From contig DATBLQ010000038.1 in assembly GCA_036555325.1 (NCBI GenBank), forward strand, positions 38,623 to 102,622: a stretch of 64,000 nucleotides of DNA, read 5' to 3'. Source of the DNA: Aestuariivirgaceae bacterium. GTDB taxonomy: Bacteria > Pseudomonadota > Alphaproteobacteria > Rhizobiales > Aestuariivirgaceae. The notes beneath the pieces were generated by a model. It was not told the DNA's origin. It ran no database searches and saw only the letters and a program-made list of their open reading frames with translations. The position numbers and the translations under genes are program-made. The stretch's first letter is position 1, and the number at the start of each line of letters is the position of its first letter. Below are positions 1 through 64,000 of this stretch, one piece after another.

Positions 1-1
1 G

Positions 2-160
2 GAAGTCGACGTGGTTATGGAGCATGCGAAGCGCGCGGGCGCAAAAATCGTCAAACCTGCTCAGGATACGTTCTGGGGAGGCTATGCCGGCTACTTCAAG
101 GACCCCGATGATCATCTGTGGGAGATCGCCTGGAATCCGGCGGCGATTCCAGAGGACTAG
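2..160 (+). CDS. VOC/glyoxalase family protein, C-terminal fragment (5' end outside window)
   Basis: Frame open from the window edge to TAG 158-160. Translation ...AKIVKPAQDTFWGGYAGYFKDPDDHLWEIAWNPAAIPED carries the typical C-terminal GYFxDPDxHxWEI motif of glyoxalase/bleomycin-resistance proteins. Confidence 0.6.
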   Translation, partial: EVDVVMEHAKRAGAKIVKPAQDTFWGGYAGYFKDPDDHLWEIAWNPAAIPED

Positions 161-187
161 GTGAAGCGGTCTGGCGAATGTCGCCGT

Positions 188-1183
188 TCATTTGGTCATC
201 GACTTCGATCGCTTCGACCGCGAAAGGGATGGATTCTGCGCCAGTAGTTTAAGCTCCTCCATCGAAACATCGACTGTCGCAGCAGAGGGTGCCGGGAAAC
301 CATGATCAGAGACCTCGGACATGATCCATTCTCGGAAGTGCCTGACCTTGGGCCGCTTCAACGCTTCCGGCGGATAGACCAAATAGTAGGCGAGCCCAGC
401 AGATAAGCGGAATTCAAACGGCCGAACGAGGCGGCCTGCTGCAATGTCATCGTCGACAAGCGAACTGCGGCCCAGCGCGACCCCTTCGCCTTGCACGGCG
501 GCTTGGACGACATGTTCGGAGGCATAGAAGCTCGGTCCCCGGTGGGCGTCTACTCCTTCCACCCCAGCCATTTTCAGCCACATCGTCCAATCGATGGGGA
601 AATCATCATGGATGAGCGTGTGAAACTTGAGATCGGCAGGAGTGCGCAACGGATGTGGCCCTTCAAGCAGGGACGGGCTGCAGACCGGAGAAATGTCTTC
701 CTGCATGAGCAATTCGGTTTTGACGCCGGGATATTGTCCCCGACCGTATCTAATGGCGATCTCGATTCCGTCACTCACGAAATCGGCCAATTTGTCGGAG
801 GTGGAGAGCCTTATGTCAATATCGCCGTGCGCATGCCGGAACTTGAACAGCCGGGGCACGAGCCATTTGGACGCAAATGCGTCGAGAGTGCTTACCGTGA
901 GGACCGAGGACTGTTGTCCACTCGTCGCAAGGGTCGCTGCCGCCAGTTGGTCAAGAGACTGTCGCACCTCCGCAGCATAGGAGGCACCGATTGGCGTCAG
1001 ACTGACCGAGCGGGTTTTGCGCACAAAAAGCTGCACGCCGAGATGCGTTTCGAGATGACGAATTGCGCGGCTCACCGCACCATGGGTCACGTTCAGCTCT
1101 TCTGCGGCCTTGGAGAAACTCAAGTGACGGGCAGCCGCTTCAAAGCTTGGCAGTGAATTCAATGGAGGCAGCCGTCGTGGCAT
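188..1183 (-). CDS. LysR-family transcriptional regulator (GcvA-like)
   Basis: N-terminal wHTH LPPLNSLPSFEAAARHLSFSKAAEELNVTHGAVSRAIRHLE followed by a LysR substrate-binding domain. The track ORF starts at 1195, but the ATG at 1183 has GAGG 4 nt upstream, so the start is uncertain. Confidence 0.9.
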   Translation of the reverse strand: MPRRLPPLNSLPSFEAAARHLSFSKAAEELNVTHGAVSRAIRHLETHLGVQLFVRKTRSVSLTPIGASYAAEVRQSLDQLAAATLATSGQQSSVLTVSTLDAFASKWLVPRLFKFRHAHGDIDIRLSTSDKLADFVSDGIEIAIRYGRGQYPGVKTELLMQEDISPVCSPSLLEGPHPLRTPADLKFHTLIHDDFPIDWTMWLKMAGVEGVDAHRGPSFYASEHVVQAAVQGEGVALGRSSLVDDDIAAGRLVRPFEFRLSAGLAYYLVYPPEALKRPKVRHFREWIMSEVSDHGFPAPSAATVDVSMEELKLLAQNPSLSRSKRSKSMTK

Positions 1184-1391
1184 CTGACCTCGCATGAGTG
1201 ACAGGTTCTCACATATAGCAAGCCCACTGACCGGTTGTCATCAGTGGCGGAGGGAGTCACTATCTCCGAGGCAATAGATGGAATCTGAACAACAGCTGAG
1301 CGGGCCATTCATCGGCGGTCATGACCAGCCATGCAATAGGCAATTCTTTGAAAATGAATACCAAGATCGAGGCAAGTGAGGAGATGATGCG

Positions 1392-3026
1392 ATGAACAAG
1401 AGTTGGAAATATGCCGCAGCGGCGGCGCTCATCCTTGGTGTGACTCCAGTTAAGGCTCAATCCCCGGTAATGCTGTTCGAGGGACTGGGTGATCATCATC
1501 ATCCCATTTCGACCACCAGCACCGAGGCGCAGAAATTCTTCGACCAGGGTCTTATCCTGACCTTCGGGTTCAATCACGCCGAAGCAATCCGCTCCTTCGA
1601 GAAGGCGCATGAGCTGGATCCCAAATCCCCCATGCCGCTGTGGGGAAAGGCGCTGGCGCTTGGACCGAACTACAATATCGATGTGGACGCGGCGAGAGAA
1701 AAGCTTGCCCATGAAACGATCGAGGCGGCCCGCAAGCTTGCGCTCAATGCACCCGAGGGTGAGCGTGCCTATGTCGATGCGCTGGCAGTGCGCTATAGCG
1801 GCAAAGAAAACCCAGATCTCAAGCAACTGGCGCGCGACTATGCAGAGGCGATGGGCGAGTTGTCACGTCGCTTTCCCGACGATCTCGATGCCGCGACACT
1901 CTATGCCGAAAGCCTGATGAACCTGAAGCCATGGCAGTTGTGGAGTCTCGATCATCAGCCAGCCGAGGAGACGGCGCAAATCGTCAGCACTCTTGAATCG
2001 GTCCTGGCCCGGGATCCAAACCATCCAGGAGCCAACCATCTCTACATTCACGCGGTCGAGGCGTCGGCGCACCCGGAATGGGCGTTGCCATCGGCGCAGC
2101 GGCTGGGGTCCATATCACCGGCCGCAGGGCATCTCGTGCATATGCCATCGCACATCTACATGCTGGTTGGAGATTATGAAGCGGCTGCGACCAGCAACAA
2201 GATCGCGTCCCACATGGATCATAATTACATCGAAAAGGAACAGGTGAAGGGCGTCTATCCGATGCTCTACTACCACCACAATCTGCACTTTAACGCTGCG
2301 GCCAATATCATGCTGGGGCGTCATGGTGAGGCAAAGGAGGCAGCCAAACAACTTACCGAGAGTGTCGAAAAGCATGCCGCGGATGTGCCTGATATGCAGA
2401 TCTACATCACCGAGTATTTCGGACCCTATCCGCTCTTCGTGGCTTTGCGCTTCGAAGACTGGCCGACGTTGCTTGCAACACCCCAGCCGGCGAGCAATCT
2501 GCCGGTTTCAAATGGGTTGTGGCACTACGCGCGAGGAGTGGCGTTCGTTCAAACCGGAGACCTGGCAAAAGCAGGGGAGCATCGCGCCGATTTGGCGAAG
2601 GCTATCGAAACTTTGCCGGAGGGCAGTCTTTACGGGCTGAATGCCGGCTCGGACATTCTGCAAATCGGTCTCTCGGTTCTCGATGGCCGCATAGCAGCTG
2701 CCAAAGGCGATCGCAAAGCCGCTGTCCAACATCTGGAGGCGGCTGTGACGGTGCAAGACAAGATCGCCTACAACGAGCCTGCGGACTGGTACTATCCGGT
2801 GCGCGAGACGCTTGGCGCAACGTTGCTGCTCGATGGTCAGGCTGAGAAGGCGGAGGAGGTATTCCGTGCCGATCTCATGAAGACCAGACGCAACGCCCGC
2901 TCGCTGTTCGGCCTCTGGCACTCGCTGGTGGCTCAAGGCAAGACAACAGACGCGGAGCTCGTGCGCAGTCAGTTCGAGAAGGAATGGCGCCATAGCGAGA
3001 TCGAGCTGAAGCGGGAAACGATGTAG
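1392..3026 (+). CDS. Secreted TPR-like repeat protein, function unknown
   Basis: 544-aa ORF with GAGGAG upstream. It has a signal peptide (MNKSWKYAAAAALILGVTPVKAQ) and helical-repeat-like sequence. It is divergent from the LysR gene. Confidence 0.75.
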   Translation: MNKSWKYAAAAALILGVTPVKAQSPVMLFEGLGDHHHPISTTSTEAQKFFDQGLILTFGFNHAEAIRSFEKAHELDPKSPMPLWGKALALGPNYNIDVDAAREKLAHETIEAARKLALNAPEGERAYVDALAVRYSGKENPDLKQLARDYAEAMGELSRRFPDDLDAATLYAESLMNLKPWQLWSLDHQPAEETAQIVSTLESVLARDPNHPGANHLYIHAVEASAHPEWALPSAQRLGSISPAAGHLVHMPSHIYMLVGDYEAAATSNKIASHMDHNYIEKEQVKGVYPMLYYHHNLHFNAAANIMLGRHGEAKEAAKQLTESVEKHAADVPDMQIYITEYFGPYPLFVALRFEDWPTLLATPQPASNLPVSNGLWHYARGVAFVQTGDLAKAGEHRADLAKAIETLPEGSLYGLNAGSDILQIGLSVLDGRIAAAKGDRKAAVQHLEAAVTVQDKIAYNEPADWYYPVRETLGATLLLDGQAEKAEEVFRADLMKTRRNARSLFGLWHSLVAQGKTTDAELVRSQFEKEWRHSEIELKRETM

Positions 3027-3123
3027 TTCATTCGCTCGGGCTCTCCCGTGTACAAGTGCTTGCAGGCGGCGAAACCGCAGGCATAATCGGCGTTGCCAAT
3101 GGGGCGGCTCGAGCGAAGAACTG

Positions 3124-4134
3124 TTGTTGACTGATGAGGCGGTTGTGACTGGCGGACTGGGACCGGGGGCGCTCATAGCGATAACGGGAGCAACCGGCTT
3201 CATCGGCCGGCACCTTCTTCGCGAATTGCCGAAGCGCGGGTATCGTTGTCGCGTCCTGTTGCGCCGTCCCATTGAAATGCAGCTCGATTGCGCCAGTGCC
3301 GTGATCGGCGATCTTTCGCGCCCACAGAATTTGTCGGCGGCGCTCGAGGGAATCGACGCCGTCGTCCATTCAGCTGGCGCGCCGCCCGGCGTATCGGGAA
3401 TTCCGGAAGCCGATCATCGACTCCTTGACGTGGAGGGAACGAGACAGCTGGCGCGCGCAGCGCAGCGTGCGCGGGCGAAACGGTTCATCTTTCTCTCCTC
3501 CATTCGGGCGCAGTGCGGCCCGATGACCGATGACATCATCACTGAAAAAATGACACCGGCTCCGACCGACACCTATGGGAAATCGAAACTGGAAGCCGAA
3601 CAGGGCCTGGCGGAGCTTGAACTCGACTGGGTGGCATTGCGGCCGGTCCTGGTTTATGGGCCAGGCATGAAAGGCAACTTCGCAACGCTCGTGAACCTGG
3701 CTCGTTCCCCCTATCCATTACCATTTGGCGCCTTGAAGGCTAGGCGATCGCTTCTGTCGCTGGATAACTTGGCCGAAGCAGTGGCAAGCGTTCTTTCCAC
3801 TCAAGTGGTGCTTCGCCGACCACTGATCGTTGCCGATCCAGACGCGCTGACAGTCTCCGACATGGTCTCCGCAATGCGCGAGGGGTTGGGTCGAAGACCG
3901 GGAATAATCACGGTGCCTGCGCCAATCCTGAAGCTGGCGCTTAAGGCCGCGGGCCGGGGGGAGTGGTATGATCGCCTAGCGGGTCCGCTGGTTGTCGATC
4001 CCGCCGCTCTACGCGGAATTGGCTGGACTCCGAAATTTTCTACCCGGGAAGGACTTCGGAGGCTGATCACTGATAGTGTCCAGTCAGATGCAATGACGCA
4101 TTCATCCAATATCCACAGAGAAAAGATTGTTTAA
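3124..4134 (+). CDS. NAD-dependent epimerase/dehydratase (extended SDR)
   Basis: Rossmann motif ITGATGFIGRHL and an YGKSK catalytic motif. The start is uncertain (TTG 3124 or in-frame GTG 3145). Confidence 0.85.
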   Translation: MLTDEAVVTGGLGPGALIAITGATGFIGRHLLRELPKRGYRCRVLLRRPIEMQLDCASAVIGDLSRPQNLSAALEGIDAVVHSAGAPPGVSGIPEADHRLLDVEGTRQLARAAQRARAKRFIFLSSIRAQCGPMTDDIITEKMTPAPTDTYGKSKLEAEQGLAELELDWVALRPVLVYGPGMKGNFATLVNLARSPYPLPFGALKARRSLLSLDNLAEAVASVLSTQVVLRRPLIVADPDALTVSDMVSAMREGLGRRPGIITVPAPILKLALKAAGRGEWYDRLAGPLVVDPAALRGIGWTPKFSTREGLRRLITDSVQSDAMTHSSNIHREKIV

Positions 4135-4136
4135 GC

Positions 4137-5927
4137 ATGCTGAAGACCTGGTTTGAGTCGGCTGCGCGACTAATCGACGTGGCAGTCGGAAGAACACCGG
4201 CAGATACCGTCATTCGCAATGGCCGGTGGGTAAATGTTCATTCGGGCGAAATCATTCCGCGCACCGACGTCGCAATAGCGGACGGGAGGTTCGCGGTCAT
4301 CGATTCTGATGCTTCGCGCTGCGTAGGGGGATCGACGCAAGTGATCGATGCTGCCGGACGCTATCTCGTACCCGGTTTGTGCGATGGCCACATGCACGTC
4401 GAAAGCGGAATGGTGACAGTAAGTGAATTTGCGCGGGCGGTGATTCCACATGGTACGACGACGATGTTCATCGACCCACATGAAATCGCCAATGTGCTGG
4501 GGCTTCCGGGCGTCAAGCTCATGCACGATGAGGCAGAAAAGCTTCCGATAAACGTCATGGTGCAAATGCCCAGTTGCGTTCCCAGCGCACCGGGCCTGGA
4601 AAATTCGGCCGCAGTGCTCGGCGTGGAAGACGTAAAGCAAGCGATGAACTGGCCCAACATCATCGGGCTCGGAGAGGTAATGAATTTTCCCGGCGTGGCT
4701 GGCAAGGACGAGCGGATGCTGGGTGAAATTGCCGCAACTCAGTTCGCAGGCAAAACGGTGGGAGGTCATTACGCTTCGCCCGATCTTGGTGCGCTGTTCC
4801 ACGGCTATGTCGCGGGTGGACCGGCAGACGATCATGAAGGGACACGGGTCGAGGACGCGATCGCCCGCGTGCGTCAGGGCATGCGCGCAATGCTGCGGCT
4901 CGGCTCGGCCTGGTATGATGTCGCTGAGCAGATAAAGGCCATCACCGAAAGGGGGCTCGATCCGCGCAATTTCATTCTTTGTACGGATGACAGCCATTCC
5001 GGAACGCTGGTTTATGAAGGCCATATGAATCGCGTTGTCCGCCACGCCATCGCTCAAGGCGTCAAACCCGTTGTGGCCATTCAAATGGCGAGCCTGAATA
5101 CGGCGCAACATTTCGGACTGGAGAGGGAACTCGGCTCGATCACGCCCGGGCGGCGAGGCGATCTGATCATAAGCTCCGATCTCGTGACACTGCCAATTGA
5201 GATGGTGATCGCGCGAGGGCGAGTTGTCGCGGAGAACGGCAGGCTAACGACCACCATTCCGGCCTACGCGTATCCGCCGGAGGCTCGGACCACCGTCAAA
5301 CTAGGCCGCAAGCTGAGGGCGGAGGATTTCGATATTTCGGCGCCGAAAGGGGCTCGTGAGGTGACCGCACGGGTGATCGGGGTCATCGAAAATCAAGCGC
5401 CGACGAGGGCGCTTGAACGAAAACTACGCGTCAGCGGAAGTGTGGTGGAGATGGACCGGCAGGGTGATGTTTGCCAAATTGCGTTGGTTGAACGGCATCG
5501 AGCCACCGGTAAGGTCACCAACGGGTTCGTCTCCGGCTTCGGCTATGACACCGATTGCGCGGTGGCGAGCACGGTTGCGCATGACAGTCATCACATGATC
5601 GTCGTTGGGACCGACAAGGCAGATATGGCGTACGCCGCCAACAAGCTCGCGGAAGTGGGCGGCGGGATCGTGGTGGTGAGCCTAGGCAAGGTTCTGGCCC
5701 TTGTGGAACTTCCAATCGCAGGGCTCATGTCAGACGAACCCGCCGAAGCGGTGGCGGCAAAGGCAAGCCAGATGGTCGAAGCCATGCGTCGGTGCGGCTG
5801 CAGGATGAACAACGCATACATGCAACATTCGCTGCTGGCGCTCGTGGTCATCCCCGAATTGCGCATCTCGGACGTCGGTCTCATCGATGTCAGGCGCTTC
5901 AAGAAAACGGATTTGTTCGTTACCTAA
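4137..5927 (+). CDS. ade: Adenine deaminase (amidohydrolase superfamily)
   Basis: 596 aa. Metal-binding motif LVPGLCDGHMHVESG plus HGTTTMFIDPHEIANV and the C-terminal adenine-deaminase domain (VAHDSHHMIVVG). ATG lies 2 nt after the upstream stop. Confidence 0.85.
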   Translation: MLKTWFESAARLIDVAVGRTPADTVIRNGRWVNVHSGEIIPRTDVAIADGRFAVIDSDASRCVGGSTQVIDAAGRYLVPGLCDGHMHVESGMVTVSEFARAVIPHGTTTMFIDPHEIANVLGLPGVKLMHDEAEKLPINVMVQMPSCVPSAPGLENSAAVLGVEDVKQAMNWPNIIGLGEVMNFPGVAGKDERMLGEIAATQFAGKTVGGHYASPDLGALFHGYVAGGPADDHEGTRVEDAIARVRQGMRAMLRLGSAWYDVAEQIKAITERGLDPRNFILCTDDSHSGTLVYEGHMNRVVRHAIAQGVKPVVAIQMASLNTAQHFGLERELGSITPGRRGDLIISSDLVTLPIEMVIARGRVVAENGRLTTTIPAYAYPPEARTTVKLGRKLRAEDFDISAPKGAREVTARVIGVIENQAPTRALERKLRVSGSVVEMDRQGDVCQIALVERHRATGKVTNGFVSGFGYDTDCAVASTVAHDSHHMIVVGTDKADMAYAANKLAEVGGGIVVVSLGKVLALVELPIAGLMSDEPAEAVAAKASQMVEAMRRCGCRMNNAYMQHSLLALVVIPELRISDVGLIDVRRFKKTDLFVT

Positions 5928-6072
5928 AGTCCGCCTCATTTCATCTGTGATCCCAAGGAGGACCTGATTGGCATCTTGATGACGCAGCGGGTGTGGGATT
6001 CACCCGTTGCTCCCGCGGTTCAGGCCGACTTCTGGACTTCAACCTACCAGACGATCGATGATTGAGAGGAGG

Positions 6073-6148
6073 TGGTGACCCCGGCAGGATTTGAACCCAC
6101 AACCCTCTGGTCCGAAGCCAGATGCTCTATCCGTTGAGCTACGGGGCC
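6073..6148 (-). tRNA. tRNA-Arg, anticodon UCG, CCA encoded
   Basis: The reverse complement GGCCCCGTAGCTCAACGGATAGAGCATCTGGCTTCGGACCAGAGGGTTGTGGGTTCAAATCCTGCCGGGGTCACCA folds by hand as a 76-nt cloverleaf. Stems are 7/4/5/5 bp, the anticodon loop is CTTCGGA, A20 and A73 fit Arg identity, and the T-loop is TTCAAAT. Confidence 0.9.
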
Positions 6149-6297
6149 TTGAGTGAGGCTGGAATGACTGTTCATCCCCCGGGAGAATTGTCTTGCCCGG
6201 AATTGCCGTCATACCCTTTATACCAGGACGCAGCAACTGGATTGCGGCGATAGAGGTCTCTGGGGTGCTGGTTCTGCGGAATAAGTCCGGCTCTTGA

Positions 6298-7539
6298 ATG
6301 ATCAAGCGAGGCGAGTGCGACTGTTGCATCGTCGGCGGGGGTCCCGCCGGTCTCATGCTGGGACTGTTGCTAGCGCGCGCCGGATGCTCGGTCAGCGTGC
6401 TTGAGAAACACGCCGATTTCCTGCGCGACTTCCGTGGCGATACGATCCATCCCTCAACGATGGAAGTCATGTACGAGCTTGGCCTGCTCGAACGGTTCAA
6501 ACAACTTCCGCAGCAAAAAGTCACTACACTCGCCGGCATGTTCGGCACCGAGCGAATCCAGATTGCAGACTTTTCGCATTTGCCAGTGCAGGCTCCCTAC
6601 ATCTCGCTCATGCCGCAATGGGATTTTTTAAATTTTCTGGCGCGTGAGGCACAGCGCTATTCCAAGTTTGAGTTGCACATGCAACAGGAAGCGACGGGTC
6701 TCATCGAGCACGACGGTGTTGTCAAAGGCGTGCGCGTTCAAACAGGCGACGGGGAGAGCGAGGTGCTGGCGCGACTCACCGTTGCCGCGGATGGACGGAG
6801 TTCGAGGATGCGCGAGCTCGCCGGGCTCAAGGTTCGAAATCTCGGCGCACCAATGGATGTGTTGTGGTTCCGACTCACTCGACTTGCGGAGGATCCGGAG
6901 GAAACCTTCGGACGGTTCGAGGCAGGCGGAATCATCGTCATGCTCAACCGCGGCACGTATTGGCAATGTGCCTTTGTTATTCCGAAGGCGGGACTTGATG
7001 CAATAAAAGAGGCAGGGCTGCCGGCATTTCGCAAGACTCTCGAACGGCTTCTTTGCCTGCCCGCCGATCGAGTTTCAGAGATCACCTCTTGGGATCAGAT
7101 CAAACTTCTCACTGTATTGGTTGATCGGCTGGAAAATTGGTCGAAGCCCGGGCTGCTGTGCATCGGAGATGCCGCTCATGCGATGTCGCCGATTGGCGGG
7201 GTTGGCATCAATCTGGCGGTGCAAGACGCCGTGGCGGCGGCAAATTTGCTCGCCGGGCCGCTGAGGAAGAGCAGTTTCGACCAAGATTTGCTCCGACGTG
7301 TGCAAGAGCGGCGCGAATGGCCAACACGGGTTACGCAACGACTGCAGCTCTTGATCCAAAACAACGTCATCGTTCCCATGCTGGAGGCGAGGCAGCAACG
7401 TCGGCCGCCGTTGTTTGTCCGGTTACTGGCGCGCTCGCCCTGGCTTCGCCGCCTTCCTGCGCGGTTTATCGGCCTGGGTGTGCGACCGGAGCACGTGAAT
7501 CTTGAGATTCAGAACGCTGGCCGACGAGATATGCGCTGA
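6298..7539 (+). CDS. FAD-dependent monooxygenase/oxidoreductase (UbiH/PHBH-like)
   Basis: Dinucleotide fold CCIVGGGPAGLMLGLLLARAG and the later GDAAHAMSPIGGVGINLAVQDA motif typical of flavoprotein aromatic hydroxylases. Confidence 0.85.
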   Translation: MIKRGECDCCIVGGGPAGLMLGLLLARAGCSVSVLEKHADFLRDFRGDTIHPSTMEVMYELGLLERFKQLPQQKVTTLAGMFGTERIQIADFSHLPVQAPYISLMPQWDFLNFLAREAQRYSKFELHMQQEATGLIEHDGVVKGVRVQTGDGESEVLARLTVAADGRSSRMRELAGLKVRNLGAPMDVLWFRLTRLAEDPEETFGRFEAGGIIVMLNRGTYWQCAFVIPKAGLDAIKEAGLPAFRKTLERLLCLPADRVSEITSWDQIKLLTVLVDRLENWSKPGLLCIGDAAHAMSPIGGVGINLAVQDAVAAANLLAGPLRKSSFDQDLLRRVQERREWPTRVTQRLQLLIQNNVIVPMLEARQQRRPPLFVRLLARSPWLRRLPARFIGLGVRPEHVNLEIQNAGRRDMR

Positions 7540-7558
7540 ATAATAATTCGAATCGCGC

Positions 7559-8782
7559 CTATCCCACGACACCGGCTTTTCTTAGCTTCGCAATTTCCAT
7601 TTGGTTGAGACCGAGGATCGAGGCCAAGATTTCATCGGCATCGGCATTGAGCGATGGAGCCGGCCGCTCGTAAGTGATTGCCGTTTTGGAGAATCTAATT
7701 GGATTGGCGAGGCCCGGCGTCTTTACTCCGTCGTCCCGATACAGATCGAGTTGCATCCCTCGATGACGCACTTGCGGATCGGCGAAAACTTGATCGATGG
7801 AATTCATAGGTCCGCAGGGCACCGCCGCCGCTTCGAGCGCTTCAACCCATTCCTTGGTCGTTCGCCCAAGCATGGCAGGAGAGAGGAGGCTCACGAGAGC
7901 GTCACGATTTTCGACGCGTGTGCGATTGTTGAGAAATCGCGGATCGTCGGGAAGGCCCGGTAATTCTGCGATGCGACATAGCTCGCGGAACTGACGGTCG
8001 GTTCCGACTGCGAGGATGACATGACCATCCCGGGTGGCGAAGCTTTGATAGGGAACAATGTTAGGATGGGCGTTGCCGAGGCGGGGAGGCGGCCTGCCGC
8101 TCACCAAGTAATTCAACGCTTGATTGGCGAGCACGGCGACCTGTGTATCGAGCAGGGCCAGGTCGATGTGTTGCCCTTCGCCGGTTCGCTCACGGTGGAC
8201 AAGTGCAGCCAGTATGCCTGCAACCGCATAGAGGCCGGTGAACAAATCGGCAAACGCTACGCCGCATTTCACCGGCCCGCCACCGGGCTCCGTATCGGGC
8301 TTGCCGGTGATGCTCATGATTCCGCCCATCGCCTGAATTATGAAATCGTAACCCGCGCGCTGGGCGTAGGGGCCGTCCTGGCCAAAGCCGGTTACCGAAC
8401 AGTAGATTAATGACGGGTTCTGTCCTTTAACCGTCTGGTAATCGAGGCCGTATTTCTTAAGCCCACCCACCTTGAAGTTTTCTAGCAGGATGTCCGAGCG
8501 AGCCGCGATTTTTCTTATAAGATCCTGCCCTTCAGAAGCAGTGATATCTATGGCAAGAGATTTCTTGCCCCGGTTGGTCGACAAATAATAGGCCGCATCC
8601 CCTCGGGACCCATCGGCATTCGTAATAAAGGGCGGGCCCCAGCCGCGGGTATCGTCGCCTTCACCCGGACGCTCTATCTTAATCACTTCGGCCCCGAAAT
8701 CTGCGAGCATTTGACCCGCCCAGGGAGCAGCGAGCACCCGAGACAGGTCCAAAACCCGAATGTGACCCAATGGGCCAGGCAT
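7559..8782 (-). CDS. Family III CoA-transferase (CaiB/BaiF)
   Basis: N-terminus GHIRVLDLSRVLAAPWAGQMLADFGAEVIKIERPGEGDDTRGWGPP is the signature start of CaiB/BaiF transferases. 407 aa. Confidence 0.9.
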   Translation of the reverse strand: MPGPLGHIRVLDLSRVLAAPWAGQMLADFGAEVIKIERPGEGDDTRGWGPPFITNADGSRGDAAYYLSTNRGKKSLAIDITASEGQDLIRKIAARSDILLENFKVGGLKKYGLDYQTVKGQNPSLIYCSVTGFGQDGPYAQRAGYDFIIQAMGGIMSITGKPDTEPGGGPVKCGVAFADLFTGLYAVAGILAALVHRERTGEGQHIDLALLDTQVAVLANQALNYLVSGRPPPRLGNAHPNIVPYQSFATRDGHVILAVGTDRQFRELCRIAELPGLPDDPRFLNNRTRVENRDALVSLLSPAMLGRTTKEWVEALEAAAVPCGPMNSIDQVFADPQVRHRGMQLDLYRDDGVKTPGLANPIRFSKTAITYERPAPSLNADADEILASILGLNQMEIAKLRKAGVVG

Positions 8783-8928
8783 TTGTGCACTCCTTGTTCA
8801 AACCTTTGTCCGGGCTTCTATCGGTCCCATGGGCAAAGCGCAAACGCTTGCCCGCCCAGCATCGAGAGCGCAATTTGGGGTTGGGCTGGCCCGAAAGAAA
8901 GCGGGTCGGCCATTATCGCCATTGCCCG

Positions 8929-9002
8929 CTGTCATCGAAACGTCATACTATCCGCCCACCCAATCAGAAACTGGATGAAACCAGACGTCATAAACCTGTC
9001 GT
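8929..9002 (+). promoter_or_regulatory. Two Pho-box-like sites upstream of the ABC importer
   Basis: CTGTCAT-cgaa-ACGTCAT (8929-8946) and ACGTCAT-aaac-CTGTCGT (8985-9002). Each is a pair of 7-bp direct repeats with a 4-bp spacer, as in the PhoB consensus CTGTCAT-N4-CTGTCAT. The second box ends 53 nt before ATG 9056. Confidence 0.5.
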
Positions 9003-9055
9003 GCCAAGGTGAGACCTACCCTCGACCGGGGGCAAAACCGTATCCTCGGAGGAAT

Positions 9056-10240
9056 ATGATAATGAGTAGAAGTAAAGCTTCGGCCCGCTCAAGCTTTGAA
9101 ACGATGCTGGCGGCGAGGCGCTTTAGCCGCCGAACCGTACTCAAGGCTGGCGCTGCTGCCGGTGCCATCACGATTGCTGGTCCGGCTTTTGTCAAGAACG
9201 CCCTTTCGGCTTCGGGACAGCTTAACCTTCTGATGTGGTCGGACGAATTTCCCGACCCAGTTGTTCCGAACTTCGAAAAAGCGACGGGCATCAAAGTCAA
9301 CATGACGCCGTTCTCGCAGAACGAAGAGCAGATCAACAAGCTGCAAGCCACAGGGGGCGAAGGGTTCGATCTTTGCCAACCCACGCGCGACCGCGCTCCT
9401 CAGTTCAAGGACCTGGGCGTTCTTGCGCCGTTCGACATGAACAAGGTGAAGAACACCGGAAACCTCATACCGGCAATGCTCGAAGGTTCCACCAGCCTGT
9501 GGACCTGGGAAGACGGGCTCTATCACTTGCCGCATTGCTGGGGGAGTGAGGCAATCTCTTGGCGCACCGACAAATGGCAACCCAAGGATGCCTCGCAGCT
9601 CAGCTACGGAGATTTGTGGAACGAAGAAGTGAAAGGACATGTCCAAGGGCGGCCACACTCGATGCTGCTCGGTATCGGCCTGTTTTGGGACGGGTCGGGC
9701 AAGCTGCCGTCGAACCGTATGCTCGATGCATTCAAGGATCCCGAGACCTTCAAGAAGATCTACGATCAGATTCTGCCGTTTGCCATCGAGCACAAGGCCT
9801 GGATCAAGCAATTCTGGGACTCGGCCGATAACACCAAGTCGGGACTCCTGGAGAATGACGTGTGGATTGGTCAGACTTGGGACGGCCCGGCGCTGTCGTT
9901 GAAGAAGGACGGCAAACCGGTCAACTACCAGGCTCCCAAGGAGGGTGCGATCACATGGCTCGATGGTCTTTCGATGCCGAAGGCTGCCAAGAACGTCGAC
10001 CAGATCTATGAGTTCATCAACTACCTGCACACACCGGAAGCGTCCGCAGCCGTGGCTGAGGGCTCAGGATACAATCCGGTCGTTACGGGTGCTGATGCCC
10101 TTCTGTCAGATGTGGCCAAGAAGAACTTCGCTGAAGCCTATCCTGGCGATTCGTTGAAGAACCTCTGGCATCGTCCGCCTGAGTCTTCCTGGCTTGGCGA
10201 TCTGAAGCTTGAATACGCCGATAAATTCAAGTCGGCATAA
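9056..10240 (+). CDS. ABC transporter periplasmic substrate-binding protein, PotD/PotF family, Tat signal. Putative 2-aminoethylphosphonate binding protein by context.
   Basis: GGAGGA precedes ATG 9056. Twin-arginine leader ARRFSRRTVLKAGAAAGAITIAGPAFV, then a PotD-like body. The upstream 115 codons of track ORF 8711.. cover the promoter and Pho boxes and are rejected. Confidence 0.85.
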   Translation: MIMSRSKASARSSFETMLAARRFSRRTVLKAGAAAGAITIAGPAFVKNALSASGQLNLLMWSDEFPDPVVPNFEKATGIKVNMTPFSQNEEQINKLQATGGEGFDLCQPTRDRAPQFKDLGVLAPFDMNKVKNTGNLIPAMLEGSTSLWTWEDGLYHLPHCWGSEAISWRTDKWQPKDASQLSYGDLWNEEVKGHVQGRPHSMLLGIGLFWDGSGKLPSNRMLDAFKDPETFKKIYDQILPFAIEHKAWIKQFWDSADNTKSGLLENDVWIGQTWDGPALSLKKDGKPVNYQAPKEGAITWLDGLSMPKAAKNVDQIYEFINYLHTPEASAAVAEGSGYNPVVTGADALLSDVAKKNFAEAYPGDSLKNLWHRPPESSWLGDLKLEYADKFKSA

Positions 10241-10260
10241 CCGGAAAGAAGTGAATGCCA

Positions 10261-10291
10261 GTCCGGCCCCGGCTTAGCTCCGGGGCCGGAC
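10261..10291 (+). terminator. Intercistronic perfect 12-bp GC stem-loop after the binding-protein gene (attenuator or mRNA stabiliser)
   Basis: GTCCGGCCCCGG-cttagct-CCGGGGCCGGAC, 21 nt after the stop codon. There is no T-tract, so it is probably partial termination or 3' protection rather than a full terminator. Confidence 0.5.
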
Positions 10292-10355
10292 AATTGCATT
10301 GGCGGCCGCAGGCGTATAGAAATTTCAAGTTGATCCGAGTGAGGTAGAATGGGGT

Positions 10356-11441
10356 ATGAGCGCAGACGTCGAACTTGATCACGTCACCATCAGGTTTGGC
10401 AATTTCACCGCGGTGAAGGGCGCCACGCTAAGAATCAACAACGGCGAGTTTTTCTCGTTTCTGGGACCGTCGGGCTGCGGCAAGACTACGATCCTGCGGA
10501 CCATCTCCGGGTTCCTGGAACCTTCACAAGGAACAGTCCGCATCGGCGGACAGAACATGGCCGGGATCGGCCCGAACAGGCGGCCAACGGCCCTGATTTT
10601 CCAAAATCTTGCACTGTTTCCGCTAATGAGTGTTGCGGAAAACATCACCTACGGGCTGCGCGTGCGCGGTGCGTCAAGAGAGGACCGTAAACGGCGCGGT
10701 GCCGAGTTGTTGAGCCTTATTGCTCTGCCGGATCAGGGCGACAAGCTTGTCAGCGAACTATCGGGCGGGCAGCGGCAGCGGGTTGCAATCGCCAGGGCTC
10801 TGTGCGTCGAACCCAAGGTTCTGCTGCTCGACGAGCCCCTGTCGGCGCTCGACTTGAAGCTTCGCCAGCACATGCGCAACGAGTTGCGCAACATTCAGAA
10901 ACGAGTAGGCATCACCTTCATCTACATCACGCACGATCAGGGTGAAGCGCTTACGATGTCGGACCGTATTGCGGTGATGAATGAGGGCATCATCGAGCAA
11001 ATTGGCGATGGGAAGACGATCTATGACCATCCGGAAACGGCTTTCGTCGCCAGCTTTGTTGGCGAGAACAATCCGTTCCTGGGCAAGGTCGCGCGAGCCA
11101 CTCAAAGCGAGGTTGTCATCGAGACCAAATTCGGACCGTTGCGAGGTCGAAATCCGAAGAATCTGTCGAAGGGTGACCGAGGGATACTGTTCATAAGGCC
11201 CGAGCTGTTGAGACTTGGGAACGGCACCGCCGATTCCACCCTGGAATCAACGGTTCTGAACATAGCGTTCGAAGGAAACGCCAGCCACATATTCCTCAAG
11301 GGGGCGGGCAGCAAGGAGATTACGCTGACGGTCGGCAGGCACGAGGGCGGTGCAATGCCGGAGCAGGGTGGCACTGCCAAAATTTCCTTCGACCCCTCCA
11401 TGGCCCTGGTGCTGCCGGAAGGGAAGATGGCTCGTGAATAA
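10356..11441 (+). CDS. ABC transporter ATP-binding protein (PotA-like, C-terminal TOBE-type domain)
   Basis: Walker A GPSGCGKTT, signature [15 protein letters not shown], Walker B LLLDEPLSALD, H-loop YITHDQ. Confidence 0.9.
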   Translation: MSADVELDHVTIRFGNFTAVKGATLRINNGEFFSFLGPSGCGKTTILRTISGFLEPSQGTVRIGGQNMAGIGPNRRPTALIFQNLALFPLMSVAENITYGLRVRGASREDRKRRGAELLSLIALPDQGDKLVSELSGGQRQRVAIARALCVEPKVLLLDEPLSALDLKLRQHMRNELRNIQKRVGITFIYITHDQGEALTMSDRIAVMNEGIIEQIGDGKTIYDHPETAFVASFVGENNPFLGKVARATQSEVVIETKFGPLRGRNPKNLSKGDRGILFIRPELLRLGNGTADSTLESTVLNIAFEGNASHIFLKGAGSKEITLTVGRHEGGAMPEQGGTAKISFDPSMALVLPEGKMARE

Positions 11442-12435
11442 TCGCCTGATCGTCTTCTTCATCCCGGCGGCGATTGTCATCGCTTACTTTCTGATGGCAA
11501 TGATCGAGCGGCGCGTCCTCGCGGACTCCCGCCCGACGGGGTTCGTTCAGCGCAATGGGGCGGCACTGTCACTGTTCTTTGTCGTTGCCGTTGGTTTCTG
11601 GACATTGTTCATGGTGACGCTGCCCTATCTCTACATGTTCCAGGAATCCTTCCATCCGACGCTGTGGCCGAAGGATCGCGGAGGGCCCAAAGATACGCTC
11701 ACGCTCGAGCATTACCGTTTCTTTCTGTATGGCAGTGATGGACTTGGCAACTTCACACACCTGCGGGCCTTCGTTCTAACCATCTTCATCAGCCTGTGTG
11801 TGACAATCGCCAATTTCATCCTGTGCTATCCGCTTGCCTATTACATGGCGCAATCGGCGACGACGCAAAAGGTGCGGGTTCTTCTACTGGCGCTGATAGT
11901 TCCCTATTGGGTCAACGAGATTCTACGTGCCTTCGCGTTGCGAGTCCTGCTTGCCAGCGGAGGCTTGATCAACACTGCGCTGCTGGGCATGGGCCTCATC
12001 AACGAACCCTTTGATTTTCTCGGCGCCAATATCGGCCTCTACGTGGGTCTTTCCTATGCCTATCTGCTGCTGATGGTGTTCCCTCTGTACAATGCTATCG
12101 AGAGTCTCGATCCCAATCAGATTGAAGCCGCCCGCGATCTAGGGGCCCCCTGGTGGCGCATACACAAGGACATCGTCATACCGCACGCAAAACCCGGCAT
12201 TGCATCGGGCTGTACGATGGTGTTCATGCTCTCGGCGGGCGCGCTCGCCGCGCCGCAATTCTTGGGCGGGCCGAAGACCCTGTGGTTCACTTCCATCGTT
12301 TATGATTTCTTCTTCCAGTCGTTCAATTGGGCGCGGGGATCGGCATATGCCCTGATTCTGCTGGCGGCGTGCATACTCTTCGTGATGCTGATGCTTCGCC
12401 TGTTCAAGGTGAGCCTAGGGGAAACAATCCGATGA
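11434..12435 (+). CDS. ABC transporter permease (PotB-like)
   Basis: Multi-TM protein with an EAA-type loop (IEAARDLGAPWWRIHKDIVIPHAKPG). A GTG at 11434 overlaps the ATPase stop. The track start at 11350 lies inside the ATPase gene. Confidence 0.85.
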   Translation: MNNRLIVFFIPAAIVIAYFLMAMIERRVLADSRPTGFVQRNGAALSLFFVVAVGFWTLFMVTLPYLYMFQESFHPTLWPKDRGGPKDTLTLEHYRFFLYGSDGLGNFTHLRAFVLTIFISLCVTIANFILCYPLAYYMAQSATTQKVRVLLLALIVPYWVNEILRAFALRVLLASGGLINTALLGMGLINEPFDFLGANIGLYVGLSYAYLLLMVFPLYNAIESLDPNQIEAARDLGAPWWRIHKDIVIPHAKPGIASGCTMVFMLSAGALAAPQFLGGPKTLWFTSIVYDFFFQSFNWARGSAYALILLAACILFVMLMLRLFKVSLGETIR

Positions 12436-13325
12436 GCTCGAAGTTCGTGATGCGGGCAATGATCGGATTTTATCTTGTGATCTTCTTCGCCTACCTGTTC
12501 GGCCCACTGTTTTTCATGAGCGTCACCGCATTCAACACGCCGAACTATCCGACCGCCTATCCTTTCGAACAGTTCACCTGGAAGTGGTTCGACGCCCTGT
12601 TCAAGGACCGGGACATGATGGACGGTCTACTCAATTCGGTCATCATCGGATTGGGAGTGGTTGCGCTTTCGGTGCCGATCGGCCTGGCGGCCTCGATTGT
12701 CATGCAACAGATTTATTGGCGCGCACGCGCCCTGTACTACCTCGTCACCGTATCACCGGTGTTGACGCCCGGCGTCATCATTGGCATCTCGACGGTCATC
12801 TTCTGGAAGGATTTCAGTGAGGCGATAGGACTCAAACCCTACCTGTACAAGGGGATCATTCTGGCCATCATCGGTCAATCAAGTTTTATCTGCGCTTATT
12901 GCATGCTGATCATCATGGCGAGACTTCAAAGATTCGACCGTTCACAGGAGGAAGCAGCGCTCGATCTTGGCGCCAGCTATCCGCAGGTATTCTGGCATAT
13001 TCTGGTTCCGTTCCTGAAACCGGCACTTCTTTCGGCGGCAGTCATTGCATTCCTGTCGTCGTTCGAGAACTACAACACCACGACGTTCGCAATACTGGCG
13101 GATAAAACTCTGGTGACTGTGCTGGCGGGGCGCGTTCGGCAGGGCACCACACCGGCGCTGTCGGCTTTGGCGGTCATCATTATTGCCATCTCGCTGGCAG
13201 GGGCGATTGTCTATGAACTCTTGAAACGGCGCGAAGAGCAACGGGCAGCGCGCGCCAAGGAGCAGGCGCGTCTGGCGGAACGCAGTGGAGTAGCCGCGGT
13301 GCCGGCGCTCGCGCCGGCGCGCTGA
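12432..13325 (+). CDS. ABC transporter permease (PotC-like)
   Basis: ATG 12432 overlaps the preceding TGA (ATGA). EAA loop EEAALDLGASYPQVFWHILVPFLKPA and six predicted TM helices. Confidence 0.85.
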   Translation: MSSKFVMRAMIGFYLVIFFAYLFGPLFFMSVTAFNTPNYPTAYPFEQFTWKWFDALFKDRDMMDGLLNSVIIGLGVVALSVPIGLAASIVMQQIYWRARALYYLVTVSPVLTPGVIIGISTVIFWKDFSEAIGLKPYLYKGIILAIIGQSSFICAYCMLIIMARLQRFDRSQEEAALDLGASYPQVFWHILVPFLKPALLSAAVIAFLSSFENYNTTTFAILADKTLVTVLAGRVRQGTTPALSALAVIIIAISLAGAIVYELLKRREEQRAARAKEQARLAERSGVAAVPALAPAR

Positions 13326-13363
13326 ACCGCCGATGCGTCATGGGAGGTGGCGGTTCGGATTGG

Positions 13364-14170
13364 TCAATACCAATTGCCACGTTCGTCCTGAATTGACATT
13401 GCCGCAGGTTTGCGATCGAGGAATGCATCCAGATGCACGATGGTCCGATCGCCTGCCGCAACGACGACCGCATACATGGCCGGTTCGATGCTATAAACGG
13501 TCGGCACCGACCCACCGACCAGCGGCACCTGATGGTTGAGCGATGGCGGAGCAGCAAAAGGGATGCCGCGCCACATTCCGCTGAGCGGCCGATGCGCATG
13601 TCCAAAAAACAAATGCCGGATATTGTGATCCCTTATCGTCTGATGAAACGATTCGGGATCCTCGAGCTTGATCAAGTCCATGAGGCTGTGGCCGATGTCG
13701 AACGGCGGGTGGTGCATGAACAAATAGATCTGTCCCGCGCGTGTAGTCTCAAGCTGGCGACTTAGCCATCTGCGGCGCTTTTCACAATAGATTCCCGCTG
13801 AAGTGTTGCCGCCCTTGAAGGTATCAAGAAAGATGCACTGAATGTCGTCCACTGTGTGGGACGACTGGATAAATCCGTTGTCGTCGCAATATGCTCTACC
13901 GAAACTGCTTCTGAACACCTCCCGATCGTCGTGGTTGCCGATCAGCAGGAATGTCTTGAGCGGAAAGCGAGCGAGCCTCGACTTCAGCCCCTGATAAGAC
14001 GCAGGCTCTGCAATATCCGACAAGTCGCCGGCAATAACGCAAAAGGAAGCGTCGGCGTGATGGCGCTCGATGTCGGCAAGACACTTGTCGAAGCGATCGA
14101 GGGGATCCAAACCCCAAACCGTCGCACCGGGGACTGTCAAGTGAAGGTCGGCAATCAGGATGAACTTCAT
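13364..14170 (-). CDS. Metallophosphoesterase (class III phosphodiesterase, CpdA/GpdQ-like)
   Basis: All calcineurin-like motifs are present: ADLHL (DxH), AGDLSD (GD), GNHDD (GNHD/E), MHHPP, GHAHR (GHxH). Its ATG overlaps the stop of the upstream transporter (ATGA). Confidence 0.85.
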   Translation of the reverse strand: MKFILIADLHLTVPGATVWGLDPLDRFDKCLADIERHHADASFCVIAGDLSDIAEPASYQGLKSRLARFPLKTFLLIGNHDDREVFRSSFGRAYCDDNGFIQSSHTVDDIQCIFLDTFKGGNTSAGIYCEKRRRWLSRQLETTRAGQIYLFMHHPPFDIGHSLMDLIKLEDPESFHQTIRDHNIRHLFFGHAHRPLSGMWRGIPFAAPPSLNHQVPLVGGSVPTVYSIEPAMYAVVVAAGDRTIVHLDAFLDRKPAAMSIQDERGNWY

Positions 14171-15855
14171 ATGGTTTTCCTGTTCGCCGCCTTAAGTCGC
14201 GACTTTCGCAAGAGGCCGGCCGCGTCGACGATCGGATATGCAGCGGAAACGACATGCGAGTTGATCGTATGGAAATCGCGGATCAAGTCGACAAACAGGG
14301 CGCCGCGCCTCAACGACCGTCCTTTCGGACCGGGGGCGCGGAATTGGTCGCGGATGATTTTGTTCTCGATTGTCCGAAACAATCCTTTCTGCTCGATCAA
14401 CCGCCTGGCGCCGGCAATGTCACCGGAACCAAACACCCCCGATGCGAGCTTGAGGCTTTCGCACACTAAGTCGGCGAGTTTGTCCAGAGCAGCGCTTTCG
14501 GCGGGCGAAAAGCTTATGTTCTCCTTGATCTTCGACTTCACTCGGTCGGCGAGGCTCAAATGGATGATGTCGCCGGCATGCTCCAGGTTGCTCACATAAA
14601 GCATTGTTTCGAGTGCCCGCTTGCTATCTTCCGCCGAGAGTTCATTTCGAGTCAGCTCCGCCACATAGGCCTGAATGTCGCTTTGATAGCCATTGAGCCG
14701 CTCGTCGAGCAGTCGAATGCTTTTGAGACCATCAACCTTGTTGGCCTTGAGTGCTTCTACCGCGGTGCGGAACATGCGATCGAGCAATTCGGCCATGCGA
14801 ACAGTCTCCAGGGAGGCGTTCGATAGCGCAACGCTTGGGGAGTCAAATGCGCCACGATCCAGATAGCGTGGCTTGATAAGCGGATCTTCGGCGGCCTTCT
14901 TGTCAGGCAAAAGCTTTTCTGTGGCTTTTACGATCAAGCCGAGAAATGGGAGGCAAGCGACCGCCAGGCAGATATTGAAGGCAAGATGGGCGACGAGAAC
15001 CCGATGCACCGGATCGCCGGACATCGTATCGATCGAGGCTGAGATTTGCGGCAGAAAGGGGAGCAGCACTCCGGCGCCAATGGCGCGGCAAATCAGATTT
15101 GCCAGCGGCATGCGTCGAGCCGCGGGCTCAAACTCCATGGTGGACATCATTGCGGGCAGTCCACCGCCAAAATTGACACCGAGCACGAACGCCATGGCAC
15201 CGGCAACCTCCAGACTGCCGTTGGCCACGAACGAGGCAATCAAGAGGATGATTGCGAGGCTGGAATAGCTGAGCCAGGTGACAAGTGCGCCGATCAGGAA
15301 GGCCAGCAAGTGCTCTGATCCAAGGGTGGATAATACATTGTGGAACAGAGTTGCCTCGCGCAGCGGCGAAGTGGCGGAGGTAACAAGCTTGAGGGCCAAC
15401 AACATGAGTCCGAGGCCCATGAGGATGCGGCCGATATTGCGGAGCTTGAAGTCGCTTGAAGCGCTGAACAGCACATAGCCGGCAAACAGCAGCAGGGGCG
15501 ATAGCCAAAGTGACAAGATGGCGCCACCGGTCGCGAAGGCAGCCGATACTATGGCCGAACCAACGTCGGAACCGAGCAGCACCGCCAGGCCCCGCGCCGC
15601 CTCCAGAGTGCCTGCGGCTGCGAGTCCGGTGATGATTAGCGCCGTCGCGGTGCCGCTTTGTAACAGAACCGTTGCACCAATACCTGCAAGGAGCGAGGTT
15701 AGCCGGTTGGTCAGGTGAGTCTCGATAAACCGCTTCAGACGTTCTCCCCACGCCCGCAAGATGCCGGTGCGCACCATGCGTACGCCCCACAAAAGCAGTG
15801 TTACGCTGCCTAGCAAATTAACGATGACAAGTGTGCCGGGGCTTAGGAGATCCAT
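14167..15855 (-). CDS. Na/Pi-cotransporter family protein with C-terminal PhoU-like repeats (YjbB/NptA type)
   Basis: The N-terminal half is polytopic (LLGSVTLLLWGVRMVRTGILRAWG...). The C-terminal half is soluble and helical with PhoU-like repeats (NLEHAGDIIH). AGGAAA lies 5 nt before ATG 15855. The track start at 15900 would overlap phnY. Confidence 0.85.
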   Translation of the reverse strand: MDLLSPGTLVIVNLLGSVTLLLWGVRMVRTGILRAWGERLKRFIETHLTNRLTSLLAGIGATVLLQSGTATALIITGLAAAGTLEAARGLAVLLGSDVGSAIVSAAFATGGAILSLWLSPLLLFAGYVLFSASSDFKLRNIGRILMGLGLMLLALKLVTSATSPLREATLFHNVLSTLGSEHLLAFLIGALVTWLSYSSLAIILLIASFVANGSLEVAGAMAFVLGVNFGGGLPAMMSTMEFEPAARRMPLANLICRAIGAGVLLPFLPQISASIDTMSGDPVHRVLVAHLAFNICLAVACLPFLGLIVKATEKLLPDKKAAEDPLIKPRYLDRGAFDSPSVALSNASLETVRMAELLDRMFRTAVEALKANKVDGLKSIRLLDERLNGYQSDIQAYVAELTRNELSAEDSKRALETMLYVSNLEHAGDIIHLSLADRVKSKIKENISFSPAESAALDKLADLVCESLKLASGVFGSGDIAGARRLIEQKGLFRTIENKIIRDQFRAPGPKGRSLRRGALFVDLIRDFHTINSHVVSAAYPIVDAAGLLRKSRLKAANRKTI

Positions 15856-15887
15856 CCGAGTTTCCTGGTCAGACCTGCTTAGATCAT

Positions 15888-17348
15888 CTAAGCCGGCCAT
15901 GGCAATGAATAGGTCTTCACGTTGGTGAAGAACTTCATCGCTTCCAGTACTCCTTCTTTTACACCATTGCCTGAATCCTTAATGCCGCCGAAGGGCGACA
16001 TCTCGGTGCGATACCCCGGCACTTCCCATATGTTGACGCTGCCCACGTTGAGGCAGTCGACATAGCGTGTAATTCGATCCAGGCGGTTGGTGCATACTCC
16101 CGATGAAAGTCCGAAAGAGGTCGAATTGGAGATTCTTATGACCTCGTCGTCGTCGCCCGCCACCCGTATCATCGGTATGACCGGACCAAAAGTCTCCTGA
16201 AGGACGAGTTCACAATCATAAGGTACGTGATCGAGGGTGATTGGGGGGAGAATCGCTCCCTTGCGTCCAGGATGGTAGAGGATTTTGGCGTCATGCCTGG
16301 CTGCATCCTCCACCCGCCGCTCGATGGCAATGGCCGCCTTTTCGTCCACGACGGTGCCGAGATCGGTGTGCGGATCCATTGGATCGCCGAATTTTATGTC
16401 CTTGGCTTTTTGCAGTACGTGGCGGGCGAACTGGTCGGCAACTTTCTGCATGACGAGGATGCGTTTCACCGCAGTGCAACGCTGTCCGGAATTCTTCGTT
16501 GCGCCTTTCACCGCAAGGTCGGCGGCCCTTTCCAAATCCTCCGGAGAAAGATCATCGCACACTATCAGCGGATCATTGCCGCCCAGCTCGAGAGCGGCCC
16601 GCTTATACCCTGCCTTGTTGGCGATGATTTTCCCAACGCTTACGCCACCTGTGAAGGTGATAACCTCGACATGGGGATTGGTGACCATCTCGTCGCCGAT
16701 GTCACTCGGCCAACCGGTGACCACCTGAAACATCTCAGGCGGCAGTCCCGCTTCGTAGAGGATATCGGCCAGCGCCAAGGCCGTGAGGGGAGTGGCTTCG
16801 GCGGGCTTGCATACCACGCAATTGTTGGTGGCGATGGCAGGAGCCACCTTGTGAGCCACCATGTTGAGCGGATGGTTAAAGGGTGTGATGGCTGAAATCG
16901 TCTGCACCGGATGGCGTTTTGTATAGATCTTCCGCGCCTTTCCGTGAGGCGTCACATCACAGGAAAAAATCTGACCATCGTCGAGGATTGCAAGTTGACC
17001 TGCAAGAGTGAACACGTCATGGGCGCGGCCGCACTCGTAGAGCGAGTCCTTTTTCGATATGCCAAGTTCAAGCGTGATGAGATCGGATAACGCCTCCTTG
17101 CGTTGTTCGATGAACTCAGCCGTCTTGAACAGGATGCGCTGGCGCTCGTAACGTGAAAGTTTCGATCTAAATCCGGCGGCGATGGCGAAGGCACTGCGCA
17201 CATGCTCCGGCCTCCCGGCGGGAACGGTGCCGACCATTTCATTGGTATATGGATAGAACACGGGAATGACTGCTTCGGCAGTTACCTTCTTGCCGCCAAC
17301 CCGCATGGATTCCGTAAGAACGGTGCGCTTAGGCTCGATCCGGCTCAT
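15888..17348 (-). CDS. phnY: Aldehyde dehydrogenase, probable phosphonoacetaldehyde dehydrogenase
   Basis: ALDH superfamily motifs (ELGGNDP, catalytic [17 protein letters not shown]-like QETFGPV). It lies 9 nt downstream of phnA in the phnW-phnA-phnY order. Confidence 0.8.
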
Positions 17349-17357
17349 GCGTCCTGC

Positions 17358-18626
17358 CTATTCCGCGGCTGCGGCGAATTCCGCAATGTGGTTGCAGCCA
17401 ATAGCAAATGCATCGAAATTGCGAAGATTTTTGTGCAAACCGACAGTCTTACGGTTGGTGATAATCGGAATTTCCTGTTCGCTCAGTCCGCCGTGCGATC
17501 GAAGCGGCTCTGTCAGAGCCGACAGATTGTGGTTGGTGCGCCGCGATCCAATAACCTTGGTTGCCGAGGCGCCACCAGATATTACGACAAGATCTCCGAT
17601 ACGATCTTCGGGCAAATCGAACCGCCGGCTGGCCGACTTGCGGTCCAGCACCACATCAATTCCTTGCATGTGCCTCACCGCTGCCGCCACTTCATCGAGC
17701 TGCACGCCCTTGAGATAAACGGTGGCAAACGACCCGAGTGCCCCGTGATGCAATACATAAGGATCGGTGATGGGTAAGATGACCTGGGTGGTGTCACTGC
17801 CGAACAGCTTGTCCAACTCGTCCTGCAGATAAAGGACATCCGGTTCCCCATTGGCAAGATGCTTGTCCTTCATGCCGTGATCGGCGGTGATGACGACTAC
17901 GGCGCCCGCCTCGTCGAGCTGGCATAGATAACGATCAAGCATCAGGTAGAATTCATTGGCGCCCGCAGAACCCGGCGGAAATTTGTGTTGAATGTAGTCC
18001 GTGGTGGAAAGATACATGAGATCGGGGCGCTTCAGCCTGAGCAATTTCACTCCGGCAGCGAGCACGAACTCGGAAAGCCCGGCGGAATAAACTTCCGGCA
18101 CCGGCATGCCGGCAAATTCGCACACATCGGCGATGCCGTTGGCGGTCATGGTTGCTTTGTTCGCCTGCTCGGAGGAAAAGCAAATGGCCGTCCCATCGAA
18201 CACAAGCCCTTTTCCAAGCAGCAGCCGCAATTTGTCTTTGGCGGTGATCACCGCCACCGTGGCGCCGGCTTGCTGAAATTCCGCAAATATCGTCGGCGCG
18301 CGCAGCCACTTCGGATCGTTCATCATGACTTCATGGCCGGTCTGCGGATCGATGAAATAGTTCCCGCAAATACCGTGCCATGATGGCGGCCGTCCGGTGA
18401 CGATCGACAGATTGTTGGGGTTGGTGAAACTCGGCATTGCTGACGTGCCGCGCAGATTTTCACCACTAGCGATGATATTCCGCAAATTGGGCATGAGCCC
18501 GGCGTCCATGGCCAATTCCATGTAAGCGGGCTCGCTGCCATCGCAGCACACAACGACAAGAGGCTGAGCGGGCCAGCGGTAATCACGGCCGTTCACGGTT
18601 ACGGTTCTTGGTTTCTGTCTGGCCAT
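17358..18626 (-). CDS. phnA: Phosphonoacetate hydrolase (alkaline-phosphatase superfamily)
   Basis: Motifs I recall from characterised PhnA enzymes: VVVCCDGSEPAY, PSFTNPNNLSIVTGRPPSWHGICGNYF, MYLSTTDYIQHK, ITADHGM, LPITDPYVLHHGALGSFATVYL, RFDLPEDRIGDLVV, PLRSHGGLSEQEIP. Confidence 0.9.
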   Translation of the reverse strand: MARQKPRTVTVNGRDYRWPAQPLVVVCCDGSEPAYMELAMDAGLMPNLRNIIASGENLRGTSAMPSFTNPNNLSIVTGRPPSWHGICGNYFIDPQTGHEVMMNDPKWLRAPTIFAEFQQAGATVAVITAKDKLRLLLGKGLVFDGTAICFSSEQANKATMTANGIADVCEFAGMPVPEVYSAGLSEFVLAAGVKLLRLKRPDLMYLSTTDYIQHKFPPGSAGANEFYLMLDRYLCQLDEAGAVVVITADHGMKDKHLANGEPDVLYLQDELDKLFGSDTTQVILPITDPYVLHHGALGSFATVYLKGVQLDEVAAAVRHMQGIDVVLDRKSASRRFDLPEDRIGDLVVISGGASATKVIGSRRTNHNLSALTEPLRSHGGLSEQEIPIITNRKTVGLHKNLRNFDAFAIGCNHIAEFAAAAE

Positions 18627-18629
18627 TCG

Positions 18630-19751
18630 CTATTCGTCAGAGACAGCCGGCGTCATGTCTCTAACGCCCATCTCACGCAAACAATCACGCACGGCATCGA
18701 CCAGCGCTTGCATGACTTTCGGATCAACCTGGCCGATATTGCCTATCCTGAAGCTCGGTCGCTGAGTGAGTTTTCCGGGATAAATTACGAAACCGCGCGA
18801 TTTCAGCCCATCGTAGAAGCGCTGAAAGTCGAACTTGCGATCGCGGGGGGTAAGGAACGTTTGGATGATCGGACCCGCATCTTCAGGCGCAAGAAGGGTA
18901 TGAAAGCCGAGACGCCGCATACCGGCAATGAGGGTGTCGCGATTTCTCACATAGCGGGCCAGGCGACCGGCAAGCCCGCCCTCCTTATCGTGCTCTTTCA
19001 GTGCTTGGTAAAAGGCAACCAAGGTATGGGTCGGCGGCGTGTAACGAAACTGGCCGGTCTTCTCCATATGTTGCCATTGATCGAACAGATCGAGAGACAA
19101 TGAATGGCATCGATCCTTCGATGCCTTCAGCAAGTCCCACCGGCTCAATACATAAGCGAAACCCGGCACACCCTCGAGACACTTATTGGCCGAGGAAACC
19201 ACCACGTCGATTCCAAGCGCGGCTGTTTCAATCGGTATGGCACCGAATGAGCTCATGGCATCGAGGATCAGAGTGCGGTCGTGTTTCTTGACAGCGGTAG
19301 CTATGTCCCGCATCGGATTGACCAGACCGGAGGTCGTTTCACAGTGAACAAGAAAAACCATCGATATGCCTGGATCATCCTCCAGCGCGTGTTCAATATC
19401 TGCTAGCTTTGGCCTTTCGTCGTCGGCATATCGCAGCACGACGTGCGGTCGGTTCAACCGCTCCATGATCTTGATGGCACGCTCTCCATAGGCGCCATTG
19501 CTGATCATCAGCAGCTTGCGTCTGCCGATCGGGGCAAAACCTCCCAGAGCTGCTTCAATTGCGAAGGTTCCGGAACCTTGCATGAGCACACAGGTGTAAT
19601 TCTCATCGCAACCAGCCAACTTCAAAAGGCGACGGCGGATATCGGATACGATAAATTTCAGTTCCTGGTCCCAGGAGCCCCAATCAGCCAACATGGCGAA
19701 CTTGACCCCGCGGGAGGTGGTGAGCGGCCCAGGAGTAAGAAGATAGGGCAT
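18630..19751 (-). CDS. phnW: 2-aminoethylphosphonate--pyruvate transaminase
   Basis: N-terminus MPYLLTPGPLTTSRGVKFAMLADWGSWD and a class-V aminotransferase body (SSANKCLEGVPG PLP-lysine region). An alternative upstream ATG at 19811 adds 20 aa that are probably not conserved. Confidence 0.9.
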   Translation of the reverse strand: MPYLLTPGPLTTSRGVKFAMLADWGSWDQELKFIVSDIRRRLLKLAGCDENYTCVLMQGSGTFAIEAALGGFAPIGRRKLLMISNGAYGERAIKIMERLNRPHVVLRYADDERPKLADIEHALEDDPGISMVFLVHCETTSGLVNPMRDIATAVKKHDRTLILDAMSSFGAIPIETAALGIDVVVSSANKCLEGVPGFAYVLSRWDLLKASKDRCHSLSLDLFDQWQHMEKTGQFRYTPPTHTLVAFYQALKEHDKEGGLAGRLARYVRNRDTLIAGMRRLGFHTLLAPEDAGPIIQTFLTPRDRKFDFQRFYDGLKSRGFVIYPGKLTQRPSFRIGNIGQVDPKVMQALVDAVRDCLREMGVRDMTPAVSDE

Positions 19752-19852
19752 ATCTTCCTGGCCTTCGGGGCCGGTAACTTTGCGCTTAGGTGGCCGAACG
19801 ACTACAACCATTGGTTTTTCCGATTCGAAACTCCATATGCGGTTTCCGGACT

Positions 19853-19890
19853 TTATAAGTCAAATCGGTTCTGATTATGTATTATATAAG
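19853..19890. promoter_or_regulatory. AT-rich candidate LysR-binding region between phnW and the LysR gene
   Basis: TTATAAGTCAAATCGGTTCTGATTATGTATTATATAAG contains an imperfect dyad (ATAAGTCA...TGATTAT) and repeated TATAAG, in the only AT-rich stretch of the divergent spacer. Confidence 0.3.
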
Positions 19891-19904
19891 CTAGGCAGAT
19901 ATAT

Positions 19905-20762
19905 ATGAGTTACGCACAGCTGAAAGCATTCCATGCCGTTGCCGCGAGCGGCGGATTTTCCAAAGCGGCCCACAAACTCAATGTGACTCAACCGGCTCTA
20001 TCCGACCATGTGCGCAAGCTGGAATCAGCCTATGGGGTGGAACTTTTCTCACGTACGAGGCGAAAGGTGGATCTTACCGATCTCGGTCGGCAGCTTTTTG
20101 CTCTCACGGAGCGCCAATTCGAGGCTGAGGCGCAGGCCATCGAACTCCTAAGTCGCGCGCAAGGTCTCAGGCAGGGGCTCATCTCGATTGGCGCGGATGC
20201 GGCTGTCCATGCCTTGCCGCTTATCAAGAGATTCAACGAGCGCTATCCGCGCGTCGAACTCAAGCTGATTACGGGCAATACGGTCCGCCTTATCAACCAG
20301 CTAGAGAAACTGGAGATCGATTTCGCCGTGGTGGCGGAGGTGCCATCTTCGGAGATCTTCTTTGCCTGCAAGGTCCGAGAAGACCCACTTGTGTGCATAC
20401 TGGCGCAAAATCACCCGCTGTCGCGAAGGAAAAAACTTCTGTTTGATGACCTGTTGCAAACCGCACTGGTCCTGCGCGAAAGAGGTTCGGTCACGCGCGC
20501 CCTTTTTGAAGGCGAGGCAAGCAGACGCGGAGCACGGCCCAGACAGGTAATTGAAATTGAGGGCAGGGAAGCCGCAAACGAGGCGGTAGCCCAAGGACTC
20601 GGCGCCGGCATCGTATCGCGCGGAGAGCTGCCGCATGACGAAAGACTGCGCGCAATCGCCGTGGCGGATTGGCGCGAAACAATGCAGGAATGGCTCGTAT
20701 GCCTTAAGGCGCGCGCCGATCTTCATATCATGCGTGCATTCTTGCAGTTGCTGGCATCTTGA
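19905..20762 (+). CDS. LysR-family transcriptional regulator, divergent from phnW (PhnR-like by position)
   Basis: wHTH MSYAQLKAFHAVAASGGFSKAAHKLNVTQPALSDHVRKLE plus a LysR effector domain. Confidence 0.9.
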   Translation: MSYAQLKAFHAVAASGGFSKAAHKLNVTQPALSDHVRKLESAYGVELFSRTRRKVDLTDLGRQLFALTERQFEAEAQAIELLSRAQGLRQGLISIGADAAVHALPLIKRFNERYPRVELKLITGNTVRLINQLEKLEIDFAVVAEVPSSEIFFACKVREDPLVCILAQNHPLSRRKKLLFDDLLQTALVLRERGSVTRALFEGEASRRGARPRQVIEIEGREAANEAVAQGLGAGIVSRGELPHDERLRAIAVADWRETMQEWLVCLKARADLHIMRAFLQLLAS

Positions 20763-20793
20763 GAACAGATCATCGGTTGGCTATCCTCGACCC

Positions 20794-21639
20794 ATGGCAA
20801 ATGCATTCATAGCTGCCTGTGTCCAGAACTCGGCGACCCCCGATATCCATAAGGATATTGCAACTTGTCTGCGGCTGATCGAGCGAGGAGCCGCGGCAGG
20901 AGCGAATTTCATCGCGCTTCCGGAATACTGTGTCGGCCTAAACACCAAGGATGGGCTTCTCTATCCGTTGGCGTTTGAAGAGCGAAAGCACCCCGCCATC
21001 CCCGCCTTTGCGGAAGCGGCCCGCAAATATGGATGCTGGCTGCTCATAGGGTCAATTGCGGTGAAGGCTTCTGACGGACGCATCTTGAACCGTGCGCTCA
21101 TGCTCGACAAAGAGGGCACAATCATCGCGCGCTACGACAAGCTGCACCTGTTCGATGTCAACTTGGGAGAAGGCCAAGTCTACCGCGAGAGCGCCACCAT
21201 CGCTCCCGGCAGCCAAGCCGTGCTGTCGCCTTGCATGGGAAGCGTTATCGGCCTGTCAATTTGCTACGACTTGCGGTTCGCAGCACTTTACCGCGCCTAT
21301 GCGCAGGCCGGGGCGGAGCTGCTGGCGATACCGGCAGCCTTCACGAAGACGACGGGAGAAGCCCACTGGCATGTGCTGAATCGCGCGCGTGCCATCGAAA
21401 CCGGCAGCTTTGTGATCTCTCCATGCCAGTATGGAACGTTGGCGGGGGGCTCCCAGTGCTACGGGCATTCGCTGATCGTCAATCCCTGGGGGCGAATTCT
21501 TGCCGACGGCGGAGACGGCGAGGGTGTGATCACGGCCGACATCGATCTTCGCATGGTGGTTGAAACGCGAAAGCGCATTCCTTCGCTCCTGCATGACCGC
21601 CCGTTCACCCTTGCATCGTTACAGCAAGCGGCGGAGTGA
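20794..21639 (+). CDS. Carbon-nitrogen hydrolase (nitrilase superfamily)
   Basis: Glu-Lys-Cys triad contexts ALPEY, YDKLHLFD and LSICYDLRF. ATG 20794 gives MANAFIAACVQN. The track start at 20635 overlaps the LysR gene. Confidence 0.85.
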   Translation: MANAFIAACVQNSATPDIHKDIATCLRLIERGAAAGANFIALPEYCVGLNTKDGLLYPLAFEERKHPAIPAFAEAARKYGCWLLIGSIAVKASDGRILNRALMLDKEGTIIARYDKLHLFDVNLGEGQVYRESATIAPGSQAVLSPCMGSVIGLSICYDLRFAALYRAYAQAGAELLAIPAAFTKTTGEAHWHVLNRARAIETGSFVISPCQYGTLAGGSQCYGHSLIVNPWGRILADGGDGEGVITADIDLRMVVETRKRIPSLLHDRPFTLASLQQAAE

Positions 21640-21654
21640 TCATGCCGGAGGCAG

Positions 21655-22647
21655 CTATAGAGCACCTACGCCGCCGTACATGAAGCCACATTTCTTCGGG
21701 ACCAGGCGATTGCGCAGGGGCTTTCCGAAAGCCGCCATTTCTATTTCAAACACGTCATCAGGCGCTGTCCTTATTCCGTCGGCGACACTCAGCGTCGCGG
21801 TGCCGAAGAAATGGATGTGCACATCACCCGGGCGGCGAAAAAGATCGTATTTGAAATGGTGGAATTCCAGGTTGGCGATGGCGTGAGACATGTTCGCTTC
21901 ACCGCTTAAGAACGGCTTTTGCCACAACATCTTGCCGTTGCGGATGATGCGGCTTTCCCCGGCAAGATGATCGGGCAGGGGCCCCGGTCTTAGCTCCGGC
22001 CCAATCGAGCAGGCTCTAAGCTTTGAATGGGCGAGAAAGAGGTAGTTCTGCCGTTCCATGATGTGATCGGAATACTCGTTGCCGAGCGCGAAGCCGAGCC
22101 GCCACGGCTGGCCATCCGGGCCTATCACATAAAGACCGGCGATCTCGGGCTCTTCTCCGCCGTCGAGCGCAAATTCGGGTAACGGCAGATCTCCGCCAGG
22201 GTGAACCAGGAATGTGCCATCCCCCTTGTAGAACCACTCCGGTTGCACGCCCTGACCGCCGCCCCGCGGCTTGCCGCCCTTGAGGCCCAGGTTGAACATC
22301 TTGATCGAGTCGGTCTCGTCCCCGGTCGCAGCTGCGGCCTTGCGATGCATCTCATCGCGCGCGGCTGCACTTCCTAGGTGGGTGAGCCCAGTGCCGGTGA
22401 TAAAGCAGTGGGCGGGGTCGGGATGGTTCAAGGGACACCTAACTTCGCCTGCCGCCAGCAAGGAGGAATAGGAGTAGGTTTCCCCGGCCCCGAGCTCCTC
22501 CACGGCCTCTTCGAGTTTCATTCCGTTGCGGATGGCGTACTGCGCAAGCTCGTTCATGCGTGTGACAGTGCGGACGGCGATGGCGCTGTCCTCCTGGATT
22601 TTGGCCACGGCGCCGATGCCGTTTTTCTCAAATTGAATTAGATTCAT
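21655..22647 (-). CDS. Fumarylacetoacetate-hydrolase-family protein (GguC-like)
   Basis: 330 aa starting MNLIQFEKNG, with HPDPAHCFITGTGLTHLGS and a C-terminal FAH-type fold sequence. The subfamily call is from memory only. Confidence 0.7.
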   Translation of the reverse strand: MNLIQFEKNGIGAVAKIQEDSAIAVRTVTRMNELAQYAIRNGMKLEEAVEELGAGETYSYSSLLAAGEVRCPLNHPDPAHCFITGTGLTHLGSAAARDEMHRKAAAATGDETDSIKMFNLGLKGGKPRGGGQGVQPEWFYKGDGTFLVHPGGDLPLPEFALDGGEEPEIAGLYVIGPDGQPWRLGFALGNEYSDHIMERQNYLFLAHSKLRACSIGPELRPGPLPDHLAGESRIIRNGKMLWQKPFLSGEANMSHAIANLEFHHFKYDLFRRPGDVHIHFFGTATLSVADGIRTAPDDVFEIEMAAFGKPLRNRLVPKKCGFMYGGVGAL

Positions 22648-22785
22648 GACATGCCCACCCGCCTGCAGGTTGCGTCTTATTCTTCCAGGAAAATCACCGG
22701 GCGCAAGCACTCCGGTGGCATTTGGCAACTGGCTACGCTACTTTCCTGTGTCCAAGTTTACAATTTTAGATTTCATCATAAACGT

Positions 22786-22794
22786 TGGTATAAT
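22786..22794 (+). promoter_or_regulatory. Extended -10 promoter element (TGGTATAAT)
   Basis: A perfect TATAAT preceded by TGn, inside the most AT-rich stretch of this part of the window and 50 nt upstream of ATG 22844. There is no good -35. Confidence 0.35.
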
Positions 22795-22843
22795 TTTTGA
22801 GTGTAGCACATGGTAGGAAACACTCTGACCGGAGGCATGCGCT

Positions 22844-23047
22844 ATGCTCAAACAATCCTACTCAATGTCTGGTCGCCTTCTTCCTAGTTTGACCCTTCTG
22901 GCGGTCGTCGCCTCGTTGGCGGTTGGATATGCGCTGAATGCCCAAGCGACGGGTTCCGGCACTTCGTCAGGTCAGTCCTCGTCTGACCGGCAGTCGATAA
23001 AAGATTCTGCAAAAAACTCCGGCAATTGGAATAAGACGCCGCGCTAG
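22844..23047 (+). CDS. Small secreted protein (67 aa), function unknown
   Basis: GGAGG lies 8 nt upstream. The signal peptide LLPSLTLLAVVASLAVGYALNAQA is followed by a Ser/Gly-rich mature part of about 31 aa (TGSGTSSGQSSSDRQSIKDSAKNSGNWNKTPR). Confidence 0.5.
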   Translation: MLKQSYSMSGRLLPSLTLLAVVASLAVGYALNAQATGSGTSSGQSSSDRQSIKDSAKNSGNWNKTPR

Positions 23048-23055
23048 AGCGGTCG

Positions 23056-23919
23056 CTAGCTTGTGGCCCTGCCGTTCCTGACATATCCATCGAGCCAGGG
23101 GGTGCGGTAGCCGTCGCTCCGCCAGAGCACGGGAAAATAGCTCTCCTCCATTTCGACAGACCCCATTTTCTTGTAGCGGCTGTAGATATAGCCGACATGA
23201 GTGGGATGGAACCGGGCGTCAGAAGAAATGCAATGCGCGATGACTGCACGGCGAGGCTTGTCGCCCCTGTTGTCACGTGATCCGTGCCATACCCGGCCGT
23301 GATGAAAAACCGCAGATCCGGCCTTTATCTGGATTGGCACGATCTCGTACTTCGTCGCGCTGGCAGCTTCTGCCGCGGGATAGAGGTCGCTCAAGGGATC
23401 GTCGGGTGCATGAAATTGCTTGATGGGCGGGGCGATCGGCCACAGGTGCGAGCCCTGCACATATTCAATGGTCCCCTGGTGGGCCTTGGTATCGTCGAGC
23501 GTGATCCAACAGGTGAGCATTTCCGGAGGTTCAAGCCATTTGTTGTAGCTGTCATCCTGATGAAAGCCCAAGGGCCGCGCACCTGGCGGCTTCCAGATGA
23601 TGTTGTCCTGACCGAGGCGAGCACCCGGCCAGCTGCGAAGTTTGGCCGCCGCTTCGCCAATGTCGGCGCGCAGGGCTATCGAAGCGATGGTGAGATCGGA
23701 CTTCCACGCGTTGCAGATCTGGCGAGTCAGATCCTCGCGGTCGCGGCCCATCCTCCAGTTCCACTCGTCGGGATAAAGGCCAGTCTCAAACTTGCCGGAA
23801 AACAGCGGCTCGAAGCAGTTGCGGGCAGCTTCGACCGTCGAGGCGTCGAGGACGTTGGCGACGGTAACAAATCCATTGCGCTGAAACTCGCCAATCTGGT
23901 CTTCCGTGAGGGAGATCAT
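23056..23919 (-). CDS. Fe(II)/2-oxoglutarate dioxygenase, phytanoyl-CoA dioxygenase (PhyH) family
   Basis: Facial-triad contexts LGFHQDDSY (HxD) and VFHHGRVWHGSRDN. ATG 23919 directly abuts the stop of the upstream EamA gene. Confidence 0.85.
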   Translation of the reverse strand: MISLTEDQIGEFQRNGFVTVANVLDASTVEAARNCFEPLFSGKFETGLYPDEWNWRMGRDREDLTRQICNAWKSDLTIASIALRADIGEAAAKLRSWPGARLGQDNIIWKPPGARPLGFHQDDSYNKWLEPPEMLTCWITLDDTKAHQGTIEYVQGSHLWPIAPPIKQFHAPDDPLSDLYPAAEAASATKYEIVPIQIKAGSAVFHHGRVWHGSRDNRGDKPRRAVIAHCISSDARFHPTHVGYIYSRYKKMGSVEMEESYFPVLWRSDGYRTPWLDGYVRNGRATS

Positions 23920-24782
23920 GCAGTTGCCTGTTCTAGCAGGGTTAGCGCTGCGACGCCGGCAAAAGTTAAAACTATGCCGACCCACCTCAGCGGCGCAACA
24001 CGCTCGCCAAGAAACAGCCAGGCGAGAAGTATTGCAATAACTCCGGCCGCCGATGCCGTGACGATCGCGAGCTCGGGCTGAGGGGTATGGCCGCCGAGAT
24101 TGAGCATTGAAAGGGCAAGCACGTCGAGCCCGCCCATCAGGAGTAGAAATGGCAGCCAGACTGATGGAAAGTGCAAGGGCCTCTCAGCCGCCAACAGAAC
24201 GAGCGCCACGATCGCTGCGCTGCCGCCAATGCGAGACAGCCAAGTTGCGGGAATAGCGCCGTAGATGGTGGCTGCATACTGGCCGATGAAGTTTCCTATG
24301 GCAAAGGCGAAATGCGACAACAGCGCGAAGCCAATGGCGCGAGTGGAGTTGTGAGACGCGAGCTTCTGCTCCTGACCGGTCTTCGCAACCACCACAACTC
24401 CCGCAATCACCAGTGCTGCGCAAAGGATTTGCCACACAGTCGGCGGTCGGCCTGCAAGTGCGCCAAAAATGAGGGACGTAGCGGGGTAAGACATGACGAT
24501 GGGAAGGGCAAGGGAGACAGAGCCGCTGGTCATGGCCGCAAACAACCAAATAGTGGCGACTGCCAACAGGACCCCCGATAAAAGCGGTAACCACATCTGA
24601 GCGGTGGATGCTGAAGGGAAAGTGCCGGCAATCGCGATCCACAGGCTGAGGAGAAACAGCCCAAAAACCGTAACCGCGGCGGCGGTCTTAAGCGCACCAA
24701 TGCGGGAACTCGCCTGCGCTCCGATGACATCATGAACCCCCCAGGCCATCGCGGCGATAAGTCCAAGCAAACCGGGGTTCAT
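23916..24782 (-). CDS. EamA/DMT-family transporter
   Basis: 288 aa, about 10 hydrophobic helices in two EamA-like halves. Confidence 0.85.
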   Translation of the reverse strand: MNPGLLGLIAAMAWGVHDVIGAQASSRIGALKTAAAVTVFGLFLLSLWIAIAGTFPSASTAQMWLPLLSGVLLAVATIWLFAAMTSGSVSLALPIVMSYPATSLIFGALAGRPPTVWQILCAALVIAGVVVVAKTGQEQKLASHNSTRAIGFALLSHFAFAIGNFIGQYAATIYGAIPATWLSRIGGSAAIVALVLLAAERPLHFPSVWLPFLLLMGGLDVLALSMLNLGGHTPQPELAIVTASAAGVIAILLAWLFLGERVAPLRWVGIVLTFAGVAALTLLEQATA

Positions 24783-24821
24783 CTATTGCGACTTTCCGCC
24801 ATGGGCATAGGCTGGAAGCAA

Positions 24822-25568
24822 TCAGGAGTCTTCAGCGCCGAGGAGATCCTGGCGCGCAGTTTCCAGATGTTTCGTGATGCGATCGACGGCAGCCGCCACA
24901 TCGCGGTTGCGGAGGGCGTGATAGATAGCGCGATGCTGCTCATTGTAGGAGCGGATTTTCGCGGGGGACAGAATGACCCGTTTCATTCGCTCCCATTGCG
25001 CTTGAGAACGGACATCGTTGATCTCCTGATAGATGTGCAGGATGAGCGGATTGCGCGAACAGCGGGCAAGCTGAAGGTGAAATTCCGAATCCCAACGGGT
25101 GAACCTGTCCTGGTCGGTCGATGCCGCTTCCAGCTGTTCGAGACAGCTCTCAATGCTGTCGAGGTCCTTTTGGGTCGCATGAATTGTTGCAAGCCTGGTC
25201 ATGTAGGGCTCAACGCCCAGCCGCGTTTCAATAAGCTGAAGCGGGCTGATGAGATCTGCGACATCCCCTGCAGTCGACTGCAGAGGGCCGGCGAAATTGA
25301 CGAATGTGCCGCTGCCGACGCGGCGAACGACAAGCCCCTTCTGTTCGAGCTGATCGAGAGCCTTCCTTATCGTTGAGCGTGCAGTGCCGAGGGCCACGGC
25401 AAGCTGCCGCTCCGGCGGCAGCTGATCCCCATCGGCAAAGACGCCACTCTCAATGGCGTGCCGCAAACGTGCAATGATGGCGTTGGCGCTCTTGGCAGGC
25501 ACGAAACCCAACGCTTCGGCATCGCCGCTATTGCCGAGCTGCTCCTCCAAGGCTTCCTTCACATCCAT
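24822..25568 (-). CDS. GntR-family regulator (FadR/FCD subfamily)
   Basis: wHTH GDQLPPERQLAVALGTARSTIRKALDQLEQKGLVVRRVGSGTFV plus an all-helical FCD domain. ATG 25568 gives MDVKEALEE. Confidence 0.9.
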   Translation of the reverse strand: MDVKEALEEQLGNSGDAEALGFVPAKSANAIIARLRHAIESGVFADGDQLPPERQLAVALGTARSTIRKALDQLEQKGLVVRRVGSGTFVNFAGPLQSTAGDVADLISPLQLIETRLGVEPYMTRLATIHATQKDLDSIESCLEQLEAASTDQDRFTRWDSEFHLQLARCSRNPLILHIYQEINDVRSQAQWERMKRVILSPAKIRSYNEQHRAIYHALRNRDVAAAVDRITKHLETARQDLLGAEDS

Positions 25569-25585
25569 GGCATACCTTTGGACTT

Positions 25586-25615
25586 GAATTGGTTTGAAAT
25601 GGGAAAGAATTGGTT
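25586..25615. promoter_or_regulatory. Direct repeat GAATTGGTT x2 (21-bp phasing) in the GntR / flavoprotein divergent spacer
   Basis: GAATTGGTT at 25586-25594 and 25607-25615, i.e. two helical turns apart and 18-47 bp upstream of the GntR start. Confidence 0.3.
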
Positions 25616-25745
25616 GCAATCGGTACGAAAAACGTCGCATTATGCGCCCACTATCCGGGCAGCCGTCAAGCGTTTCAGCCGGACGCACACAGGCAAAGTG
25701 CCGAAGAGCACGCTCGCCCGCCGCGAAGGCAGAGGAAGGTCAGCC

Positions 25746-27092
25746 ATGGCTGCTCCTGCAGGTGTGAAGTACGCGATCATCGGCGCGGGCATTCATGGAC
25801 TGAGCACCGCCTATCATTTGGCGCGGGAGCTGAAATCACGGGGCAAAGGCTCAGGGGCCGACATCCTAGTGGTCGACAAGACGGGGATTGCGGCTGGAGC
25901 CTCGGGAATTGCGTGCGGTGTCGTGCGGAACAACTATTTCCAGCCGGCGATGCGCGAGCTCATGGCGCATTCGGTCGAGGTGTGGGAAAGCGACCCCAAG
26001 GCCTACAGCTACCATCCGGTGGGCTACATGCAGATTTCCCCAGAAGTCATGCACGAAGGGTGTGCTTCGATTTATCAGCAGCAAAGATCCATCGGCTATC
26101 CTTCCACCTTCGTCGAAGGCGAAAAAGACTCGATGCGCTACATGAAGGGGCTGTTCGACGATTGGCAGGCGCAGGGCATCACATCGGTCCTGCATGAGAA
26201 AAAGGGCGGCTACGCGAATAACACTGCATCTATCCACGGTCTTGCGGCGAAGGCCGAGAGGGAAGGCGTGCAGATCACCGCCGGGATCGAGGTAGAGGCG
26301 TTCGAGTTCGGCGGTAACAGTCGTGCTGTGACTGCGCTTCTGACCAACCAGGGCCGCATCGCCTGCGATTATGTGGTGGTCGGGGTCGGCCCCTGGGTCA
26401 ACAGGTTGTGGAACCTGCTCGAGCTGCCGAAGTCAATCTCAATAAAGGGGCGCGACGGGACAGTGCATAGCGGCGTTCGCATGTGGAAATACTGGTGTCT
26501 CGAGGAGGGTACGCTCGGCGTCGATCCCGGTATGCACAAGACGAACGACGGGAAAATGCCGCCCGTCATTCACGTCGACACGGATGCGCCGCTCTATTCC
26601 GATGTCGACGGGAGCCTGATCACCGACACGCTTTGGGGTCTTTATTACAAGCCGGATTTCAATTTCGGCGGGGTGCAAGGGGGTTCATCGCCTTATGTCG
26701 TCGAAGAGGATCCGGATGAAGTTGCGGTCGACCCCTATGGTCCCGACAGTCCGGACTTCATCGTCGGCGACGATTTCATTCGAAACTGGTGCTCGATGCT
26801 TGCTCATTGCCAAAAGCGATTCGAGGGTAAAATCAGCGCCTACAAGCGCGATGAAAGATCGGGCGGCCTCGGCTGCTTCACGCCGGACAGTTTTCCCGTG
26901 TTCGACGAATTCCGGGACAATGTGTTCATCATAGCGGATTCAAATCACGGCTATAAAATGCTCGGTGTCGGCAAGCTGGTCGCGCAGGAACTGGTCGGCG
27001 AGAAATCGCGCCTTCTTGAGCCCTTCAGATTCTCCCGCTTCGCGGAAGGGAAGCTGCATCCGGTTTCCAAGAGCCCGTTTCCTTGGAGTTGA
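25746..27092 (+). CDS. FAD-dependent oxidoreductase, DAO family (sarcosine-oxidase-beta-like)
   Basis: AGAGGAAGG precedes ATG 25746. Motif KYAIIGAGIHGLSTAYHLA and a DAO-type body, 448 aa. The track start at 25458 overlaps the divergent GntR gene. Confidence 0.85.
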   Translation: MAAPAGVKYAIIGAGIHGLSTAYHLARELKSRGKGSGADILVVDKTGIAAGASGIACGVVRNNYFQPAMRELMAHSVEVWESDPKAYSYHPVGYMQISPEVMHEGCASIYQQQRSIGYPSTFVEGEKDSMRYMKGLFDDWQAQGITSVLHEKKGGYANNTASIHGLAAKAEREGVQITAGIEVEAFEFGGNSRAVTALLTNQGRIACDYVVVGVGPWVNRLWNLLELPKSISIKGRDGTVHSGVRMWKYWCLEEGTLGVDPGMHKTNDGKMPPVIHVDTDAPLYSDVDGSLITDTLWGLYYKPDFNFGGVQGGSSPYVVEEDPDEVAVDPYGPDSPDFIVGDDFIRNWCSMLAHCQKRFEGKISAYKRDERSGGLGCFTPDSFPVFDEFRDNVFIIADSNHGYKMLGVGKLVAQELVGEKSRLLEPFRFSRFAEGKLHPVSKSPFPWS

Positions 27093-27186
27093 ACCGGAAA
27101 GGGGAGGGTTGTCTAGGTTGGTTCGGGGTTGGTAGCATCTCAGGTACCGCGAGCAAGAAAGAACAATCAAATTTTAGGGAGAGCAT

Positions 27187-28662
27187 ATGTCCACCGACCT
27201 AGAGAAATTCACCAGCACGCCCGGCCGCGACGATCTCATCAAACAGGTGCGTAAGAAGATCGATTCGCTCGGCATCGAATATCTGTACCTGCAATTCATT
27301 TCAGTAACCGGCCGGATCATGGGCAAGGGCATTCCCGCCGAACACTGGGAGAATGTCGCCAACGGTGGATTCCAGCTCGTGTACGGCGCGACCATGAATC
27401 TCTTTCTCAATCGCCACGGAGAGTACATGGGCTATGGCCCGGAAGCGGCGGAACTGGTGGGTATCCCTGAGCCCGAGACCTTTATGCAGCTTCCCTGGGA
27501 CAAGCGCGTGGCTCGCATGTGGTGCACGCTTTTCCGCAACCGCGAGGAGCGTGAAAATCCTGGAGGATATCTTACCGCCGACTGTCGCGGCAATCTTCGC
27601 CGCATTCACGACGAATTCGAACGCACCCACGGGCTTCGCATGCGCCACGGCACGGAGCCGGAAATGATGTGGCTGAGGAAAGGAGACGATGGCAAGGCAA
27701 AGGGCGGCTATTCCAATCCCTACTGCTATCACATAGATCAGTTCGAAAGCCTGAGACCAGTCTACATGCGCGTCATCGAGTATGGGCGCAAGATGGGGCT
27801 GGACATGATCCAAGGAGATCATGAGGATTCACCCGGGCAGCTAGAATTGAATTTCAACTTTGACGATGCGCTGAAGACAGCCGACCGCCTTTCAACCTAC
27901 CGGCAGATCTGCGCGCAAGTGGCACGCGAGTTCAATATCATCGCGTGTTTCATGTGCAAGCCCTTCATGGGAGTTTCGGCGAACGGCTGCCACCATAACA
28001 TCTCGCTGTGGGCGGAAGGGAAGGATGAGTTCAAGCCCCTGGGAAACGATCCCAAGAATCTTCCGGGCCTTGAGCACAACTACATGTATCTGCGCGGAGG
28101 AAAGAATACGTTTCTGCCGGAAGGCAAGGACGTGCAGATGCCGGGGAAGATCGGCCTCTACACCATCGGCGGCATCGTCAAGCATCTCGCTGGATTGACC
28201 GCCATCGGCTGCTCCACGGTGAATTCCTACCGTCGGCTATGGGATACCGGTTTCTGGGCTCCGGTGTTTGCCGACTGGGGATACCAAAATCGGACGACGG
28301 GCTTGCGCTTGTCGGCGCCGGGCAGATTTGAGTATCGCGCGGTCGATTCGATGGTGAATCCGCACCTCATGGCTGCGGGGATCCTGAAAGCGGCGGATGA
28401 CGGCATCAAGAACAAGATCGATCCGGGGAAGCCCGAGGAACGCAACATCTACGTTGCCATGGAAGCAGGCAAGCAAGTGAAGAAGCTGCCCATGACGCTG
28501 GGTGATGCGCTCGAGGCCCTTAAAAAGGACGAGGTCATCAAATCGGCGCTGCCGGGGGAAATGTACCGGCTGTATGATGAATATAAGCGTGATGAATGGG
28601 AACGGTTCCTTCACACCGCGACCGAGTGGGACATCAAGATGTACATGGATTGCTTGCCGTAA
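27187..28662 (+). CDS. Glutamine-synthetase-family protein (gamma-glutamyl-amide synthetase-like)
   Basis: GS catalytic-domain motifs CHHNISLW, NSYRRLWDTGFWAP and NRTTGLRLSAPGRFEYRAVDSMVNPHL. 491 aa. Confidence 0.85.
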   Translation: MSTDLEKFTSTPGRDDLIKQVRKKIDSLGIEYLYLQFISVTGRIMGKGIPAEHWENVANGGFQLVYGATMNLFLNRHGEYMGYGPEAAELVGIPEPETFMQLPWDKRVARMWCTLFRNREERENPGGYLTADCRGNLRRIHDEFERTHGLRMRHGTEPEMMWLRKGDDGKAKGGYSNPYCYHIDQFESLRPVYMRVIEYGRKMGLDMIQGDHEDSPGQLELNFNFDDALKTADRLSTYRQICAQVAREFNIIACFMCKPFMGVSANGCHHNISLWAEGKDEFKPLGNDPKNLPGLEHNYMYLRGGKNTFLPEGKDVQMPGKIGLYTIGGIVKHLAGLTAIGCSTVNSYRRLWDTGFWAPVFADWGYQNRTTGLRLSAPGRFEYRAVDSMVNPHLMAAGILKAADDGIKNKIDPGKPEERNIYVAMEAGKQVKKLPMTLGDALEALKKDEVIKSALPGEMYRLYDEYKRDEWERFLHTATEWDIKMYMDCLP

Positions 28663-28680
28663 GCAAAAAGGAGATACGCA

Positions 28681-29616
28681 ATGTGTGGCATTGCAGGGCT
28701 GATTCACCGCGACGGCATCGGTAACATAGGCGCCGAAATGACCGCGATGCTCCAGTCGCTCAAACATCGAGGTCCCGATTCGACCGGTTATGCGATTTAC
28801 GGAACGCCGGGACGCAACGAGTTCGTGATGCGGTTCAAGGTCGCTGAACAGGAGGACACGAAGAAGGGCTTTGAAATTCACGAAGAGATCAAGCGTCGCC
28901 GGACAACTGTCGAAGATCGGCTGAAGCAGCTTGGGGTGACCGTCATCGATCGAGACGAGGTGACCGAATATGCCTTTCGATATCGCATTCAATACGACGG
29001 CGAGATGAAGAAACTTGCCGATTATGTGGAGGATGTAAAAGGCACGGAAATCTTGTCGATGGGCAACGCGCTGGAGCTCATCAAAGATCTCGGAGATGCG
29101 AAGTTAGTTTCATCGCAATACAAACTTGACGGATTCAAGGGAACGCACGGCATCGGCCATACGCGGATGGCAACCGAATCGGATGTCGACATTCGCTCGG
29201 CCCACCCCTATTGGGCCTACCCCTATAACGACATTGCAGTGGTGCACAACGGCCAGCTGACCAACTACTGGCAGATGAGACGCGAGTTCGAGCGCCGCGG
29301 ACACCGCTTCATGTCGAACTGCGACAGCGAACTTCTGGCTGTCTATACCGCGTATAATCTCGAGCACGGCGCCACGCTGGAGGAGTCGCTCAAACAGTCG
29401 GTGCGGGAGATCGACGGAGTGTTCACATACCTAATCGCCACCAAGGATGCCCTTGGCATGGCAAAGGACGCCATGGCCGCCAAACCGATGGTGCTCTACG
29501 AGAGCGACAACCTCGTTGCGCTTGCTTCCGAAGAAGTGGCCATACGCGCGGTCATCCCGCACGAAATCGAAACCTGGGACCCTTACGATGAAGAGGTTCG
29601 CGTATGGCGGGCGTAA
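28681..29616 (+). CDS. Class-II glutamine amidotransferase (GlxB / MgsA-like)
   Basis: N-terminal nucleophile MCGIAGL plus HTRMATES and an Ntn-type body. Confidence 0.9.
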   Translation: MCGIAGLIHRDGIGNIGAEMTAMLQSLKHRGPDSTGYAIYGTPGRNEFVMRFKVAEQEDTKKGFEIHEEIKRRRTTVEDRLKQLGVTVIDRDEVTEYAFRYRIQYDGEMKKLADYVEDVKGTEILSMGNALELIKDLGDAKLVSSQYKLDGFKGTHGIGHTRMATESDVDIRSAHPYWAYPYNDIAVVHNGQLTNYWQMRREFERRGHRFMSNCDSELLAVYTAYNLEHGATLEESLKQSVREIDGVFTYLIATKDALGMAKDAMAAKPMVLYESDNLVALASEEVAIRAVIPHEIETWDPYDEEVRVWRA

Positions 29617-30461
29617 CACCGGCTTCGAAAGACCATCTCTCGCATGAGATGGGAATGCATACGGAAAGCCTTCGCGGCCGCACTCAGCAGCGCTTTTTCG
29701 ACGTTTCTGAAGAGAATGTCGGCTTCGGCTATCCGGATGCACTCGACGTCGATTTTAACAAGCGCGCCGAGATCGACGCGGAGGCGCTGAATACGCGCCA
29801 GATCAACAACGAGCTCCGCGATCTCATGAAACGGGGTTATGGCACGATCGTGCTAAAGAATCCCGGAGCCAAACATTCGCTGGCCGTCGGCATACTGAAC
29901 CGCCTCAATCTCTATATCGAAGGCAGTTGCGGCTATTTCGCCTGCGGCCTCCTGGATGGCCCGAATGTCCGCATCAAGGGCCGAGTGGGTTGGGCGTGCG
30001 GTGAAAATATGCTGGCTGGGACAATCGTCATCGAGAAGAACGCCGGTTCCCAGTTCGGTGCAGCGCTGCGCGGGGGAGATCTGGTTTGCAAAGGTTCGGT
30101 CGGTTCACGTACCGGCATCGATCAAAAGGGAGGTACGATCATCGTCGGCGGCGATACGGGTTCTTTCTCGGGCTTCATGATGCAGCGCGGCCGCATGGTC
30201 ATCTGCGGGAACGCGGGCAAGAATCTTGGCGACAGCATGTATGACGGGACCATCTACATCGGCGGGGAACCACGAAGCCTGGGAGTGGACGCCGTATGGT
30301 CGGAGATGACCGACCTTGATCGGCAGTGGTTGTCGCGCAAACTGCGTATGTACGAAATGTTGCCCGACCAGGGACTTATGCATTTCCGCAAGATCGTGGC
30401 CGGCAAGCAGCTGTGGAATTATGACAATCTCGAACCAAGCGAAAAGAAACTCGTGCTGTAG
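29604..30461 (+). CDS. GXGXG-motif protein (glutamate synthase alpha C-terminal-domain-like, GlxC / MgsB-like)
   Basis: Repeated beta-helix G-x-G pattern (GSCGYFACGLLDGPNVRIKGRVGWACGENMLAGTIVIEKNAGSQFGAALRGGDLVCKGSVGSRTG). It overlaps the upstream gene by 13 nt. Confidence 0.85.
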   Translation: MAGVTPASKDHLSHEMGMHTESLRGRTQQRFFDVSEENVGFGYPDALDVDFNKRAEIDAEALNTRQINNELRDLMKRGYGTIVLKNPGAKHSLAVGILNRLNLYIEGSCGYFACGLLDGPNVRIKGRVGWACGENMLAGTIVIEKNAGSQFGAALRGGDLVCKGSVGSRTGIDQKGGTIIVGGDTGSFSGFMMQRGRMVICGNAGKNLGDSMYDGTIYIGGEPRSLGVDAVWSEMTDLDRQWLSRKLRMYEMLPDQGLMHFRKIVAGKQLWNYDNLEPSEKKLVL

Positions 30462-30503
30462 CCCAGACCGCTTGCGCAGCGAATGAGCAAAAAGGGGTAA
30501 TCG

Positions 30504-31976
30504 ATGGCAAGAAGACCGGCAAAGAAGGTCGCCAGGAGCAAACGGGCGCGGAAAACGGCCGTCACCACTAAGAAGTCCCGAACGGACAGCCTGCTGTTTG
30601 GCCGCACGGCCGCGGGTCTCGCGGCCCTTTCACGCGCTCCGGCCGAAAGCAAAAAGTATGTCCTCGGCAGCTCACATATCTTCACGCCCGAGGTCATGAA
30701 CGACATCCACATAAAGTCGGAGCTCGGCCGCTACCGCATGCGCGGTTTCTCGCTGTTCAAGAAGATTCCTCACTGGGACGACCTGACTTTTCTTCCCGGC
30801 ACGCTCACGCGGTTCGTTATCGAGGGATACCGCGAGAAATGCGACACGGCCACCATCATCGGTCCGCGGGCGAAACGACCGATGGTGCTCGACATTCCCG
30901 TTTACGTGACGGGCATGAGCTTCGGCGCGCTGTCATATGAGGCGAAGATCGCGCTGGCACGCGGAGCGACAATGGCAGGCTCGGCGACGTGTTCCGGCGA
31001 AGGGGGAATGATTCCAGACGAACGGCGTTATTCGGAGAAGTGGTTCTACCAGTGCATCCAGTCGCGGTATGGATTCAATCCACATCACTTGCGGCTGGCC
31101 GACGCGTGCGAATTCTTCATCGGCCAAGGATGCAAGGTCGGGCTGGGCGGTCATCTGATGGGCCAAAAGGTTACCGATCAAGTGGCTGAAATGCGCTCAT
31201 TGCCCGCAGGGATAGATCAGCGTTCGCCGGCCCGCCATCCGGATTGGCTCGGACCCGATGATCTGGCGCTCAAGATCCAGGAAGTTCGCGAGGCGACAAA
31301 CTGGGAAATTCCGATTCAGCTGAAGCTCGGCGCCGCGCGCGTCTACGACGATGTTCGCATGGCGGTGAAATGCGATCCGGACTCGATTTACATCGATGGA
31401 ATGGAAGGCGGCACCGGCGCTGGTCCACATATTGCCACCGAAGATACCGGAGTGCCCGGAATCGCAGCCATCCGCGAGGCCAGGCGGGCGATCGACGAGC
31501 TGGGCAAGAAAGACCAGATTTCGCTCGTCTATGCCGGCGGAATTCGCAATGGCGGAGATGTCGCCAAGGCGCTGGCACTGGGGGCCGATGCCATTGCCAT
31601 CGGGCATTCGGTGTTGATGGCGCTCAACTGCAACAAGCATCTACCGGGAATAACCGACTATCCGGCTGAGATCGGCGTGGAGGCCGGATACTGCTACCAC
31701 TGCCACACCGGCCGCTGTCCGGTCGGCATAACCACACAGGACCCGGTTCTGCGCCAACGACTCGATCCCGACAAGGGGGCGGAGCGTGTCTATAATTTTC
31801 TCCATACGCTGACCATGGAGGCGCAAATGCTCGCCCGCGCCTGCGGGAAGACGAACATACATTCCCTTGAACCGGAAGATCTTGCGGCCCTTACCATGGA
31901 AGCTTCCGCGATGTGCAAAATTCCCCTCGCCGGCACAAACTACACGGTCGGTGTTGAGGACTATCACAAGTACTGA
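30504..31976 (+). CDS. FMN-binding glutamate-synthase-family protein (GlxD / MgsC-like) with a Lys/Arg-rich N-terminal extension
   Basis: GltS FMN-domain motifs (IGQGCKVGLGGHL, DGMEGGTGAGP, YAGGIRNGGDVAKALALGADAIAIG) and a CxxC cluster YCYHCHTGRCPVGI. AAAGGGG precedes ATG 30504. Confidence 0.9.
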   Translation: MARRPAKKVARSKRARKTAVTTKKSRTDSLLFGRTAAGLAALSRAPAESKKYVLGSSHIFTPEVMNDIHIKSELGRYRMRGFSLFKKIPHWDDLTFLPGTLTRFVIEGYREKCDTATIIGPRAKRPMVLDIPVYVTGMSFGALSYEAKIALARGATMAGSATCSGEGGMIPDERRYSEKWFYQCIQSRYGFNPHHLRLADACEFFIGQGCKVGLGGHLMGQKVTDQVAEMRSLPAGIDQRSPARHPDWLGPDDLALKIQEVREATNWEIPIQLKLGAARVYDDVRMAVKCDPDSIYIDGMEGGTGAGPHIATEDTGVPGIAAIREARRAIDELGKKDQISLVYAGGIRNGGDVAKALALGADAIAIGHSVLMALNCNKHLPGITDYPAEIGVEAGYCYHCHTGRCPVGITTQDPVLRQRLDPDKGAERVYNFLHTLTMEAQMLARACGKTNIHSLEPEDLAALTMEASAMCKIPLAGTNYTVGVEDYHKY

Positions 31977-31991
31977 TCCCAGGAGGACGTC

Positions 31992-32405
31992 ATGGCGGGT
32001 ACGAGTTACAAAGGGTCGGACATCCGAGACGTCGACCAGTTCATCAACGACCGCGCAGGCCTCGGATCAGCGCGCGAAAAGGAGATCGGCCAGCACATCG
32101 GCTATCGATATGACGTCAATCTGCTGCCCGACTATTCTCGCCTCACGCCGTTTCTGTCGGACTATATGGAATTCATGGGCTGGGACGATCTAAACTGGCT
32201 TGAGGACGTCCATATGGGCTACGAGGAGGGCCTGCCCGCCATCTTCGACCGGAATATCAATGGCTGGGTTCGAATCCCGCAGGGCATGAAGCTCCCTGAC
32301 AATCAGCAAGACCGGGATATGCTTGCCCGTGAGCTGCTCATCAAGTTCCAGATGAGTCCAAACCACCCGATGGTGCAACTCAACCGGGCTTACAGAAAAA
32401 TCTGA
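31992..32405 (+). CDS. Hypothetical protein (137 aa), last gene of the GS/Mgs-like operon
   Basis: AGGAGGA lies 5 nt before the ATG, 15 nt after the upstream stop. I recognise no motif. Confidence 0.7.
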   Translation: MAGTSYKGSDIRDVDQFINDRAGLGSAREKEIGQHIGYRYDVNLLPDYSRLTPFLSDYMEFMGWDDLNWLEDVHMGYEEGLPAIFDRNINGWVRIPQGMKLPDNQQDRDMLARELLIKFQMSPNHPMVQLNRAYRKI

Positions 32406-32410
32406 TGTGC

Positions 32411-32752
32411 CTAAGCTTTCTGGCCAGCCGGCCGGAAGCTCTTCATCACCGACTTGGCCTTCTCCATTGCCTTCATAGCGTCTTTGGATGTGACGGCCAT
32501 CGTGGTTTTTAGATCGGTAACTCCGCCCGTCGCCCCCGCGGTGAAGAGCGCCGCCATCGTATCGGTTACCGGCCGGTCTGATTCCAGAATCACCAGGAAA
32601 TCGTATTCGCCGAAGGTAATGTAGTGGCCAATCAGTTTGGCTCCGACGGCATCACAGAGCGCCTTGACGGCCTGTCCCCGATCTTCAGGCTTGTTGAGCA
32701 TTCCCTGAATGGCTTCACGCGTGTAGCGTCCCTGCGAGATATAAATCGCCAT
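32411..32752 (-). CDS. GYD-domain protein
   Basis: MAIYISQGRYT...FGEYDFLVI matches the GYD family signature. GGAGG lies 6 nt before ATG 32752. The track start at 32758 is TTG. Confidence 0.85.
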   Translation of the reverse strand: MAIYISQGRYTREAIQGMLNKPEDRGQAVKALCDAVGAKLIGHYITFGEYDFLVILESDRPVTDTMAALFTAGATGGVTDLKTTMAVTSKDAMKAMEKAKSVMKSFRPAGQKA

Positions 32753-32831
32753 GACCAACCTCCATCCTGCCGCCCGGATGCGCTGATTGTGTACCTCTCG
32801 GTCTTTTCTTGCAAAGAGGCTTCAACAGCGA

Positions 32832-33467
32832 TCAATCTGGACGGCAATCTTCTGGGGGCATGGGGTCGGCGTAAGCATTCTTCCAATCGGGCCTGAAGCC
32901 AAGGATAACCGCATCGTTCGGTACATCGGGGCTGAAGATCCGGTTATGCCAAAGCGTCGCCTGGTGAACCGGCTCTCTTGCGTGAAGCCGCCGGATTCGG
33001 CAGAACATCGTAAAGCGCTGGGAATATTGCTCGAAATCGAGGAGGCATTCCCGAAGCCTCACCATCAATTCGGCAACCTTGGAGCCGGCCCCGAAAAGGG
33101 CGGTCATCTCGTCGCTGAAGGAGTCGGGGTGCTGAAAATATTCCGCACCTAGATATTTCACACCCTCTTCATACGCCCGCCGATGCTCGAAGGTGCGTTC
33201 TAACTGAAACTTGAGATAGGCGGTGCTCTCTTTAGGTTTCTTGGGAACAATCAGCACAGTCATTGCCTGCATCAGTGTATCGCCTGAACGCTCCAGGGCG
33301 CGCGGCCGCATGCCGGGCGTTGGCGCGCCGCCGTGGCTGCGAAGGCTGATCTGCCGAATGCGGCACTGCCAGGCCAGAAAATAGGATCGAAGATTGCTGT
33401 TGGACAGGTTTCGCAAGCTCGAACTCCCGAACGGAATGTTTTGACAAATTGGCCTGCCATTGGCCAA
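32832..33467 (-). CDS. Hypothetical protein (up to 211 aa), start uncertain
   Basis: Long ORF on the same strand as the GYD gene and divergent from the ACAD-like gene. The track start is TTG without an SD, and internal ATGs exist (MRPRA, MQAM, MTVL). I recognise no motif. Confidence 0.5.
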   Translation of the reverse strand: MANGRPICQNIPFGSSSLRNLSNSNLRSYFLAWQCRIRQISLRSHGGAPTPGMRPRALERSGDTLMQAMTVLIVPKKPKESTAYLKFQLERTFEHRRAYEEGVKYLGAEYFQHPDSFSDEMTALFGAGSKVAELMVRLRECLLDFEQYSQRFTMFCRIRRLHAREPVHQATLWHNRIFSPDVPNDAVILGFRPDWKNAYADPMPPEDCRPD

Positions 33468-33526
33468 ATAAGGGTTCTCATTGGTATGCGCAAGCTGCGC
33501 ATCGGGCCTAGCTACAAGGGTGGATC

Positions 33527-34927
33527 ATGTCGCAAAAGAAATGGGGAAAAGAGGATTTTTGGGGCCTGGGCTTCGAGTGGGACCCGCAATGGATCTTGAG
33601 CGATCGACAAAAGAAACTGCAGGAAACCCTCATTTCGTTGTGCGAACAGGAAATGCGGGCCAATGCTGTGGAGAGCGACAAGAAACTACTCTTCCCGCGA
33701 AAGAATTTTCAGCTTTTGGCCAAACACGGATTCCTCGGGCTTCTGGTGCCGAAATCGCTTGGCGGCATGGGGGAAAACCATGTGAGCGCCGCCATGGCGG
33801 TGGAAACCATAGCGCGCTACGGGTGCCCATCGACGGCGATGTGCTACACGATGCATCTCGGAGCCATTGCCGCCGCCTTGTTCCGTCATCATGACTCCAA
33901 GCCCATCCAAGATATCATGCGGCGTATCGACAAAGACTGCCTCGTCGGTACCCTGTCCTATTCCGATCCCGAGACCGGGTCACACTTCTGGTATCCGATA
34001 TCGTCTGGTGCCGAAGAAACGGGCAACGGATGGAAAGTTCGCAAGAAAGCATCCTGGACGACCTCGGGCGGTTTCGCCGACTGGTATATCGTGCAAACCA
34101 CTTCGCCCGGCTTCAACGGCAATTATTCCGATCTGTCGTGCTTCCTGGTGCTGGGCAACGAGGTGAAAGCCGATCCGGCGAGCTGGGATGGACTTGGATT
34201 GCGCGGAAATCAGTCGGGCCCCATCGAAGTGGACACGACACTGCCGAAGGACCGGCTGGTCGGCCCGGTGAGCGATGGCGCGTCGTCGAACGATGAATGC
34301 GTCGATCCGTTCTTTCTTTTGTGTTCCTCAGCCTGCTGGAACGGCATCTCCATGGCGCTCGTCGACATCGCCAAGCGGCATACGACGGGCAAGACACACA
34401 AGGATGTGGGAATGCGCGTCGCGGACTACCCCACCATCCAGGACTATGTCGGAGAAGCGATCATCGACACCAACAGTTGCCGTGCCTTCAATTTCCTGAT
34501 GGCGCAGGCAATGGACAGCGTGACGAACAATTGCGACTGGTCGATCCACCGCGATCTCAAGGCATTGCCGCGTGCCCAGTTTCTTTCGTGGATGTGGCAG
34601 GTTAAATTCGCTGCGGCGAAGAACGTTGCGCATGTCACCGACAAGATGCTGCATGCGTGCGGCGGTACCGGCTACAAACCTCAACCACTCGAGATCGAGC
34701 GGTATCTGCGCGACGGTAAAGCCGGCTGGGTGATGGGACCGACCAACGAGGTGCTTCGCCAGTTCGTTGGAAAGGCGGCACTCCTCGGCTTTGGCACACT
34801 CGATTACTGGAATCAGACCATCAACGAGCGGCTGCTCAACAACGAAGTGAAAAAGATGTCTGCCAAGGAGAGGAGGGCTTTTGCGGAGAAACTTCTGGCG
34901 GAAGCCAAGAGCGAAGCAGCTGCTTGA
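33527..34927 (+). CDS. Acyl-CoA-dehydrogenase-family flavoprotein (466 aa, with a charged C-terminal tail)
   Basis: ACAD-like N-terminal helical domain (FPRKNFQLLAKHGFLGLLVPKSLGGMG) and C-terminal motif CGGTGYKPQPLEIERYLRDGKAGWVMGPTNEVLRQ. Confidence 0.85.
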   Translation: MSQKKWGKEDFWGLGFEWDPQWILSDRQKKLQETLISLCEQEMRANAVESDKKLLFPRKNFQLLAKHGFLGLLVPKSLGGMGENHVSAAMAVETIARYGCPSTAMCYTMHLGAIAAALFRHHDSKPIQDIMRRIDKDCLVGTLSYSDPETGSHFWYPISSGAEETGNGWKVRKKASWTTSGGFADWYIVQTTSPGFNGNYSDLSCFLVLGNEVKADPASWDGLGLRGNQSGPIEVDTTLPKDRLVGPVSDGASSNDECVDPFFLLCSSACWNGISMALVDIAKRHTTGKTHKDVGMRVADYPTIQDYVGEAIIDTNSCRAFNFLMAQAMDSVTNNCDWSIHRDLKALPRAQFLSWMWQVKFAAAKNVAHVTDKMLHACGGTGYKPQPLEIERYLRDGKAGWVMGPTNEVLRQFVGKAALLGFGTLDYWNQTINERLLNNEVKKMSAKERRAFAEKLLAEAKSEAAA

Positions 34928-35038
34928 CTCCAGAATGGCAGGGAAACCCTTTTCATGAGCAAATCTCTAAGGTCAGCCCGGTAATCAAGAAAATTATCAG
35001 TTGTGTTCAGCCCTCCAGGACTCGTGCAATAACTCTGC

Positions 35039-35662
35039 ATGCCCTGGAATCACCACCGCCGAGGCTATCATCATGGCAATCTGCGCGAGGCGCTGACCAA
35101 AGCAGCGCTCGACTTGATCGCAGAAAAAGGGCCCACTGGCTTCAGTTTTGCCGAGGCCGCGCGGGTGGCGGGGGTGAGCCCTGCTGCGCCGTACCGGCAC
35201 TTTCGCGACCGCGAAGCGCTGATGGCGGAGGTCGCCACCCGGGGCTTTGAAAAATTCACGGCAGACCTCAGCCGCGCCTGGAATGAGGGGAGACCTCATC
35301 CCTTTGCCGCTTTCATCGAACTTGGCCGCGCATATCTTGCCTTTGCGCGGGCCGAGCCCGCCTTTTACGCTGCAATGTTCGAAGGAGCATTGCCGCGCGA
35401 CTCCCATCCTGAACTCGAAGAGGCAGGTCAAGGTGCGTTCAACGTGCTGCGGCAGGCGAGCCAAGCACTTTGCGCCCTGGCACCCAACGGCAAACGGCCG
35501 CCCGCGCTGATGGTGAGCCTGCATATCTGGTCGATGGCCCATGGCACGGCGGCGCTCTTTGCGCGCGGTGATGCAAGCCGGCGTCCGATCCCCATGTCGG
35601 CTGAAGATCTGCTCGAAGCGCAGGTCCGTATCTATCTGAGCGGCCTTGGGATTGAGGGCTGA
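35039..35662 (+). CDS. TetR/AcrR-family regulator
   Basis: HGNLREALTKAALDLIAEKGPTGFSFAEAARVAGVSPAAPYRHFRDREALMAEV is a canonical TetR HTH. Confidence 0.9.
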   Translation: MPWNHHRRGYHHGNLREALTKAALDLIAEKGPTGFSFAEAARVAGVSPAAPYRHFRDREALMAEVATRGFEKFTADLSRAWNEGRPHPFAAFIELGRAYLAFARAEPAFYAAMFEGALPRDSHPELEEAGQGAFNVLRQASQALCALAPNGKRPPALMVSLHIWSMAHGTAALFARGDASRRPIPMSAEDLLEAQVRIYLSGLGIEG

Positions 35663-35726
35663 TCAACAATAATTGTAGCGAGGCAATTGACTCCGTCTTG
35701 ACAGGACTGCAAGGCGTCCGCATATA

Positions 35727-35749
35727 TGTTAATGTTAATAACATTCACA
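35727..35749. promoter_or_regulatory. Palindromic operator candidate (TetR-type)
   Basis: Perfect 7-1-7 palindrome AATGTTA-A-TAACATT (35731-35745) inside a 23-bp imperfect dyad TGTTAATGTTAATAACATTCACA. It lies 65 nt after the TetR stop and 12 nt before the DUF2852 start. Confidence 0.5.
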
Positions 35750-35760
35750 TGAGGCGCTTC

Positions 35761-36174
35761 ATGCAGCTCGTGGAAAAGCTCGACGACTACGGAAAACCGG
35801 CCTGGATCGCGGTGATGATCGTGAGTTTCATCATCTTCTGGCCCATTGGCCTCGCAATCCTTCTTTATTTGATATGGAGCGGACGCATGGGATTTTGGAG
35901 AGACGCAGGTAAATATCGTGTTGGCGGACAGACACGCGGCTGCGGTTGGCACAGGGCATTCGGTGGCCCGCCGTCCTCCGGGAATCACGCTTTCGATGAG
36001 TATCGTGCCGAGGCCCTTCGACGGCTTGAAGAGGAACAGAAGGAGTTCACCGAATTTCTGGATCGACTCCGCAAGGCGCGGGACAAGACCGAGTTCGACC
36101 AGTTCATGGCCGAGCGCCAGGCAAGGCGTGATGTTCCCGACACCGGCTCACCGGAACCGAAGCCCGCGGGTTGA
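35761..36174 (+). CDS. DUF2852-family small membrane protein
   Basis: One TM segment (WIAVMIVSFIIFWPIGLAILLYLIW) followed by a charged coiled tail (FDEYRAEALRRLEEEQKEFTEFLDRLRKARDKTEFDQFM). GAGG lies 6 nt before ATG 35761. Confidence 0.75.
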   Translation: MQLVEKLDDYGKPAWIAVMIVSFIIFWPIGLAILLYLIWSGRMGFWRDAGKYRVGGQTRGCGWHRAFGGPPSSGNHAFDEYRAEALRRLEEEQKEFTEFLDRLRKARDKTEFDQFMAERQARRDVPDTGSPEPKPAG

Positions 36175-36230
36175 CATCGCGGATTGTCATGCGCCGGTGA
36201 TCGCTCGCGCATGACGGCAGCACCATCGTC

Positions 36231-36262
36231 ATGGCCGGACCTCGATCCGGCCATCTTCTTTT
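36231..36262 (+). terminator. Rho-independent terminator
   Basis: ATGGCCGGA-cctcga-TCCGGCCAT followed by CTTCTTTT. A second perfect 9-bp hairpin, GTCATGCGC...GCGCATGAC, lies at 36186-36215. Confidence 0.7.
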
Positions 36263-38631
36263 CAGCTGCGGACCCGCTTCTTTTCCGGATCGTAGTGCGG
36301 GAATTTGCTGACGCGGCCAGGCAGGCGCTTCTGATGACCATCAAGCTTGCCTACTTCAACCTCGGTCCCAGGGGTTGAATGAATCAAGTCGATCCGTGCG
36401 AGAGCAATGTTCTTGCCGAGGATGGGCGAGCGGACGCTGCTCGTTACGGTTCCAATCTGTGCGCGGCCGACATGGATGCAATCGCCGCGGCCCACGGCTT
36501 CATTTGAATCGATCTCGAGCCCGACAAGTATGTTTTGCGGATGCTCCTTGCGGCGCAGGAGGGCAGCGCGACCGATAAAATCATCGGGCTTGGTCTTCAG
36601 CGGCACCGTGAAGCCAATACCGGCTTCAAATGGATCGGTTTGATCGGTGAACTCAGAATTGGCGAAAACAAGACCAGCCTCGATGCGGACCATATCGAGC
36701 GCTTCCAGGCCCATGGGCTTTAGACCGTGTTTTTCTCCTGCGGACCATACGGCGTCGAAGAGCTGAACCGCATCCCTGGGATGGCAGAAAATTTCGTACC
36801 CCAGTTCACCGGTATAGCCGGTGCGCGAGACGACAAGTGGTGCTCCCTCGAAATGACCGATCCTGCCGATGGCAAAGCGAAACCAGTCGAGTTCGCCGAT
36901 CGAAGGCTGAGCCGGAGACGTCCAGATGATTTCCTTTAGGATGTCGCGGCTCTTCGGTCCCTGCACCGCAATGTTGTGCAGCTGATCGGTCGAGGAGCGA
37001 ACCCAGGCCCTGAACCCCATCTTCTCGGCTTGTTGCCTCAGCCACAGGCCGCTGTAGTCGATGCCGCCAATCCAGCGAAAGTTGTTTTGCGCCAATCGGA
37101 ACACCGTACCGTCATCGATCATTCCGCCGTGCTCGTAACACATTGCCGTATATGCCACCTGCCCGGTGGACAGCTTGCGCATGTCGCGTGTCACGCAGTA
37201 CTGCATGAGCGGTTCCGCATCCGGCCCGGTGACTTCAAATTTGCGCAATGGCGAAAGATCCATAACCACTGCCCGTTCTCGGCATGCCCAATATTCCTCG
37301 ATTGGTCCTTCATTGTTGAACCGTTGCGGCAGCCAATAGCCTCGATAGTTGGTGAAGTTTCTGGTCAACCGTGAGAACCGCGGGTGGAACGCAGTTTCCC
37401 GGGTAAGCTCTGCTTCTGCATCAGGAGTCATTCGATAGGCCACTGCTCGTGAGAACTTTTCCTCCGCCCCATAGGTGCGCACCTGAATGTCGGTGGGGTT
37501 CCAGCCATTGGCGGCATCGATGTCGTCGGGACAGGCTGAGGAAACACATACCAGATCCGTCAGCGCCCGCATCAAAATGTAGTCGCCGGGTCGCGACCAC
37601 GGTTCATCGAGATAAAGCTGGTTATTCTGGTCGATGTTCGTGTTGTAGAAATAGTTGAGTGCTTCCCAGCCTTTGCGCGGAGCGACACCGAAGGGCAGAA
37701 GAGCCTTGTTGAAATTCTCCGAGCAATTGACATGGCCGGGATAGCCCATGTCGTCGTAGTAGCGCGGGTTGCAGGCGGTAGCGAAGGCGTCGTGCCGCCC
37801 GCACGTATCTTGAACGATCTCAACCAGCGGTTCGAACTCCCGGTCGAAGGCTTTCGAAGGCAGGCCGGGCGTTGGATAACTGCGACCGGTCAGCGTTCGC
37901 GTGATCGTCCAGTCGAGCGAGAGATCCTTCCGCTTATCGAGCTTGCGTACCGCGAAAGCCTGAAAGTCCGAACATTGACGGCCGGAAACGTCGATGACCT
38001 GGATGTACTCGCCGGGCTTGACCACATAGGCGACTGCAGTTGATGCGTTGATGCGGATGTCCTGCAGGGGATCGCGCAACGGTTCCGGCAAAACCTCTTC
38101 GCCTGGGTTGCGGATGCTGCGTCGCTCGATGAAAAGCTCGATCGGTGTAGAGGTTTCCTGCGAGGCCGGGTCCATGGGTGAGCCGGGAGCCGCAACGATG
38201 ACAATGCCGTCACGCGCGACGCGAAACCTTGCCGTGTCACCGGCTGCGGAAGCAGCGCCGAAAATTCGGATCGACTCTGCAGCGGCAAGATCGATGCCGC
38301 GTCGTTTGAGCGCATGCTTGGTGCGCTCGGCACTTTCGCTATTGTTGCCGATAACAGACTTGAGGCCTTCCGCACGGTTGGTTGCCCTTTCGCCCAACAC
38401 CGTGGCGTCGAATCGGCCGCTCTTGTCCGCGTGCGCGATCTCGCAGGGTTGTTGTCCCTCGACATCCCTGACAACGAGTGTATCGCCAGCTTCCACGGCA
38501 ACGACAATCGAACCGCCGCCGGAAATTCGATACCGCTCCGTTCCCGGCGGCAGGGTCGGAATGCCGGGCCGCAAGATGACGCTTGGCCGAGCCTGCAAGG
38601 ACCCAGGAAAGGGGCGTGGCGTATCGAGCAT
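36262..38631 (-). CDS. Fusion protein: two DUF1989-like modules plus a GcvT-type aminomethyltransferase (folate-binding) domain
   Basis: The C-terminal ~400 aa carry GcvT motifs (VVMDLSPLRKFEVTGPDA, SRTGYTGELGYEIF, ALDMVRIEAG). The N-terminal ~400 aa contain two copies of the DUF1989-type strand motif (VAVEAGDTLVVRDVEGQQPCEI and YVVKPGEYIQVIDVSGRQCSDFQAF). ATG 38631 gives MLDTPRP. Confidence 0.85.
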   Translation of the reverse strand: MLDTPRPFPGSLQARPSVILRPGIPTLPPGTERYRISGGGSIVVAVEAGDTLVVRDVEGQQPCEIAHADKSGRFDATVLGERATNRAEGLKSVIGNNSESAERTKHALKRRGIDLAAAESIRIFGAASAAGDTARFRVARDGIVIVAAPGSPMDPASQETSTPIELFIERRSIRNPGEEVLPEPLRDPLQDIRINASTAVAYVVKPGEYIQVIDVSGRQCSDFQAFAVRKLDKRKDLSLDWTITRTLTGRSYPTPGLPSKAFDREFEPLVEIVQDTCGRHDAFATACNPRYYDDMGYPGHVNCSENFNKALLPFGVAPRKGWEALNYFYNTNIDQNNQLYLDEPWSRPGDYILMRALTDLVCVSSACPDDIDAANGWNPTDIQVRTYGAEEKFSRAVAYRMTPDAEAELTRETAFHPRFSRLTRNFTNYRGYWLPQRFNNEGPIEEYWACRERAVVMDLSPLRKFEVTGPDAEPLMQYCVTRDMRKLSTGQVAYTAMCYEHGGMIDDGTVFRLAQNNFRWIGGIDYSGLWLRQQAEKMGFRAWVRSSTDQLHNIAVQGPKSRDILKEIIWTSPAQPSIGELDWFRFAIGRIGHFEGAPLVVSRTGYTGELGYEIFCHPRDAVQLFDAVWSAGEKHGLKPMGLEALDMVRIEAGLVFANSEFTDQTDPFEAGIGFTVPLKTKPDDFIGRAALLRRKEHPQNILVGLEIDSNEAVGRGDCIHVGRAQIGTVTSSVRSPILGKNIALARIDLIHSTPGTEVEVGKLDGHQKRLPGRVSKFPHYDPEKKRVRS

Positions 38632-38760
38632 TAGTGGCTCCCCAATAGGGCAACATAAGCTGGATTGGCGCAACGTAAGGGAGGGTTACCAACAAATCAA
38701 GGAAATGGTCCCCTTTGGAATCTCGTGCTATTTGACTGCTCCTTAGGGACTTGCGAGCAG

Positions 38761-39243
38761 ATGACCACCGCCATTAACCCCTACGAATTTCGCCGCGCGC
38801 TTGGTTCATTTCTCACGGGCGTGACTATCATCACCACCCGCGATCATCGGGGAGAACTCATCGGGAATACGGCGAATTCCTTCAATTCCGTATCCCTCGA
38901 ACCGCCTCTAATTTTGTGGAGTCTTGGCCGTCACGCTCACAGCATGCGAGTCTACCTGTCCTGCGAATTCTTCGCCGTCAACATACTGCGCGAAGGACAA
39001 GAGGAGCTTTCCACCCGCTTTGCAAAGCAGCTCATCAACAAGTGGGAGGGCATCGACTACGAAATCGGGAAAACGGGATGTCCGATTTTGCCAAGCGCCC
39101 TTGCGGTGTTTGAATGCAAGATCGTGCACACCTATGTGGGTGGAGATCACGTCATCTTCGTGGGTGAGGTGATCCACGCCGACTATGACCCCGCTGGCAA
39201 GCCGCTGGGGTTCTTTCGTGGCGGGTATTCGAAAATCGGCTAG
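38761..39243 (+). CDS. Flavin reductase-domain protein (NAD(P)H:flavin oxidoreductase)
   Basis: FRRALGSFLTGVTIITT...NSFNSVSLEPPLILWSL is the typical flavin_reduct domain. ATG at 38761. Confidence 0.85.
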   Translation: MTTAINPYEFRRALGSFLTGVTIITTRDHRGELIGNTANSFNSVSLEPPLILWSLGRHAHSMRVYLSCEFFAVNILREGQEELSTRFAKQLINKWEGIDYEIGKTGCPILPSALAVFECKIVHTYVGGDHVIFVGEVIHADYDPAGKPLGFFRGGYSKIG

Positions 39244-39953
39244 GTCTCGCCCAAATAATCCCGTAGCGCTGGGATATCGCGGGATTTGAACAGCTCTTCC
39301 GTCTTGCGTTTTGCCAGAATTCGACCCCGATGGATGAAGGCGGTATGGCTGGCTGCCACCTTCGCATCGAGGGGGTCGTGCGTCACCAGCAGTATGGTAA
39401 GGCCAAGTTCGACCTGCAATTCTTTGACGAGTTCAATCATCTCCTTTTTCAGTGCGGGACCGAGCGCAGCGAAAGGCTCATCAAGCAGCAGCAACGGCTT
39501 TCTGCGCACCAGAATGCGGGCAAGCGCGGCGCGCTGGCGCTCACCGCCCGAGAGCTCTCCGGGCAGGCGCGCCGCGTATGAGGTGAGACCGACGCGGCCA
39601 ATCGCCGTTGCCACGACCTTGCGCTGCTCGTCGTTGAGTTTGGCCGAGGGCGAAATGCCAAGCGCAACATTGGTAAAGACGTCAAGGTGAGCGAACAGAT
39701 TATTGTCTTGGAAAAGGATCGAAAGCGGCCGGTCCGCCGGCCGCCAGGTGCTGATATCCGTTCCCTCCCAAACTACTCTGCCGGCGAGCGGCTTCTCAAA
39801 GCCGGCAATGAGTGAAAGCAGCGTCGATTTACCGGCGCCGCTCGGACCCATCACTGCAACGAACTCGCCCCGCTCAACGTCCAGATCGAAGCACATCTGC
39901 ATATCTTCGTAGCGGAAGGTGAGGGCAACGATCTGCAGAACTGCATTCGTCAT
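39240..39953 (-). CDS. thiQ: Thiamine ABC transporter ATP-binding protein
   Basis: Walker A GPSGAGKST, signature LSGGERQRAALARIL, Walker B LLLDEPFAALG. About 237 aa with no extra domain. Third gene after thiB-thiP, downstream of a TPP riboswitch. Confidence 0.85.
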   Translation of the reverse strand: MTNAVLQIVALTFRYEDMQMCFDLDVERGEFVAVMGPSGAGKSTLLSLIAGFEKPLAGRVVWEGTDISTWRPADRPLSILFQDNNLFAHLDVFTNVALGISPSAKLNDEQRKVVATAIGRVGLTSYAARLPGELSGGERQRAALARILVRRKPLLLLDEPFAALGPALKKEMIELVKELQVELGLTILLVTHDPLDAKVAASHTAFIHRGRILAKRKTEELFKSRDIPALRDYLGET

Positions 39954-41560
39954 GCAGGGGGCCTGGTAGCGAATAACATCTTTCTCTCAATCAGCAAGGA
40001 AAGAGCAAGGCACAAAAGCAGGAGAATGAGTGCAACGCCGGCAGCATCGTTGAACCTGTAACTCCCGATCCGCTGGTAGAGGAGCAGGGGTAAAGTGATC
40101 AACCGCTCGCTACCAAAAAAAGCTATGACGCCAAACTCGCCAAGCGAGATGAGGACCGTAGCCAGAAACGCCAGCGCAAAGGAGGGCTTGAGCGTTGGCC
40201 ACTCGATGAGTCGGAAGCGCGAAAAGCCTCTCATGCCCAGACTCGCAGCCAGCCTCTCGTGAGTCTCAAAGGATGTACGAAAGGCCGGCTCGAGCACCGG
40301 AAGCGCAAAGGGGAGGGCCATCATTGCGTTTATGATAATCACGGCGAAAAGGGCAGATTTCTGCGGGTCGAAGTTCTGATGCACGATGAGGAACGCTCCC
40401 GCAGCAAGAATAAGTGGCGGAATAAGCAGCACCAGATTCCCCGCCAACCGGAAAACACTTGCACGACGTGCGTCGGAGCGGGCGATCGCCTGTGCCAAGG
40501 TTGCCGCGGCAGTTGTCGCCAGCAACGCTGCCGTCAGGGCGATAACCGTACTCCAGCCTGCTGCGCGCCATAAGGTTTGGTCGCCAAGTAGCCGACCGAA
40601 GTCTGCTCCAAGACCATCGCTCAAAACAGCGCCTATCGGCATTGCCACAAACAGGCCGCCCAGAAGTATCGCCAGCGCATCGAACAGCCGACCGTGGCTG
40701 TCGTCGCCGTCCGGACGCATGACAGATATCCTCAGCCTTGGGGGAGTGGCCACGCTCACGGAGAACCTCTGCAGGAGGAGCAGCAATAGTGCGCACAGGG
40801 CAATCTGCAGGCCGGCCAGACGAGCAGCGAGGGCAGGATCGAAATCGAAGCGAAGCGCCTGATAGATCGCCACCTCCAAAGTTGTGGCCTGGGGCCCCCC
40901 GCCAAGCGTCAAAACGATGGTAAAGCTCGTCACGCACAGCATGAAAATCAATGAAAAGACACCCGGCAGCGCCAAGCGCATATTCGGCCATTCGAGATGA
41001 CGGAAATAGTCCACAGGGCGGAAGCCGAGACTGGCGGCAAGACGCCAGTTCTCCTGCGGAACGGTTTCGAGCCGTGCCAGCAAGAATCTCACGGCCATGG
41101 GAAAATTGAAGAAGACGTGCGCCAGCAGGATTCCCTTGAGGCCGAATACAGCGGGGAGCAACGGCAGCGCGGCTGCCGCCAGTAAGTCATTCAGCAAGCC
41201 TTCTTTTCCGTACACTGAGATGATGCCCAGGACCGCGATGAGCTGGGGAAGGCCAAGCGGTACGGCAAACAGCTTGAGCAACAGTTCACGGCCGGGAAAG
41301 TGCTGACGCTTTGCCAGTGCCCGAGCCACGGGAATGGCCAGGGCGGCCGATAGAACGGCCGACAGGGTTGCTTGCATCAGGGTAAAGCGGAGAATGCCGA
41401 GGATGTAGGGCTCGAACAGCGACATCGCGCCTGGTGAATCAAATGACGTTGCCAATCGCAGCAACGGCACCACCGCGATAGCGGCAATCGCGAACGTTAC
41501 CACCCAGGCTGCGACAATGGCGGTTCGATGACCGTCTACTGGCTCGTCGCGTTGAGCCAT
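39950..41560 (-). CDS. thiP: Thiamine ABC transporter permease (duplicated 12-TM type)
   Basis: About 536 aa with two permease halves, each with an EAA-type loop ([19 protein letters not shown] and [19 protein letters not shown]). The ATG at 41560 is preferred over the track's TTG at 41572. Confidence 0.85.
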
Positions 41561-42528
41561 TCGTCTGTCCAAGCCTTGCGATTGCGGGCAACCGTCTCGG
41601 GATCAAGCATCAAACTTTTCTCGGGTTTGATGAGCAAATCGAACGCCTTCGGCAGAGGCTTCGATGTTTTTCCCGCCGGCCACATCCAGTTGGAGGTCGG
41701 AATTACGTCCTGGAAACCCGGCTGCAGCATGAAATCCATGAACTTGCGGGCGAGCTTTTGGTTTTTTGAACTTTGGATCATGCCGGCGACTTCGATCTGA
41801 ACATAGTGGCCTTCGGAAAATTTGGCGGCCTTGTAGCGGTCGGTTTTCTCTTCGATCATGTGATAGGCGGGCGAAGTGGTATAGCTCAGCACCATCGGCG
41901 CTTCGCCCTTGGTGAACAGGCCATATGCCTCGCTCCATCCAGGCGTTACGGTAAGAATGCGCGGTCGCAAAGTTTTCCACGCCTCGCTGGCCCTGTCGCC
42001 AAAAACGACCTTCATCCACAGGAGAAGACCCAATCCGGGCGTCGATGTCCGAGGGTCTTCAATTATGATTTTCTCCTTTGCACCTCCTTCGACAAGTTCG
42101 GCAAGGCTTTCCGGTGGCTTCTTGAGGCTGTCGCTGTCGTAGACAAATGCGAAGTGGCCATAGTCGTAGGGCATGAATACGTCGTCGGTCCAGCCTGGTG
42201 CCGAATGTCCTGCCGGGTCCAACCCATGGGGGGCAAAAAGCTTCAGGGCCTTCGCTTCTGCGACGAGATTCGTATCAAGACCCAACACCACGTCGGCCGC
42301 GGTGGAAGCTCCTTCAAGCTTGAGACGATTGAGAATTGCCACTCCGTCCTGGATGGCAACGAATTTGACGGTGCAGCCGCACTGCTTCTCGAAATTGGAT
42401 TTGATCTTCGGCCCCGGACCCCAATCCGTGACGAAGCTTTCATAGGTGTAGATCGTAAGAGTACCGGCGGCCGCCGACAGGCACATCAGCCATAAGATCA
42501 GTGCAGTCAGCGACAGAAAGCGGGTCAT
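41536..42528 (-). CDS. thiB: Thiamine/TPP ABC transporter periplasmic binding protein
   Basis: Signal peptide [22 protein letters not shown], a PotD/iron-type SBP fold, and a position directly downstream of the TPP riboswitch. GGAGG lies 9 nt before ATG 42528. Confidence 0.85.
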
Positions 42529-42579
42529 ATGAGTCATCCTCCATGCTTGGTCATGTCGGATGAAGTTGGCGGGCTTGAG

Positions 42580-42672
42580 CTCCCAATCCCTCCGCCGGCA
42601 TGATCCGGATCAGGTTCGTCGGGTTGGTGCATCAGCACCTCTCAGCCCTGCTGGGCACCCCGTAAGAGTGTC
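42580..42672 (-). promoter_or_regulatory. TPP (THI-box) riboswitch
   Basis: The minus strand reads GGGGTGCCCAGCAGGGCTGAGAGGTGCTGATGCACCAACCCGACGAACCTGATCCGGATCATGCCGGCGGAGGGA. It contains the invariant CTGAGA, ACCTGATCCGGATCATGCCGGCG and GGGA elements. Confidence 0.9.
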
Positions 42673-42756
42673 CTAAATCTAGAAACGGAAGGCCGTCGTT
42701 GCAAGCACAAATGCCCGCTTCTGGTCTTTGAGGCCGAACTGGGCTAGGGCAAGGCC

Positions 42757-43404
42757 ATGACGGCATTCACAATACTCCTTAACGGGCCAATCAAAGTGAC
42801 GCGCAGGCTCAAGGAGCAAGCAAGCGGAAGTCGTGCCATTGCCGCGGACGCCGGCATTGCTCATGCGGGGCCGCTGGGCCTCAAGGTTGAACTCTGGGTC
42901 GGCGATTTCGATTCGACAACCAAAGTCTTGGCGGCGCTTCATGAGCAAGTTCCGCGACAAACGTTCCCGGTCGCGAAAGACAAGACCGACGGCGAACTCG
43001 CTGCCGAAGAAGCGCTTAAGCGTGGTGCAACCTCGCTGCTTCTCGTGGGCAGCTTCGGAGGCCAGGCAGATCATGCGCTTGGTCACTCCGCCTTGGCATT
43101 GAAATTGGTCCGCGCCGGCGTGAGAACCGTACTGACGAGCGGGGAAGAGGAAGCCCATCCTGTTCTTCCGGGAAAAACAGAGCTCGACCTGCCAAGCGAC
43201 AGCAGGCTCAGCCTTATCGCCTTGGCGGATCTTTCCGGTCTTACCTTACGAGGAACGCACTGGACGTTGGATAAGGCCGAAATTGAGCTGGGCAGCACAC
43301 GGACGATCTCCAACATAACCACTGGAAAGGTGGAGATTGTTCTTGCTTCCGGCTATGGCATGCTGATTGTCTATCCCAAGGCCGACTTAGCGCATGAAGA
43401 ATAG
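42757..43404 (+). CDS. thiN: Thiamine pyrophosphokinase
   Basis: 215 aa, with the GDFDS catalytic motif and a C-terminal thiamine-binding beta domain. Divergent from thiB. Confidence 0.8.
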   Translation: MTAFTILLNGPIKVTRRLKEQASGSRAIAADAGIAHAGPLGLKVELWVGDFDSTTKVLAALHEQVPRQTFPVAKDKTDGELAAEEALKRGATSLLLVGSFGGQADHALGHSALALKLVRAGVRTVLTSGEEEAHPVLPGKTELDLPSDSRLSLIALADLSGLTLRGTHWTLDKAEIELGSTRTISNITTGKVEIVLASGYGMLIVYPKADLAHEE

Positions 43405-44266
43405 GGATTTATCGAAACCGTGGGTCACGGTTTTGTTTTGGACAATCTGGCACAGCATTCGGCTTCTGCCTTTGCCCGTCGCATCGGCGGTGCTTTCAAC
43501 ATTCATGGAGGTTTTTTCCGCCCGTGTTACTCGTCAGTCGGCAATCGTAGATAATCTCAGCAAGGCATTTCCGGAAATGCCTGCGCAGAAAGTTTACAAA
43601 ATCGCAAGGAAAGCAAGTGGTCATTTGGGTGTAGTTGCGGCGGAGCTCTGTCACATCGAGCGCTTTCTTGGCGGATCGGCGAAGGGCATTTTTACTTACG
43701 ACGGGAGTCACCAGCTTGAGCTCGCCAAGAAAGGTCCGGTAATTTTCGTTGGCCCACACCAAGGAAATTGGGAGTTGGTGCCGATCCTCGGCACGGAGCA
43801 TGGTATCAAGATCACCAGTATCTATGCACGATTTGGAAATGCCCTCATCGATCGCACCATCTTTGCTCAGCGCCAGAAGACAGGGGCCAGCTATGTGGAG
43901 AAAAGACGCGCGGTCCGGGCGCTGATGAAGGCGCTGGAAAGCGGTGAGTCACTCGCTTTCCTGATGGACCAAAGAGTGCGGTCCGGCGTGCGGGTTAAAT
44001 TTTTCGGCAGAGATACGCCCATGACGCCGGTTCCGGCGCGACTAGCGATTCGCTATCAGTGCCCGATCGTACCGGCGGATATAGAAAAACGTCGCGACGG
44101 GACCTATCACGTGACCTTTCACTCGCCCATCTATCCTCCGGCGCAAGGAGGATGGGAGGCTGAGAGGGAGATGACGCAATTGGCTGCCAAACAACTGGAG
44201 CAGACCATCCGCCGGGCGCCGGAAACCTGGTTTTGCAACAAAAGGCGCTGGCCCGACGGGAAATGA
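43394..44266 (+). CDS. Lysophospholipid/lipid A acyltransferase (LpxL/HtrB family)
   Basis: N-terminal TM segment and the acyltransferase motif VGPHQGNWELV. 290 aa. Confidence 0.8.
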   Translation: MKNRDLSKPWVTVLFWTIWHSIRLLPLPVASAVLSTFMEVFSARVTRQSAIVDNLSKAFPEMPAQKVYKIARKASGHLGVVAAELCHIERFLGGSAKGIFTYDGSHQLELAKKGPVIFVGPHQGNWELVPILGTEHGIKITSIYARFGNALIDRTIFAQRQKTGASYVEKRRAVRALMKALESGESLAFLMDQRVRSGVRVKFFGRDTPMTPVPARLAIRYQCPIVPADIEKRRDGTYHVTFHSPIYPPAQGGWEAEREMTQLAAKQLEQTIRRAPETWFCNKRRWPDGK

Positions 44267-44270
44267 TCGA

Positions 44271-44843
44271 CTAGTCCTTCGCACGCTCAACATAGGAGCC
44301 GTCGTCGGTCATGACGACTATTCGCGTCCCCGCGGTCACATGCGGAGGGACCATGGTCCGCACGCCATTGGACAGTGAAGCCGGCTTGAATGAGGACGAG
44401 GCCGTTTGCCCGCGGACAACAGGCTCGGTATCAACGACCTCCAAAACCACCCGCTGCGGCAGCTCGATCGAGATCGGCACGCCGTTGTGCAGACTGATCT
44501 GAACCTCCATGTTCTCAGCAAGATAGATGGCCTGGTCGCCCATCATGTCGGAGTCCAGCGACAATTGCTCAAAACTGGTGGGATCCATGAAGACGTAATG
44601 ATCGCCATCCTGGTAGAGATAGTTGAAGGGTTTCGATTCGACGTAGGCGCGCTCGACCGTGTCTGTTGTCTTGTGGCGCTCGTTAACCTTCACTCCGTCG
44701 CTGATGCGGCGCATCTCAACCTGCGTCACGGGAGTACCTTTACCGGGGTGAAAATTTTCGGCACTGAGAACGACATAAAGTCGACCTTGTTCATCCTCGA
44801 CGATGTTGCCTTTGCGCAAGCTGCTGGCGATGACTTTAGCCAA
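44271..44843 (-). CDS. efp: Elongation factor P
   Basis: (M)[45 protein letters not shown]... is near-canonical rhizobial EF-P. The inferred start is TTG at 44843 (AAGGGGA upstream), giving 190 aa. The track ATG at 44972 would add 43 non-homologous residues. Confidence 0.95.
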
Positions 44844-44958
44844 TCCTATCCCCTTCGTCAGGAGCGGCTGGAGACCGCATGATATCTGGCAGGTGATGGT
44901 CTCATAGCAGGGGCAATCTGAAAGGCCAAGGCGTAACGAAGCCCTATGGAGGGACGCT

Positions 44959-45999
44959 TTGACACAGCGCAAATGGTGGGACCGAGACCTCCATCAGGAG
45001 AGACGACCGATGCTTTTGGCGCGCAATGCCGTCGCTGCCAAGGCGCGGGAATATTTCGCCAGCCGCGATTTTGTCGAGGTGGATGCGTCTGCTATCCAAA
45101 TCTCGCCAGGCAACGAAACCCACATTCACGCCCTGGCAGTCAACCTGCATAGGCCGGATGGAGTGTGCGTGCCGCGCTATCTTCATACATCGCCCGAGTT
45201 TGCCATGAAGAAACTTCTGGCTGCCGGAGAGGAGCGGATTTTCTACTTGGGACATGTCTTCCGCGATCGGGAGCAGGGGTCTCGGCACGCATGTGAATTC
45301 ACTATGCTGGAATGGTATCGAAGCGGGGAAACATTCGAGGAGGTCATCGACGACTGCATTCGATTGGTGCAACTCGTCGCCCGACAAGTCAAAACATCCT
45401 TGCTGCGATACCGCGAGCACACTGCCGATCCGTTCAAATCGGTGCAACGGCTTACGGTGGCGAACGCCTTCAAAAAATATGCCGAGATCGATCTGCTCGC
45501 TACGTGCGGAGAGGATGGCTCCACCGATCGTGATTGTTTTGCCCGGGCGGCACAAAAAGCGGGCCTCAAAGTGGGCAAGGCCGACAGCTGGTCGGATATA
45601 TTCAGCCGGCTTCTGGTATCGCTGATTGAGCCGAAAATCGCCGGAGAGGGTCTATGCATCCTGTACGAATATCCGCGTAGCGAGGCCGCCTTGTCGTCAG
45701 TCAATAAACGCGATCCGCGGGTGGCGGACCGTTTTGAGCTTTATGCCTGCGGGGTTGAACTCGCGAACGGTTTCCGTGAGCTGACCGATGCGAGGGAACA
45801 AAGACGCCGTTTTGAAGCGCAAATGGACGAAAAGCAGCGGATATACGGCGAACGCCATCCTTTAGATGAAGATTTTCTTGCGGCGCTGGAAAGAATGCCG
45901 GCGGCGAGCGGGGTGGCTTTGGGTTTCGATCGGCTGATCATGTTGGCCACCGGCGCGCCCGACATCAATCAAGTCGTCTGGACACCGATCACCCTCTAA
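44959..45999 (+). CDS. epmA: EF-P--(R)-beta-lysine ligase (truncated LysRS paralogue, PoxA/GenX)
   Basis: Class-II aaRS core without an anticodon domain ([40 protein letters not shown]). Start is either TTG 44959 or ATG 45010, both with good SD sequences. Confidence 0.9.
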
Positions 46000-46023
46000 A
46001 TCGGCTTGCGCGGAAGTTACAGG

Positions 46024-46203
46024 TTACACTCCCGTTGGGTCGTCATGGCGCGCGTCAGTGGCGGTTTCCATCTCGTCGCTGTTACGATAGCCGAGCTTTG
46101 TGCGAAGCGCCGGCCCTTCATCGCTTTCGACGCTGCCGCGCAATTTGACGGGATCGGGCTTCTGCTTAGGTGCATGGGGTTGCTTCGGTATGCTGTGCTG
46201 CAT
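46024..46203 (-). CDS. Small hydrophilic protein (59 aa), below the ORF-track cutoff
   Basis: GGAGGGAGG lies 4 nt before ATG 46203. Translation is MQHSIPKQPHAPKQKPDPVKLRGSVESDEGPALRTKLGYRNSDEMETATDARHDDPTGV, with TAA at 46024-46026. Confidence 0.45.
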   Translation of the reverse strand: MQHSIPKQPHAPKQKPDPVKLRGSVESDEGPALRTKLGYRNSDEMETATDARHDDPTGV

Positions 46204-46408
46204 TGCCTCCCTCCAAGATCACGACAACGCGCAATAGGGGTGGGAGTTCCGACCGGCAAGGAGGTGACCCGATCGGCCCTCGGTGGCAGATATGCGGTTC
46301 AAGCCAACGTCAGAGGACGCCCGCGCCGGCATCTTGCGAAGTGTTGAAAGCTGAGTTGTGGGGTTGGCATTTGACTCGGAGGGGAATGCCCAATAGCGTG
46401 CCGTTGGA

Positions 46409-46427
46409 TGGTATGAAAGGTATACCA
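46409..46427. promoter_or_regulatory. GntR-type operator candidate overlapping the regulator's own start codon
   Basis: TGGTAT-N7-ATACCA inverted repeat with an embedded perfect palindrome GGTATACC (46419-46426). It fits the GT-N-AC core of GntR/FadR operators. Confidence 0.35.
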
Positions 46428-47146
46428 TGACCGCTGTCCGCCGACGCAAGCTTTATGAGGATATCGCCGAACGCGTCGAGCAGCGGATTATCGATGAAGA
46501 GATCGCTCCCGGTGCAAGGTTGCCATCGGAGCGACAGCTGATGCGAGAATTCGGCGTGGGCCGCCCCGCTGTCCGCGAGGCATTGTTCCATCTCAACAGG
46601 ATGGGTCTCGTTGAACTCCGTTCCGGCGAGCGGGCCCGGGTGGCAGAACCAACTCCGAAGGTTGTTTTCGAAACCCTGTCGGGAGCTGCCCGCTATTTTC
46701 TCGCAGCGCCGGGTGGGGTCAAATATTTCCAAAAGGCGCGGACGTTTTTTGAAGTGGGTCTTGCCCGATTTGCCGCGCAGAATGCGACCAAAGCGGAACT
46801 CGAGGATCTGCAAGCCGCTTTGGAAGCGAACCGGCTGTCGATCGGCGACATGCGGAAGTTTGGCGAAACGGATGTGGCCTTCCATTACCAGCTCGCCGTA
46901 ATTCCAAAGAACCCGATTTTCTGCGCGATGCATGCCGCAATCATCGAATGGCTGGTGGAGCAGCGGCTGGCGACCCTAAGCATTCCGGGGCAGAATCGAA
47001 TTGCCTATGAAGCTCATGCCGCAATCTACAAGGCGATCCGCCATGGCGATGCGGACGAAGCGGAGCGGCAGATGCGGGCGCATCTGGAGCAGGTGGCGGA
47101 ACAGTATGCAAAAGTGAAAAGCGGGAAAGCATGGAAGCCTATGTGA
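46427..47146 (+). CDS. GntR-family regulator (FadR/FCD subfamily)
   Basis: wHTH RLPSERQLMREFGVGRPAVREALFHLNRMGLVELRSGERARV plus an FCD domain. Confidence 0.9.
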   Translation: MTAVRRRKLYEDIAERVEQRIIDEEIAPGARLPSERQLMREFGVGRPAVREALFHLNRMGLVELRSGERARVAEPTPKVVFETLSGAARYFLAAPGGVKYFQKARTFFEVGLARFAAQNATKAELEDLQAALEANRLSIGDMRKFGETDVAFHYQLAVIPKNPIFCAMHAAIIEWLVEQRLATLSIPGQNRIAYEAHAAIYKAIRHGDADEAERQMRAHLEQVAEQYAKVKSGKAWKPM

Positions 47147-47445
47147 TCATCGTCGACTTCCAAATTAAACCGGGCAGCAAGGCTCAATTCCGGCAATTGG
47201 TGGACGCCAATGCCCGGGACTCGTGCCGTAATGAGCCGGGTTGTCGGCGGTTCGACGTGCTGGAAGTTCCAGAGGATGCCAACAGGGTTCTGCTCTATGA
47301 AATCTACAATGACCGAGAGGCATTCGAGGCGCATGTGCAAACAGCGCATTTCGCAATTTTCAACAAGGCAAGCGCCCTGCATGTAACCCAGAAGAAGGTC
47401 GTTGCCTGCAATCTCGTATATGAAGGATCGGCGGGAGGCATTTGA
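47131..47445 (+). CDS. Antibiotic-biosynthesis-monooxygenase (ABM) domain protein
   Basis: 104 aa ferredoxin-like fold signature (VIIVDFQIKPG...EPGCRRFDV...LYEIYNDREAFEAHVQTAHF). Confidence 0.8.
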   Translation: MEAYVIIVDFQIKPGSKAQFRQLVDANARDSCRNEPGCRRFDVLEVPEDANRVLLYEIYNDREAFEAHVQTAHFAIFNKASALHVTQKKVVACNLVYEGSAGGI

Positions 47446-47469
47446 TTGTCCATGAGCAGGGAGTGAAAC

Positions 47470-48270
47470 ATGGGGGCTGCAGGTCTAAAGGCGATGACCC
47501 GTACGAGAGATCTCAAACTCGGTCATTTCATCGTGGAGTTCGCAACGCCGGGGATCGGCCACATCATGAAGTCTGCCGGATGCGAGTTTGCGCTTTTCGA
47601 CATGGAGCATTCGGGCTTCGGTTTCGAAACGGTGAAGAGCGCCATCCGCTATTTGGAAGCAGGCGGAGTTGCCCCGATCGTCCGGGTGCCATCCAAGGAA
47701 TATCACCATATCGCTCGCGCCTGCGACATGGGGGCGGAAGGGTTGATGGTGCCTATGGTCAACAGCGCCGCGGAAGCGCGGACGATCGTCGACTGCATGA
47801 AGTACCACCCCCTTGGACGACGCGGGGTGGCGTTGCAGGTGGCGCATGACCGATACCGCGCGGGCGCTGTGGCGGAAAAGCTCGCAAGCGCAAACAAGAC
47901 GACCACGCTTTTCTGCCAAATCGAAACAGCCGACGGTGTAGCCAACGCCGACGCCATTGCGGCGATCGAGGGAGTTGATTGCCTGTGGGTGGGGCATTTC
48001 GACCTCTCGGTATCGCTGGGCATTCCGGGCGAGTTCGCACATCGCAAGTTCAAGTCATCGATTGACAAGGTCATCTCAGCAACCCGCAAGCACAACAAGG
48101 CGCTTGGCCGTCTGGTGCCGACGGTCGACCAGGGAGCGGAATTCTTTGCGCAAGGTTTCGATTTCATCTGTTATTCTGGAGATGTCTGGGTTTTGCACAA
48201 CGCGCTTTCAGACGCCGTCTCTGCCTTGCGGGCGAGGTGCAAACCGAAATTGAAGCGAGAGCGGACGTGA
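47470..48270 (+). CDS. HpcH/HpaI-family 2-keto-3-deoxy-acid aldolase
   Basis: Motifs FALFDMEHSGF, IVRVPS, GLMVPMVNSAAEA and ETADGVANADAIAAIEGVDCLWVGHFDLS. Confidence 0.85.
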   Translation: MGAAGLKAMTRTRDLKLGHFIVEFATPGIGHIMKSAGCEFALFDMEHSGFGFETVKSAIRYLEAGGVAPIVRVPSKEYHHIARACDMGAEGLMVPMVNSAAEARTIVDCMKYHPLGRRGVALQVAHDRYRAGAVAEKLASANKTTTLFCQIETADGVANADAIAAIEGVDCLWVGHFDLSVSLGIPGEFAHRKFKSSIDKVISATRKHNKALGRLVPTVDQGAEFFAQGFDFICYSGDVWVLHNALSDAVSALRARCKPKLKRERT

Positions 48271-49325
48271 TGGACAAGTTTCGCGTGGCCCTTTCAGGAG
48301 ATTTCAAAAAGCCGGACGGATCCCCGACCTTTCCTGATTTCGACTTAGGACCGCTCGCATCCGCGCGTGGTATCGAAATGGCGTTCCTTGAGGACGCCAA
48401 CCCGATCGAAGCTCGGCAAATCGCGGATTTCGATGCGCTGATCCTTCTTGTTCCTCGCTTTGCCCGCGAAAGCATTCATCCCAACGGCCGACTTTCGGTC
48501 GTGGCGCGTTTCGGTGTCGGTTACGATAACGTCGATGTCGGCGCTCTGACCGAGGCGGGCATTCCACTGGTCATCACTCCAGATGGCGTTCGCCGCCCGG
48601 TTGCTGTTTCCATTCTCACGCTGATGCTGGCGCTCACCGGGAAACTGCTGATCAAGGACCGGCTGACCCGCATGGGTCCCGAAGGCTTCAACCAGCGCGC
48701 CAAATTCATGGGTGTGGGGCTGGTCGGCCTCACGCTCGGTTCCGTGGGCATCGGCAATATCGGAGCCGAAATGTTCAGGTTGGCCAAACCGCTGGACATG
48801 AAGTTCATTGCCCACGATCCTTATGCCGATCCGAAAGTGGCGGCGGAGCTCGGGGTGGAACTGGTGGGCTTGAGCGATGTCTTTCGCCGGGCCGACGTCG
48901 TTACTGTCAATTGTCCGCTATCGCCTGAAACGCATCATCTGGTCAACGCCGAACGTCTCGCGCTGATGAAACCCACGGCCTACCTTATCAATACTGCGCG
49001 CGGACCTATCGTCGACCAGAAAGCCTTGACTGCAATACTGAGCGAACGGCGCATAGCAGGAGCGGGTTTGGATGTGCTTGAGGCCGAGCCGCCTTCAGCC
49101 GACGATCCAATATTGAAACTCGACAATGTGATTCTTACACCTCATGCCCTGTGCTGGACCAACCAATGTTTCGCGGGAATCGGTGTGGCGGACGTGAGGG
49201 CGGTGACCGACCTTCAACATGGTCGCGTACCGAACGGCGTGGTCAATCGGGAGGTGCTGAACGATCCGCGTTTTCGCGCGCGGCTTAGCAAATTCAGGGA
49301 GAAGTTTGCGGCTTTGGCACAGTGA
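48270..49325 (+). CDS. D-isomer-specific 2-hydroxyacid dehydrogenase
   Basis: NAD motif GLTLGSVGIGNIGAEM, INTARGPIVD, and catalytic His context LTPHALCWT. ATG 48270 overlaps the upstream TGA. Confidence 0.9.
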   Translation: MDKFRVALSGDFKKPDGSPTFPDFDLGPLASARGIEMAFLEDANPIEARQIADFDALILLVPRFARESIHPNGRLSVVARFGVGYDNVDVGALTEAGIPLVITPDGVRRPVAVSILTLMLALTGKLLIKDRLTRMGPEGFNQRAKFMGVGLVGLTLGSVGIGNIGAEMFRLAKPLDMKFIAHDPYADPKVAAELGVELVGLSDVFRRADVVTVNCPLSPETHHLVNAERLALMKPTAYLINTARGPIVDQKALTAILSERRIAGAGLDVLEAEPPSADDPILKLDNVILTPHALCWTNQCFAGIGVADVRAVTDLQHGRVPNGVVNREVLNDPRFRARLSKFREKFAALAQ

Positions 49326-49382
49326 CAGGCAACGGCCGAAGCGAATGGAAGTGCGTATAATAATTTCAGGGAGGAATGCATC

Positions 49383-51041
49383 ATGAATAGCCGTCAAAGA
49401 CGTGATTTTGAAGCCGGGCTGGCCGCAGATGTCGATGCCTGGCTAAGGGGCAAACCAACTCGCCGTGAGTTCATAAAGAAGTTCGGGCAACTGACAGGCA
49501 TGCTGGCGATCGGCGGGGGTATTCTGCCAGCCTTTACTCAGCATCTGCTTGCTCAAGCGGCTACCGATCTTGCCGATCCGTCGACGCCCTTGGGCCAAGC
49601 GCAAGCGCTGGCGGTCAAGGCATCGACCGAAGGTCCGACGGACGGGTCAGCCTATCGGGCCACTCAGGCGGCCAAGCAATATTCCGGCATTACCATCAAC
49701 ATGACCTACGAGGTGGGTCTGCAGGCTCTCGATCCGCGGAACTTCTCGGGCCCGCTGTGGGAGCAACTCACCGGCATCAAATCGAACGTGGTTGAACTCA
49801 CCAATCCCGATCAATATTCAAAGCCGGTGGCCGAGCACATCGCCGGTTCGGGAGCCTATGACGTGCTTGATGTATCACCAGGCTGGACACCGTCGCTTGC
49901 CGATGGCGGCGTGATAGCACCCCTTGATGACTACATCGCCAAATACATGAACACGGCGGATCTGGAAGACTACCATCCGCTGTATCGCGCGCTCCCCACC
50001 TACAAGGGCAAGGTTTGGGGTTTCTTCGATGATGGCGACATGTTCGCCCTCTATTATCGCAAGGATATCTTCGAGGATGCGAAACTGAAGGAGGCCTATC
50101 AAGCCAAGTTCAGCAAGGCCCTGGAGGTGCCGAAGACGTGGGAAGACTACGCCCAGGTGGCGCAATTCATCACGGACCAGATGGCGCCCAATGTGTATGG
50201 CGCCGGCCATTTCCGCAAAGCCGGCAATCCGGGCAACCAGTTCGATTTTCTGCAGCAGTTCCGGGCAAACAACGGGGAATTCTTCAATAACGAAATGAAA
50301 GCGCAGCTGGCTTCCGACGCGGGCGTGAAAACCCTGCAGAATATGATAGCTGCCAATGCGGCATCGATACCGGGCAACAACGAGCTCGATGCCGTGTCGT
50401 TGTGGGTTGCCTGGCTGCAAGGCAAGGTGGCGATGATCTATTCCTGGCCGCCGACGGGGCGCATGACTGCCGGCTATTCGCAGAGCGACAAGGCGATCAA
50501 CTTCGTTCCGCAGTCGACAATAGCAGACAAGGTCGGCTACGCCGTCGTGCCGGGCAATCCGGAACATGCCGCCGGTTACAACAAAGCGCTCGCGGCAGAT
50601 TCGAGCAATCCCGACGCTGCATTCCTATTCATGCAGTGGGCGACATCGCCGCCGGTGTCGTTGGCCCGTGTCATGTTGCCTTATGCGCTGCGGGATCCCT
50701 ACCGGCTTTCGCATTTCAAGTCGGAGCTCTACGGACAGCTTTTCCCCACCGCGAAAGAGTACCTGCGCAACCTCAATAACTCGGCCAACGTCGGGGTGCT
50801 CGACATGATCATGCCGGGGGCACAAGACTACGGACTGAGTCTCGATCGGATGTGCACGGCGGTATGGGCTGGTGCCGATCCCAAGTCTTCGCTTGAGACA
50901 GCGGCGGCGGAATGGGACGCAACGACCGAGCGTTTGGGCGTTGATTCGCAAAGGGCCTTCTATCAGGAATTCCTGAAGCTTCCGGGGGCGACCGCGGCGA
51001 ACACGGTGGAAAAACTCGGTATGGCCGTCAAGCTCGACTAG
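49383..51041 (+). CDS. ABC transporter substrate-binding protein (family 1 / CUT1-like, unusually long, Tat signal)
   Basis: Twin-arginine leader PTRREFIKKFGQLTGMLAIGGG. 552 aa sugar-type SBP body. Confidence 0.85.
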   Translation: MNSRQRRDFEAGLAADVDAWLRGKPTRREFIKKFGQLTGMLAIGGGILPAFTQHLLAQAATDLADPSTPLGQAQALAVKASTEGPTDGSAYRATQAAKQYSGITINMTYEVGLQALDPRNFSGPLWEQLTGIKSNVVELTNPDQYSKPVAEHIAGSGAYDVLDVSPGWTPSLADGGVIAPLDDYIAKYMNTADLEDYHPLYRALPTYKGKVWGFFDDGDMFALYYRKDIFEDAKLKEAYQAKFSKALEVPKTWEDYAQVAQFITDQMAPNVYGAGHFRKAGNPGNQFDFLQQFRANNGEFFNNEMKAQLASDAGVKTLQNMIAANAASIPGNNELDAVSLWVAWLQGKVAMIYSWPPTGRMTAGYSQSDKAINFVPQSTIADKVGYAVVPGNPEHAAGYNKALAADSSNPDAAFLFMQWATSPPVSLARVMLPYALRDPYRLSHFKSELYGQLFPTAKEYLRNLNNSANVGVLDMIMPGAQDYGLSLDRMCTAVWAGADPKSSLETAAAEWDATTERLGVDSQRAFYQEFLKLPGATAANTVEKLGMAVKLD

Positions 51042-51095
51042 CTAAGCAAGGGGCGGGCCGCATACGGCCCGCCGACCTTTTGAGCAACGGGTGAA

Positions 51096-52040
51096 ATGGC
51101 CAATACCGCACTCCCCAGAAAAATGGCAGCCGCCAACGGAGCGCGGCGGGCGGCGGCGTTTTCGGAATGGAGCGATCGGCATTTCAAATGGCTGCTCGTG
51201 GCGCCCGCCGTAATCCTCATCCTGGCGCTTTCGATCTATCCCTTGATTTTCTCACTGGTTGTTTCGTTCATCAATTATGACTTTCAAATTCCTGGCCATG
51301 CTTTTGTCGGTCTGAAAAACTTTCGCCAAGTGGTTTTCGATCCGGTGGCGCGCTGGTCAATTGTGTTAACGGCAATGCTGGCGGCGGCGAATGTGACCAT
51401 CGAGTTTCTCCTGGGCCTCATCCTGGCGCTTCTCATGGTGAAACACTTCCGCGGCCGCGGCTTGTTCATATCGATCTTCATCATACCGCTGTTCATCAGT
51501 CCGGTTATCGTTGGCCAGGCGTGGGCGCTGCTTCTTCAGCGTCCGTTCGGCCCAACCAACTATATCCTCAGCCAACTCCTCGGTTACGATGTGAAGATCA
51601 GCTGGCTGACGGAAAGCCCATGGCTCTATTTCGCTATCATCGCCGCGGATGTTTGGCAGTGGACGCCTTTCATGTTCGTCATTCTACTTGCCGGCCTGAC
51701 GGCCATTCCGCAAAATCTCTACGAAGCGGCAGAGCTCGACGGGGTGGGCGGGTGGCGCGCATTCTGGGCGATAACAGTACCGCATCTTGCCCCGATGATG
51801 CTGCTGGCAATCACGCTCAGGCTGCTCGACACGACGAAGCTCTTTGACACCATTTTCATCATGACAGGCGGTGGACCGGGCACCAAGACCTATACGGCAT
51901 CCTTCTATCTTTACACGGTAGGTTTCGCCCAATTTCACATTTCGATGGCGACGGCGGGAAGCTGGATTTTTCTCGTTCTCACGCTGATCGTCGTCACGTT
52001 TCTTGTGCGGCGATTGCTGAAGGCGGAGCAAACGGCATGA
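51096..52040 (+). CDS. Carbohydrate ABC transporter permease
   Basis: MalF/UgpA-like, with EAA loop YEAAELDGVGGWRAFWAITVPHLAP. Confidence 0.9.
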   Translation: MANTALPRKMAAANGARRAAAFSEWSDRHFKWLLVAPAVILILALSIYPLIFSLVVSFINYDFQIPGHAFVGLKNFRQVVFDPVARWSIVLTAMLAAANVTIEFLLGLILALLMVKHFRGRGLFISIFIIPLFISPVIVGQAWALLLQRPFGPTNYILSQLLGYDVKISWLTESPWLYFAIIAADVWQWTPFMFVILLAGLTAIPQNLYEAAELDGVGGWRAFWAITVPHLAPMMLLAITLRLLDTTKLFDTIFIMTGGGPGTKTYTASFYLYTVGFAQFHISMATAGSWIFLVLTLIVVTFLVRRLLKAEQTA

Positions 52041-52888
52041 GCGCAGCAGTGACGCGCCAGTTGCGACGACGCCATCGCCCTACCGGGATTGGCCGCTTTC
52101 TGATCCTCGGTCTGTTTGTCCTGTTTGTGCTGGCACCGCTCTACTGGATGTTCATCACTTCGATCAAGCCGAGCGACGACTATCTGGCGGTGCCGCCGGT
52201 ATGGTTTCCCGAGAAACCGACGCTTATCCACTATACCGTTTCGCTATTTGCCTATCGTGGTCTCAAAGGATTGATCAACAGCCTCATTATCTCGCTTGCC
52301 GCAACATTTCTCTCGGCGCTGTTCGGCTCGCTGATGGCATACAGTCTCGCCCGCTTCAATACGGGGGGAAAACACCTCTCATTCTGGGTACTTTCACAGC
52401 GGTTTCTTCCGCCGGTGGCAATCGTGCTGCCGGTATTTTTGATCTATCGCTATGTCAAGCTGCACGACACCCATATTGGGCTGATCATTGCGTACACGGT
52501 CTTCACACTGCCGGTGTCGGTGTGGATGATGTATGCCTATTTTCGCCAGTTGCCGAGATCGATGGAAGATGCGGCACTGGTCGACGGCTGTACGCGCTGG
52601 CAGGCCCTCTGGCGGGTCGCTTTGCCCTTGGCTGCGCCGGGAATTGTTGCCGCAGCCGTATTCGCATTCATTGCGTGTTGGACCGAATTCTTCTTCGCGC
52701 TGGTTCTCACCAGCCGCGATTCCTTTACTCTGCCGACGGTGTTCCGAGCTTTTATCGGCTTTCAAGGAGCCCTGTATGGTGAAGCGAGCGCTTTGGCCAT
52801 AGTCTCGCTTGCTCCATCGATCGCGCTGGGCATCCTCGTTCAGCGCCATCTTGTGCGCGGGCTGACACTCGGTGCGTTGCGGGGATGA
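52037..52888 (+). CDS. Carbohydrate ABC transporter permease
   Basis: MalG/UgpE-like, with EAA loop [27 protein letters not shown] 4-nt overlap with the upstream gene. Confidence 0.9.
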
Positions 52889-52907
52889 ACCTAGCGATGG
52901 CAAATCG

Positions 52908-53999
52908 ATGGCGAACGTAAGCATCAATAAATTGCAAAAGCGCTATGGCGGGGTCGAGGCGCTCAGTGGCATCGATCTGGAAATCGCGGATGGTGAATTC
53001 GCGGTTCTGGTTGGGCCATCGGGTTGCGGCAAGAGCACGCTTTTGCGTACCATCGCGGGGCTCGAGGACATTACCGAAGGTACCATCGCCATCGGCGGCG
53101 AAGTGGTGAACAACATGCGGCCGCGGGACCGCGACGTCGCCATGGTGTTCCAGGACTACGCCCTCTATCCGCACATGACAGTCTACAACAACATCGGTTT
53201 TGGCCTTATGGCGCGGAAATTTCCGAAAGCGGATGTCGAAAAAAGGGTGAAGGCCGCAGCAAAAATGCTCGGCATCGAGGGACTGCTTAGCCGTTACCCC
53301 AGGCAGCTCTCCGGAGGCCAGCGCCAGAGAGTCGCCATCGGACGCGCAATCGTTCGCAATCCGCAGATATTTCTGTTCGATGAGCCGCTAAGCAATCTCG
53401 ATGCTCAATTGCGCGATGAAATGCGCAGCGAGATCAAGCGCCTGCATCAGGAGTTGGGCACCACGATGATCTATGTGACTCATGATCAGATCGAGGCGAT
53501 GACGCTTGCCGACAGGATCGTGCTCCTGCGCGACGGCAAGATTGAGCAGGCGGGCACGCCGCTTGAGCTTTACGAGCGACCGGAGACGCATTTCGTCGCC
53601 GGCTTCCTGGGCTCGCCGCAGATGAACTTCATTGCCGCGAAACTGTCGGGCTCCAAGGGCAAGTTCAGCATCGAGCTCGACGGCGGAGAGACCCTGCCGA
53701 TCGTCAAGGACATGTCGACCCCGGCGGAAACACGCGACATCATCGTAGGCTTGCGACCGCAGCACATCACGCGTGCACACGGCACCACCATTCGCAATGG
53801 CCACGCATACGTGAGCGCAAAGGTTGAACTCGTACAGCCGACAGGATCGCGCTCCTACATCACCTTTCCCTTGGGCGGCACCTCGGTTGTCGCGGAGCTC
53901 GATCCGCATGACGTGCACCGCCCGGGAGAGGCTATCGAACTGGATTTCAATATGAACCGGGCGATACTCATCGATCCGAATACGGAACGGGTTATTTAA
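52908..53999 (+). CDS. Carbohydrate ABC transporter ATP-binding protein (MalK/UgpC type)
   Basis: Walker [36 protein letters not shown] and a C-terminal TOBE/regulatory domain. ATG 52908 gives [11 protein letters not shown]. Confidence 0.9.
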
Positions 54000-54012
54000 G
54001 TGAGGAAACGCA

Positions 54013-55983
54013 ATGGCAGCAAGGAAGCCCAAACGTGCCATCAAGCTGTTCGGAACAGAAATAACGGATAGCAAGGGCAAGGAACTTCGCGCCGGTCCGA
54101 TTTCGGTCATGCTCGACAACGGTGCGCTGCGCTATATCAAACTTTCCGATGTCGAAGTGCTGCGCGCCATTGCTTTTCTCGTGCGCGATGAAAATTGGGG
54201 CACCTACACTCCGGAAATCACTAACCAGAAAATAAAGCAGTCGCGAGAAGGCTTCACCGTGTCGTATGACGCCAGGTGCGGCGAAGCGGAAAAAGCACTC
54301 AAGTATCATGCGGAAGTCTCGGCGTCGGCGGATGGAAAGCTGTCGTTTGTCGCCAATGCGACGCCGGAAAGCGATTTCCGCACCAACCGGACAGGGTTCA
54401 TCGTTCTGCATCCGCTAAAGGGGGTTGCGGGCTGTCCGGTTGAAATCGAACATGTGGATGGAAAGCGGGCGAAAGACAGATTTCCAGCCATCATCGATCC
54501 AGTGCAACCCTTCATGAATGTTAGGGCAATGCGGCACAAGGTTATGCCGGGCGTTTTCGCAAGTTGCCGAATGGAGGGAGATGCGTTCGAAACCGAGGAT
54601 CACCGCAACTGGACGGATGCCTCATTCAAAACCTATGTCCGGCCCTTAGAGCTGCCCTGGCCTTATACATTGCGCGGAGGCCAGTCCTTTACGCAATCCG
54701 TGACGCTAACCTTCTCTGGAAAACTTCCCAAAGGAAAAGCGGCGGGACGGGCGAAAGCGGCAACGATAACCCTTGGCCGCGGTGCGGGAAGACTGCCAGA
54801 CATTGCTGTTGCCGTTTCCGCCGCGTTGGCAAAGGATGCAGTGGCGCAGGCGCAGCTTCTGAAGCAAGCAAAGCCAAGCCGGCTCCTCTGCGAAATTGAC
54901 GCGAGAGAGGCGAACGTCGCTGAATTGGCCAAGACTTACCGTGAGCTCTCGGCTCTGACCGGGGCTTCTGTGACGTTGGAAATCATTTTGCCAGGCGTAG
55001 GCGACCCGGCTTCCGAGATCAAACCGGTGGGAGAGGCGGTCAGAGCAAGCGGTCTCAAACCCGAAGCTGTCGTTGTGTCTCCCGCCGTCGATCTCAAGGC
55101 CATATTGCCCGGCAGCGAAGGCTCGGGAGCAGCGCCATTGGATCAGATTTATCGGGCCGCACGCGCTGCGTTTCCCAATGCCAAGCTCGGCGGAGGCATG
55201 TTCTCGTTCTTCACCGAGCTCAACCGCAAGCGTCCGCCGGCGGAGCTGCTCGATTTCGTCACCCACACCACGTGTCCAATCGTTCACGCCGCCGACGACA
55301 TTTCAGTCATGGAGACGCATGAAGCATTGCCGTATGTAGTGCAATCGACACGGGCGATCATAGGGAAGGACAAACCCTATCATGTCGGCCCAAGCACCAT
55401 TGCGGCACGCTTCAATCCGTACGGGCCGTCAACGGCAAGCAATCCACATAATGGCCGCGTCTGCCTTGCGGACTCCGACCCGAGGCACAGGGGACTTTAC
55501 GGTGCGGCCTGGACCCTCGGTTATGTGACAGCCCTTGCCTACAGCGGCATCGATCAAGTGAGCGCCAGCGCAGCAACCGGCCCGAGGGGTCTTATTCCTC
55601 GGCGATCCGACCGTGGCCAGCCTTATTTCGACTCCTTGCGCGGAAGCGCAGTATTTCCGCTTTATCATGTGATCGCTGGGCTGGCGCGGGCACGCGGGGC
55701 CAAACTGACCGCCGTCAAAAATTCCGATGGCGGTATCGCTGCACTGGCCTATGGGTCTGGTAAAACCCGGACGCTCTGGCTGGCGAACATGTCGGGAGAC
55801 AAGACGAAAATCAAAATAAGCGGCTTCGATGGTCGCGCGCACCTGCATCTGCTCGATGAATCCTCGTTTGAGGCCTCCACAACGGACCCGGCATTCTTCG
55901 ACAAGGGCGGCAAGGTGCTGAAACGGGTTTCAACCATCGAGCTTGGACCTTATGCAGTTGCCAGGCTTAGTGCGGAGGCTTGA
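54013..55983 (+). CDS. Conserved-looking hypothetical protein, 656 aa, cytoplasmic, two-domain. Last gene of the sugar-type ABC operon.
   Basis: GAGGAA precedes the ATG, 13 nt after the ATPase stop. There is no signal peptide or TM segment. A beta-rich N-terminal region of ~230 aa, an Ala/Lys/Gly linker, and a C-terminal region of ~400 aa. I cannot assign a family. Confidence 0.75.
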   Translation: MAARKPKRAIKLFGTEITDSKGKELRAGPISVMLDNGALRYIKLSDVEVLRAIAFLVRDENWGTYTPEITNQKIKQSREGFTVSYDARCGEAEKALKYHAEVSASADGKLSFVANATPESDFRTNRTGFIVLHPLKGVAGCPVEIEHVDGKRAKDRFPAIIDPVQPFMNVRAMRHKVMPGVFASCRMEGDAFETEDHRNWTDASFKTYVRPLELPWPYTLRGGQSFTQSVTLTFSGKLPKGKAAGRAKAATITLGRGAGRLPDIAVAVSAALAKDAVAQAQLLKQAKPSRLLCEIDAREANVAELAKTYRELSALTGASVTLEIILPGVGDPASEIKPVGEAVRASGLKPEAVVVSPAVDLKAILPGSEGSGAAPLDQIYRAARAAFPNAKLGGGMFSFFTELNRKRPPAELLDFVTHTTCPIVHAADDISVMETHEALPYVVQSTRAIIGKDKPYHVGPSTIAARFNPYGPSTASNPHNGRVCLADSDPRHRGLYGAAWTLGYVTALAYSGIDQVSASAATGPRGLIPRRSDRGQPYFDSLRGSAVFPLYHVIAGLARARGAKLTAVKNSDGGIAALAYGSGKTRTLWLANMSGDKTKIKISGFDGRAHLHLLDESSFEASTTDPAFFDKGGKVLKRVSTIELGPYAVARLSAEA

Positions 55984-55996
55984 AAATAAATGCTCG

Positions 55997-56024
55997 CTGG
56001 CTTCGGCGTGATCGCTGAAGCCAG
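55997..56024 (+). terminator. Hairpin after the 656-aa gene (weak terminator candidate)
   Basis: CTGGCTTC-ggcgtgatcgct-GAAGCCAG, with further inner pairing possible. No T-tract. Confidence 0.3.
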
Positions 56025-56152
56025 TCAAACTTGACCCACCAGAGCATCGCTGATTAAATCGACTTGGCCGGATGACCGCGCAAACGGCGGTTTCGAAGTA
56101 GAACCAAAAACCCGGCGTATCTAGAGTGGAACACCTAGCACAGGGCACAATC

Positions 56153-57304
56153 ATGAGCGACTCGAAGACTTTTCTTGACGCTGCAGTTGCACTTTCACGA
56201 ACGTCATCGCTTTCTCGTCGGCAGCTTGTTGCCGGCGCTGCCGTGCTGGGTGGCGTTGCCACGCTGGGACTAGGGCCGCGGCCTGCAAAGGCGGCAACGA
56301 CCATGACGTGGATGGGCTGGCAAGGTTATGAGACACCGATCAAGGCCGGCTCCTTTTTGAAGGACAACGACATCGACTTTCAGCCCACCTTCATCTCCTC
56401 AAACGAGGAGATTATCACCAAGCTGCAGGCGGGAGGGGTTGGCAAAACCGACCTCATCACCATGTACTTCGGCTATCTGCCGCTGATGGCCGAAGGCAAC
56501 TTGCTCGAACCCCTCGATCCAGCGCGCATCGAGCAGTTTGGCGATCTCATTCCGCAGTTCACCGCTCAGGAAGTCATTCGCAAGGACGGCAAGCTGTATG
56601 GAGTGCCATGGAACTGGGGATCGTTGCCGTTGATGTACGACCCCGCCCAGGTCGCCGCGCCCCCCGAGAGCTGGCTTGACCTGATGAAACCGGAATTCAA
56701 AGGCAAGGTTGCGATGGTCGATGACCCCTTGGGCAATCTGCTGATATGGGGAACGGTCGTTACCGGAAAGCCGATGGGCACGCTCCTGACACGGGAAGAG
56801 CTGAAGAAGGTCATCGATACGCTGATCGACCTCAAGAAGAACCAGGCGCGAGCGTTCTTTGCTTCCTATGGCGACATGGCGGATGCCTTTGCCCGCAACG
56901 AAGTATCGGCAAGTGCCATCGGCTGGGAGGCGGTAGCAGTTTGGACTCAAGGTAAGGGAAAGACCATCAAGTACACGATACCGAAGGAGGGCACCGGCAT
57001 GTTCATGGACTGCTTGTGTATTCCCAAGGATTGCCCGCACGTGGACCTGACCTACAAGATGATCAATCACATCATTTCACCGGAACCGCAGAAGATATTT
57101 GCAGTCGAGCAGAGCGCCGGCATCACCAACTTGAAAGCAGTGCCATTGCTCCCGGCCGAACTCGCGCAGTCCTACAACTATTCCGATCTCGACAACTTCA
57201 TGAAGAAAGCCAGGCTGCAACCCGTCCCCCCGACGGAGTATGACGGCACGATCGCGACCTACGATGATTTTCTGCAGGAGTATGCTCGGCTGCAGAAGGC
57301 CTGA
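56153..57304 (+). CDS. ABC transporter substrate-binding protein, PotD/PotF family, Tat signal
   Basis: Leader SLSRRQLVAGAAVLGGVATLGLGPRPAKA, then a PotD-like body. Confidence 0.85.
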   Translation: MSDSKTFLDAAVALSRTSSLSRRQLVAGAAVLGGVATLGLGPRPAKAATTMTWMGWQGYETPIKAGSFLKDNDIDFQPTFISSNEEIITKLQAGGVGKTDLITMYFGYLPLMAEGNLLEPLDPARIEQFGDLIPQFTAQEVIRKDGKLYGVPWNWGSLPLMYDPAQVAAPPESWLDLMKPEFKGKVAMVDDPLGNLLIWGTVVTGKPMGTLLTREELKKVIDTLIDLKKNQARAFFASYGDMADAFARNEVSASAIGWEAVAVWTQGKGKTIKYTIPKEGTGMFMDCLCIPKDCPHVDLTYKMINHIISPEPQKIFAVEQSAGITNLKAVPLLPAELAQSYNYSDLDNFMKKARLQPVPPTEYDGTIATYDDFLQEYARLQKA

Positions 57305-57313
57305 CTTGTTGCT

Positions 57314-58174
57314 GTGCGGATCGTCGCTCGTTCCAAAAGGGGAGCGCCATCGCACGTGCTGCCGGTGGTGCCGGCGGTGCTGGCATGGATCTTTCTCTTT
57401 GCCGGACCGTTAGCCTATTTCCTGGTGATCAGCTTCTGGTCGGTGAAAGCGCGCATCATGCGTCCCGACTTCACGGCCAAGAATTACGTGGCAGCGATAA
57501 CCGAGTATGGCGATGTTTTGGTGCACACCCTGGTGATAGGGCTGGTCATCGCAACGGTGACAACTATCCTCGCTTACGCCTTTGCTTTTGCAATACGCTT
57601 TCGCGCCGGCCGTTTTGGCGATGCGCTGCTGTTGCTGACGCTGATAACGCTCTTTGGCGGGTATCTGGTGAAAATCTATGCCTGGAAAAGCATCCTGGGC
57701 CGCGATGGCATCATCAATGGAGTTCTAAGGGGACTGGGAGTAATCGAAGAGCCGCTTTCGTTCTTTATCTACAGTGCGAATGGAGTGATCATCACGCTCA
57801 CTTATTTCCTGCTGCCGTTCGCCGTATTGCCGATCTACGGCAGCATGCGGGCTATCCCCGACAGCTTGATCGAAGCGGCGCGCGATCTCGGGGCGGGAGC
57901 GTTCCGTGCCTCTTGCGACATTGTCCTGCCGATGAGCGAGCGCGGCCTGGCAGCCGCATTCCTGCTAACCTTCCTGATATCGGTGGGGGATTACGTCACT
58001 CCGCGCTATGTCGGCGGGGGGACCTCGATGATGGGTCACTTCATCGAAACGCAGTTTTCATTCGGCTTCAACTGGCCAATGGGAAGCGCCATGGCGTTTA
58101 CGCTCATGGCCGCATCGCTTCTCATGTTCGCAGCCTGCCGGTTCATGTTCCGGCAAGTTATTCAGGGCAGATAA
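57314..58174 (+). CDS. ABC transporter permease (PotB-like)
   Basis: GTG start 9 nt after the SBP stop. EAA loop IEAARDLGAGAFRASCDIVLP. Confidence 0.85.
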   Translation: MRIVARSKRGAPSHVLPVVPAVLAWIFLFAGPLAYFLVISFWSVKARIMRPDFTAKNYVAAITEYGDVLVHTLVIGLVIATVTTILAYAFAFAIRFRAGRFGDALLLLTLITLFGGYLVKIYAWKSILGRDGIINGVLRGLGVIEEPLSFFIYSANGVIITLTYFLLPFAVLPIYGSMRAIPDSLIEAARDLGAGAFRASCDIVLPMSERGLAAAFLLTFLISVGDYVTPRYVGGGTSMMGHFIETQFSFGFNWPMGSAMAFTLMAASLLMFAACRFMFRQVIQGR

Positions 58175-58953
58175 TGGGGCGAGTGGCGCAAGCGTCGTGG
58201 GCATGCTTCATAGGCCTCATCGTAGTGTTCCTCACCTTCCCACTCTTCCTAGTCGTCCTGTTCAGCTTCAACGTATCGGCGCTAACGAGTTTTCCGCTGA
58301 CAGGCTTCACGCTCGGGTGGTATCAACGTCTCCTCGAAAACGAAAGTTTCTGGCCAGCACTGCGAGCCAGCCTGACAGTGGGGATGGTGGTGTCGGTACT
58401 TTCCGTTACCATCGGAACGCTCGCCGCCCTCGGCTTGGCTCGCATGAGACAACGGTGGGTGATGATCGTCATGACAGCGCTCATGGCGCCAATGATGCTG
58501 CCTGCGCTCATCATCGGTGTTGCGCTGCTTTCCTATTTCGTTCGCTTTCTGGGTGTGCCGCTGGGGCTTCCTACCGTTATTCTCAGTCATCTGGTGATCG
58601 TCGAGCCGTTTGTGATCGCAATCGTATATTCGCGGCTCGTGTCGTTCGACTGGTCGCTGGTGGAATCGGCGCAAGACCTCGGTGCTTCTGCAGTTCGCAC
58701 CTTCTTCACGATAACGCTGCCGATCATTCAGCCGACGATCGTGGGGGCTGCTCTCGTGGCTCTCTCCCTTTCGCTCGACGATTTCGTGATAACCTTTTTC
58801 ACCATCGGCAGCGGCAATACGTTGCCGACGATGGTTTGGGGGATGGTGCGCACATCACTCGATCCGTCGATCAATGCGATCGCGACTCTCTTGATATTGT
58901 TAAGCATTGGATCTACGGCACTGGCGCTCTCGATCAGCAAGTATCGCGGCTAG
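58174..58953 (+). CDS. ABC transporter permease (PotC-like)
   Basis: ATG 58174 overlaps the upstream TAA. EAA loop VESAQDLGASAVRTFFTITLPIIQP. Track ORF 57385..58953 is this gene plus a spurious out-of-frame extension across the previous permease. Confidence 0.85.
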   Translation: MGRVAQASWACFIGLIVVFLTFPLFLVVLFSFNVSALTSFPLTGFTLGWYQRLLENESFWPALRASLTVGMVVSVLSVTIGTLAALGLARMRQRWVMIVMTALMAPMMLPALIIGVALLSYFVRFLGVPLGLPTVILSHLVIVEPFVIAIVYSRLVSFDWSLVESAQDLGASAVRTFFTITLPIIQPTIVGAALVALSLSLDDFVITFFTIGSGNTLPTMVWGMVRTSLDPSINAIATLLILLSIGSTALALSISKYRG

Positions 58954-58954
58954 T

Positions 58955-59722
58955 ATGATTCGATTCGACTATACCGGCAAAACAGTGCTGGTGACGGGCG
59001 CGGGACGGGGGCTAGGCTTCGCCATTGCGCAGGCTTTCGCTAAAGCGAGGGCTACCGTGATTCTCAACGATCGGACGCCGGAGAAAGTGGAGGTTGCTAT
59101 TCGCCGGCTCGGCGACAGCGGGATGGTGATTGGAGCACCTGCTGATCTGTCGAGCCCGCAAGGCAGCGCGCAAGCGATCGCTCCGGCTTTGGGCAAGGGC
59201 TCGCTCGATGTGCTCGTAAACAATGCGGCCGTCAATATCGAGCGATCGATCGAAAACACGAGTGATGCTCATTGGGATGAACATATCGGAGTGGTGCTCG
59301 GCGCTCCGTTCTTTACCGCGAAAGCTGCGTTGCCGCTTCTGATCCAATCACAGGGATGTATCATCAATATAGCATCCGAGCTCGGTCTTCATGCAATCGC
59401 AAACAATGTTGCCTATGTTTCGGCCAAGCACGGTTTGTTGGCTCTTACTCGGGCGCTCGCCATCGAACTTGCTCCACACAAGGTAAGGGTCAATGCTCTG
59501 TGTCCGGGAACCATGGATACCGAGCTGATGCAGGAGTGTGCCGCCGACAGCGGCGACCCAGAGGCGTACTACAGAGATTTCCGGGCTTATCATCCCTTGA
59601 ACAGACTGGCACGGCCTGAAGAAGTGGCGGAGTTCGTGCTCTGCCTAGCATCGCCCGCTGCGGCCTTCATGACGGGCGCGGCCGTCGTTCTGGATGGCGG
59701 CAGCACGGCTGGGCGAATGTGA
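58955..59722 (+). CDS. Short-chain dehydrogenase/reductase
   Basis: Motifs TGAGRGLGFAIA, NNAA and YVSAKHG (YxxxK). Starts 1 nt after the permease stop. Confidence 0.9.
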   Translation: MIRFDYTGKTVLVTGAGRGLGFAIAQAFAKARATVILNDRTPEKVEVAIRRLGDSGMVIGAPADLSSPQGSAQAIAPALGKGSLDVLVNNAAVNIERSIENTSDAHWDEHIGVVLGAPFFTAKAALPLLIQSQGCIINIASELGLHAIANNVAYVSAKHGLLALTRALAIELAPHKVRVNALCPGTMDTELMQECAADSGDPEAYYRDFRAYHPLNRLARPEEVAEFVLCLASPAAAFMTGAAVVLDGGSTAGRM

Positions 59723-60484
59723 ATGGCAGACAAGTTTGCAAATCGGCGAATTTTGATTACCGGTTCCACACGCGGACTGGGCTACGCTGCGGCGCAGGAG
59801 TTTCTGGAGCAGGGCGCAGAGGTTGTCATTCATGGCAAGGATGAGTCGCGGGTAAGAAAAGTTACATCGGAGTTGGCAAACGCTTATCGCGCAAGGGCGC
59901 GTGGTTTTGCCGCCGACCTTAACAGCCGGACTGAACAGGATCGCCTTGCGGAGTTCGCCGGCGAGCTCGATGTGCTGGTGAATTGCGCCGGTGTCTATGA
60001 AGAAAGATTTTGTGCCGACGCCACGGAAAATCACTGGAAAGACACCATCGAAATCAACCTCACCGCTGCGTGGCGGCTTGCGCGAGCGCTGTCTCCGGGG
60101 CTGAAGGCGAGGAACGGCGTCATCGTGAATATCGGTTCCGATTCGGCGCTCTTGGGATTTGCCGGCTCGGTTGCCTATTGCGCTTCCAAGGGGGCGTTGG
60201 TGGGGCTTACGCGAGCGTTGGCAGTCGAGCTTGCGCCGCACGTCCGAGCGCTGTGCGTCTGCCCCGGTCCGGTGGACACCGACATGATGCGCAACAGCGT
60301 TGCCGCTCAACCCGACCCAGTTGCCGCCCGTAGGCAGTGGGAGTCCTTTCCGATTCTGAAGCGCGTTGCAACTCCGAAGGAGATTGCAGAGGCAATCCTG
60401 TTTGCCGCATCGCCCACGTGTAGTTTCCAGACGGGCAGCCTGATTGTCGTCGATGGTGGAACAACTGCAGGTCGTATCGTCTAG
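59723..60484 (+). CDS. Short-chain dehydrogenase/reductase (paralogue of the preceding gene)
   Basis: Motifs TGSTRGLGYAAA, NCAG and YCASKGA (YxxxK). The ATG directly abuts the upstream TGA. Confidence 0.9.
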   Translation: MADKFANRRILITGSTRGLGYAAAQEFLEQGAEVVIHGKDESRVRKVTSELANAYRARARGFAADLNSRTEQDRLAEFAGELDVLVNCAGVYEERFCADATENHWKDTIEINLTAAWRLARALSPGLKARNGVIVNIGSDSALLGFAGSVAYCASKGALVGLTRALAVELAPHVRALCVCPGPVDTDMMRNSVAAQPDPVAARRQWESFPILKRVATPKEIAEAILFAASPTCSFQTGSLIVVDGGTTAGRIV

Positions 60485-60649
60485 GAGAACCCCTAGGCCT
60501 CTTTTGCATTCCGCGCAGCCCTCAATTCATCGCAACCCGGCGCGCCACTGGCGCATTGCCACAGCGGTGGCAGGTGGCACCATGAGGAGGGGGCATGTCA
60601 TATTGAGCCAAGGGCCTTCTCACTCCGGGCATGGATGCGTTGCAATTTC

Positions 60650-63160
60650 ATGAGCAGTCTCAAAGCATATCGTGAAAAGCGTGATTTCCGAAAGACGACG
60701 GAGCCTGCTCCGCGACGCACCCGCAAAGGCGGGAACCAGTTCGTTGTTCAGAAGCACGACGCGCGCCGCCTGCATTTCGATCTCCGGCTTGAACTCGACG
60801 GTGTGCTGAAGAGCTGGGCCATCACCCGCGGACCGAGTCTGGTGCCGGGAGAAAAACGCTTGGCCGTGCAGACAGAGGATCACCCCATGGAATATCTCGA
60901 GTGGGAGGGAGTGATTCCCAAAGGCGAATACGGCGGCGGCACGATGATCGTTTGGGATCGCGGCACTTGGGCGCCCGACGGCGATCCTCACACGGGATTG
61001 GCGAAGGGAAAGCTCGATTTTTCACTCGCGGGGCAGCGGCTCAAGGGCAGGTGGCACCTGGTGCGCATGCGACGCCGACCCTCAGACAGCAAAGATCAGT
61101 GGCTTCTCATCAAAGGGTCCGATGAATTTGCAAGGCGTTCCGGCGAACCTGAGATTGTCGAGGAGGAACATTCCTCCATTCTTTCCGATCGAACAAACGC
61201 CGATCTGGCAGCGGAGGGGACAATCCGGCCCGATCATGCGGCACGGCGAGCGAAGACGGCTCGAGGGGTGAAATGGTCGCCCATCGTGTCCAAGCTCAAA
61301 GGAGCGCGCAAGGCCATTCTGTCGGTGTTCGTGGAGCCGAGCCTTGCGGTACTGAAGGAGCAACCGCCCAACGGCAAGAAATGGATCCACGAGATCAAGT
61401 TCGACGGATACAGGATACAAGCCCGAATCGACGGAAGCCGGCTGCAGCTTTTGACGCGCAAAGGCCTCGATTGGACGAAGCGCTTCCCGGCAGTTTCGCG
61501 TGCGCTGAAGGAGGTGCCGCTTGGCTCTGCACTCATCGATGGGGAGGTGATCGTACAGGATGAGCGTGGGCTATCCAGCTTCAGCGGGTTGCAAACTGAT
61601 CTCAAATCCGGCCGGCATGATCGGATGGCCTATTTCGTTTTCGACCTCCTCTATTGCGAGGGTGTGGATATCCGGGGCGTGGATCTGGCGGAGCGACGAA
61701 AGGTATTGCGGGACGTTCTCGAAGCATTGCCGGCCGATTCGATCGTGAAATTCAGCGACCATCTCGAAGGCGACGGCAAGGAGGTGTTGGCTCATGCTTG
61801 CAAGCTCGGACTGGAGGGCATTGTTTCAAAACGAATTGACCTTCCCTATATCTCGGGGCGCGGGGAGCACTGGATAAAGGCCAAATGCGTATTGGGACAG
61901 GAGTTGGTCGTCCTGGGGTATGTCCCATCAACTGCCCTGCGAGGTGCCATAGGATCGCTGGTGCTTGGCTATTATGACGGCAAGGACCTTGTCCACGCAG
62001 GACGATCGGGCACCGGTTTTTCAGCCGACCAGGCGGTGGCTCTGCGCAAGCAGTTTGATGAGCTTCCGCGCGTCACACCTAATTTCAGAGCGCAACCAAC
62101 TAAAGCCTCGATGAAAGATGTGAAGTGGATCGAGCCGCGCTATATCGCCGACGTAGAGTTTCGAGGCTGGACGAACGATGGCCTGCTGCGCCAGGCAGCG
62201 TTCAAAGGATTGCGCGAAGACAAAGCACCAACCGAGGTGCGGCTCGAAACGGCGCGGGGCCAGCCCAGCCGCACTCCTGTGCGGCCCGAGGTGCGTCTTA
62301 CCCATCCGGAACGGATTCTTTGGGAGCGCGAGGGAATTACGAAGCAGGGGCTTGCCGATTTCTACACGGCAATCGCATCGTGGATTCTTCCTCACGTAAC
62401 CGAGCGCGTGCTGAGCCTCGTAAGATGCCCCTCGGGAATCGAAGGGCAATGCTTTTACGCCAAACACGCCTGGGGCGGGTTAAGCGAGCATTTGCACCGC
62501 ATCGATGTCGGGGAAGACAAGCCGATGCTGGCCATCGACGATCTAGAGGGCTTGATTTCTCTGGTGCAGGCTGGCGTGGTGGAGATCCACCCTTGGGGAT
62601 CACCGATCCGCGACCTAGAGCGTCCAGATCGTTTGATTTTCGATCTCGACCCCGGAGAAGAGGTTGATTGGAGCAGCGTGATCACCGCCGCTTTCGAAAT
62701 CCGTGACCGCCTTGAGCGACATGGGCTCAAGAGCTTCGTGAAGACTACCGGCGGCAAAGGTCTGCACGTGGTCGCGCCGATCAGGCCTCGAGCGAGCTGG
62801 GACGATGTCAAGAGCTTCACGAAGATTGTTGCCGAGGACATGGTTGCCGACAACCCGGAGCTCTATGTGGCAAAGATGACCAAGCGCCTTCGCTCGGGGA
62901 GAATCTTCGTCGACTACCTGCGCAACAGCAGAGGTGCCACGGCAATCGCCGCCTATTCCACCAGAGCAAGGCCAGGCGCACCCGTCTCGACTCCGCTTGC
63001 CTGGGACGAACTCTCCACCGCCATCAGATCGAACCACTATACGGTTGCCAATCTGCAGCAGCGCCTCGACCATTTGAGCAGCGATCCGTGGGAGGGGTTC
63101 TTTTCGCTGCGTCAGTCTCTGCCACCCGCATCCAAGCGCGGACAGCGAAGGCCGAACTAG
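60650..63160 (+). CDS. ligD: Multidomain ATP-dependent DNA ligase D (phosphoesterase - ligase - polymerase/primase)
   Basis: N-terminal PE domain (FVVQKHDARRLHFDLRLELDGVLKSWA), ligase motif I EIKFDGYR, and a C-terminal LigD-Pol domain (DLDP, KTTGGKGLHVV, VDYLRN). Confidence 0.9.
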   Translation: MSSLKAYREKRDFRKTTEPAPRRTRKGGNQFVVQKHDARRLHFDLRLELDGVLKSWAITRGPSLVPGEKRLAVQTEDHPMEYLEWEGVIPKGEYGGGTMIVWDRGTWAPDGDPHTGLAKGKLDFSLAGQRLKGRWHLVRMRRRPSDSKDQWLLIKGSDEFARRSGEPEIVEEEHSSILSDRTNADLAAEGTIRPDHAARRAKTARGVKWSPIVSKLKGARKAILSVFVEPSLAVLKEQPPNGKKWIHEIKFDGYRIQARIDGSRLQLLTRKGLDWTKRFPAVSRALKEVPLGSALIDGEVIVQDERGLSSFSGLQTDLKSGRHDRMAYFVFDLLYCEGVDIRGVDLAERRKVLRDVLEALPADSIVKFSDHLEGDGKEVLAHACKLGLEGIVSKRIDLPYISGRGEHWIKAKCVLGQELVVLGYVPSTALRGAIGSLVLGYYDGKDLVHAGRSGTGFSADQAVALRKQFDELPRVTPNFRAQPTKASMKDVKWIEPRYIADVEFRGWTNDGLLRQAAFKGLREDKAPTEVRLETARGQPSRTPVRPEVRLTHPERILWEREGITKQGLADFYTAIASWILPHVTERVLSLVRCPSGIEGQCFYAKHAWGGLSEHLHRIDVGEDKPMLAIDDLEGLISLVQAGVVEIHPWGSPIRDLERPDRLIFDLDPGEEVDWSSVITAAFEIRDRLERHGLKSFVKTTGGKGLHVVAPIRPRASWDDVKSFTKIVAEDMVADNPELYVAKMTKRLRSGRIFVDYLRNSRGATAIAAYSTRARPGAPVSTPLAWDELSTAIRSNHYTVANLQQRLDHLSSDPWEGFFSLRQSLPPASKRGQRRPN

Positions 63161-63270
63161 CGCACCCTCGGTTGTGGGGGAACCTTCTTCACCTGAAAAG
63201 CCTCTTGGTTTGCGCTTTTGTTCCAGCCCGGCTATCAGGCAATGGGTGGGGGAACCGAAAAAGGACAAAG

Positions 63271-64000
63271 ATGACGCATCCATTGGACCCATTGGGCCCC
63301 GAAGAAATCGCCCGGACGGCAGACATCATCCGCAAAGAGGGAGGGCTCAGCGAACAGGCTTGGTTTGAGACCATCGCGCTTCACGAACCGGCAAAGGATG
63401 CGCTTAGGTCGGGACACACGCGTCGAGAGGCCTTTGTCTGTTGTTACGATCCGAAAAGCGGGGAGACGTGGGACGGAACCGTGGATATCGCCGGCCGGAA
63501 GACTGCGGGGTGGCATCACGTGAAGGGGGCGCAAGCACGCATCGTCGCGGATGAATTCATGATGGGCGGAGACATCGCCAAGGCCGACCCCCGGTTCATT
63601 GAGGCGTGCCGCAAGCGTGGCATCACCGACATGGGGGAGGTGCTGGTCGAGCCCTGGGCGGCGGGGCATTTCGGCGTGCCGGAGGAAGAGGGAGAGCGCC
63701 TGGCGTATGGCCATTGTTGGGTACGCAACAGCGCCGGAGACAATCCCTATGCGCGTCCCATCGGTAATCTCCATCCGGTGGTCGATCTGCGCCGCAGGAA
63801 AGTCGTTCGGGTCGATGACTTCGGCGTCGTGCCGCTGCCGCCCGAGGGCACTTCCATCGTGCACCCCAAACCGCGGACGGATTTGAAGCCCCTGGAGATC
63901 ACCCAGCCACAAGGGCCAAGCTTCACAGTGGAAGGAAATCTGGTGCGCTGGCAGAAGTGGCAGTTCCGGATCGGCTTTCACGTGCGCGATGGGCTTGTTC
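63271..64000 (+). CDS. Copper-containing primary-amine oxidase, N-terminal part (3' end outside window)
   Basis: An open frame not in the ORF track because it runs off the window. MTHPLDPLGPEEI...NPYARPIGNLHPVVDL...ITQPQGPSFTVEGNLVRWQKWQFRIGFHVRDGLV matches the N2/N3 and start of the catalytic domain of bacterial copper amine oxidases. Confidence 0.85.
   Translation, partial: MTHPLDPLGPEEIARTADIIRKEGGLSEQAWFETIALHEPAKDALRSGHTRREAFVCCYDPKSGETWDGTVDIAGRKTAGWHHVKGAQARIVADEFMMGGDIAKADPRFIEACRKRGITDMGEVLVEPWAAGHFGVPEEEGERLAYGHCWVRNSAGDNPYARPIGNLHPVVDLRRRKVVRVDDFGVVPLPPEGTSIVHPKPRTDLKPLEITQPQGPSFTVEGNLVRWQKWQFRIGFHVRDGLV

What the first reader, a model, noticed from the sequence alone, without database searches (positions are those of the whole stretch)
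25746..32405. Variant N-methylglutamate-type cluster: GS-like + MgsABC-like genes with a single DAO-family flavoprotein instead of the four-subunit dehydrogenase
Seen: six co-directional genes, namely a DAO-family FAD oxidoreductase (448 aa), a GS-family protein (491 aa), an Ntn-type amidotransferase starting MCGI, a GXGXG protein, an FMN glutamate-synthase-like protein, and a 137-aa unknown. They are tightly spaced, with a 13-nt overlap between the second and third Mgs-like genes.

Established: in methylotrophs the methylamine N-methylglutamate pathway uses GmaS, MgsABC and a heterotetrameric sarcosine-oxidase-like MgdABCD.

Inference: here only a beta-subunit-like flavoprotein is present and the GS-like protein is longer than the size I recall for GmaS. 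This may be a distinct pathway for methylamine or another primary amine (ethylamine, ethanolamine, other alkylamines) with a single-subunit N-alkylglutamate oxidase.
Basis: partly seen in the sequence, partly recalled or inferred. Interest (0 to 1): 0.65.

Follow-up and report, generated by a model that had tools for sequence, protein, structure and literature searches.

The report
Second-type methylamine glutamate pathway gene cluster
The six genes are real and belong to a widespread, unstudied sister version of the bacterial pathway that attaches methylamine to glutamate; it keeps an iron-sulfur site that the known pathway has lost, carries two proteins of unknown family, and usually sits beside genes for breaking down trimethylamine oxide.

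Summary
Six co-directional genes lie at 25746-32405, with the stated sizes and domains. One correction: the 13-nt overlap joins the amidotransferase and GXGXG genes.

GS-like, Ntn-amidotransferase, GXGXG, FMN subunit and the 137-aa protein form a fixed five-gene core. It is present in 52-53 of 53 related loci with adequate flanks, from at least 599 species. A divergent GntR/FCD regulator accompanies it in 52 of 53.

The flavoprotein is optional (26 of 53). In several loci it sits beside a canonical soxBDAG-type mgdABCD, so the "single flavoprotein instead of Mgd" reading fails as a general rule.

The GS-like protein has GmaS catalytic hallmarks but scores far below the GmaS family cutoff. The FMN subunit keeps the three glutamate-synthase [3Fe-4S] cysteines that canonical MgsC has replaced.

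Frequent partners are a ~190-aa protein with a predicted flavin split-barrel fold, a Nit2/omega-amidase-like hydrolase, Tdm (a true one lies in the window), Tmm, TmoX and Amt. Some genomes carry a canonical gmaS-mgsABC right beside it.

Best reading: a paralogous "type-2", glutamate-synthase-like (reductive) module for methylated amines. Whether the substrate is MMA or DMA is unresolved. I found no literature on it.

The parts
24822..25688 (-). Divergent GntR/FCD-family regulator. The real start is probably the Met at about 25568, giving about 248 aa.
   Evidence: Pfam GntR + FCD. A homolog sits in this position in 52 of 53 loci.
25746..27092 (+). DAO-family flavoprotein (448 aa), distantly SoxB-like. 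An accessory, not a core, component.
   Evidence: PF01266. TIGR01373 soxB 55 bits against a cutoff of 529. A profile search of PDB hits the P. horikoshii proline-dehydrogenase/sarcosine-oxidase beta subunit at 1.7e-19; the stretches that align are profile positions ~3-234 and a weak C-terminal 377-438. Present in 26 of 53 loci. 24% identical to a true SoxB-type subunit over 202 aa, and not PuuB-like.
27187..28662 (+). Type-2 gamma-glutamyl-alkylamide synthetase (GS-like, 491 aa).
   Evidence: Gln-synt_C. GmaS hallmark residues are conserved: QGDHEDxPGQLELN and the flap motif NSYRRLWDTGFWAP, invariant in 83 of 83. Below the TIGR03105 cutoff. Sister to the GmaS clade.
28681..29616 (+). Ntn (class II) amidotransferase subunit, MgsA/GltB-N-like. 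Starts MCGI.
   Evidence: GATase_6/7. Core gene in 53 of 53 loci. The 13-nt overlap with the next gene is conserved.
29604..30461 (+). GXGXG beta-helix subunit, MgsB/GltB-C-like.
   Evidence: PF01493. Core gene in 53 of 53 loci.
30504..31976 (+). FMN (Glu_synthase) subunit that retains the glutamate-synthase [3Fe-4S] cysteines plus a fourth Cys.
   Evidence: PF01645. Its Cys residues align with E. coli GltB C1102, C1108 and C1113; canonical MgsC has D, W, D at those positions. The four-Cys pattern is found in 68 of 68 type-2 copies, against DYWD or DYWC in 5 of 5 canonical copies.
31992..32405 (+). 137-aa orphan protein, an obligate companion of the core.
   Evidence: No Pfam, NCBIfam or PDB match. 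The top 120 homologs listed are nearly all 136-137 aa, and mean column identity across 30 sampled homologs is 87%. No distant relatives among 1.8 billion representatives. AF2 pLDDT 69 and no fold match. Present in 53 of 53 loci.
32832..33467 (-). About 190-aa orphan protein (ORF 211 aa from a TTG start) with a predicted FMN-binding split-barrel-like fold.
   Evidence: No Pfam hit, even at E up to 5 across 37 homologs. AF2 pLDDT 90. Foldseek hits are to PNPOx-like, F420- or flavin-binding split barrels: best E 8.6e-4, probability 1.00, but low TM-scores of 0.3-0.6. Homolog present in 42 of 53 loci.
20785..21639 (+). Nit1/Nit2 (omega-amidase)-like C-N hydrolase. It is displaced about 4 kb upstream here; in most other loci it lies directly after the 137-aa gene.
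   Evidence: CN_hydrolase. Best PDB match is mouse Nit2 at 2.8e-44. Best NCBIfam match is deaminated glutathione amidase, 177 bits against a cutoff of 500. Present in 36 of 53 loci.
36262..38673 (-). Trimethylamine N-oxide demethylase (Tdm), a linked gene that produces DMA and formaldehyde.
   Evidence: NF053776 1244 bits against a cutoff of 1100; domains DUF1989 + GCV_T + GCV_T_C. Tdm lies within 10 kb of the core in 14 of the 83 loci screened, and also in L084 and L085.
23056..24782 (-). PhyH-type Fe/2OG dioxygenase (23056-23985) and EamA transporter (23916-24782), co-directional with the regulator. A lineage-specific accessory.
   Evidence: Pfam. Present in 10-11 of 53 loci, all Hyphomicrobiales-like. 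The PhyH protein's best PDB match is SnoK at 2e-16.

Best explanation
This is a conserved "type-2" counterpart of the gamma-glutamylmethylamide / N-methylglutamate system, and it belongs to methylated-amine (TMAO/TMA-derived) metabolism.

Proposed steps:
1. The GS-like enzyme uses ATP to ligate a small methylated amine to the gamma-carboxyl of glutamate. Monomethylamine is the most likely substrate; dimethylamine is possible.
2. The three-subunit split glutamate-synthase-like enzyme then acts. The Ntn amidotransferase releases the amine from the gamma-glutamyl amide. The amine passes to the FMN subunit, which condenses it with 2-oxoglutarate and reduces the imine to an N-methylated glutamate.
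3. Unlike canonical MgsC, this FMN subunit keeps the glutamate-synthase [3Fe-4S] site. The reaction is therefore expected to draw electrons from an outside donor, as in GOGAT, rather than being the redox-neutral glutamate-dependent exchange of classical NMG synthase. The invariant 137-aa protein, and possibly the ~190-aa split-barrel protein, are proposed as dedicated subunits or electron adaptors.
4. The N-methylated glutamate is demethylated by whichever oxidoreductase the genome has: the SoxB-like flavoprotein here, or MgdABCD or DMGDH-like enzymes elsewhere.
5. The Nit2-like hydrolase salvages N-alkyl-2-oxoglutaramate side products.
6. The GntR/FCD protein regulates the operon.

The net effect would be a GS-GOGAT-like assimilatory route that places methylamine nitrogen directly into new glutamate.

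Shown by computation: gene content, synteny, family placement, conserved residues and genomic associations. Inferred: every catalytic step, the substrate, and the electron donor.
For: - Core synteny is conserved in 52-53 of 53 loci, drawn from at least 599 species of Alpha- and Gammaproteobacteria.
- The GS-like protein keeps the RhGmaS amine-pocket and catalytic residues Q175, D177, E179, E186 and N188. It has Trp in place of the GS flap Glu and lacks the GS Asp50'.
- Its best HMM is the GmaS type, and it branches as sister to GmaS.
- Gene order and domains match MgsABC, and the FMN subunit is about 50% identical to canonical MgsC by tblastn.
- The GltB [3Fe-4S] cysteines are retained in 68 of 68 type-2 copies and replaced in 5 of 5 canonical MgsC copies.
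- The context is methylated-amine metabolism. A true Tdm lies in the window. Tmm, Tdm or TmoX occur within 10 kb in 23 of 53 loci, and any methylated-amine marker in 34 of 53.
- A soxBDAG-type mgd cluster and a TmaR-like AraC regulator are adjacent in L045, L062, L067, L070 and L077.
- Minimal Tdm-Amt-core islands occur in L084 and L085.
- A canonical gmaS-mgsCBA lies directly beside the cluster in L016, L017, L021, L039 and L040. This argues for a non-redundant role.
- The Nit2-like hydrolase fits 2-oxoglutaramate-type amides.
Against: - No biochemical or genetic data exist for any component, and I found no paper on it.
- The electron donor is unidentified, and no GltD-like or ferredoxin gene is conserved nearby.
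- The split-barrel assignment of the ~190-aa protein rests on weak Foldseek scores. The 137-aa protein has no informative model.
- The flavoprotein, hydrolase and split-barrel genes are not universal.
- In 3-4 loci the same GS-like gene is paired with a P450 and a GMC oxidoreductase instead of the GOGAT-like genes. This points to oxidation of the gamma-glutamyl amide itself rather than amine transfer.
- Retained cysteines do not prove that a cluster is bound or that the reaction is reductive.
Confidence: 0.45

Rival explanations
1. A Dmm-independent dimethylamine route. The GS-like enzyme makes gamma-glutamyl-dimethylamide from the DMA released by Tdm. Downstream enzymes then convert it either to N,N-dimethylglutamate (via the GOGAT-like enzyme) or to gamma-glutamylmethylamide plus formaldehyde (via the P450 variant). 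Flavoproteins and Mgd then demethylate the products.
For: - Tight and recurrent linkage to Tdm, including minimal Tdm-Amt-core islands.
- A census of 118 further neighbour ORFs found no Pfam family in more than 3 of them, so DUF3445/DmmC occurs in at most one and is not a recurrent neighbour. dmmDABC is therefore not a recurrent neighbour of the type-2 cluster.
- In canonical Rhodobacteraceae islands, by contrast, dmm lies a few genes from gmaS.
- Side-by-side coexistence with canonical gmaS-mgsABC.
- In L036 the GS-like gene plus a P450 sit next to canonical mgs and mgd genes.
- DMGDH-like DAO-FAO_M-GCV_T genes occur in some islands.
- Many marine genomes have tmm, tdm and "gmaS" but no dmm.
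- RhGmaS can already use DMA, though weakly.
Against: - The amine-pocket residues are the same as in MMA-specific GmaS.
- The frequent neighbour Amt carries ammonium and methylammonium, not DMA (my own knowledge).
- Dmm-less islands also exist with canonical gmaS in SAR11, so absence of dmm is weak evidence.
- No precedent was found for N,N-dimethylglutamate or gamma-glutamyl-dimethylamide metabolism.
- Whole-genome presence of dmm could not be checked.
Confidence: 0.2
2. An ordinary isofunctional duplicate of GmaS/MgsABC. It would use the same redox-neutral N-methylglutamate synthase chemistry with MMA and differ only in affinity or regulation. The cysteines and extra genes would have no mechanistic meaning.
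For: - Same domain set and gene order as the canonical system, with GmaS-like catalytic residues.
- In L045-type islands it occupies the place of gmaS-mgsABC between tmaR/mgd and tmm.
- Extra gmaS/mgsABC copies are reported in some Ruegeria.
Against: - All three GOGAT cluster ligands plus a fourth Cys are strictly retained in 68 of 68 copies.
- The orphan 137-aa partner is obligate and extremely conserved.
- The regulator is of a different type: GntR/FCD here, against AraC-type TmaR for the canonical genes.
Confidence: 0.12
3. One reading: a pathway for another primary amine (ethylamine, ethanolamine or another alkylamine), in which a single-subunit N-alkylglutamate oxidase replaces MgdABCD.
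For: - No mgdABCD in the 64-kb window.
- The GS-like protein has a ~40-aa insertion relative to GmaS and GS.
- The P450/GMC variant loci recall the isopropylamine (Ipu) logic (the comparison rests on my own knowledge).
- Choline/ethanolamine-kinase-like genes occur in 2 loci.
Against: - The flavoprotein is absent from half of the loci, and it co-occurs with adjacent mgdABCD-type genes.
- The recurrent neighbours are C1/methylated-amine genes, not ethanolamine or alkylamine genes.
Confidence: 0.08
4. A true GS/GOGAT-type ammonium or glutamine assimilation system. Two forms are possible. Either GS-like makes glutamine, or gamma-glutamylmethylamide is first demethylated to glutamine. The Fe-S-containing enzyme then makes two glutamates.
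For: - The GOGAT [3Fe-4S] ligands are retained.
- Amt is a frequent neighbour.
- The genes sit in nitrogen-acquisition islands.
Against: - The GS-like protein lacks the GS Asp50' and the flap Glu, and carries the GmaS-type Asp.
- No GltD-like partner is present.
- PRK11750 (GltB) scores 129 bits against a cutoff of 1047.
Confidence: 0.07

Closest known systems
GmaS (gamma-glutamylmethylamide synthetase; NCBIfam TIGR03105; PDB 7CQL RhGmaS and 9QUR)
   Same: GS fold. The amine-pocket and catalytic residues D177, E186, Q175, E179 and N188 are conserved. Trp replaces the GS flap Glu. It is linked to Mgs-like genes and to methylated-amine islands.
   Different: About 31% identity. It scores 296 bits against the 469.6 family cutoff. 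It has a ~40-aa insertion before the flap and is 491 aa against about 435 aa. It forms a separate sister clade, and it coexists with true gmaS in some genomes.
N-methylglutamate synthase MgsABC (glxBCD-type)
   Same: Three separate genes in the same order: Ntn amidotransferase, GXGXG, then FMN/Glu_synthase. The FMN subunit is about 50% identical by tblastn.
   Different: The FMN subunit keeps the three GltB [3Fe-4S] cysteines plus one more, where canonical MgsC has D, W, D. The 137-aa partner is obligate. The A/B genes overlap by 13 nt. The regulator is GntR/FCD rather than AraC-type TmaR.
Glutamate synthase (GOGAT; GltB/GltD or the ferredoxin-dependent form)
   Same: Amidotransferase, FMN and beta-helix modules, and the [3Fe-4S] ligand cysteines at the positions of E. 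coli GltB C1102, C1108 and C1113.
   Different: It is split into three polypeptides. It has no central domain and no GltD. It is very distant from GltB (129 bits against a cutoff of 1047). It is paired with a GmaS-like ligase rather than a GS-like one.
N-methylglutamate dehydrogenase MgdABCD / heterotetrameric sarcosine oxidase SoxBDAG
   Same: The window flavoprotein is a DAO-family enzyme whose closest solved relatives are SoxB-type beta subunits.
   Different: The flavoprotein is only a remote SoxB-type homolog: TIGR01373 scores 55 bits against a cutoff of 529. The window has no alpha, gamma or delta subunits. Real SoxBDAG-type clusters sit next to the flavoprotein in other loci, so it is not their replacement.
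Omega-amidase Nit2 / deaminated-glutathione amidase Nit1, and the orphan activity N-methyl-2-oxoglutaramate hydrolase (EC 3.5.1.36; my own knowledge)
   Same: The associated C-N hydrolase is closest to Nit2 and Nit1, whose substrates are amides of 2-oxoglutarate.
   Different: It falls below every curated cutoff, and its substrate is untested.
Puu (putrescine) and Ipu (isopropylamine) gamma-glutamylation pathways
   Same: The same logic: a GS-like ligase adds a gamma-glutamyl handle, and oxidation then follows. A DAO-family oxidase is present here, a P450 in variant loci, and a class I GATase-type hydrolase in 20 of 53 loci.
   Different: The PuuA HMM scores 217 bits against a cutoff of 650. 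The flavoprotein is not PuuB-like, with 36% identity over 55 aa. The context is C1 metabolism.

Membership tests
GmaS (TIGR03105, type III glutamate-ammonia ligase / gamma-glutamylmethylamide synthetase) | Whole-protein HMM score at or above the curated cutoff of 469.6 bits. | tested here: not met
   296.2 bits. Canonical copies in L017 and L039 score 545-659 bits.
GmaS (TIGR03105, type III glutamate-ammonia ligase / gamma-glutamylmethylamide synthetase) | Catalytic Asp177 and Glu186, and pocket residues Q175, E179 and N188 (RhGmaS numbering). Trp in place of the GS flap Glu. No Asp50'. | tested here: met
   QGDHEDSPGQLELN and GFWAP align to the RhGmaS residues. The features are conserved across 83 type-2 copies. 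The Asp50' position is judged from a less certain part of the alignment.
GmaS (TIGR03105, type III glutamate-ammonia ligase / gamma-glutamylmethylamide synthetase) | ATP-dependent ligation of monomethylamine, preferred over ammonium. | not testable with these tools
   Needs an enzyme assay.
N-methylglutamate synthase MgsABC | Three adjacent genes: Ntn amidotransferase, GXGXG, and FMN/Glu_synthase. | tested here: met
N-methylglutamate synthase MgsABC | An FMN-only enzyme. Canonical MgsC lacks the GOGAT Fe-S ligand cysteines. | tested here: not met
   The pattern is CCCC in 68 of 68 type-2 copies, against DYWD or DYWC in 5 of 5 canonical copies. Three of the Cys residues align to E. coli GltB C1102, C1108 and C1113.
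N-methylglutamate dehydrogenase MgdABCD / SoxBDAG | Four subunits: beta, delta, alpha and gamma. | tested here: not met
   The only candidate in the window is a remote beta-like protein (55 bits against a cutoff of 529). No SoxA, SoxD or SoxG domains occur in the 64-kb window.
Glutamate synthase (GltB/GltD) | GltB equivalog score with a central domain, together with a GltD or ferredoxin partner. | tested here: not met
   PRK11750 scores 129 bits against a cutoff of 1047. No GltD-like gene recurs among the neighbours.
Glutamate synthase (GltB/GltD) | The three [3Fe-4S] ligand cysteines next to the FMN site. | tested here: met
   Alignment with E. coli GltB. Actual cluster binding was not tested.
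TMAO demethylase Tdm (NF053776), for the neighbouring gene at 36262-38673 | Equivalog HMM score at or above 1100 bits, with DUF1989 + GCV_T architecture. | tested here: met
   1244 bits. Pfam domains confirmed.
Puu pathway (PuuA/PuuB) | PuuA equivalog score at or above 650 bits, and a PuuB-like oxidase. | tested here: not met
   217 bits. The flavoprotein matches PuuB at 36% over only 55 aa.
Nit1/Nit2 omega-amidase branch, for the C-N hydrolase at 20785-21639 | Curated equivalog score, or clear nearest-neighbour placement. | tested here: inconclusive
   Best PDB match is mouse Nit2 at 2.8e-44. The NCBIfam deaminated-glutathione amidase models score 177 bits (cutoff 500) and 139 bits (cutoff 355), both below cutoff.

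The most novel reading that the evidence does not exclude
The cluster encodes a previously unknown, Dmm-independent route for dimethylamine. DMA released by Tdm is gamma-glutamylated by the type-2 ligase. It is then processed either by the Fe-S/FMN glutamate-synthase-like complex together with the orphan 137-aa subunit, giving N,N-dimethylglutamate, or by a P450 in variant loci, giving gamma-glutamylmethylamide. The products are then demethylated. This would fill the reported "DMA bottleneck" in marine methylated-amine degradation.
Probability: 0.2. Interest if true: 0.85.

Novelty: new variant of a known kind. Interest (0 to 1): 0.6.

Why it matters
Methylated amines are a sizeable pool of marine and soil organic nitrogen and are precursors of climate-active aerosols. 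Surveys currently count gmaS, mgsABC, mgdABCD and dmmDABC as the whole aerobic pathway.

This work finds a second, widespread module that has no name in curated libraries. It occurs in at least 599 species, and its 137-aa marker protein has at least 8000 90%-identity clusters. It sits inside Tmm/Tdm/TmoX islands.

Its GS-like protein lies near the e-50 cutoff of BLAST-based gmaS surveys (phmmer E about 6e-52 to RhGmaS). It may therefore be either missed or counted as gmaS.

Its retained Fe-S site suggests different chemistry: a GOGAT-like, reductive and assimilatory use of methylamine nitrogen, or possibly DMA catabolism. It also offers two orphan protein families with a clear experimental handle.

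If the DMA reading is right, the proposed genetic bottleneck for DMA turnover would need revising.

Tried and rejected
- **Structure and fold of the 137-aa protein.** The model was only moderate (pLDDT 69) and no Foldseek hit was better than E about 1.7.
- **Remote homologs or fusions of the 137-aa protein.** An exhaustive HMMER search found only one tight family. The apparently longer members are frameshifted assemblies, not fusions.
- **Pfam signal for the ~190-aa protein.** No family was matched by more than one of 37 homologs at E up to 5 (best E 0.053).
- **Plasmid carriage.** There was no tblastn hit for the 137-aa protein in PLSDB.
- **Promoter, terminator and operator signals.** Counts around the operon were at or below shuffled expectation, and there was no inverted repeat in the regulator-operon spacer.
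- **PuuB-like role for the flavoprotein.** Rejected, because only the dinucleotide-binding motif aligns.
- **The transporter next to Tdm as TmoXVW.** Rejected. It is a thiBPQ-like set beside thiamine pyrophosphokinase.
- **dmmDABC in neighbourhoods.** A Pfam census of 118 unassigned neighbour ORFs showed no recurrent family.
- **Literature.** Searches for a second gmaS/mgs type, for Fe-S in NMG synthase, and for dimethylglutamate or gamma-glutamyl-dimethylamide found nothing relevant.

Full report
**Observation**

The six + strand ORFs are present exactly as described:
- DAO-family flavoprotein, 25746-27092, 448 aa.
- GS-like protein, 27187-28662, 491 aa.
- Ntn amidotransferase starting MCGI, 28681-29616.
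- GXGXG protein, 29604-30461.
- Glu_synthase/FMN protein, 30504-31976.
- A 137-aa protein with no family, 31992-32405.

Pfam and NCBIfam confirm the domains. Every NCBIfam hit is far below its curated cutoff.

One detail needs correcting. The 13-nt overlap (29604-29616) joins the amidotransferase and GXGXG genes. The same overlap is conserved in distant relatives. A GntR/FCD regulator is divergently transcribed upstream (24822-25688).

**How widespread and how fixed**

The GS-like protein has thousands of close homologs, annotated only as "glutamine synthetase (family protein)".

A scan of one genome per species found at least 599 species with a relative. The best 80 are 72-92% identical. They include:
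- Hyphomicrobiales: Aestuariivirgaceae, Methyloceanibacter, Aurantimonas and Taklimakanibacter.
- Rhodobacterales: Roseovarius and Pseudaestuariivita.
- SAR116 and Kiloniellaceae.
- Gammaproteobacteria: Granulosicoccaceae, Arenicellales and Immundisolibacterales.

By identity, the window is closest to Aestuariivirgaceae-like MAGs (L001 and L061, 92%).

I mapped the window proteins onto these loci. In the 53 loci with enough flank, the counts were:

| Gene | Loci (of 53) |
|---|---|
| GS-like, amidotransferase, GXGXG, FMN, 137-aa protein | 52-53 |
| GntR/FCD regulator | 52 |
| Homolog of the window ORF 32832-33467 | 42 |
| C-N hydrolase (homolog of 20785-21639) | 36 |
| Flavoprotein | 26 |
| Class I GATase | 20 |
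| Amt | 16 |
| Tmm | 15 |
| TmoX | 14 |
| Tdm | 10 |

**What the surroundings say**

The gene at 36262-38673 (- strand) is a genuine TMAO demethylase (NF053776, 1244 bits against a cutoff of 1100).

In other lineages the cluster is embedded in methylated-amine islands:
- L081: core, hydrolase, ~205-aa protein, FMO (Tmm), Tdm, then a DAO-FAO_M-GCV_T protein.
- L045, L062, L067 (SAR116), L070 and L077: SoxG-SoxA-SoxD-SoxB-type genes, an AraC (TmaR-like) regulator or a DMGDH-like gene, class I GATase, GntR, optional flavoprotein, core, hydrolase, ~190-aa protein, Tmm, then TmoX/V/W. The L045 SoxB scores 668 bits against a cutoff of 529.
- L084 and L085: minimal Tdm-Amt-core islands.
- L016, L017, L021, L039 and L040: a canonical gmaS (TIGR03105, 659 bits) with mgsC/B/A lies immediately beside the cluster.

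Tmm, Tdm or TmoX occur within 10 kb in 23 of 53 loci. Any methylated-amine marker occurs in 34 of 53.

For comparison, the characterised R. pomeroyi island holds gmaS-mgsABC, dmmDABC, AraC-type tmaR and mgdABCD.

dmmDABC is not a recurrent neighbour. A Pfam census of 118 remaining neighbour ORFs found no family present more than three times.

The rest of the window holds no mgdABCD, canonical gmaS or tmm.

**The ligase**

The GS-like protein is about equally distant from archaeal GS and from the solved GmaS structures (E about 1e-52).

Reading its alignment to RhGmaS against the published structure-function work (PMC7948447) gives three results:
- All proposed amine-pocket and catalytic residues are kept. 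The window motif QGDHEDSPGQLELN corresponds to Q175, D177, E179, E186 and N188.
- The GS flap glutamate is replaced by Trp (GFWAP, matching RhGmaS W300).
- There is no GS-type Asp50'. This last point rests on a less certain part of the alignment.

These features are invariant or nearly so across 83 type-2 copies.

A crude NJ tree places the type-2 clade as sister to the TIGR03105 clade, with E. coli PuuA and GlnA outside. Identity to canonical GmaS is about 31%, and a ~40-aa insertion precedes the flap.

I therefore treat it as an amine ligase that works like GmaS but is not a member of the curated family (296 bits against a cutoff of 469.6).

**The glutamate-synthase-like enzyme**

By tblastn, the FMN subunit is about 50% identical to the canonical MgsC copies found in the same loci.

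At the positions of E. coli GltB C1102, C1108 and C1113, the type-2 protein has Cys, Cys, Cys, plus a fourth Cys nearby. To my knowledge these positions are the [3Fe-4S] ligands of glutamate synthases. Canonical MgsC has Asp, Trp, Asp there.

The pattern is CCCC in 68 of 68 type-2 copies and DYWD or DYWC in 5 of 5 canonical copies.

This is the clearest mechanistic difference. The type-2 enzyme probably holds an Fe-S cluster and exchanges electrons with a partner, as GOGAT does. Classical NMG synthase, by contrast, is an FMN-only, redox-neutral enzyme (my own knowledge of the older enzymology).

**The orphans and accessories**

*The 137-aa protein.* It has no Pfam, NCBIfam or PDB relative.
- The 120 best homologs listed are nearly all 136-137 aa.
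- Mean column identity across 30 sampled homologs is 87%.
- It has no distant relatives among 1.8 billion representatives.
- Its AF2 model is mediocre and matches nothing.

Such conservation in an obligate neighbour suggests a tightly bound subunit.

*The ~190-aa protein* (ORF 32832-33467). It is also family-less. It folds confidently (pLDDT 90), and its Foldseek hits are consistently to FMN- or F420-binding split barrels. The scores are weak, with a best E of 8.6e-4 and TM-scores of 0.3-0.6. It is a candidate redox adaptor, no more.

*The C-N hydrolase.* It is closest to Nit2 omega-amidase (2.8e-44) and to deaminated-glutathione amidase. Those enzymes cleave amides of 2-oxoglutarate. This fits salvage of N-alkyl-2-oxoglutaramate formed from gamma-glutamyl amides.

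*The flavoprotein.* It is a remote SoxB-type or proline-dehydrogenase-beta-type DAO enzyme. It aligns to solved relatives only over residues ~3-234 and weakly over 377-438. It is not PuuB-like.

**Variant loci**

In L036 and L080, and partly in L028 and L065, the same type-2 ligase occurs without the GOGAT-like genes. It is followed instead by a cytochrome P450, a GMC oxidoreductase and an unknown protein.

In L036 these genes sit next to canonical mgsA/B and SoxBDAG-type genes. In L080 they sit next to Amt, Tmm and Tdm.

This shows that the ligase product can be handed to different downstream modules. It also recalls pathways in which gamma-glutamylation comes before oxidation of the N-alkyl group.

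**Interpretation**

The best-supported reading is a paralogous, uncharacterised "type-2" module of methylated-amine metabolism. It comprises:
- a GmaS-like ligase;
- a split, Fe-S-retaining glutamate-synthase-like enzyme with a dedicated 137-aa subunit;
- helpers: a Nit2-like hydrolase, a split-barrel protein and an optional flavoprotein;
- a GntR/FCD regulator.

I favour MMA as the substrate. I also favour a reductive, GOGAT-like formation of N-methylglutamate from 2-oxoglutarate. That would make the route assimilatory and would explain why it coexists with the canonical, ammonia-releasing system.

The main rival is a Dmm-independent DMA route. Several observations make it attractive:
- the Tdm linkage;
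- the absence of dmm from all neighbourhoods;
- coexistence with canonical gmaS/mgs;
- the P450 variant;
- the many tmm-positive, tdm-positive, dmm-negative marine genomes listed by Lidbury et al..

Three points weaken it:
- the amine pocket is unchanged from MMA-specific GmaS;
- Amt is a frequent neighbour;
- SAR11 shows the same dmm gap with a canonical gmaS.

The "single flavoprotein replaces MgdABCD" idea does not hold across the family.

**Novelty**

No curated model names these proteins. I also found no paper describing a second gmaS/mgs type, an Fe-S-containing NMG synthase or the orphan partners.

I rate it a new variant of a known kind. It is of real interest to people working on marine and soil C1 and nitrogen cycling.

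Noticed in passing
L036:9998-15488; L080:10001-15784; L028:14569-15597: The same type-2 GS-like ligase (73-78% identical, identical flap motif) occurs without the GOGAT-like genes and the 137-aa gene. It is followed instead by a cytochrome P450, a GMC oxidoreductase and a conserved unknown protein. In L036 these genes sit beside canonical mgsA/B and SoxBDAG-type genes. In L080 they sit beside Amt, Tmm, Tdm and a choline/ethanolamine-kinase-like gene.
   Followed up: partly
window 23056-24782 (- strand): A PhyH-type Fe/2OG dioxygenase and an EamA transporter are co-directional with the GntR/FCD regulator. The trio recurs in about 10 Hyphomicrobiales-like loci. In L006 and L010 the PhyH gene lies directly next to the regulator, and the flavoprotein is absent. 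It could be an alternative oxidative step.
   Followed up: partly
window 15888-20762: A phosphonate-catabolism-like set: aldehyde dehydrogenase, type I phosphodiesterase (PhnA-like), class V aminotransferase (PhnW-like) and a divergent LysR regulator. It also lies next to the cluster in L002, L004, L007 and L008. This is probably only phylogenetic linkage.
   Followed up: no
window 33527-35662: An acyl-CoA dehydrogenase-like gene (Rv1679/FadE16-like, below cutoff) and a TetR regulator lie between the ~190-aa gene and Tdm. The arrangement is found only in the closest relatives (L001, L002), so it is probably not part of the system.
   Followed up: partly
L039:2996-4447 and 6224-7579; L040 likewise: Methyloceanibacter-like loci carry two further TIGR03105-scoring GS-like paralogs (545 and 553 bits, about 40% identical to canonical GmaS). 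These come in addition to the canonical gmaS and the type-2 gene, giving four GmaS-related ligases within about 20 kb.
   Followed up: partly
window 30504-30620: The FMN-subunit ORF begins with a Lys/Arg-rich stretch of about 35 aa (MARRPAKKVARSKRARK...) that is absent from homologs. The true start codon is uncertain.
   Followed up: no
window 21655-22728 (- strand): A 357-aa ORF with no Pfam family, conserved only in L001 and L061. It lies between the C-N hydrolase and the PhyH gene.
   Followed up: no
window 39240-43404: A thiBPQ-like ABC transporter sits next to thiamine pyrophosphokinase. At first glance it could be mistaken for a TMAO transporter beside Tdm.
   Followed up: partly
window 54013-55983: A 656-aa ORF with no Pfam hit follows a sugar-type ABC transporter operon (49383-53999).
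   Followed up: no
window 60635-63160; 6073-6148: A full-length LigD (phosphoesterase, ligase and primase-polymerase domains) lies near the end of the window. The window's single tRNA, tRNA-Arg(TCG), lies on the - strand at 6073-6148.
   Followed up: no

Follow-up and report, generated by a model that had tools for sequence, protein, structure and literature searches.

The nine co-directional genes at 46427-55983 of the window (the whole stretch of 64,000 nucleotides that was analysed) probably form a variant operon for the utilisation of D-apiose or D-apionate, in which opening of a lactone would be followed by oxidation at C2 and class II aldol cleavage. The operon appears to be self-contained: under the control of its own regulator, it would import and break down a small sugar that is branched or short-chained. 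This sugar is most likely D-apiose, a pentose of plant cell walls, or the oxidised derivative D-apiono-1,4-lactone/D-apionate. In place of the known post-apionate enzymes, the operon encodes an aldolase and a 2-hydroxyacid dehydrogenase, which points to an undescribed route of apiose breakdown.

Operon layout and encoded proteins

An ORF check of the window found all nine genes on the + strand, and Pfam agreed with the families that an earlier note on this DNA had given them:

46427..47146, + strand: GntR/FCD transcriptional regulator, NanR subfamily, gene 1 of the operon (Pfam GntR and FCD)
47131..47445, + strand: ABM-fold protein, 104 aa (Pfam ABM, 75 bits)
47470..48270, + strand: HpcH/HpaI-family class II (metal-dependent) 2-oxoacid aldolase (Pfam HpcH_HpaI, 122 bits)
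48237..49325, + strand: D-isomer-specific 2-hydroxyacid dehydrogenase, 2HADH (Pfam 2-Hacid_dh_C, 187 bits)
49383..51041, + strand: CUT1 solute-binding protein (SBP), Tat-exported, 552 aa, 'type A' variant (Pfam SBP_bac_1, TRREFIKKF)
51096..52040, + strand: ABC permease 1 (Pfam BPD_transp_1; gene order kept in related loci)
52037..52888, + strand: ABC permease 2 (Pfam BPD_transp_1; overlaps permease 1 by 4 nt)
52872..53999, + strand: MalK/UgpC-type ABC ATPase (Pfam ABC_tran, OB_MalK and TOBE_2)
54013..55983, + strand: predicted ApnL-family sugar 1,4-lactonase, 656 aa, non-canonical CUT1-linked clade (NF049900)

The GntR/FCD regulator scored above the NCBIfam cut-off for the NanR subfamily (279 bits, cut-off 260). 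In the window's own genome (G000) it is by far the top homologue of the NanR-type regulators from the canonical apiose clusters of R. leguminosarum and Roseibium (37%, E 1e-45), and a 60%-identical orthologue heads a Bauldia operon containing ApnO, OiaK and a RuBisCO-like protein (RLP). The ABM protein weakly matched NCBIfam LsrG (E 3e-11), its PDB relatives include LsrG (3qmq, 2gff), and orthologues (51-63%) occupy the same position in loci L003, L005, L006, L060, L064, L070, L096 and L099. It is a candidate LsrG-like keto-isomerase or mutarotase-like helper.

The solved structures closest to the HpcH aldolase are GarL (1dxe), HpaI and YfaU, and the residues aligned to the catalytic and metal-binding His, Arg, Glu and Asp of GarL are kept. 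It shares fold and catalytic residues with the HpcH/HpaI class II pyruvate aldolases (GarL, HpaI, YfaU/RhmA and SwHKA hydroxyketoacid aldolase), whose 4-hydroxy-2-oxo acid substrate motif fits the product expected of the neighbouring 2HADH, but it is distant from any characterised member (best phmmer E 4e-32 to 3e-24). Its locus-linked orthologues are 43-83% identical, compared with at most 30% for paralogues in G000. The 2HADH ORF begins with GTG, but its residue 12, the ATG at 48270, is the probable true start; alignments with PDB homologues do not begin until residue ~59. Among solved structures, the 2HADH is closest to phosphoglycerate dehydrogenase and glyoxylate/hydroxypyruvate reductases. 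Alignments show that GxGxxG and the catalytic Arg/Glu/His are kept, and locus-linked orthologues are 43-80% identical. With their catalytic residues kept, both enzymes look intact at the sequence level.

In the SBP, a hydrophobic segment and AQA come after the twin-arginine motif TRREFIKKF, in agreement with the Tat export proposed in the earlier note. Solved relatives are only distant (E 3e-9). Identity is 78-79% with the SBPs of the Mesorhizobium and Bauldia operons but only 40-47% with the 'type B' SBPs, which are in the majority. The ABC ATPase matched the NCBIfam UgpC subfamily (470 bits), and orthologues (57-71%) are encoded directly 5' of the lactonase gene in almost all related loci.

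There is no sugar 1-dehydrogenase in the window's operon. Two SDR dehydrogenase genes (Pfam adh_short) lie 3 kb downstream:

58907-59722, + strand: SDR dehydrogenase
59723-60484, + strand: SDR dehydrogenase

They scored under the cut-offs of all their closest NCBIfam models, among them glucose 1-dehydrogenase and aldose dehydrogenase. The pair is syntenic in the close relative L003 only, and a search across the related loci found no conserved SDR orthologue group. These genes are weak candidates for the missing enzyme, and their membership in the system is uncertain.

The 656-aa protein belongs to the ApnL family

The 656-aa ORF begins 13 nt past the ATPase stop and its translation contains the peptide motifs quoted in the earlier note, which could not assign the protein and proposed a new enzyme family. 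The protein matched the curated model NF049900 (D-apionate lactonase ApnL) over its full length (E 2.2e-207, 690 bits, profile positions 2-593 of 595), and its homologues bear the Pfam ApnL domains PF25837, PF25838 and PF25839, some being named D-apionolactonase. Judged from these matches it is a member of a known family and not of a new one; the earlier note had itself named a match to a characterised family as evidence against its proposal. To our knowledge, the sole activity assigned to this family is lactone hydrolysis. A lactonase was among the upstream steps that the note had suggested for this protein, and is predicted here from the family match.

ApnL is the D-apionolactonase of the oxidative D-apiose pathways (Carter et al. 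2018, Nat Chem Biol 14:696; summarised in PMC13753588). Of 78 clade-invariant residues, the protein has 64 in common with canonical ApnLs (S. meliloti, R. leguminosarum, Roseibium), and every His/Asp/Glu/Arg/Lys/Asn cluster conserved in the family is among them. Like these enzymes, the protein has a three-part architecture and is cytoplasmic, single copy (in G000), and encoded at the end of an operon for sugar import that includes a GntR regulator of the NanR type. However, it is only 42% identical to them, and its 690 bits lie under the equivalog cut-off of NF049900 (750 bits), which canonical S. meliloti ApnL passes with 832 bits. Both figures count against apionate as the substrate. The tree assigns it to a large sister clade, separated with support 99 from the three ApsD-adjacent canonical ApnLs. 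Moreover, its gene follows a CUT1 (SBP_bac_1) transporter instead of a CUT2 ribose-type one, there is no adjacent ApsD, and G000 lacks ApnO, OiaK and RLP.

In the AF2 model (pLDDT 88, pTM 0.90), the N-terminal ~235 aa form a beta-rich domain, residues ~236-250 a Lys/Ala/Gly linker modelled at lower confidence, and the C-terminal remainder an alpha/beta part; the earlier note had read the same order of parts from the sequence. The N-domain is predicted to have a mutarotase-like fold, and the rest to comprise a TIM barrel like that of glycosidases and a beta-sandwich.

Gene neighbourhoods in related genomes

The order SBP-permease-permease-ATPase-lactonase is kept in most of 80 related loci, bearing out the association with the transporter, and the sister clade is nearly always encoded after a CUT1 importer. 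Orthologues of the HpcH aldolase and 2HADH are the usual neighbours; in some cases ApnO, OiaK and RLP, or an ApsD orthologue, are found there. Among the 56 loci with at least 17 kb of sequence, 26 have the CUT1 transporter plus HpcH and/or 2HADH alone; an OtnK-type kinase is added in 2 more.

In an evenly drawn class sample (401 genomes, G000 included), HpcH and 2HADH are adjacent in 8 of the 12 other ApnL-family-positive genomes, and the pair is 55-69% identical versus 39-45% for the lactonase. Neither ApnO nor OiaK above its cut-off was found in the 12 ApnL-family-positive genomes searched (G000 and 11 others, G209 left out; positive control included), and in nine of these, G000 among them, HpcH and 2HADH adjoin the lactonase gene. 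The search of G000 also found no DUF1537 kinase, RLP or ApsD orthologue. The HpcH/2HADH module would thus stand in for the ApnO/OiaK/RLP route missing from this genome.

The canonical ApnL genes of S. meliloti, R. leguminosarum and Roseibium belong to clusters with ApsD, ApnO, OiaK and RLP. In L036, the CUT1 and ApnL-like genes are followed by ApnO (71% to S. meliloti), RLP and OiaK (758.7 bits, cut-off 700), and L058 is similar. Genomes G401, G402, G403 and G405 have ApnO and a lactonase solely of the non-canonical clade. The HpcH-2HADH-CUT1-ApnL-like clusters L100 and L101 include ApsD orthologues at 53-57% identity, compared with 62-69% among canonical ApsDs. In the tree, ApnO contexts are nested among HpcH/2HADH contexts. 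SBPs from the two contexts are 82-92% identical, suggesting that the ligand is probably the same in both. Its identity is less certain at the window's locus, where the SBP and permeases are of the divergent 'type A' and share only 41-47% identity with the ApnO-linked type B systems.

The nine-gene operon is complete on a Mesorhizobium ciceri plasmid, and a Bradyrhizobium sp. CB82 plasmid carries the same operon, except that an unnamed ORF of 87 aa takes the place of ABM; both have unrelated flanking genes. Neither copy includes a sugar 1-dehydrogenase, and this absence, here and in the window, counts against apionate.

Proposed pathway

The Tat-exported SBP, two permeases and MalK-type ATPase would bring in the sugar, which a dehydrogenase encoded outside the operon would convert to the 1,4-lactone; this enzyme may be an ApsD orthologue in some relatives, and here perhaps a downstream SDR or an unlinked enzyme. 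The ApnL-family enzyme would open the lactone to D-apionate, and oxidation of the (2R)-hydroxyl by the 2HADH would yield a 4-hydroxy-2-oxo acid. The D-specificity of the 2HADH is in keeping with D-apionate, a D-(2R)-2-hydroxy acid. A retro-aldol cleavage by the class II HpcH aldolase would come next, in the case of apionate to formaldehyde and 2-oxo-tetronate, and a possible second cleavage would yield hydroxypyruvate, reducible to D-glycerate by the same 2HADH. The ABM protein may act on a keto-acid intermediate as an LsrG-like isomerase, or serve as a mutarotase, and the GntR/FCD protein would keep the operon repressed until an intermediate binds.

Formaldehyde-releasing catabolic routes are unusual, which counts against apionate. 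YfaU, of the HpcH family, reversibly joins 2-oxoacids and formaldehyde to 3-substituted 4-hydroxy-2-oxoacids, but its poor activity on C3-branched 2-oxoacids also counts against apionate (PMC7611260).

The known oxidative D-apiose/D-apionate routes 1-3 use ApsD, ApnL, ApnO, OiaK and RuBisCO-like OiaC/OiaT or OiaX. The first hydrolytic step is shared and the sugar is probably the same, but past D-apionate the window has HpcH, 2HADH and ABM where ApnO, a DUF1537 kinase and RLP are expected. The earlier note had proposed a 2-keto-3-deoxy acid intermediate. There is no dehydratase in the operon and none is conserved among the relatives, so the substrate of the aldolase is probably not 3-deoxy, and a 2-oxo-4-hydroxy acid made directly by the 2HADH fits better. 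The gene content, the hydrolytic step and the transporter association described in that note were upheld; its 3-deoxy intermediate and new family were not.

Alternative explanations

It appears rather unlikely that the operon degrades an unbranched aldono-1,4-lactone, either C4 (for example D-erythrono- or L-threono-1,4-lactone) or a pentonolactone (for example D-ribonolactone). In that case the ApnL-like enzyme would be a tetrono- or pentono-lactonase, and the 2HADH would produce 2-oxo-tetronate as the 2-oxo acid. Isomerisation to the 3-oxo acid would fall to OtnI or the ABM protein, and HpcH would cleave the 2-oxo-4-hydroxy acid or replace the decarboxylase. As in the C4 tetronate pathway (LtnD/DenD, OtnI, OtnK, OtnC), the 2-hydroxyl of a short acid sugar would be oxidised to a 2-oxo acid. 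A bona fide 3-oxo-tetronate kinase gene (590-612 bits, cut-off 350) lies directly 3' of the lactonase gene in the window's nearest relatives, L002 and L006, which also fits an unbranched C4 substrate, and OtnK and OtnI genes follow it in L046 and L055. A DenD-type D-erythronate dehydrogenase gene follows the ApnL-like gene in Paroceanicella (by annotation) and L098 (by 72% similarity to the Paroceanicella gene). The score of the 656-aa protein under the ApnL cut-off points the same way. One Mesorhizobium genome contains both a canonical ApnL (935 bits) and a CUT1-type lactonase (629 bits), which could mean different substrates. ApnO itself is reported to take D-erythronate and D-ribonate, which counts against apionate (PMC13753588).

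However, the tetronate kinase route cannot run in G000, because it has no DUF1537 kinase, and the window contains a 2HADH instead of a DenD/LtnD-type dehydrogenase and an HpcH aldolase instead of the class II aldolase-fold decarboxylase OtnC. Utilisation of D-apiose or D-apionate accounts better for the RLPs and above-cut-off OiaK adjoining clade members, the ApsD orthologues of L100 and L101, and the near-identity of SBPs between contexts. Free tetroses, moreover, are rare nutrients.

It is improbable that HpcH, 2HADH and ABM serve a different metabolite (glyoxylate/hydroxypyruvate or another 2-oxo acid) and that the lactonase product leaves via an unlinked route. The Bauldia operon (GntR-ABM-RLP-OiaK-ApnO-HpcH-2HADH) holds both sets of enzymes, so these are not strictly exclusive and could act serially or on by-products, such as glycolate from an OiaT-type RLP; the resemblance of the 2HADH to glyoxylate/hydroxypyruvate reductases is also consistent with this. 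However, with neither ApnO nor OiaK above cut-off in the 12 searched genomes, no known route there consumes the lactonase product, and G000 lacks RLP and any DUF1537 kinase as well. The plasmid-borne nine-gene operons hold these enzymes only, and in the class sample the HpcH/2HADH pair is better conserved than the lactonase.

That the 656-aa protein is a glycoside hydrolase acting on an imported glycoside or disaccharide is very improbable. In favour of this reading, CUT1 systems often transport oligosaccharides, the operon lacks a 1-dehydrogenase, and in Foldseek the barrel with attached beta-sandwich resembles GH30/GH79/GH86 (E down to 5e-16) and the N-domain galactose mutarotase, as in several large glycosidases, but the likeness is structural only, with no GH family membership or similarity at the sequence level, no conserved GH-A catalytic glutamate pair, apparently no invariant acidic residue at the clan GH-A nucleophile site after strand 7 and no sugar kinase or isomerase nearby for a freed hexose or pentose, and the conserved polar residues are those of canonical ApnLs, which are encoded directly 3' of the lactone-making ApsD.

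Organization of the operon and identity of the 656-aa protein

The nine co-directional ORFs at 46427-55983 (+ strand) are separated by gaps, or joined by overlaps, of at most 57 nt. The gene families that an earlier note had read from the DNA were recovered with Pfam: GntR plus FCD, ABM, HpcH/HpaI, D-2-hydroxyacid dehydrogenase (2HADH), SBP_bac_1, two BPD_transp_1 permeases and a MalK-type ATPase. The 552-aa binding protein (SBP) carries a twin-arginine signal (TRREFIKKF), and the 656-aa ORF starts 13 nt past the ATPase stop, with the quoted peptides present in its translation. Promoter and terminator scans gave results at chance level and were uninformative on operon boundaries.

The earlier note had regarded the 656-aa protein as unassignable and perhaps a new enzyme family, barring a confident match to a characterised family. 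Such a match was found with the NCBIfam model for D-apionate lactonase (ApnL; NF049900), which aligned over its full length (E 2.2e-207, residues 9-602 on profile positions 2-593 of 595) with a score of 690.3 bits, under the curated equivalog cut-off of 750 bits. More than 4,600 homologues were found, and the best 120 of these all carried precomputed PF25837, PF25838 and PF25839 annotations, as did the protein's own cluster; some were named D-apionolactonase by JGI. These matches refute the claim of a new family, while the guess in the same note that this protein supplies a lactonase-type step appears to have been right. A local Pfam-A search (hmmscan) gave no match even at E 10, but this is a library artefact, because the local copy does not hold PF25837-PF25839, which occur only in precomputed annotations. 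The PDB sequence search gave no solved homologue (E >= 1). The lactonase gene is present in a single copy in the window's own genome (G000). The enzyme family is a known one, ApnL reportedly coming from Carter et al. 2018.

Relation to canonical lactonases

The canonical ApnL on S. meliloti pSymB scored 832 bits on NF049900. Its gene lies directly after that of a Gfo/Idh/MocA dehydrogenase (ApsD), in a cluster that also holds a ribose-type SBP and ApnO (a 'phosphogluconate dehydrogenase C-terminal domain' protein). The full canonical set (a NanR-type regulator, the RuBisCO-like OiaX, a DUF1537 kinase, ApnO, a CUT2 transporter, ApsD and ApnL) is present on R. leguminosarum pR132501 and in Roseibium. 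The window's protein is distinct from these three canonical ApnLs, being 42% identical to them, and in a maximum likelihood tree of 99 sequences they fell outside the 95-row clade (support 99) in which it is placed. All scored members of this CUT1-linked clade were under the 750-bit cut-off (545-690 bits). Mesorhizobium sp. M7A (G404) has two ApnL-family genes (C11:443992-445764 and C1:212384-214168), a canonical one near ApnO (935 bits) and one of the CUT1/HpcH-linked type (629 bits).

Among the 78 positions invariant in the window's clade, 64 are also identical in the three canonical ApnLs, including R58, D59, H133, H175, E193, E195, D196, R198, K206, E323, E402, K406, H425, D428, D429 and R491. 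Every conserved His/Asp/Glu/Arg/Lys/Asn cluster is common to the canonical enzymes, in the N-domain and the barrel alike. This degree of residue conservation makes it very probable that the chemistry is the same, i.e. lactone hydrolysis.

An AlphaFold2 model built on a 52-sequence alignment was confident (pLDDT 88, pTM 0.90) and showed two halves joined by a linker, as the earlier note had described. In Foldseek searches, the modelled N-terminal part resembled the beta-sandwich of galactose mutarotase, and the C-terminal part a (beta/alpha)8 barrel with an attached beta-sandwich, as in GH30, GH79 and GH86 glycosidases (E 5e-16 to 1e-13 to GH-A-like folds, target-normalised TM 0.6). The predicted fold would thus suit a glycoside hydrolase, but Pfam and PDB sequence searches placed the protein in no GH family. 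When alignment and model were inspected by eye, the invariant E402 was found after barrel strand 4, with no invariant acidic residue after strand 7, so that the GH-A catalytic pair was not evident. Since, in addition, the conserved residues match those of the ApsD-coupled canonical lactonases, glycoside hydrolysis is considered very improbable.

Conservation of the gene neighbourhood

In 80 related genome loci, the order SBP-permease-permease-ATPase-lactonase was kept wherever the contig sufficed, and roughly half of the loci had the HpcH aldolase and 2HADH genes no more than 12 kb away. The contexts were counted for the 56 loci whose sequence spanned at least 17 kb, excluding the three canonical plasmid loci.

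Gene contexts of the lactonase gene (loci out of 56)
CUT1 plus HpcH and/or 2HADH: 26
CUT1 plus HpcH and/or 2HADH plus OtnK-type kinase: 2
CUT1 plus ApnO/RuBisCO-like protein (RLP): 2
HpcH/2HADH together with ApnO/RLP: 1
CUT1 only: 11
None of these contexts: 11
Other combinations: 3

Of 401 genomes sampled evenly from the class of G000 (itself included), 13 possessed the ApnL family, and HpcH and 2HADH adjoined the lactonase gene in 8 of the 12 besides G000. The whole nine-gene operon was also found, in unchanged order, on Mesorhizobium ciceri plasmids, where it adjoins repA and is surrounded by unrelated genes. A plasmid of Bradyrhizobium sp. CB82 has the same order, with an unnamed 87-aa ORF in the place of ABM. 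Given these plasmid copies amid unrelated genes, the operon behaves as a self-contained, mobile module.

Links to D-apiose and D-apionate

ApsD, ApnO and OiaK are absent from the window and its genome, and are found beside clade-mates: ApnO/OiaK/RLP at L036, L058 and L070, and ApsD at L100 and L101. At L036, genes for ApnO (71% identical to that of S. meliloti), an RLP and a DUF1537 kinase come after CUT1 and a lactonase gene that is 52% identical to the window's; the kinase scored 758.7 bits, past the 700-bit cut-off for 3-oxo-isoapionate kinase. The context at L058 resembles that of L036. The operon of a Bauldia MAG (GntR-ABM-RLP-OiaK-ApnO-HpcH-2HADH) combines both gene sets, and its GntR, ABM, HpcH and 2HADH proteins are 50-71% identical to those of the window. 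At L100 and L101, HpcH-2HADH-CUT1-lactonase has beside it an ApsD orthologue with 53-57% identity to canonical ApsDs (62-69% among themselves). Four further genomes (G401, G402, G403 and G405) possess ApnO, and the sole ApnL-family gene of each belongs to the window's clade. The window's regulator is by far the best homologue in G000 of the NanR-type regulators of canonical apiose clusters. These sequence comparisons connect the clade with D-apiose/D-apionate in several independent ways.

Non-sugar lactones, including those of the pantolactone type, were dropped as substrates because of the links to ApsD, ApnO and OiaK. An unbranched tetrono- or pentono-lactone is unlikely, yet it stays a serious rival, since ApnO has been reported to accept D-erythronate and D-ribonate (PMC13753588).

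Absence of the known downstream enzymes

In G000, which is 99.6% complete, no tblastn match was found to canonical ApnO, OiaK or RLP, and the NF042436 model had no match either; no homologue of the DUF1537 kinases (OtnK included) and no ApsD orthologue were detected. The ApnO query was validated on positive controls. Neither ApnO nor OiaK above the cut-off occurred in any of the 12 ApnL-family-positive genomes searched (G000 and 11 of the class sample). Without these enzymes, the known downstream apionate routes cannot run in these organisms, which makes the HpcH/2HADH pair the obvious candidate replacement.

OtnK, the kinase of the tetronate (Otn) pathway, is absent from G000 but present in the relatives L002, L006, L046 and L055. 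In L002 (6649-7911) and L006 (11966-13225), the gene directly after that of the lactonase encodes a genuine 3-oxo-tetronate kinase, with scores of 590-612 bits (cut-off 350), and L046 and L055 possess OtnK plus OtnI. Elsewhere in G000 (C1:129627-131401), genes for DenD-like (44% identical) and OtnI-like (36%) proteins are adjacent, and may represent an incomplete or non-phosphorylative tetronate route.

Aldolase, dehydrogenase and proposed pathway

The HpcH aldolase matched Pfam HpcH/HpaI with 121.6 bits. In an alignment to GarL (1dxe), the residues opposite the catalytic His50 and Arg75 and the metal-binding Glu153 and Asp179 of GarL are identical. The locus-linked aldolases are 43-83% identical to the window's, compared with no more than 30% for the HpcH paralogues of G000, which argues that the linked aldolases form a dedicated orthologous group. 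The 2HADH has Pfam catalytic and NAD-binding domains (187 and 45 bits), with GxGxxG and the catalytic Arg-Glu-His intact in alignments to 1wwk and 6bii; among proteins of solved structure, it is related to glyoxylate/hydroxypyruvate reductases. The ABM protein bears a distant resemblance to LsrG.

A 2-keto-3-deoxy intermediate had been proposed from the pairing of aldolase and dehydrogenase. This dehydratase-dependent pathway was rejected, because a dehydratase is neither present in the operon nor conserved.

D-apionate is a (2R)-, i.e. D-, 2-hydroxy acid, and could for this reason be oxidised at C2 by a D-specific 2HADH, which would yield 3,4-dihydroxy-3-(hydroxymethyl)-2-oxobutanoate. This product would bear the 4-hydroxy-2-oxo-acid motif that class II HpcH aldolases cleave, and retro-aldol cleavage would release formaldehyde and 2-oxo-tetronate. 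The HpcH-family enzyme YfaU is known to join 2-oxoacids and formaldehyde reversibly, handling C3-branched donors poorly (PMC7611260). In the relatives, 2-oxo-tetronate could enter the known tetronate pathway via OtnI/OtnK; the scheme would explain the 3-oxo-tetronate kinase in L002 and L006, and OtnK with OtnI in L046 and L055. In the window, which has no such kinase, 2-oxo-tetronate could conceivably undergo another aldol cleavage, giving hydroxypyruvate that the same 2HADH would reduce to D-glycerate. The ABM protein might, speculatively, be a 2-oxo- to 3-oxo-tetronate isomerase or a mutarotase.

Other neighbours act on 2-hydroxy or 4-hydroxy-2-oxo acids. In 14 loci of Betaproteobacteria (among them L012, L013, L016, L029, L031, L035 and L072), a gene for an MhpD/HpaH-like 2-oxo-enoate hydratase lies divergently upstream of the CUT1 SBP. 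Also in Betaproteobacteria, three loci that have no 2HADH (L018, L035 and L053) encode an LldD-like FMN-dependent 2-hydroxyacid dehydrogenase after the lactonase. Both are consistent with a 2-oxo-acid intermediate.

Transporter and imported ligand

The Pfam domains are those of a CUT1 importer: SBP_bac_1, two BPD_transp_1 and a MalK/UgpC-type ATPase with a C-terminal regulatory domain, which scored 470 bits against the NCBIfam UgpC subfamily (cut-off 432). When the window was compared with L003, L060, L064 and L096, a mosaic emerged. The SBP and both permeases (49383-52888) are 77-84% identical to a Mesorhizobium/Bauldia cassette (type A), but only 41-47% identical to the cassette of the sister locus L003 (type B), whereas the regulator, ABM protein, aldolase, dehydrogenase, ATPase and lactonase are 63-83% identical to those of L003. 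This pattern implies that the predicted transporter cassette was swapped within an otherwise orthologous operon, and thereby suggests that the two types are equivalent.

The SBPs encoded beside ApnO/OiaK/RLP are 82-92% identical to those beside HpcH/2HADH, and loci with ApnO branch within those with HpcH/2HADH in the tree. Both contexts thus probably import the same ligand, which may be the sugar, the lactone or the acid.

A second CUT1 system of G000 (C60:55608-59176, SBP 41% identical to the operon's) lies divergent from a CUT2-type ABC system and an SDR. It was rejected as part of the system, being at a contig end and having no lactonase partner; the assembly holds no second lactonase.

Novelty and significance

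Plant pectin (rhamnogalacturonan II, apiogalacturonan) and many plant glycosides contain D-apiose as a signature sugar. How bacteria break it down was reportedly worked out only in 2018, with the oxidative pathways of Carter et al. According to a 2026 paper, there was no further characterisation of apiose breakdown after 2018, and the only contexts that it mentions for routes 2 and 3 are lactonase plus reductase (PMC13753588). Literature searches on apionate lactonase, and on apionate with aldolase, found no aldolase-based apionate route or operon variant. The locus is probably an apiose-type lactone catabolic operon, with a putative aldolase/dehydrogenase ending not previously described and a new transporter type. 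That it constitutes a fifth D-apiose route, independent of a kinase and a RuBisCO-like protein, with C2 oxidation, formaldehyde-releasing HpcH cleavage and a new CUT1 apiose transporter, is a tentative proposal, somewhat doubtful as a whole.

The CUT1-lactonase-HpcH-2HADH module is common in soil, freshwater and rhizobial Alpha- and Betaproteobacteria, also on symbiosis-related plasmids, and outnumbers the published gene sets among the genomes examined. If the alternative apionate route were true, an apionate 2-dehydrogenase and a 2-oxoacid aldolase releasing formaldehyde at a quaternary centre would be new activities, the annotation of thousands of 'hypothetical proteins' would be corrected, and it could be better predicted which microbes consume pectin-derived carbon. 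The aldolase could serve the biocatalytic synthesis of branched 2-oxo acids.

Flanking genes

The flanks are unrelated to the operon.

Upstream: thiamin pyrophosphokinase, a lipid A acyltransferase-like gene and an EpmA-like gene
56126-58953: polyamine/iron-type SBP (SBP_bac_8/SBP_bac_6-type) and a 522-aa fused double permease
58907-60484: two SDR genes, beyond the fused permease and 3 kb downstream of the operon
60635-63160: LigD gene, after the SDR pair

A 142-nt spacer (55984-56125) separates the lactonase stop from the SBP gene, which is 87% identical to its counterpart in L002. No ATPase gene lies alongside this SBP and the fused permease.

No sugar 1-dehydrogenase is encoded in the operon. 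The two SDRs downstream are weak candidates for the missing apiose dehydrogenase, because no conserved SDR group spanned more than two loci at 50% identity or above. On the other side of the operon, an 802-aa fusion of DUF1989 with GCV_T and GCV_T_C (glycine-cleavage T-protein-like aminomethyltransferase; 36262-38673, - strand) adjoins an ABC transporter.
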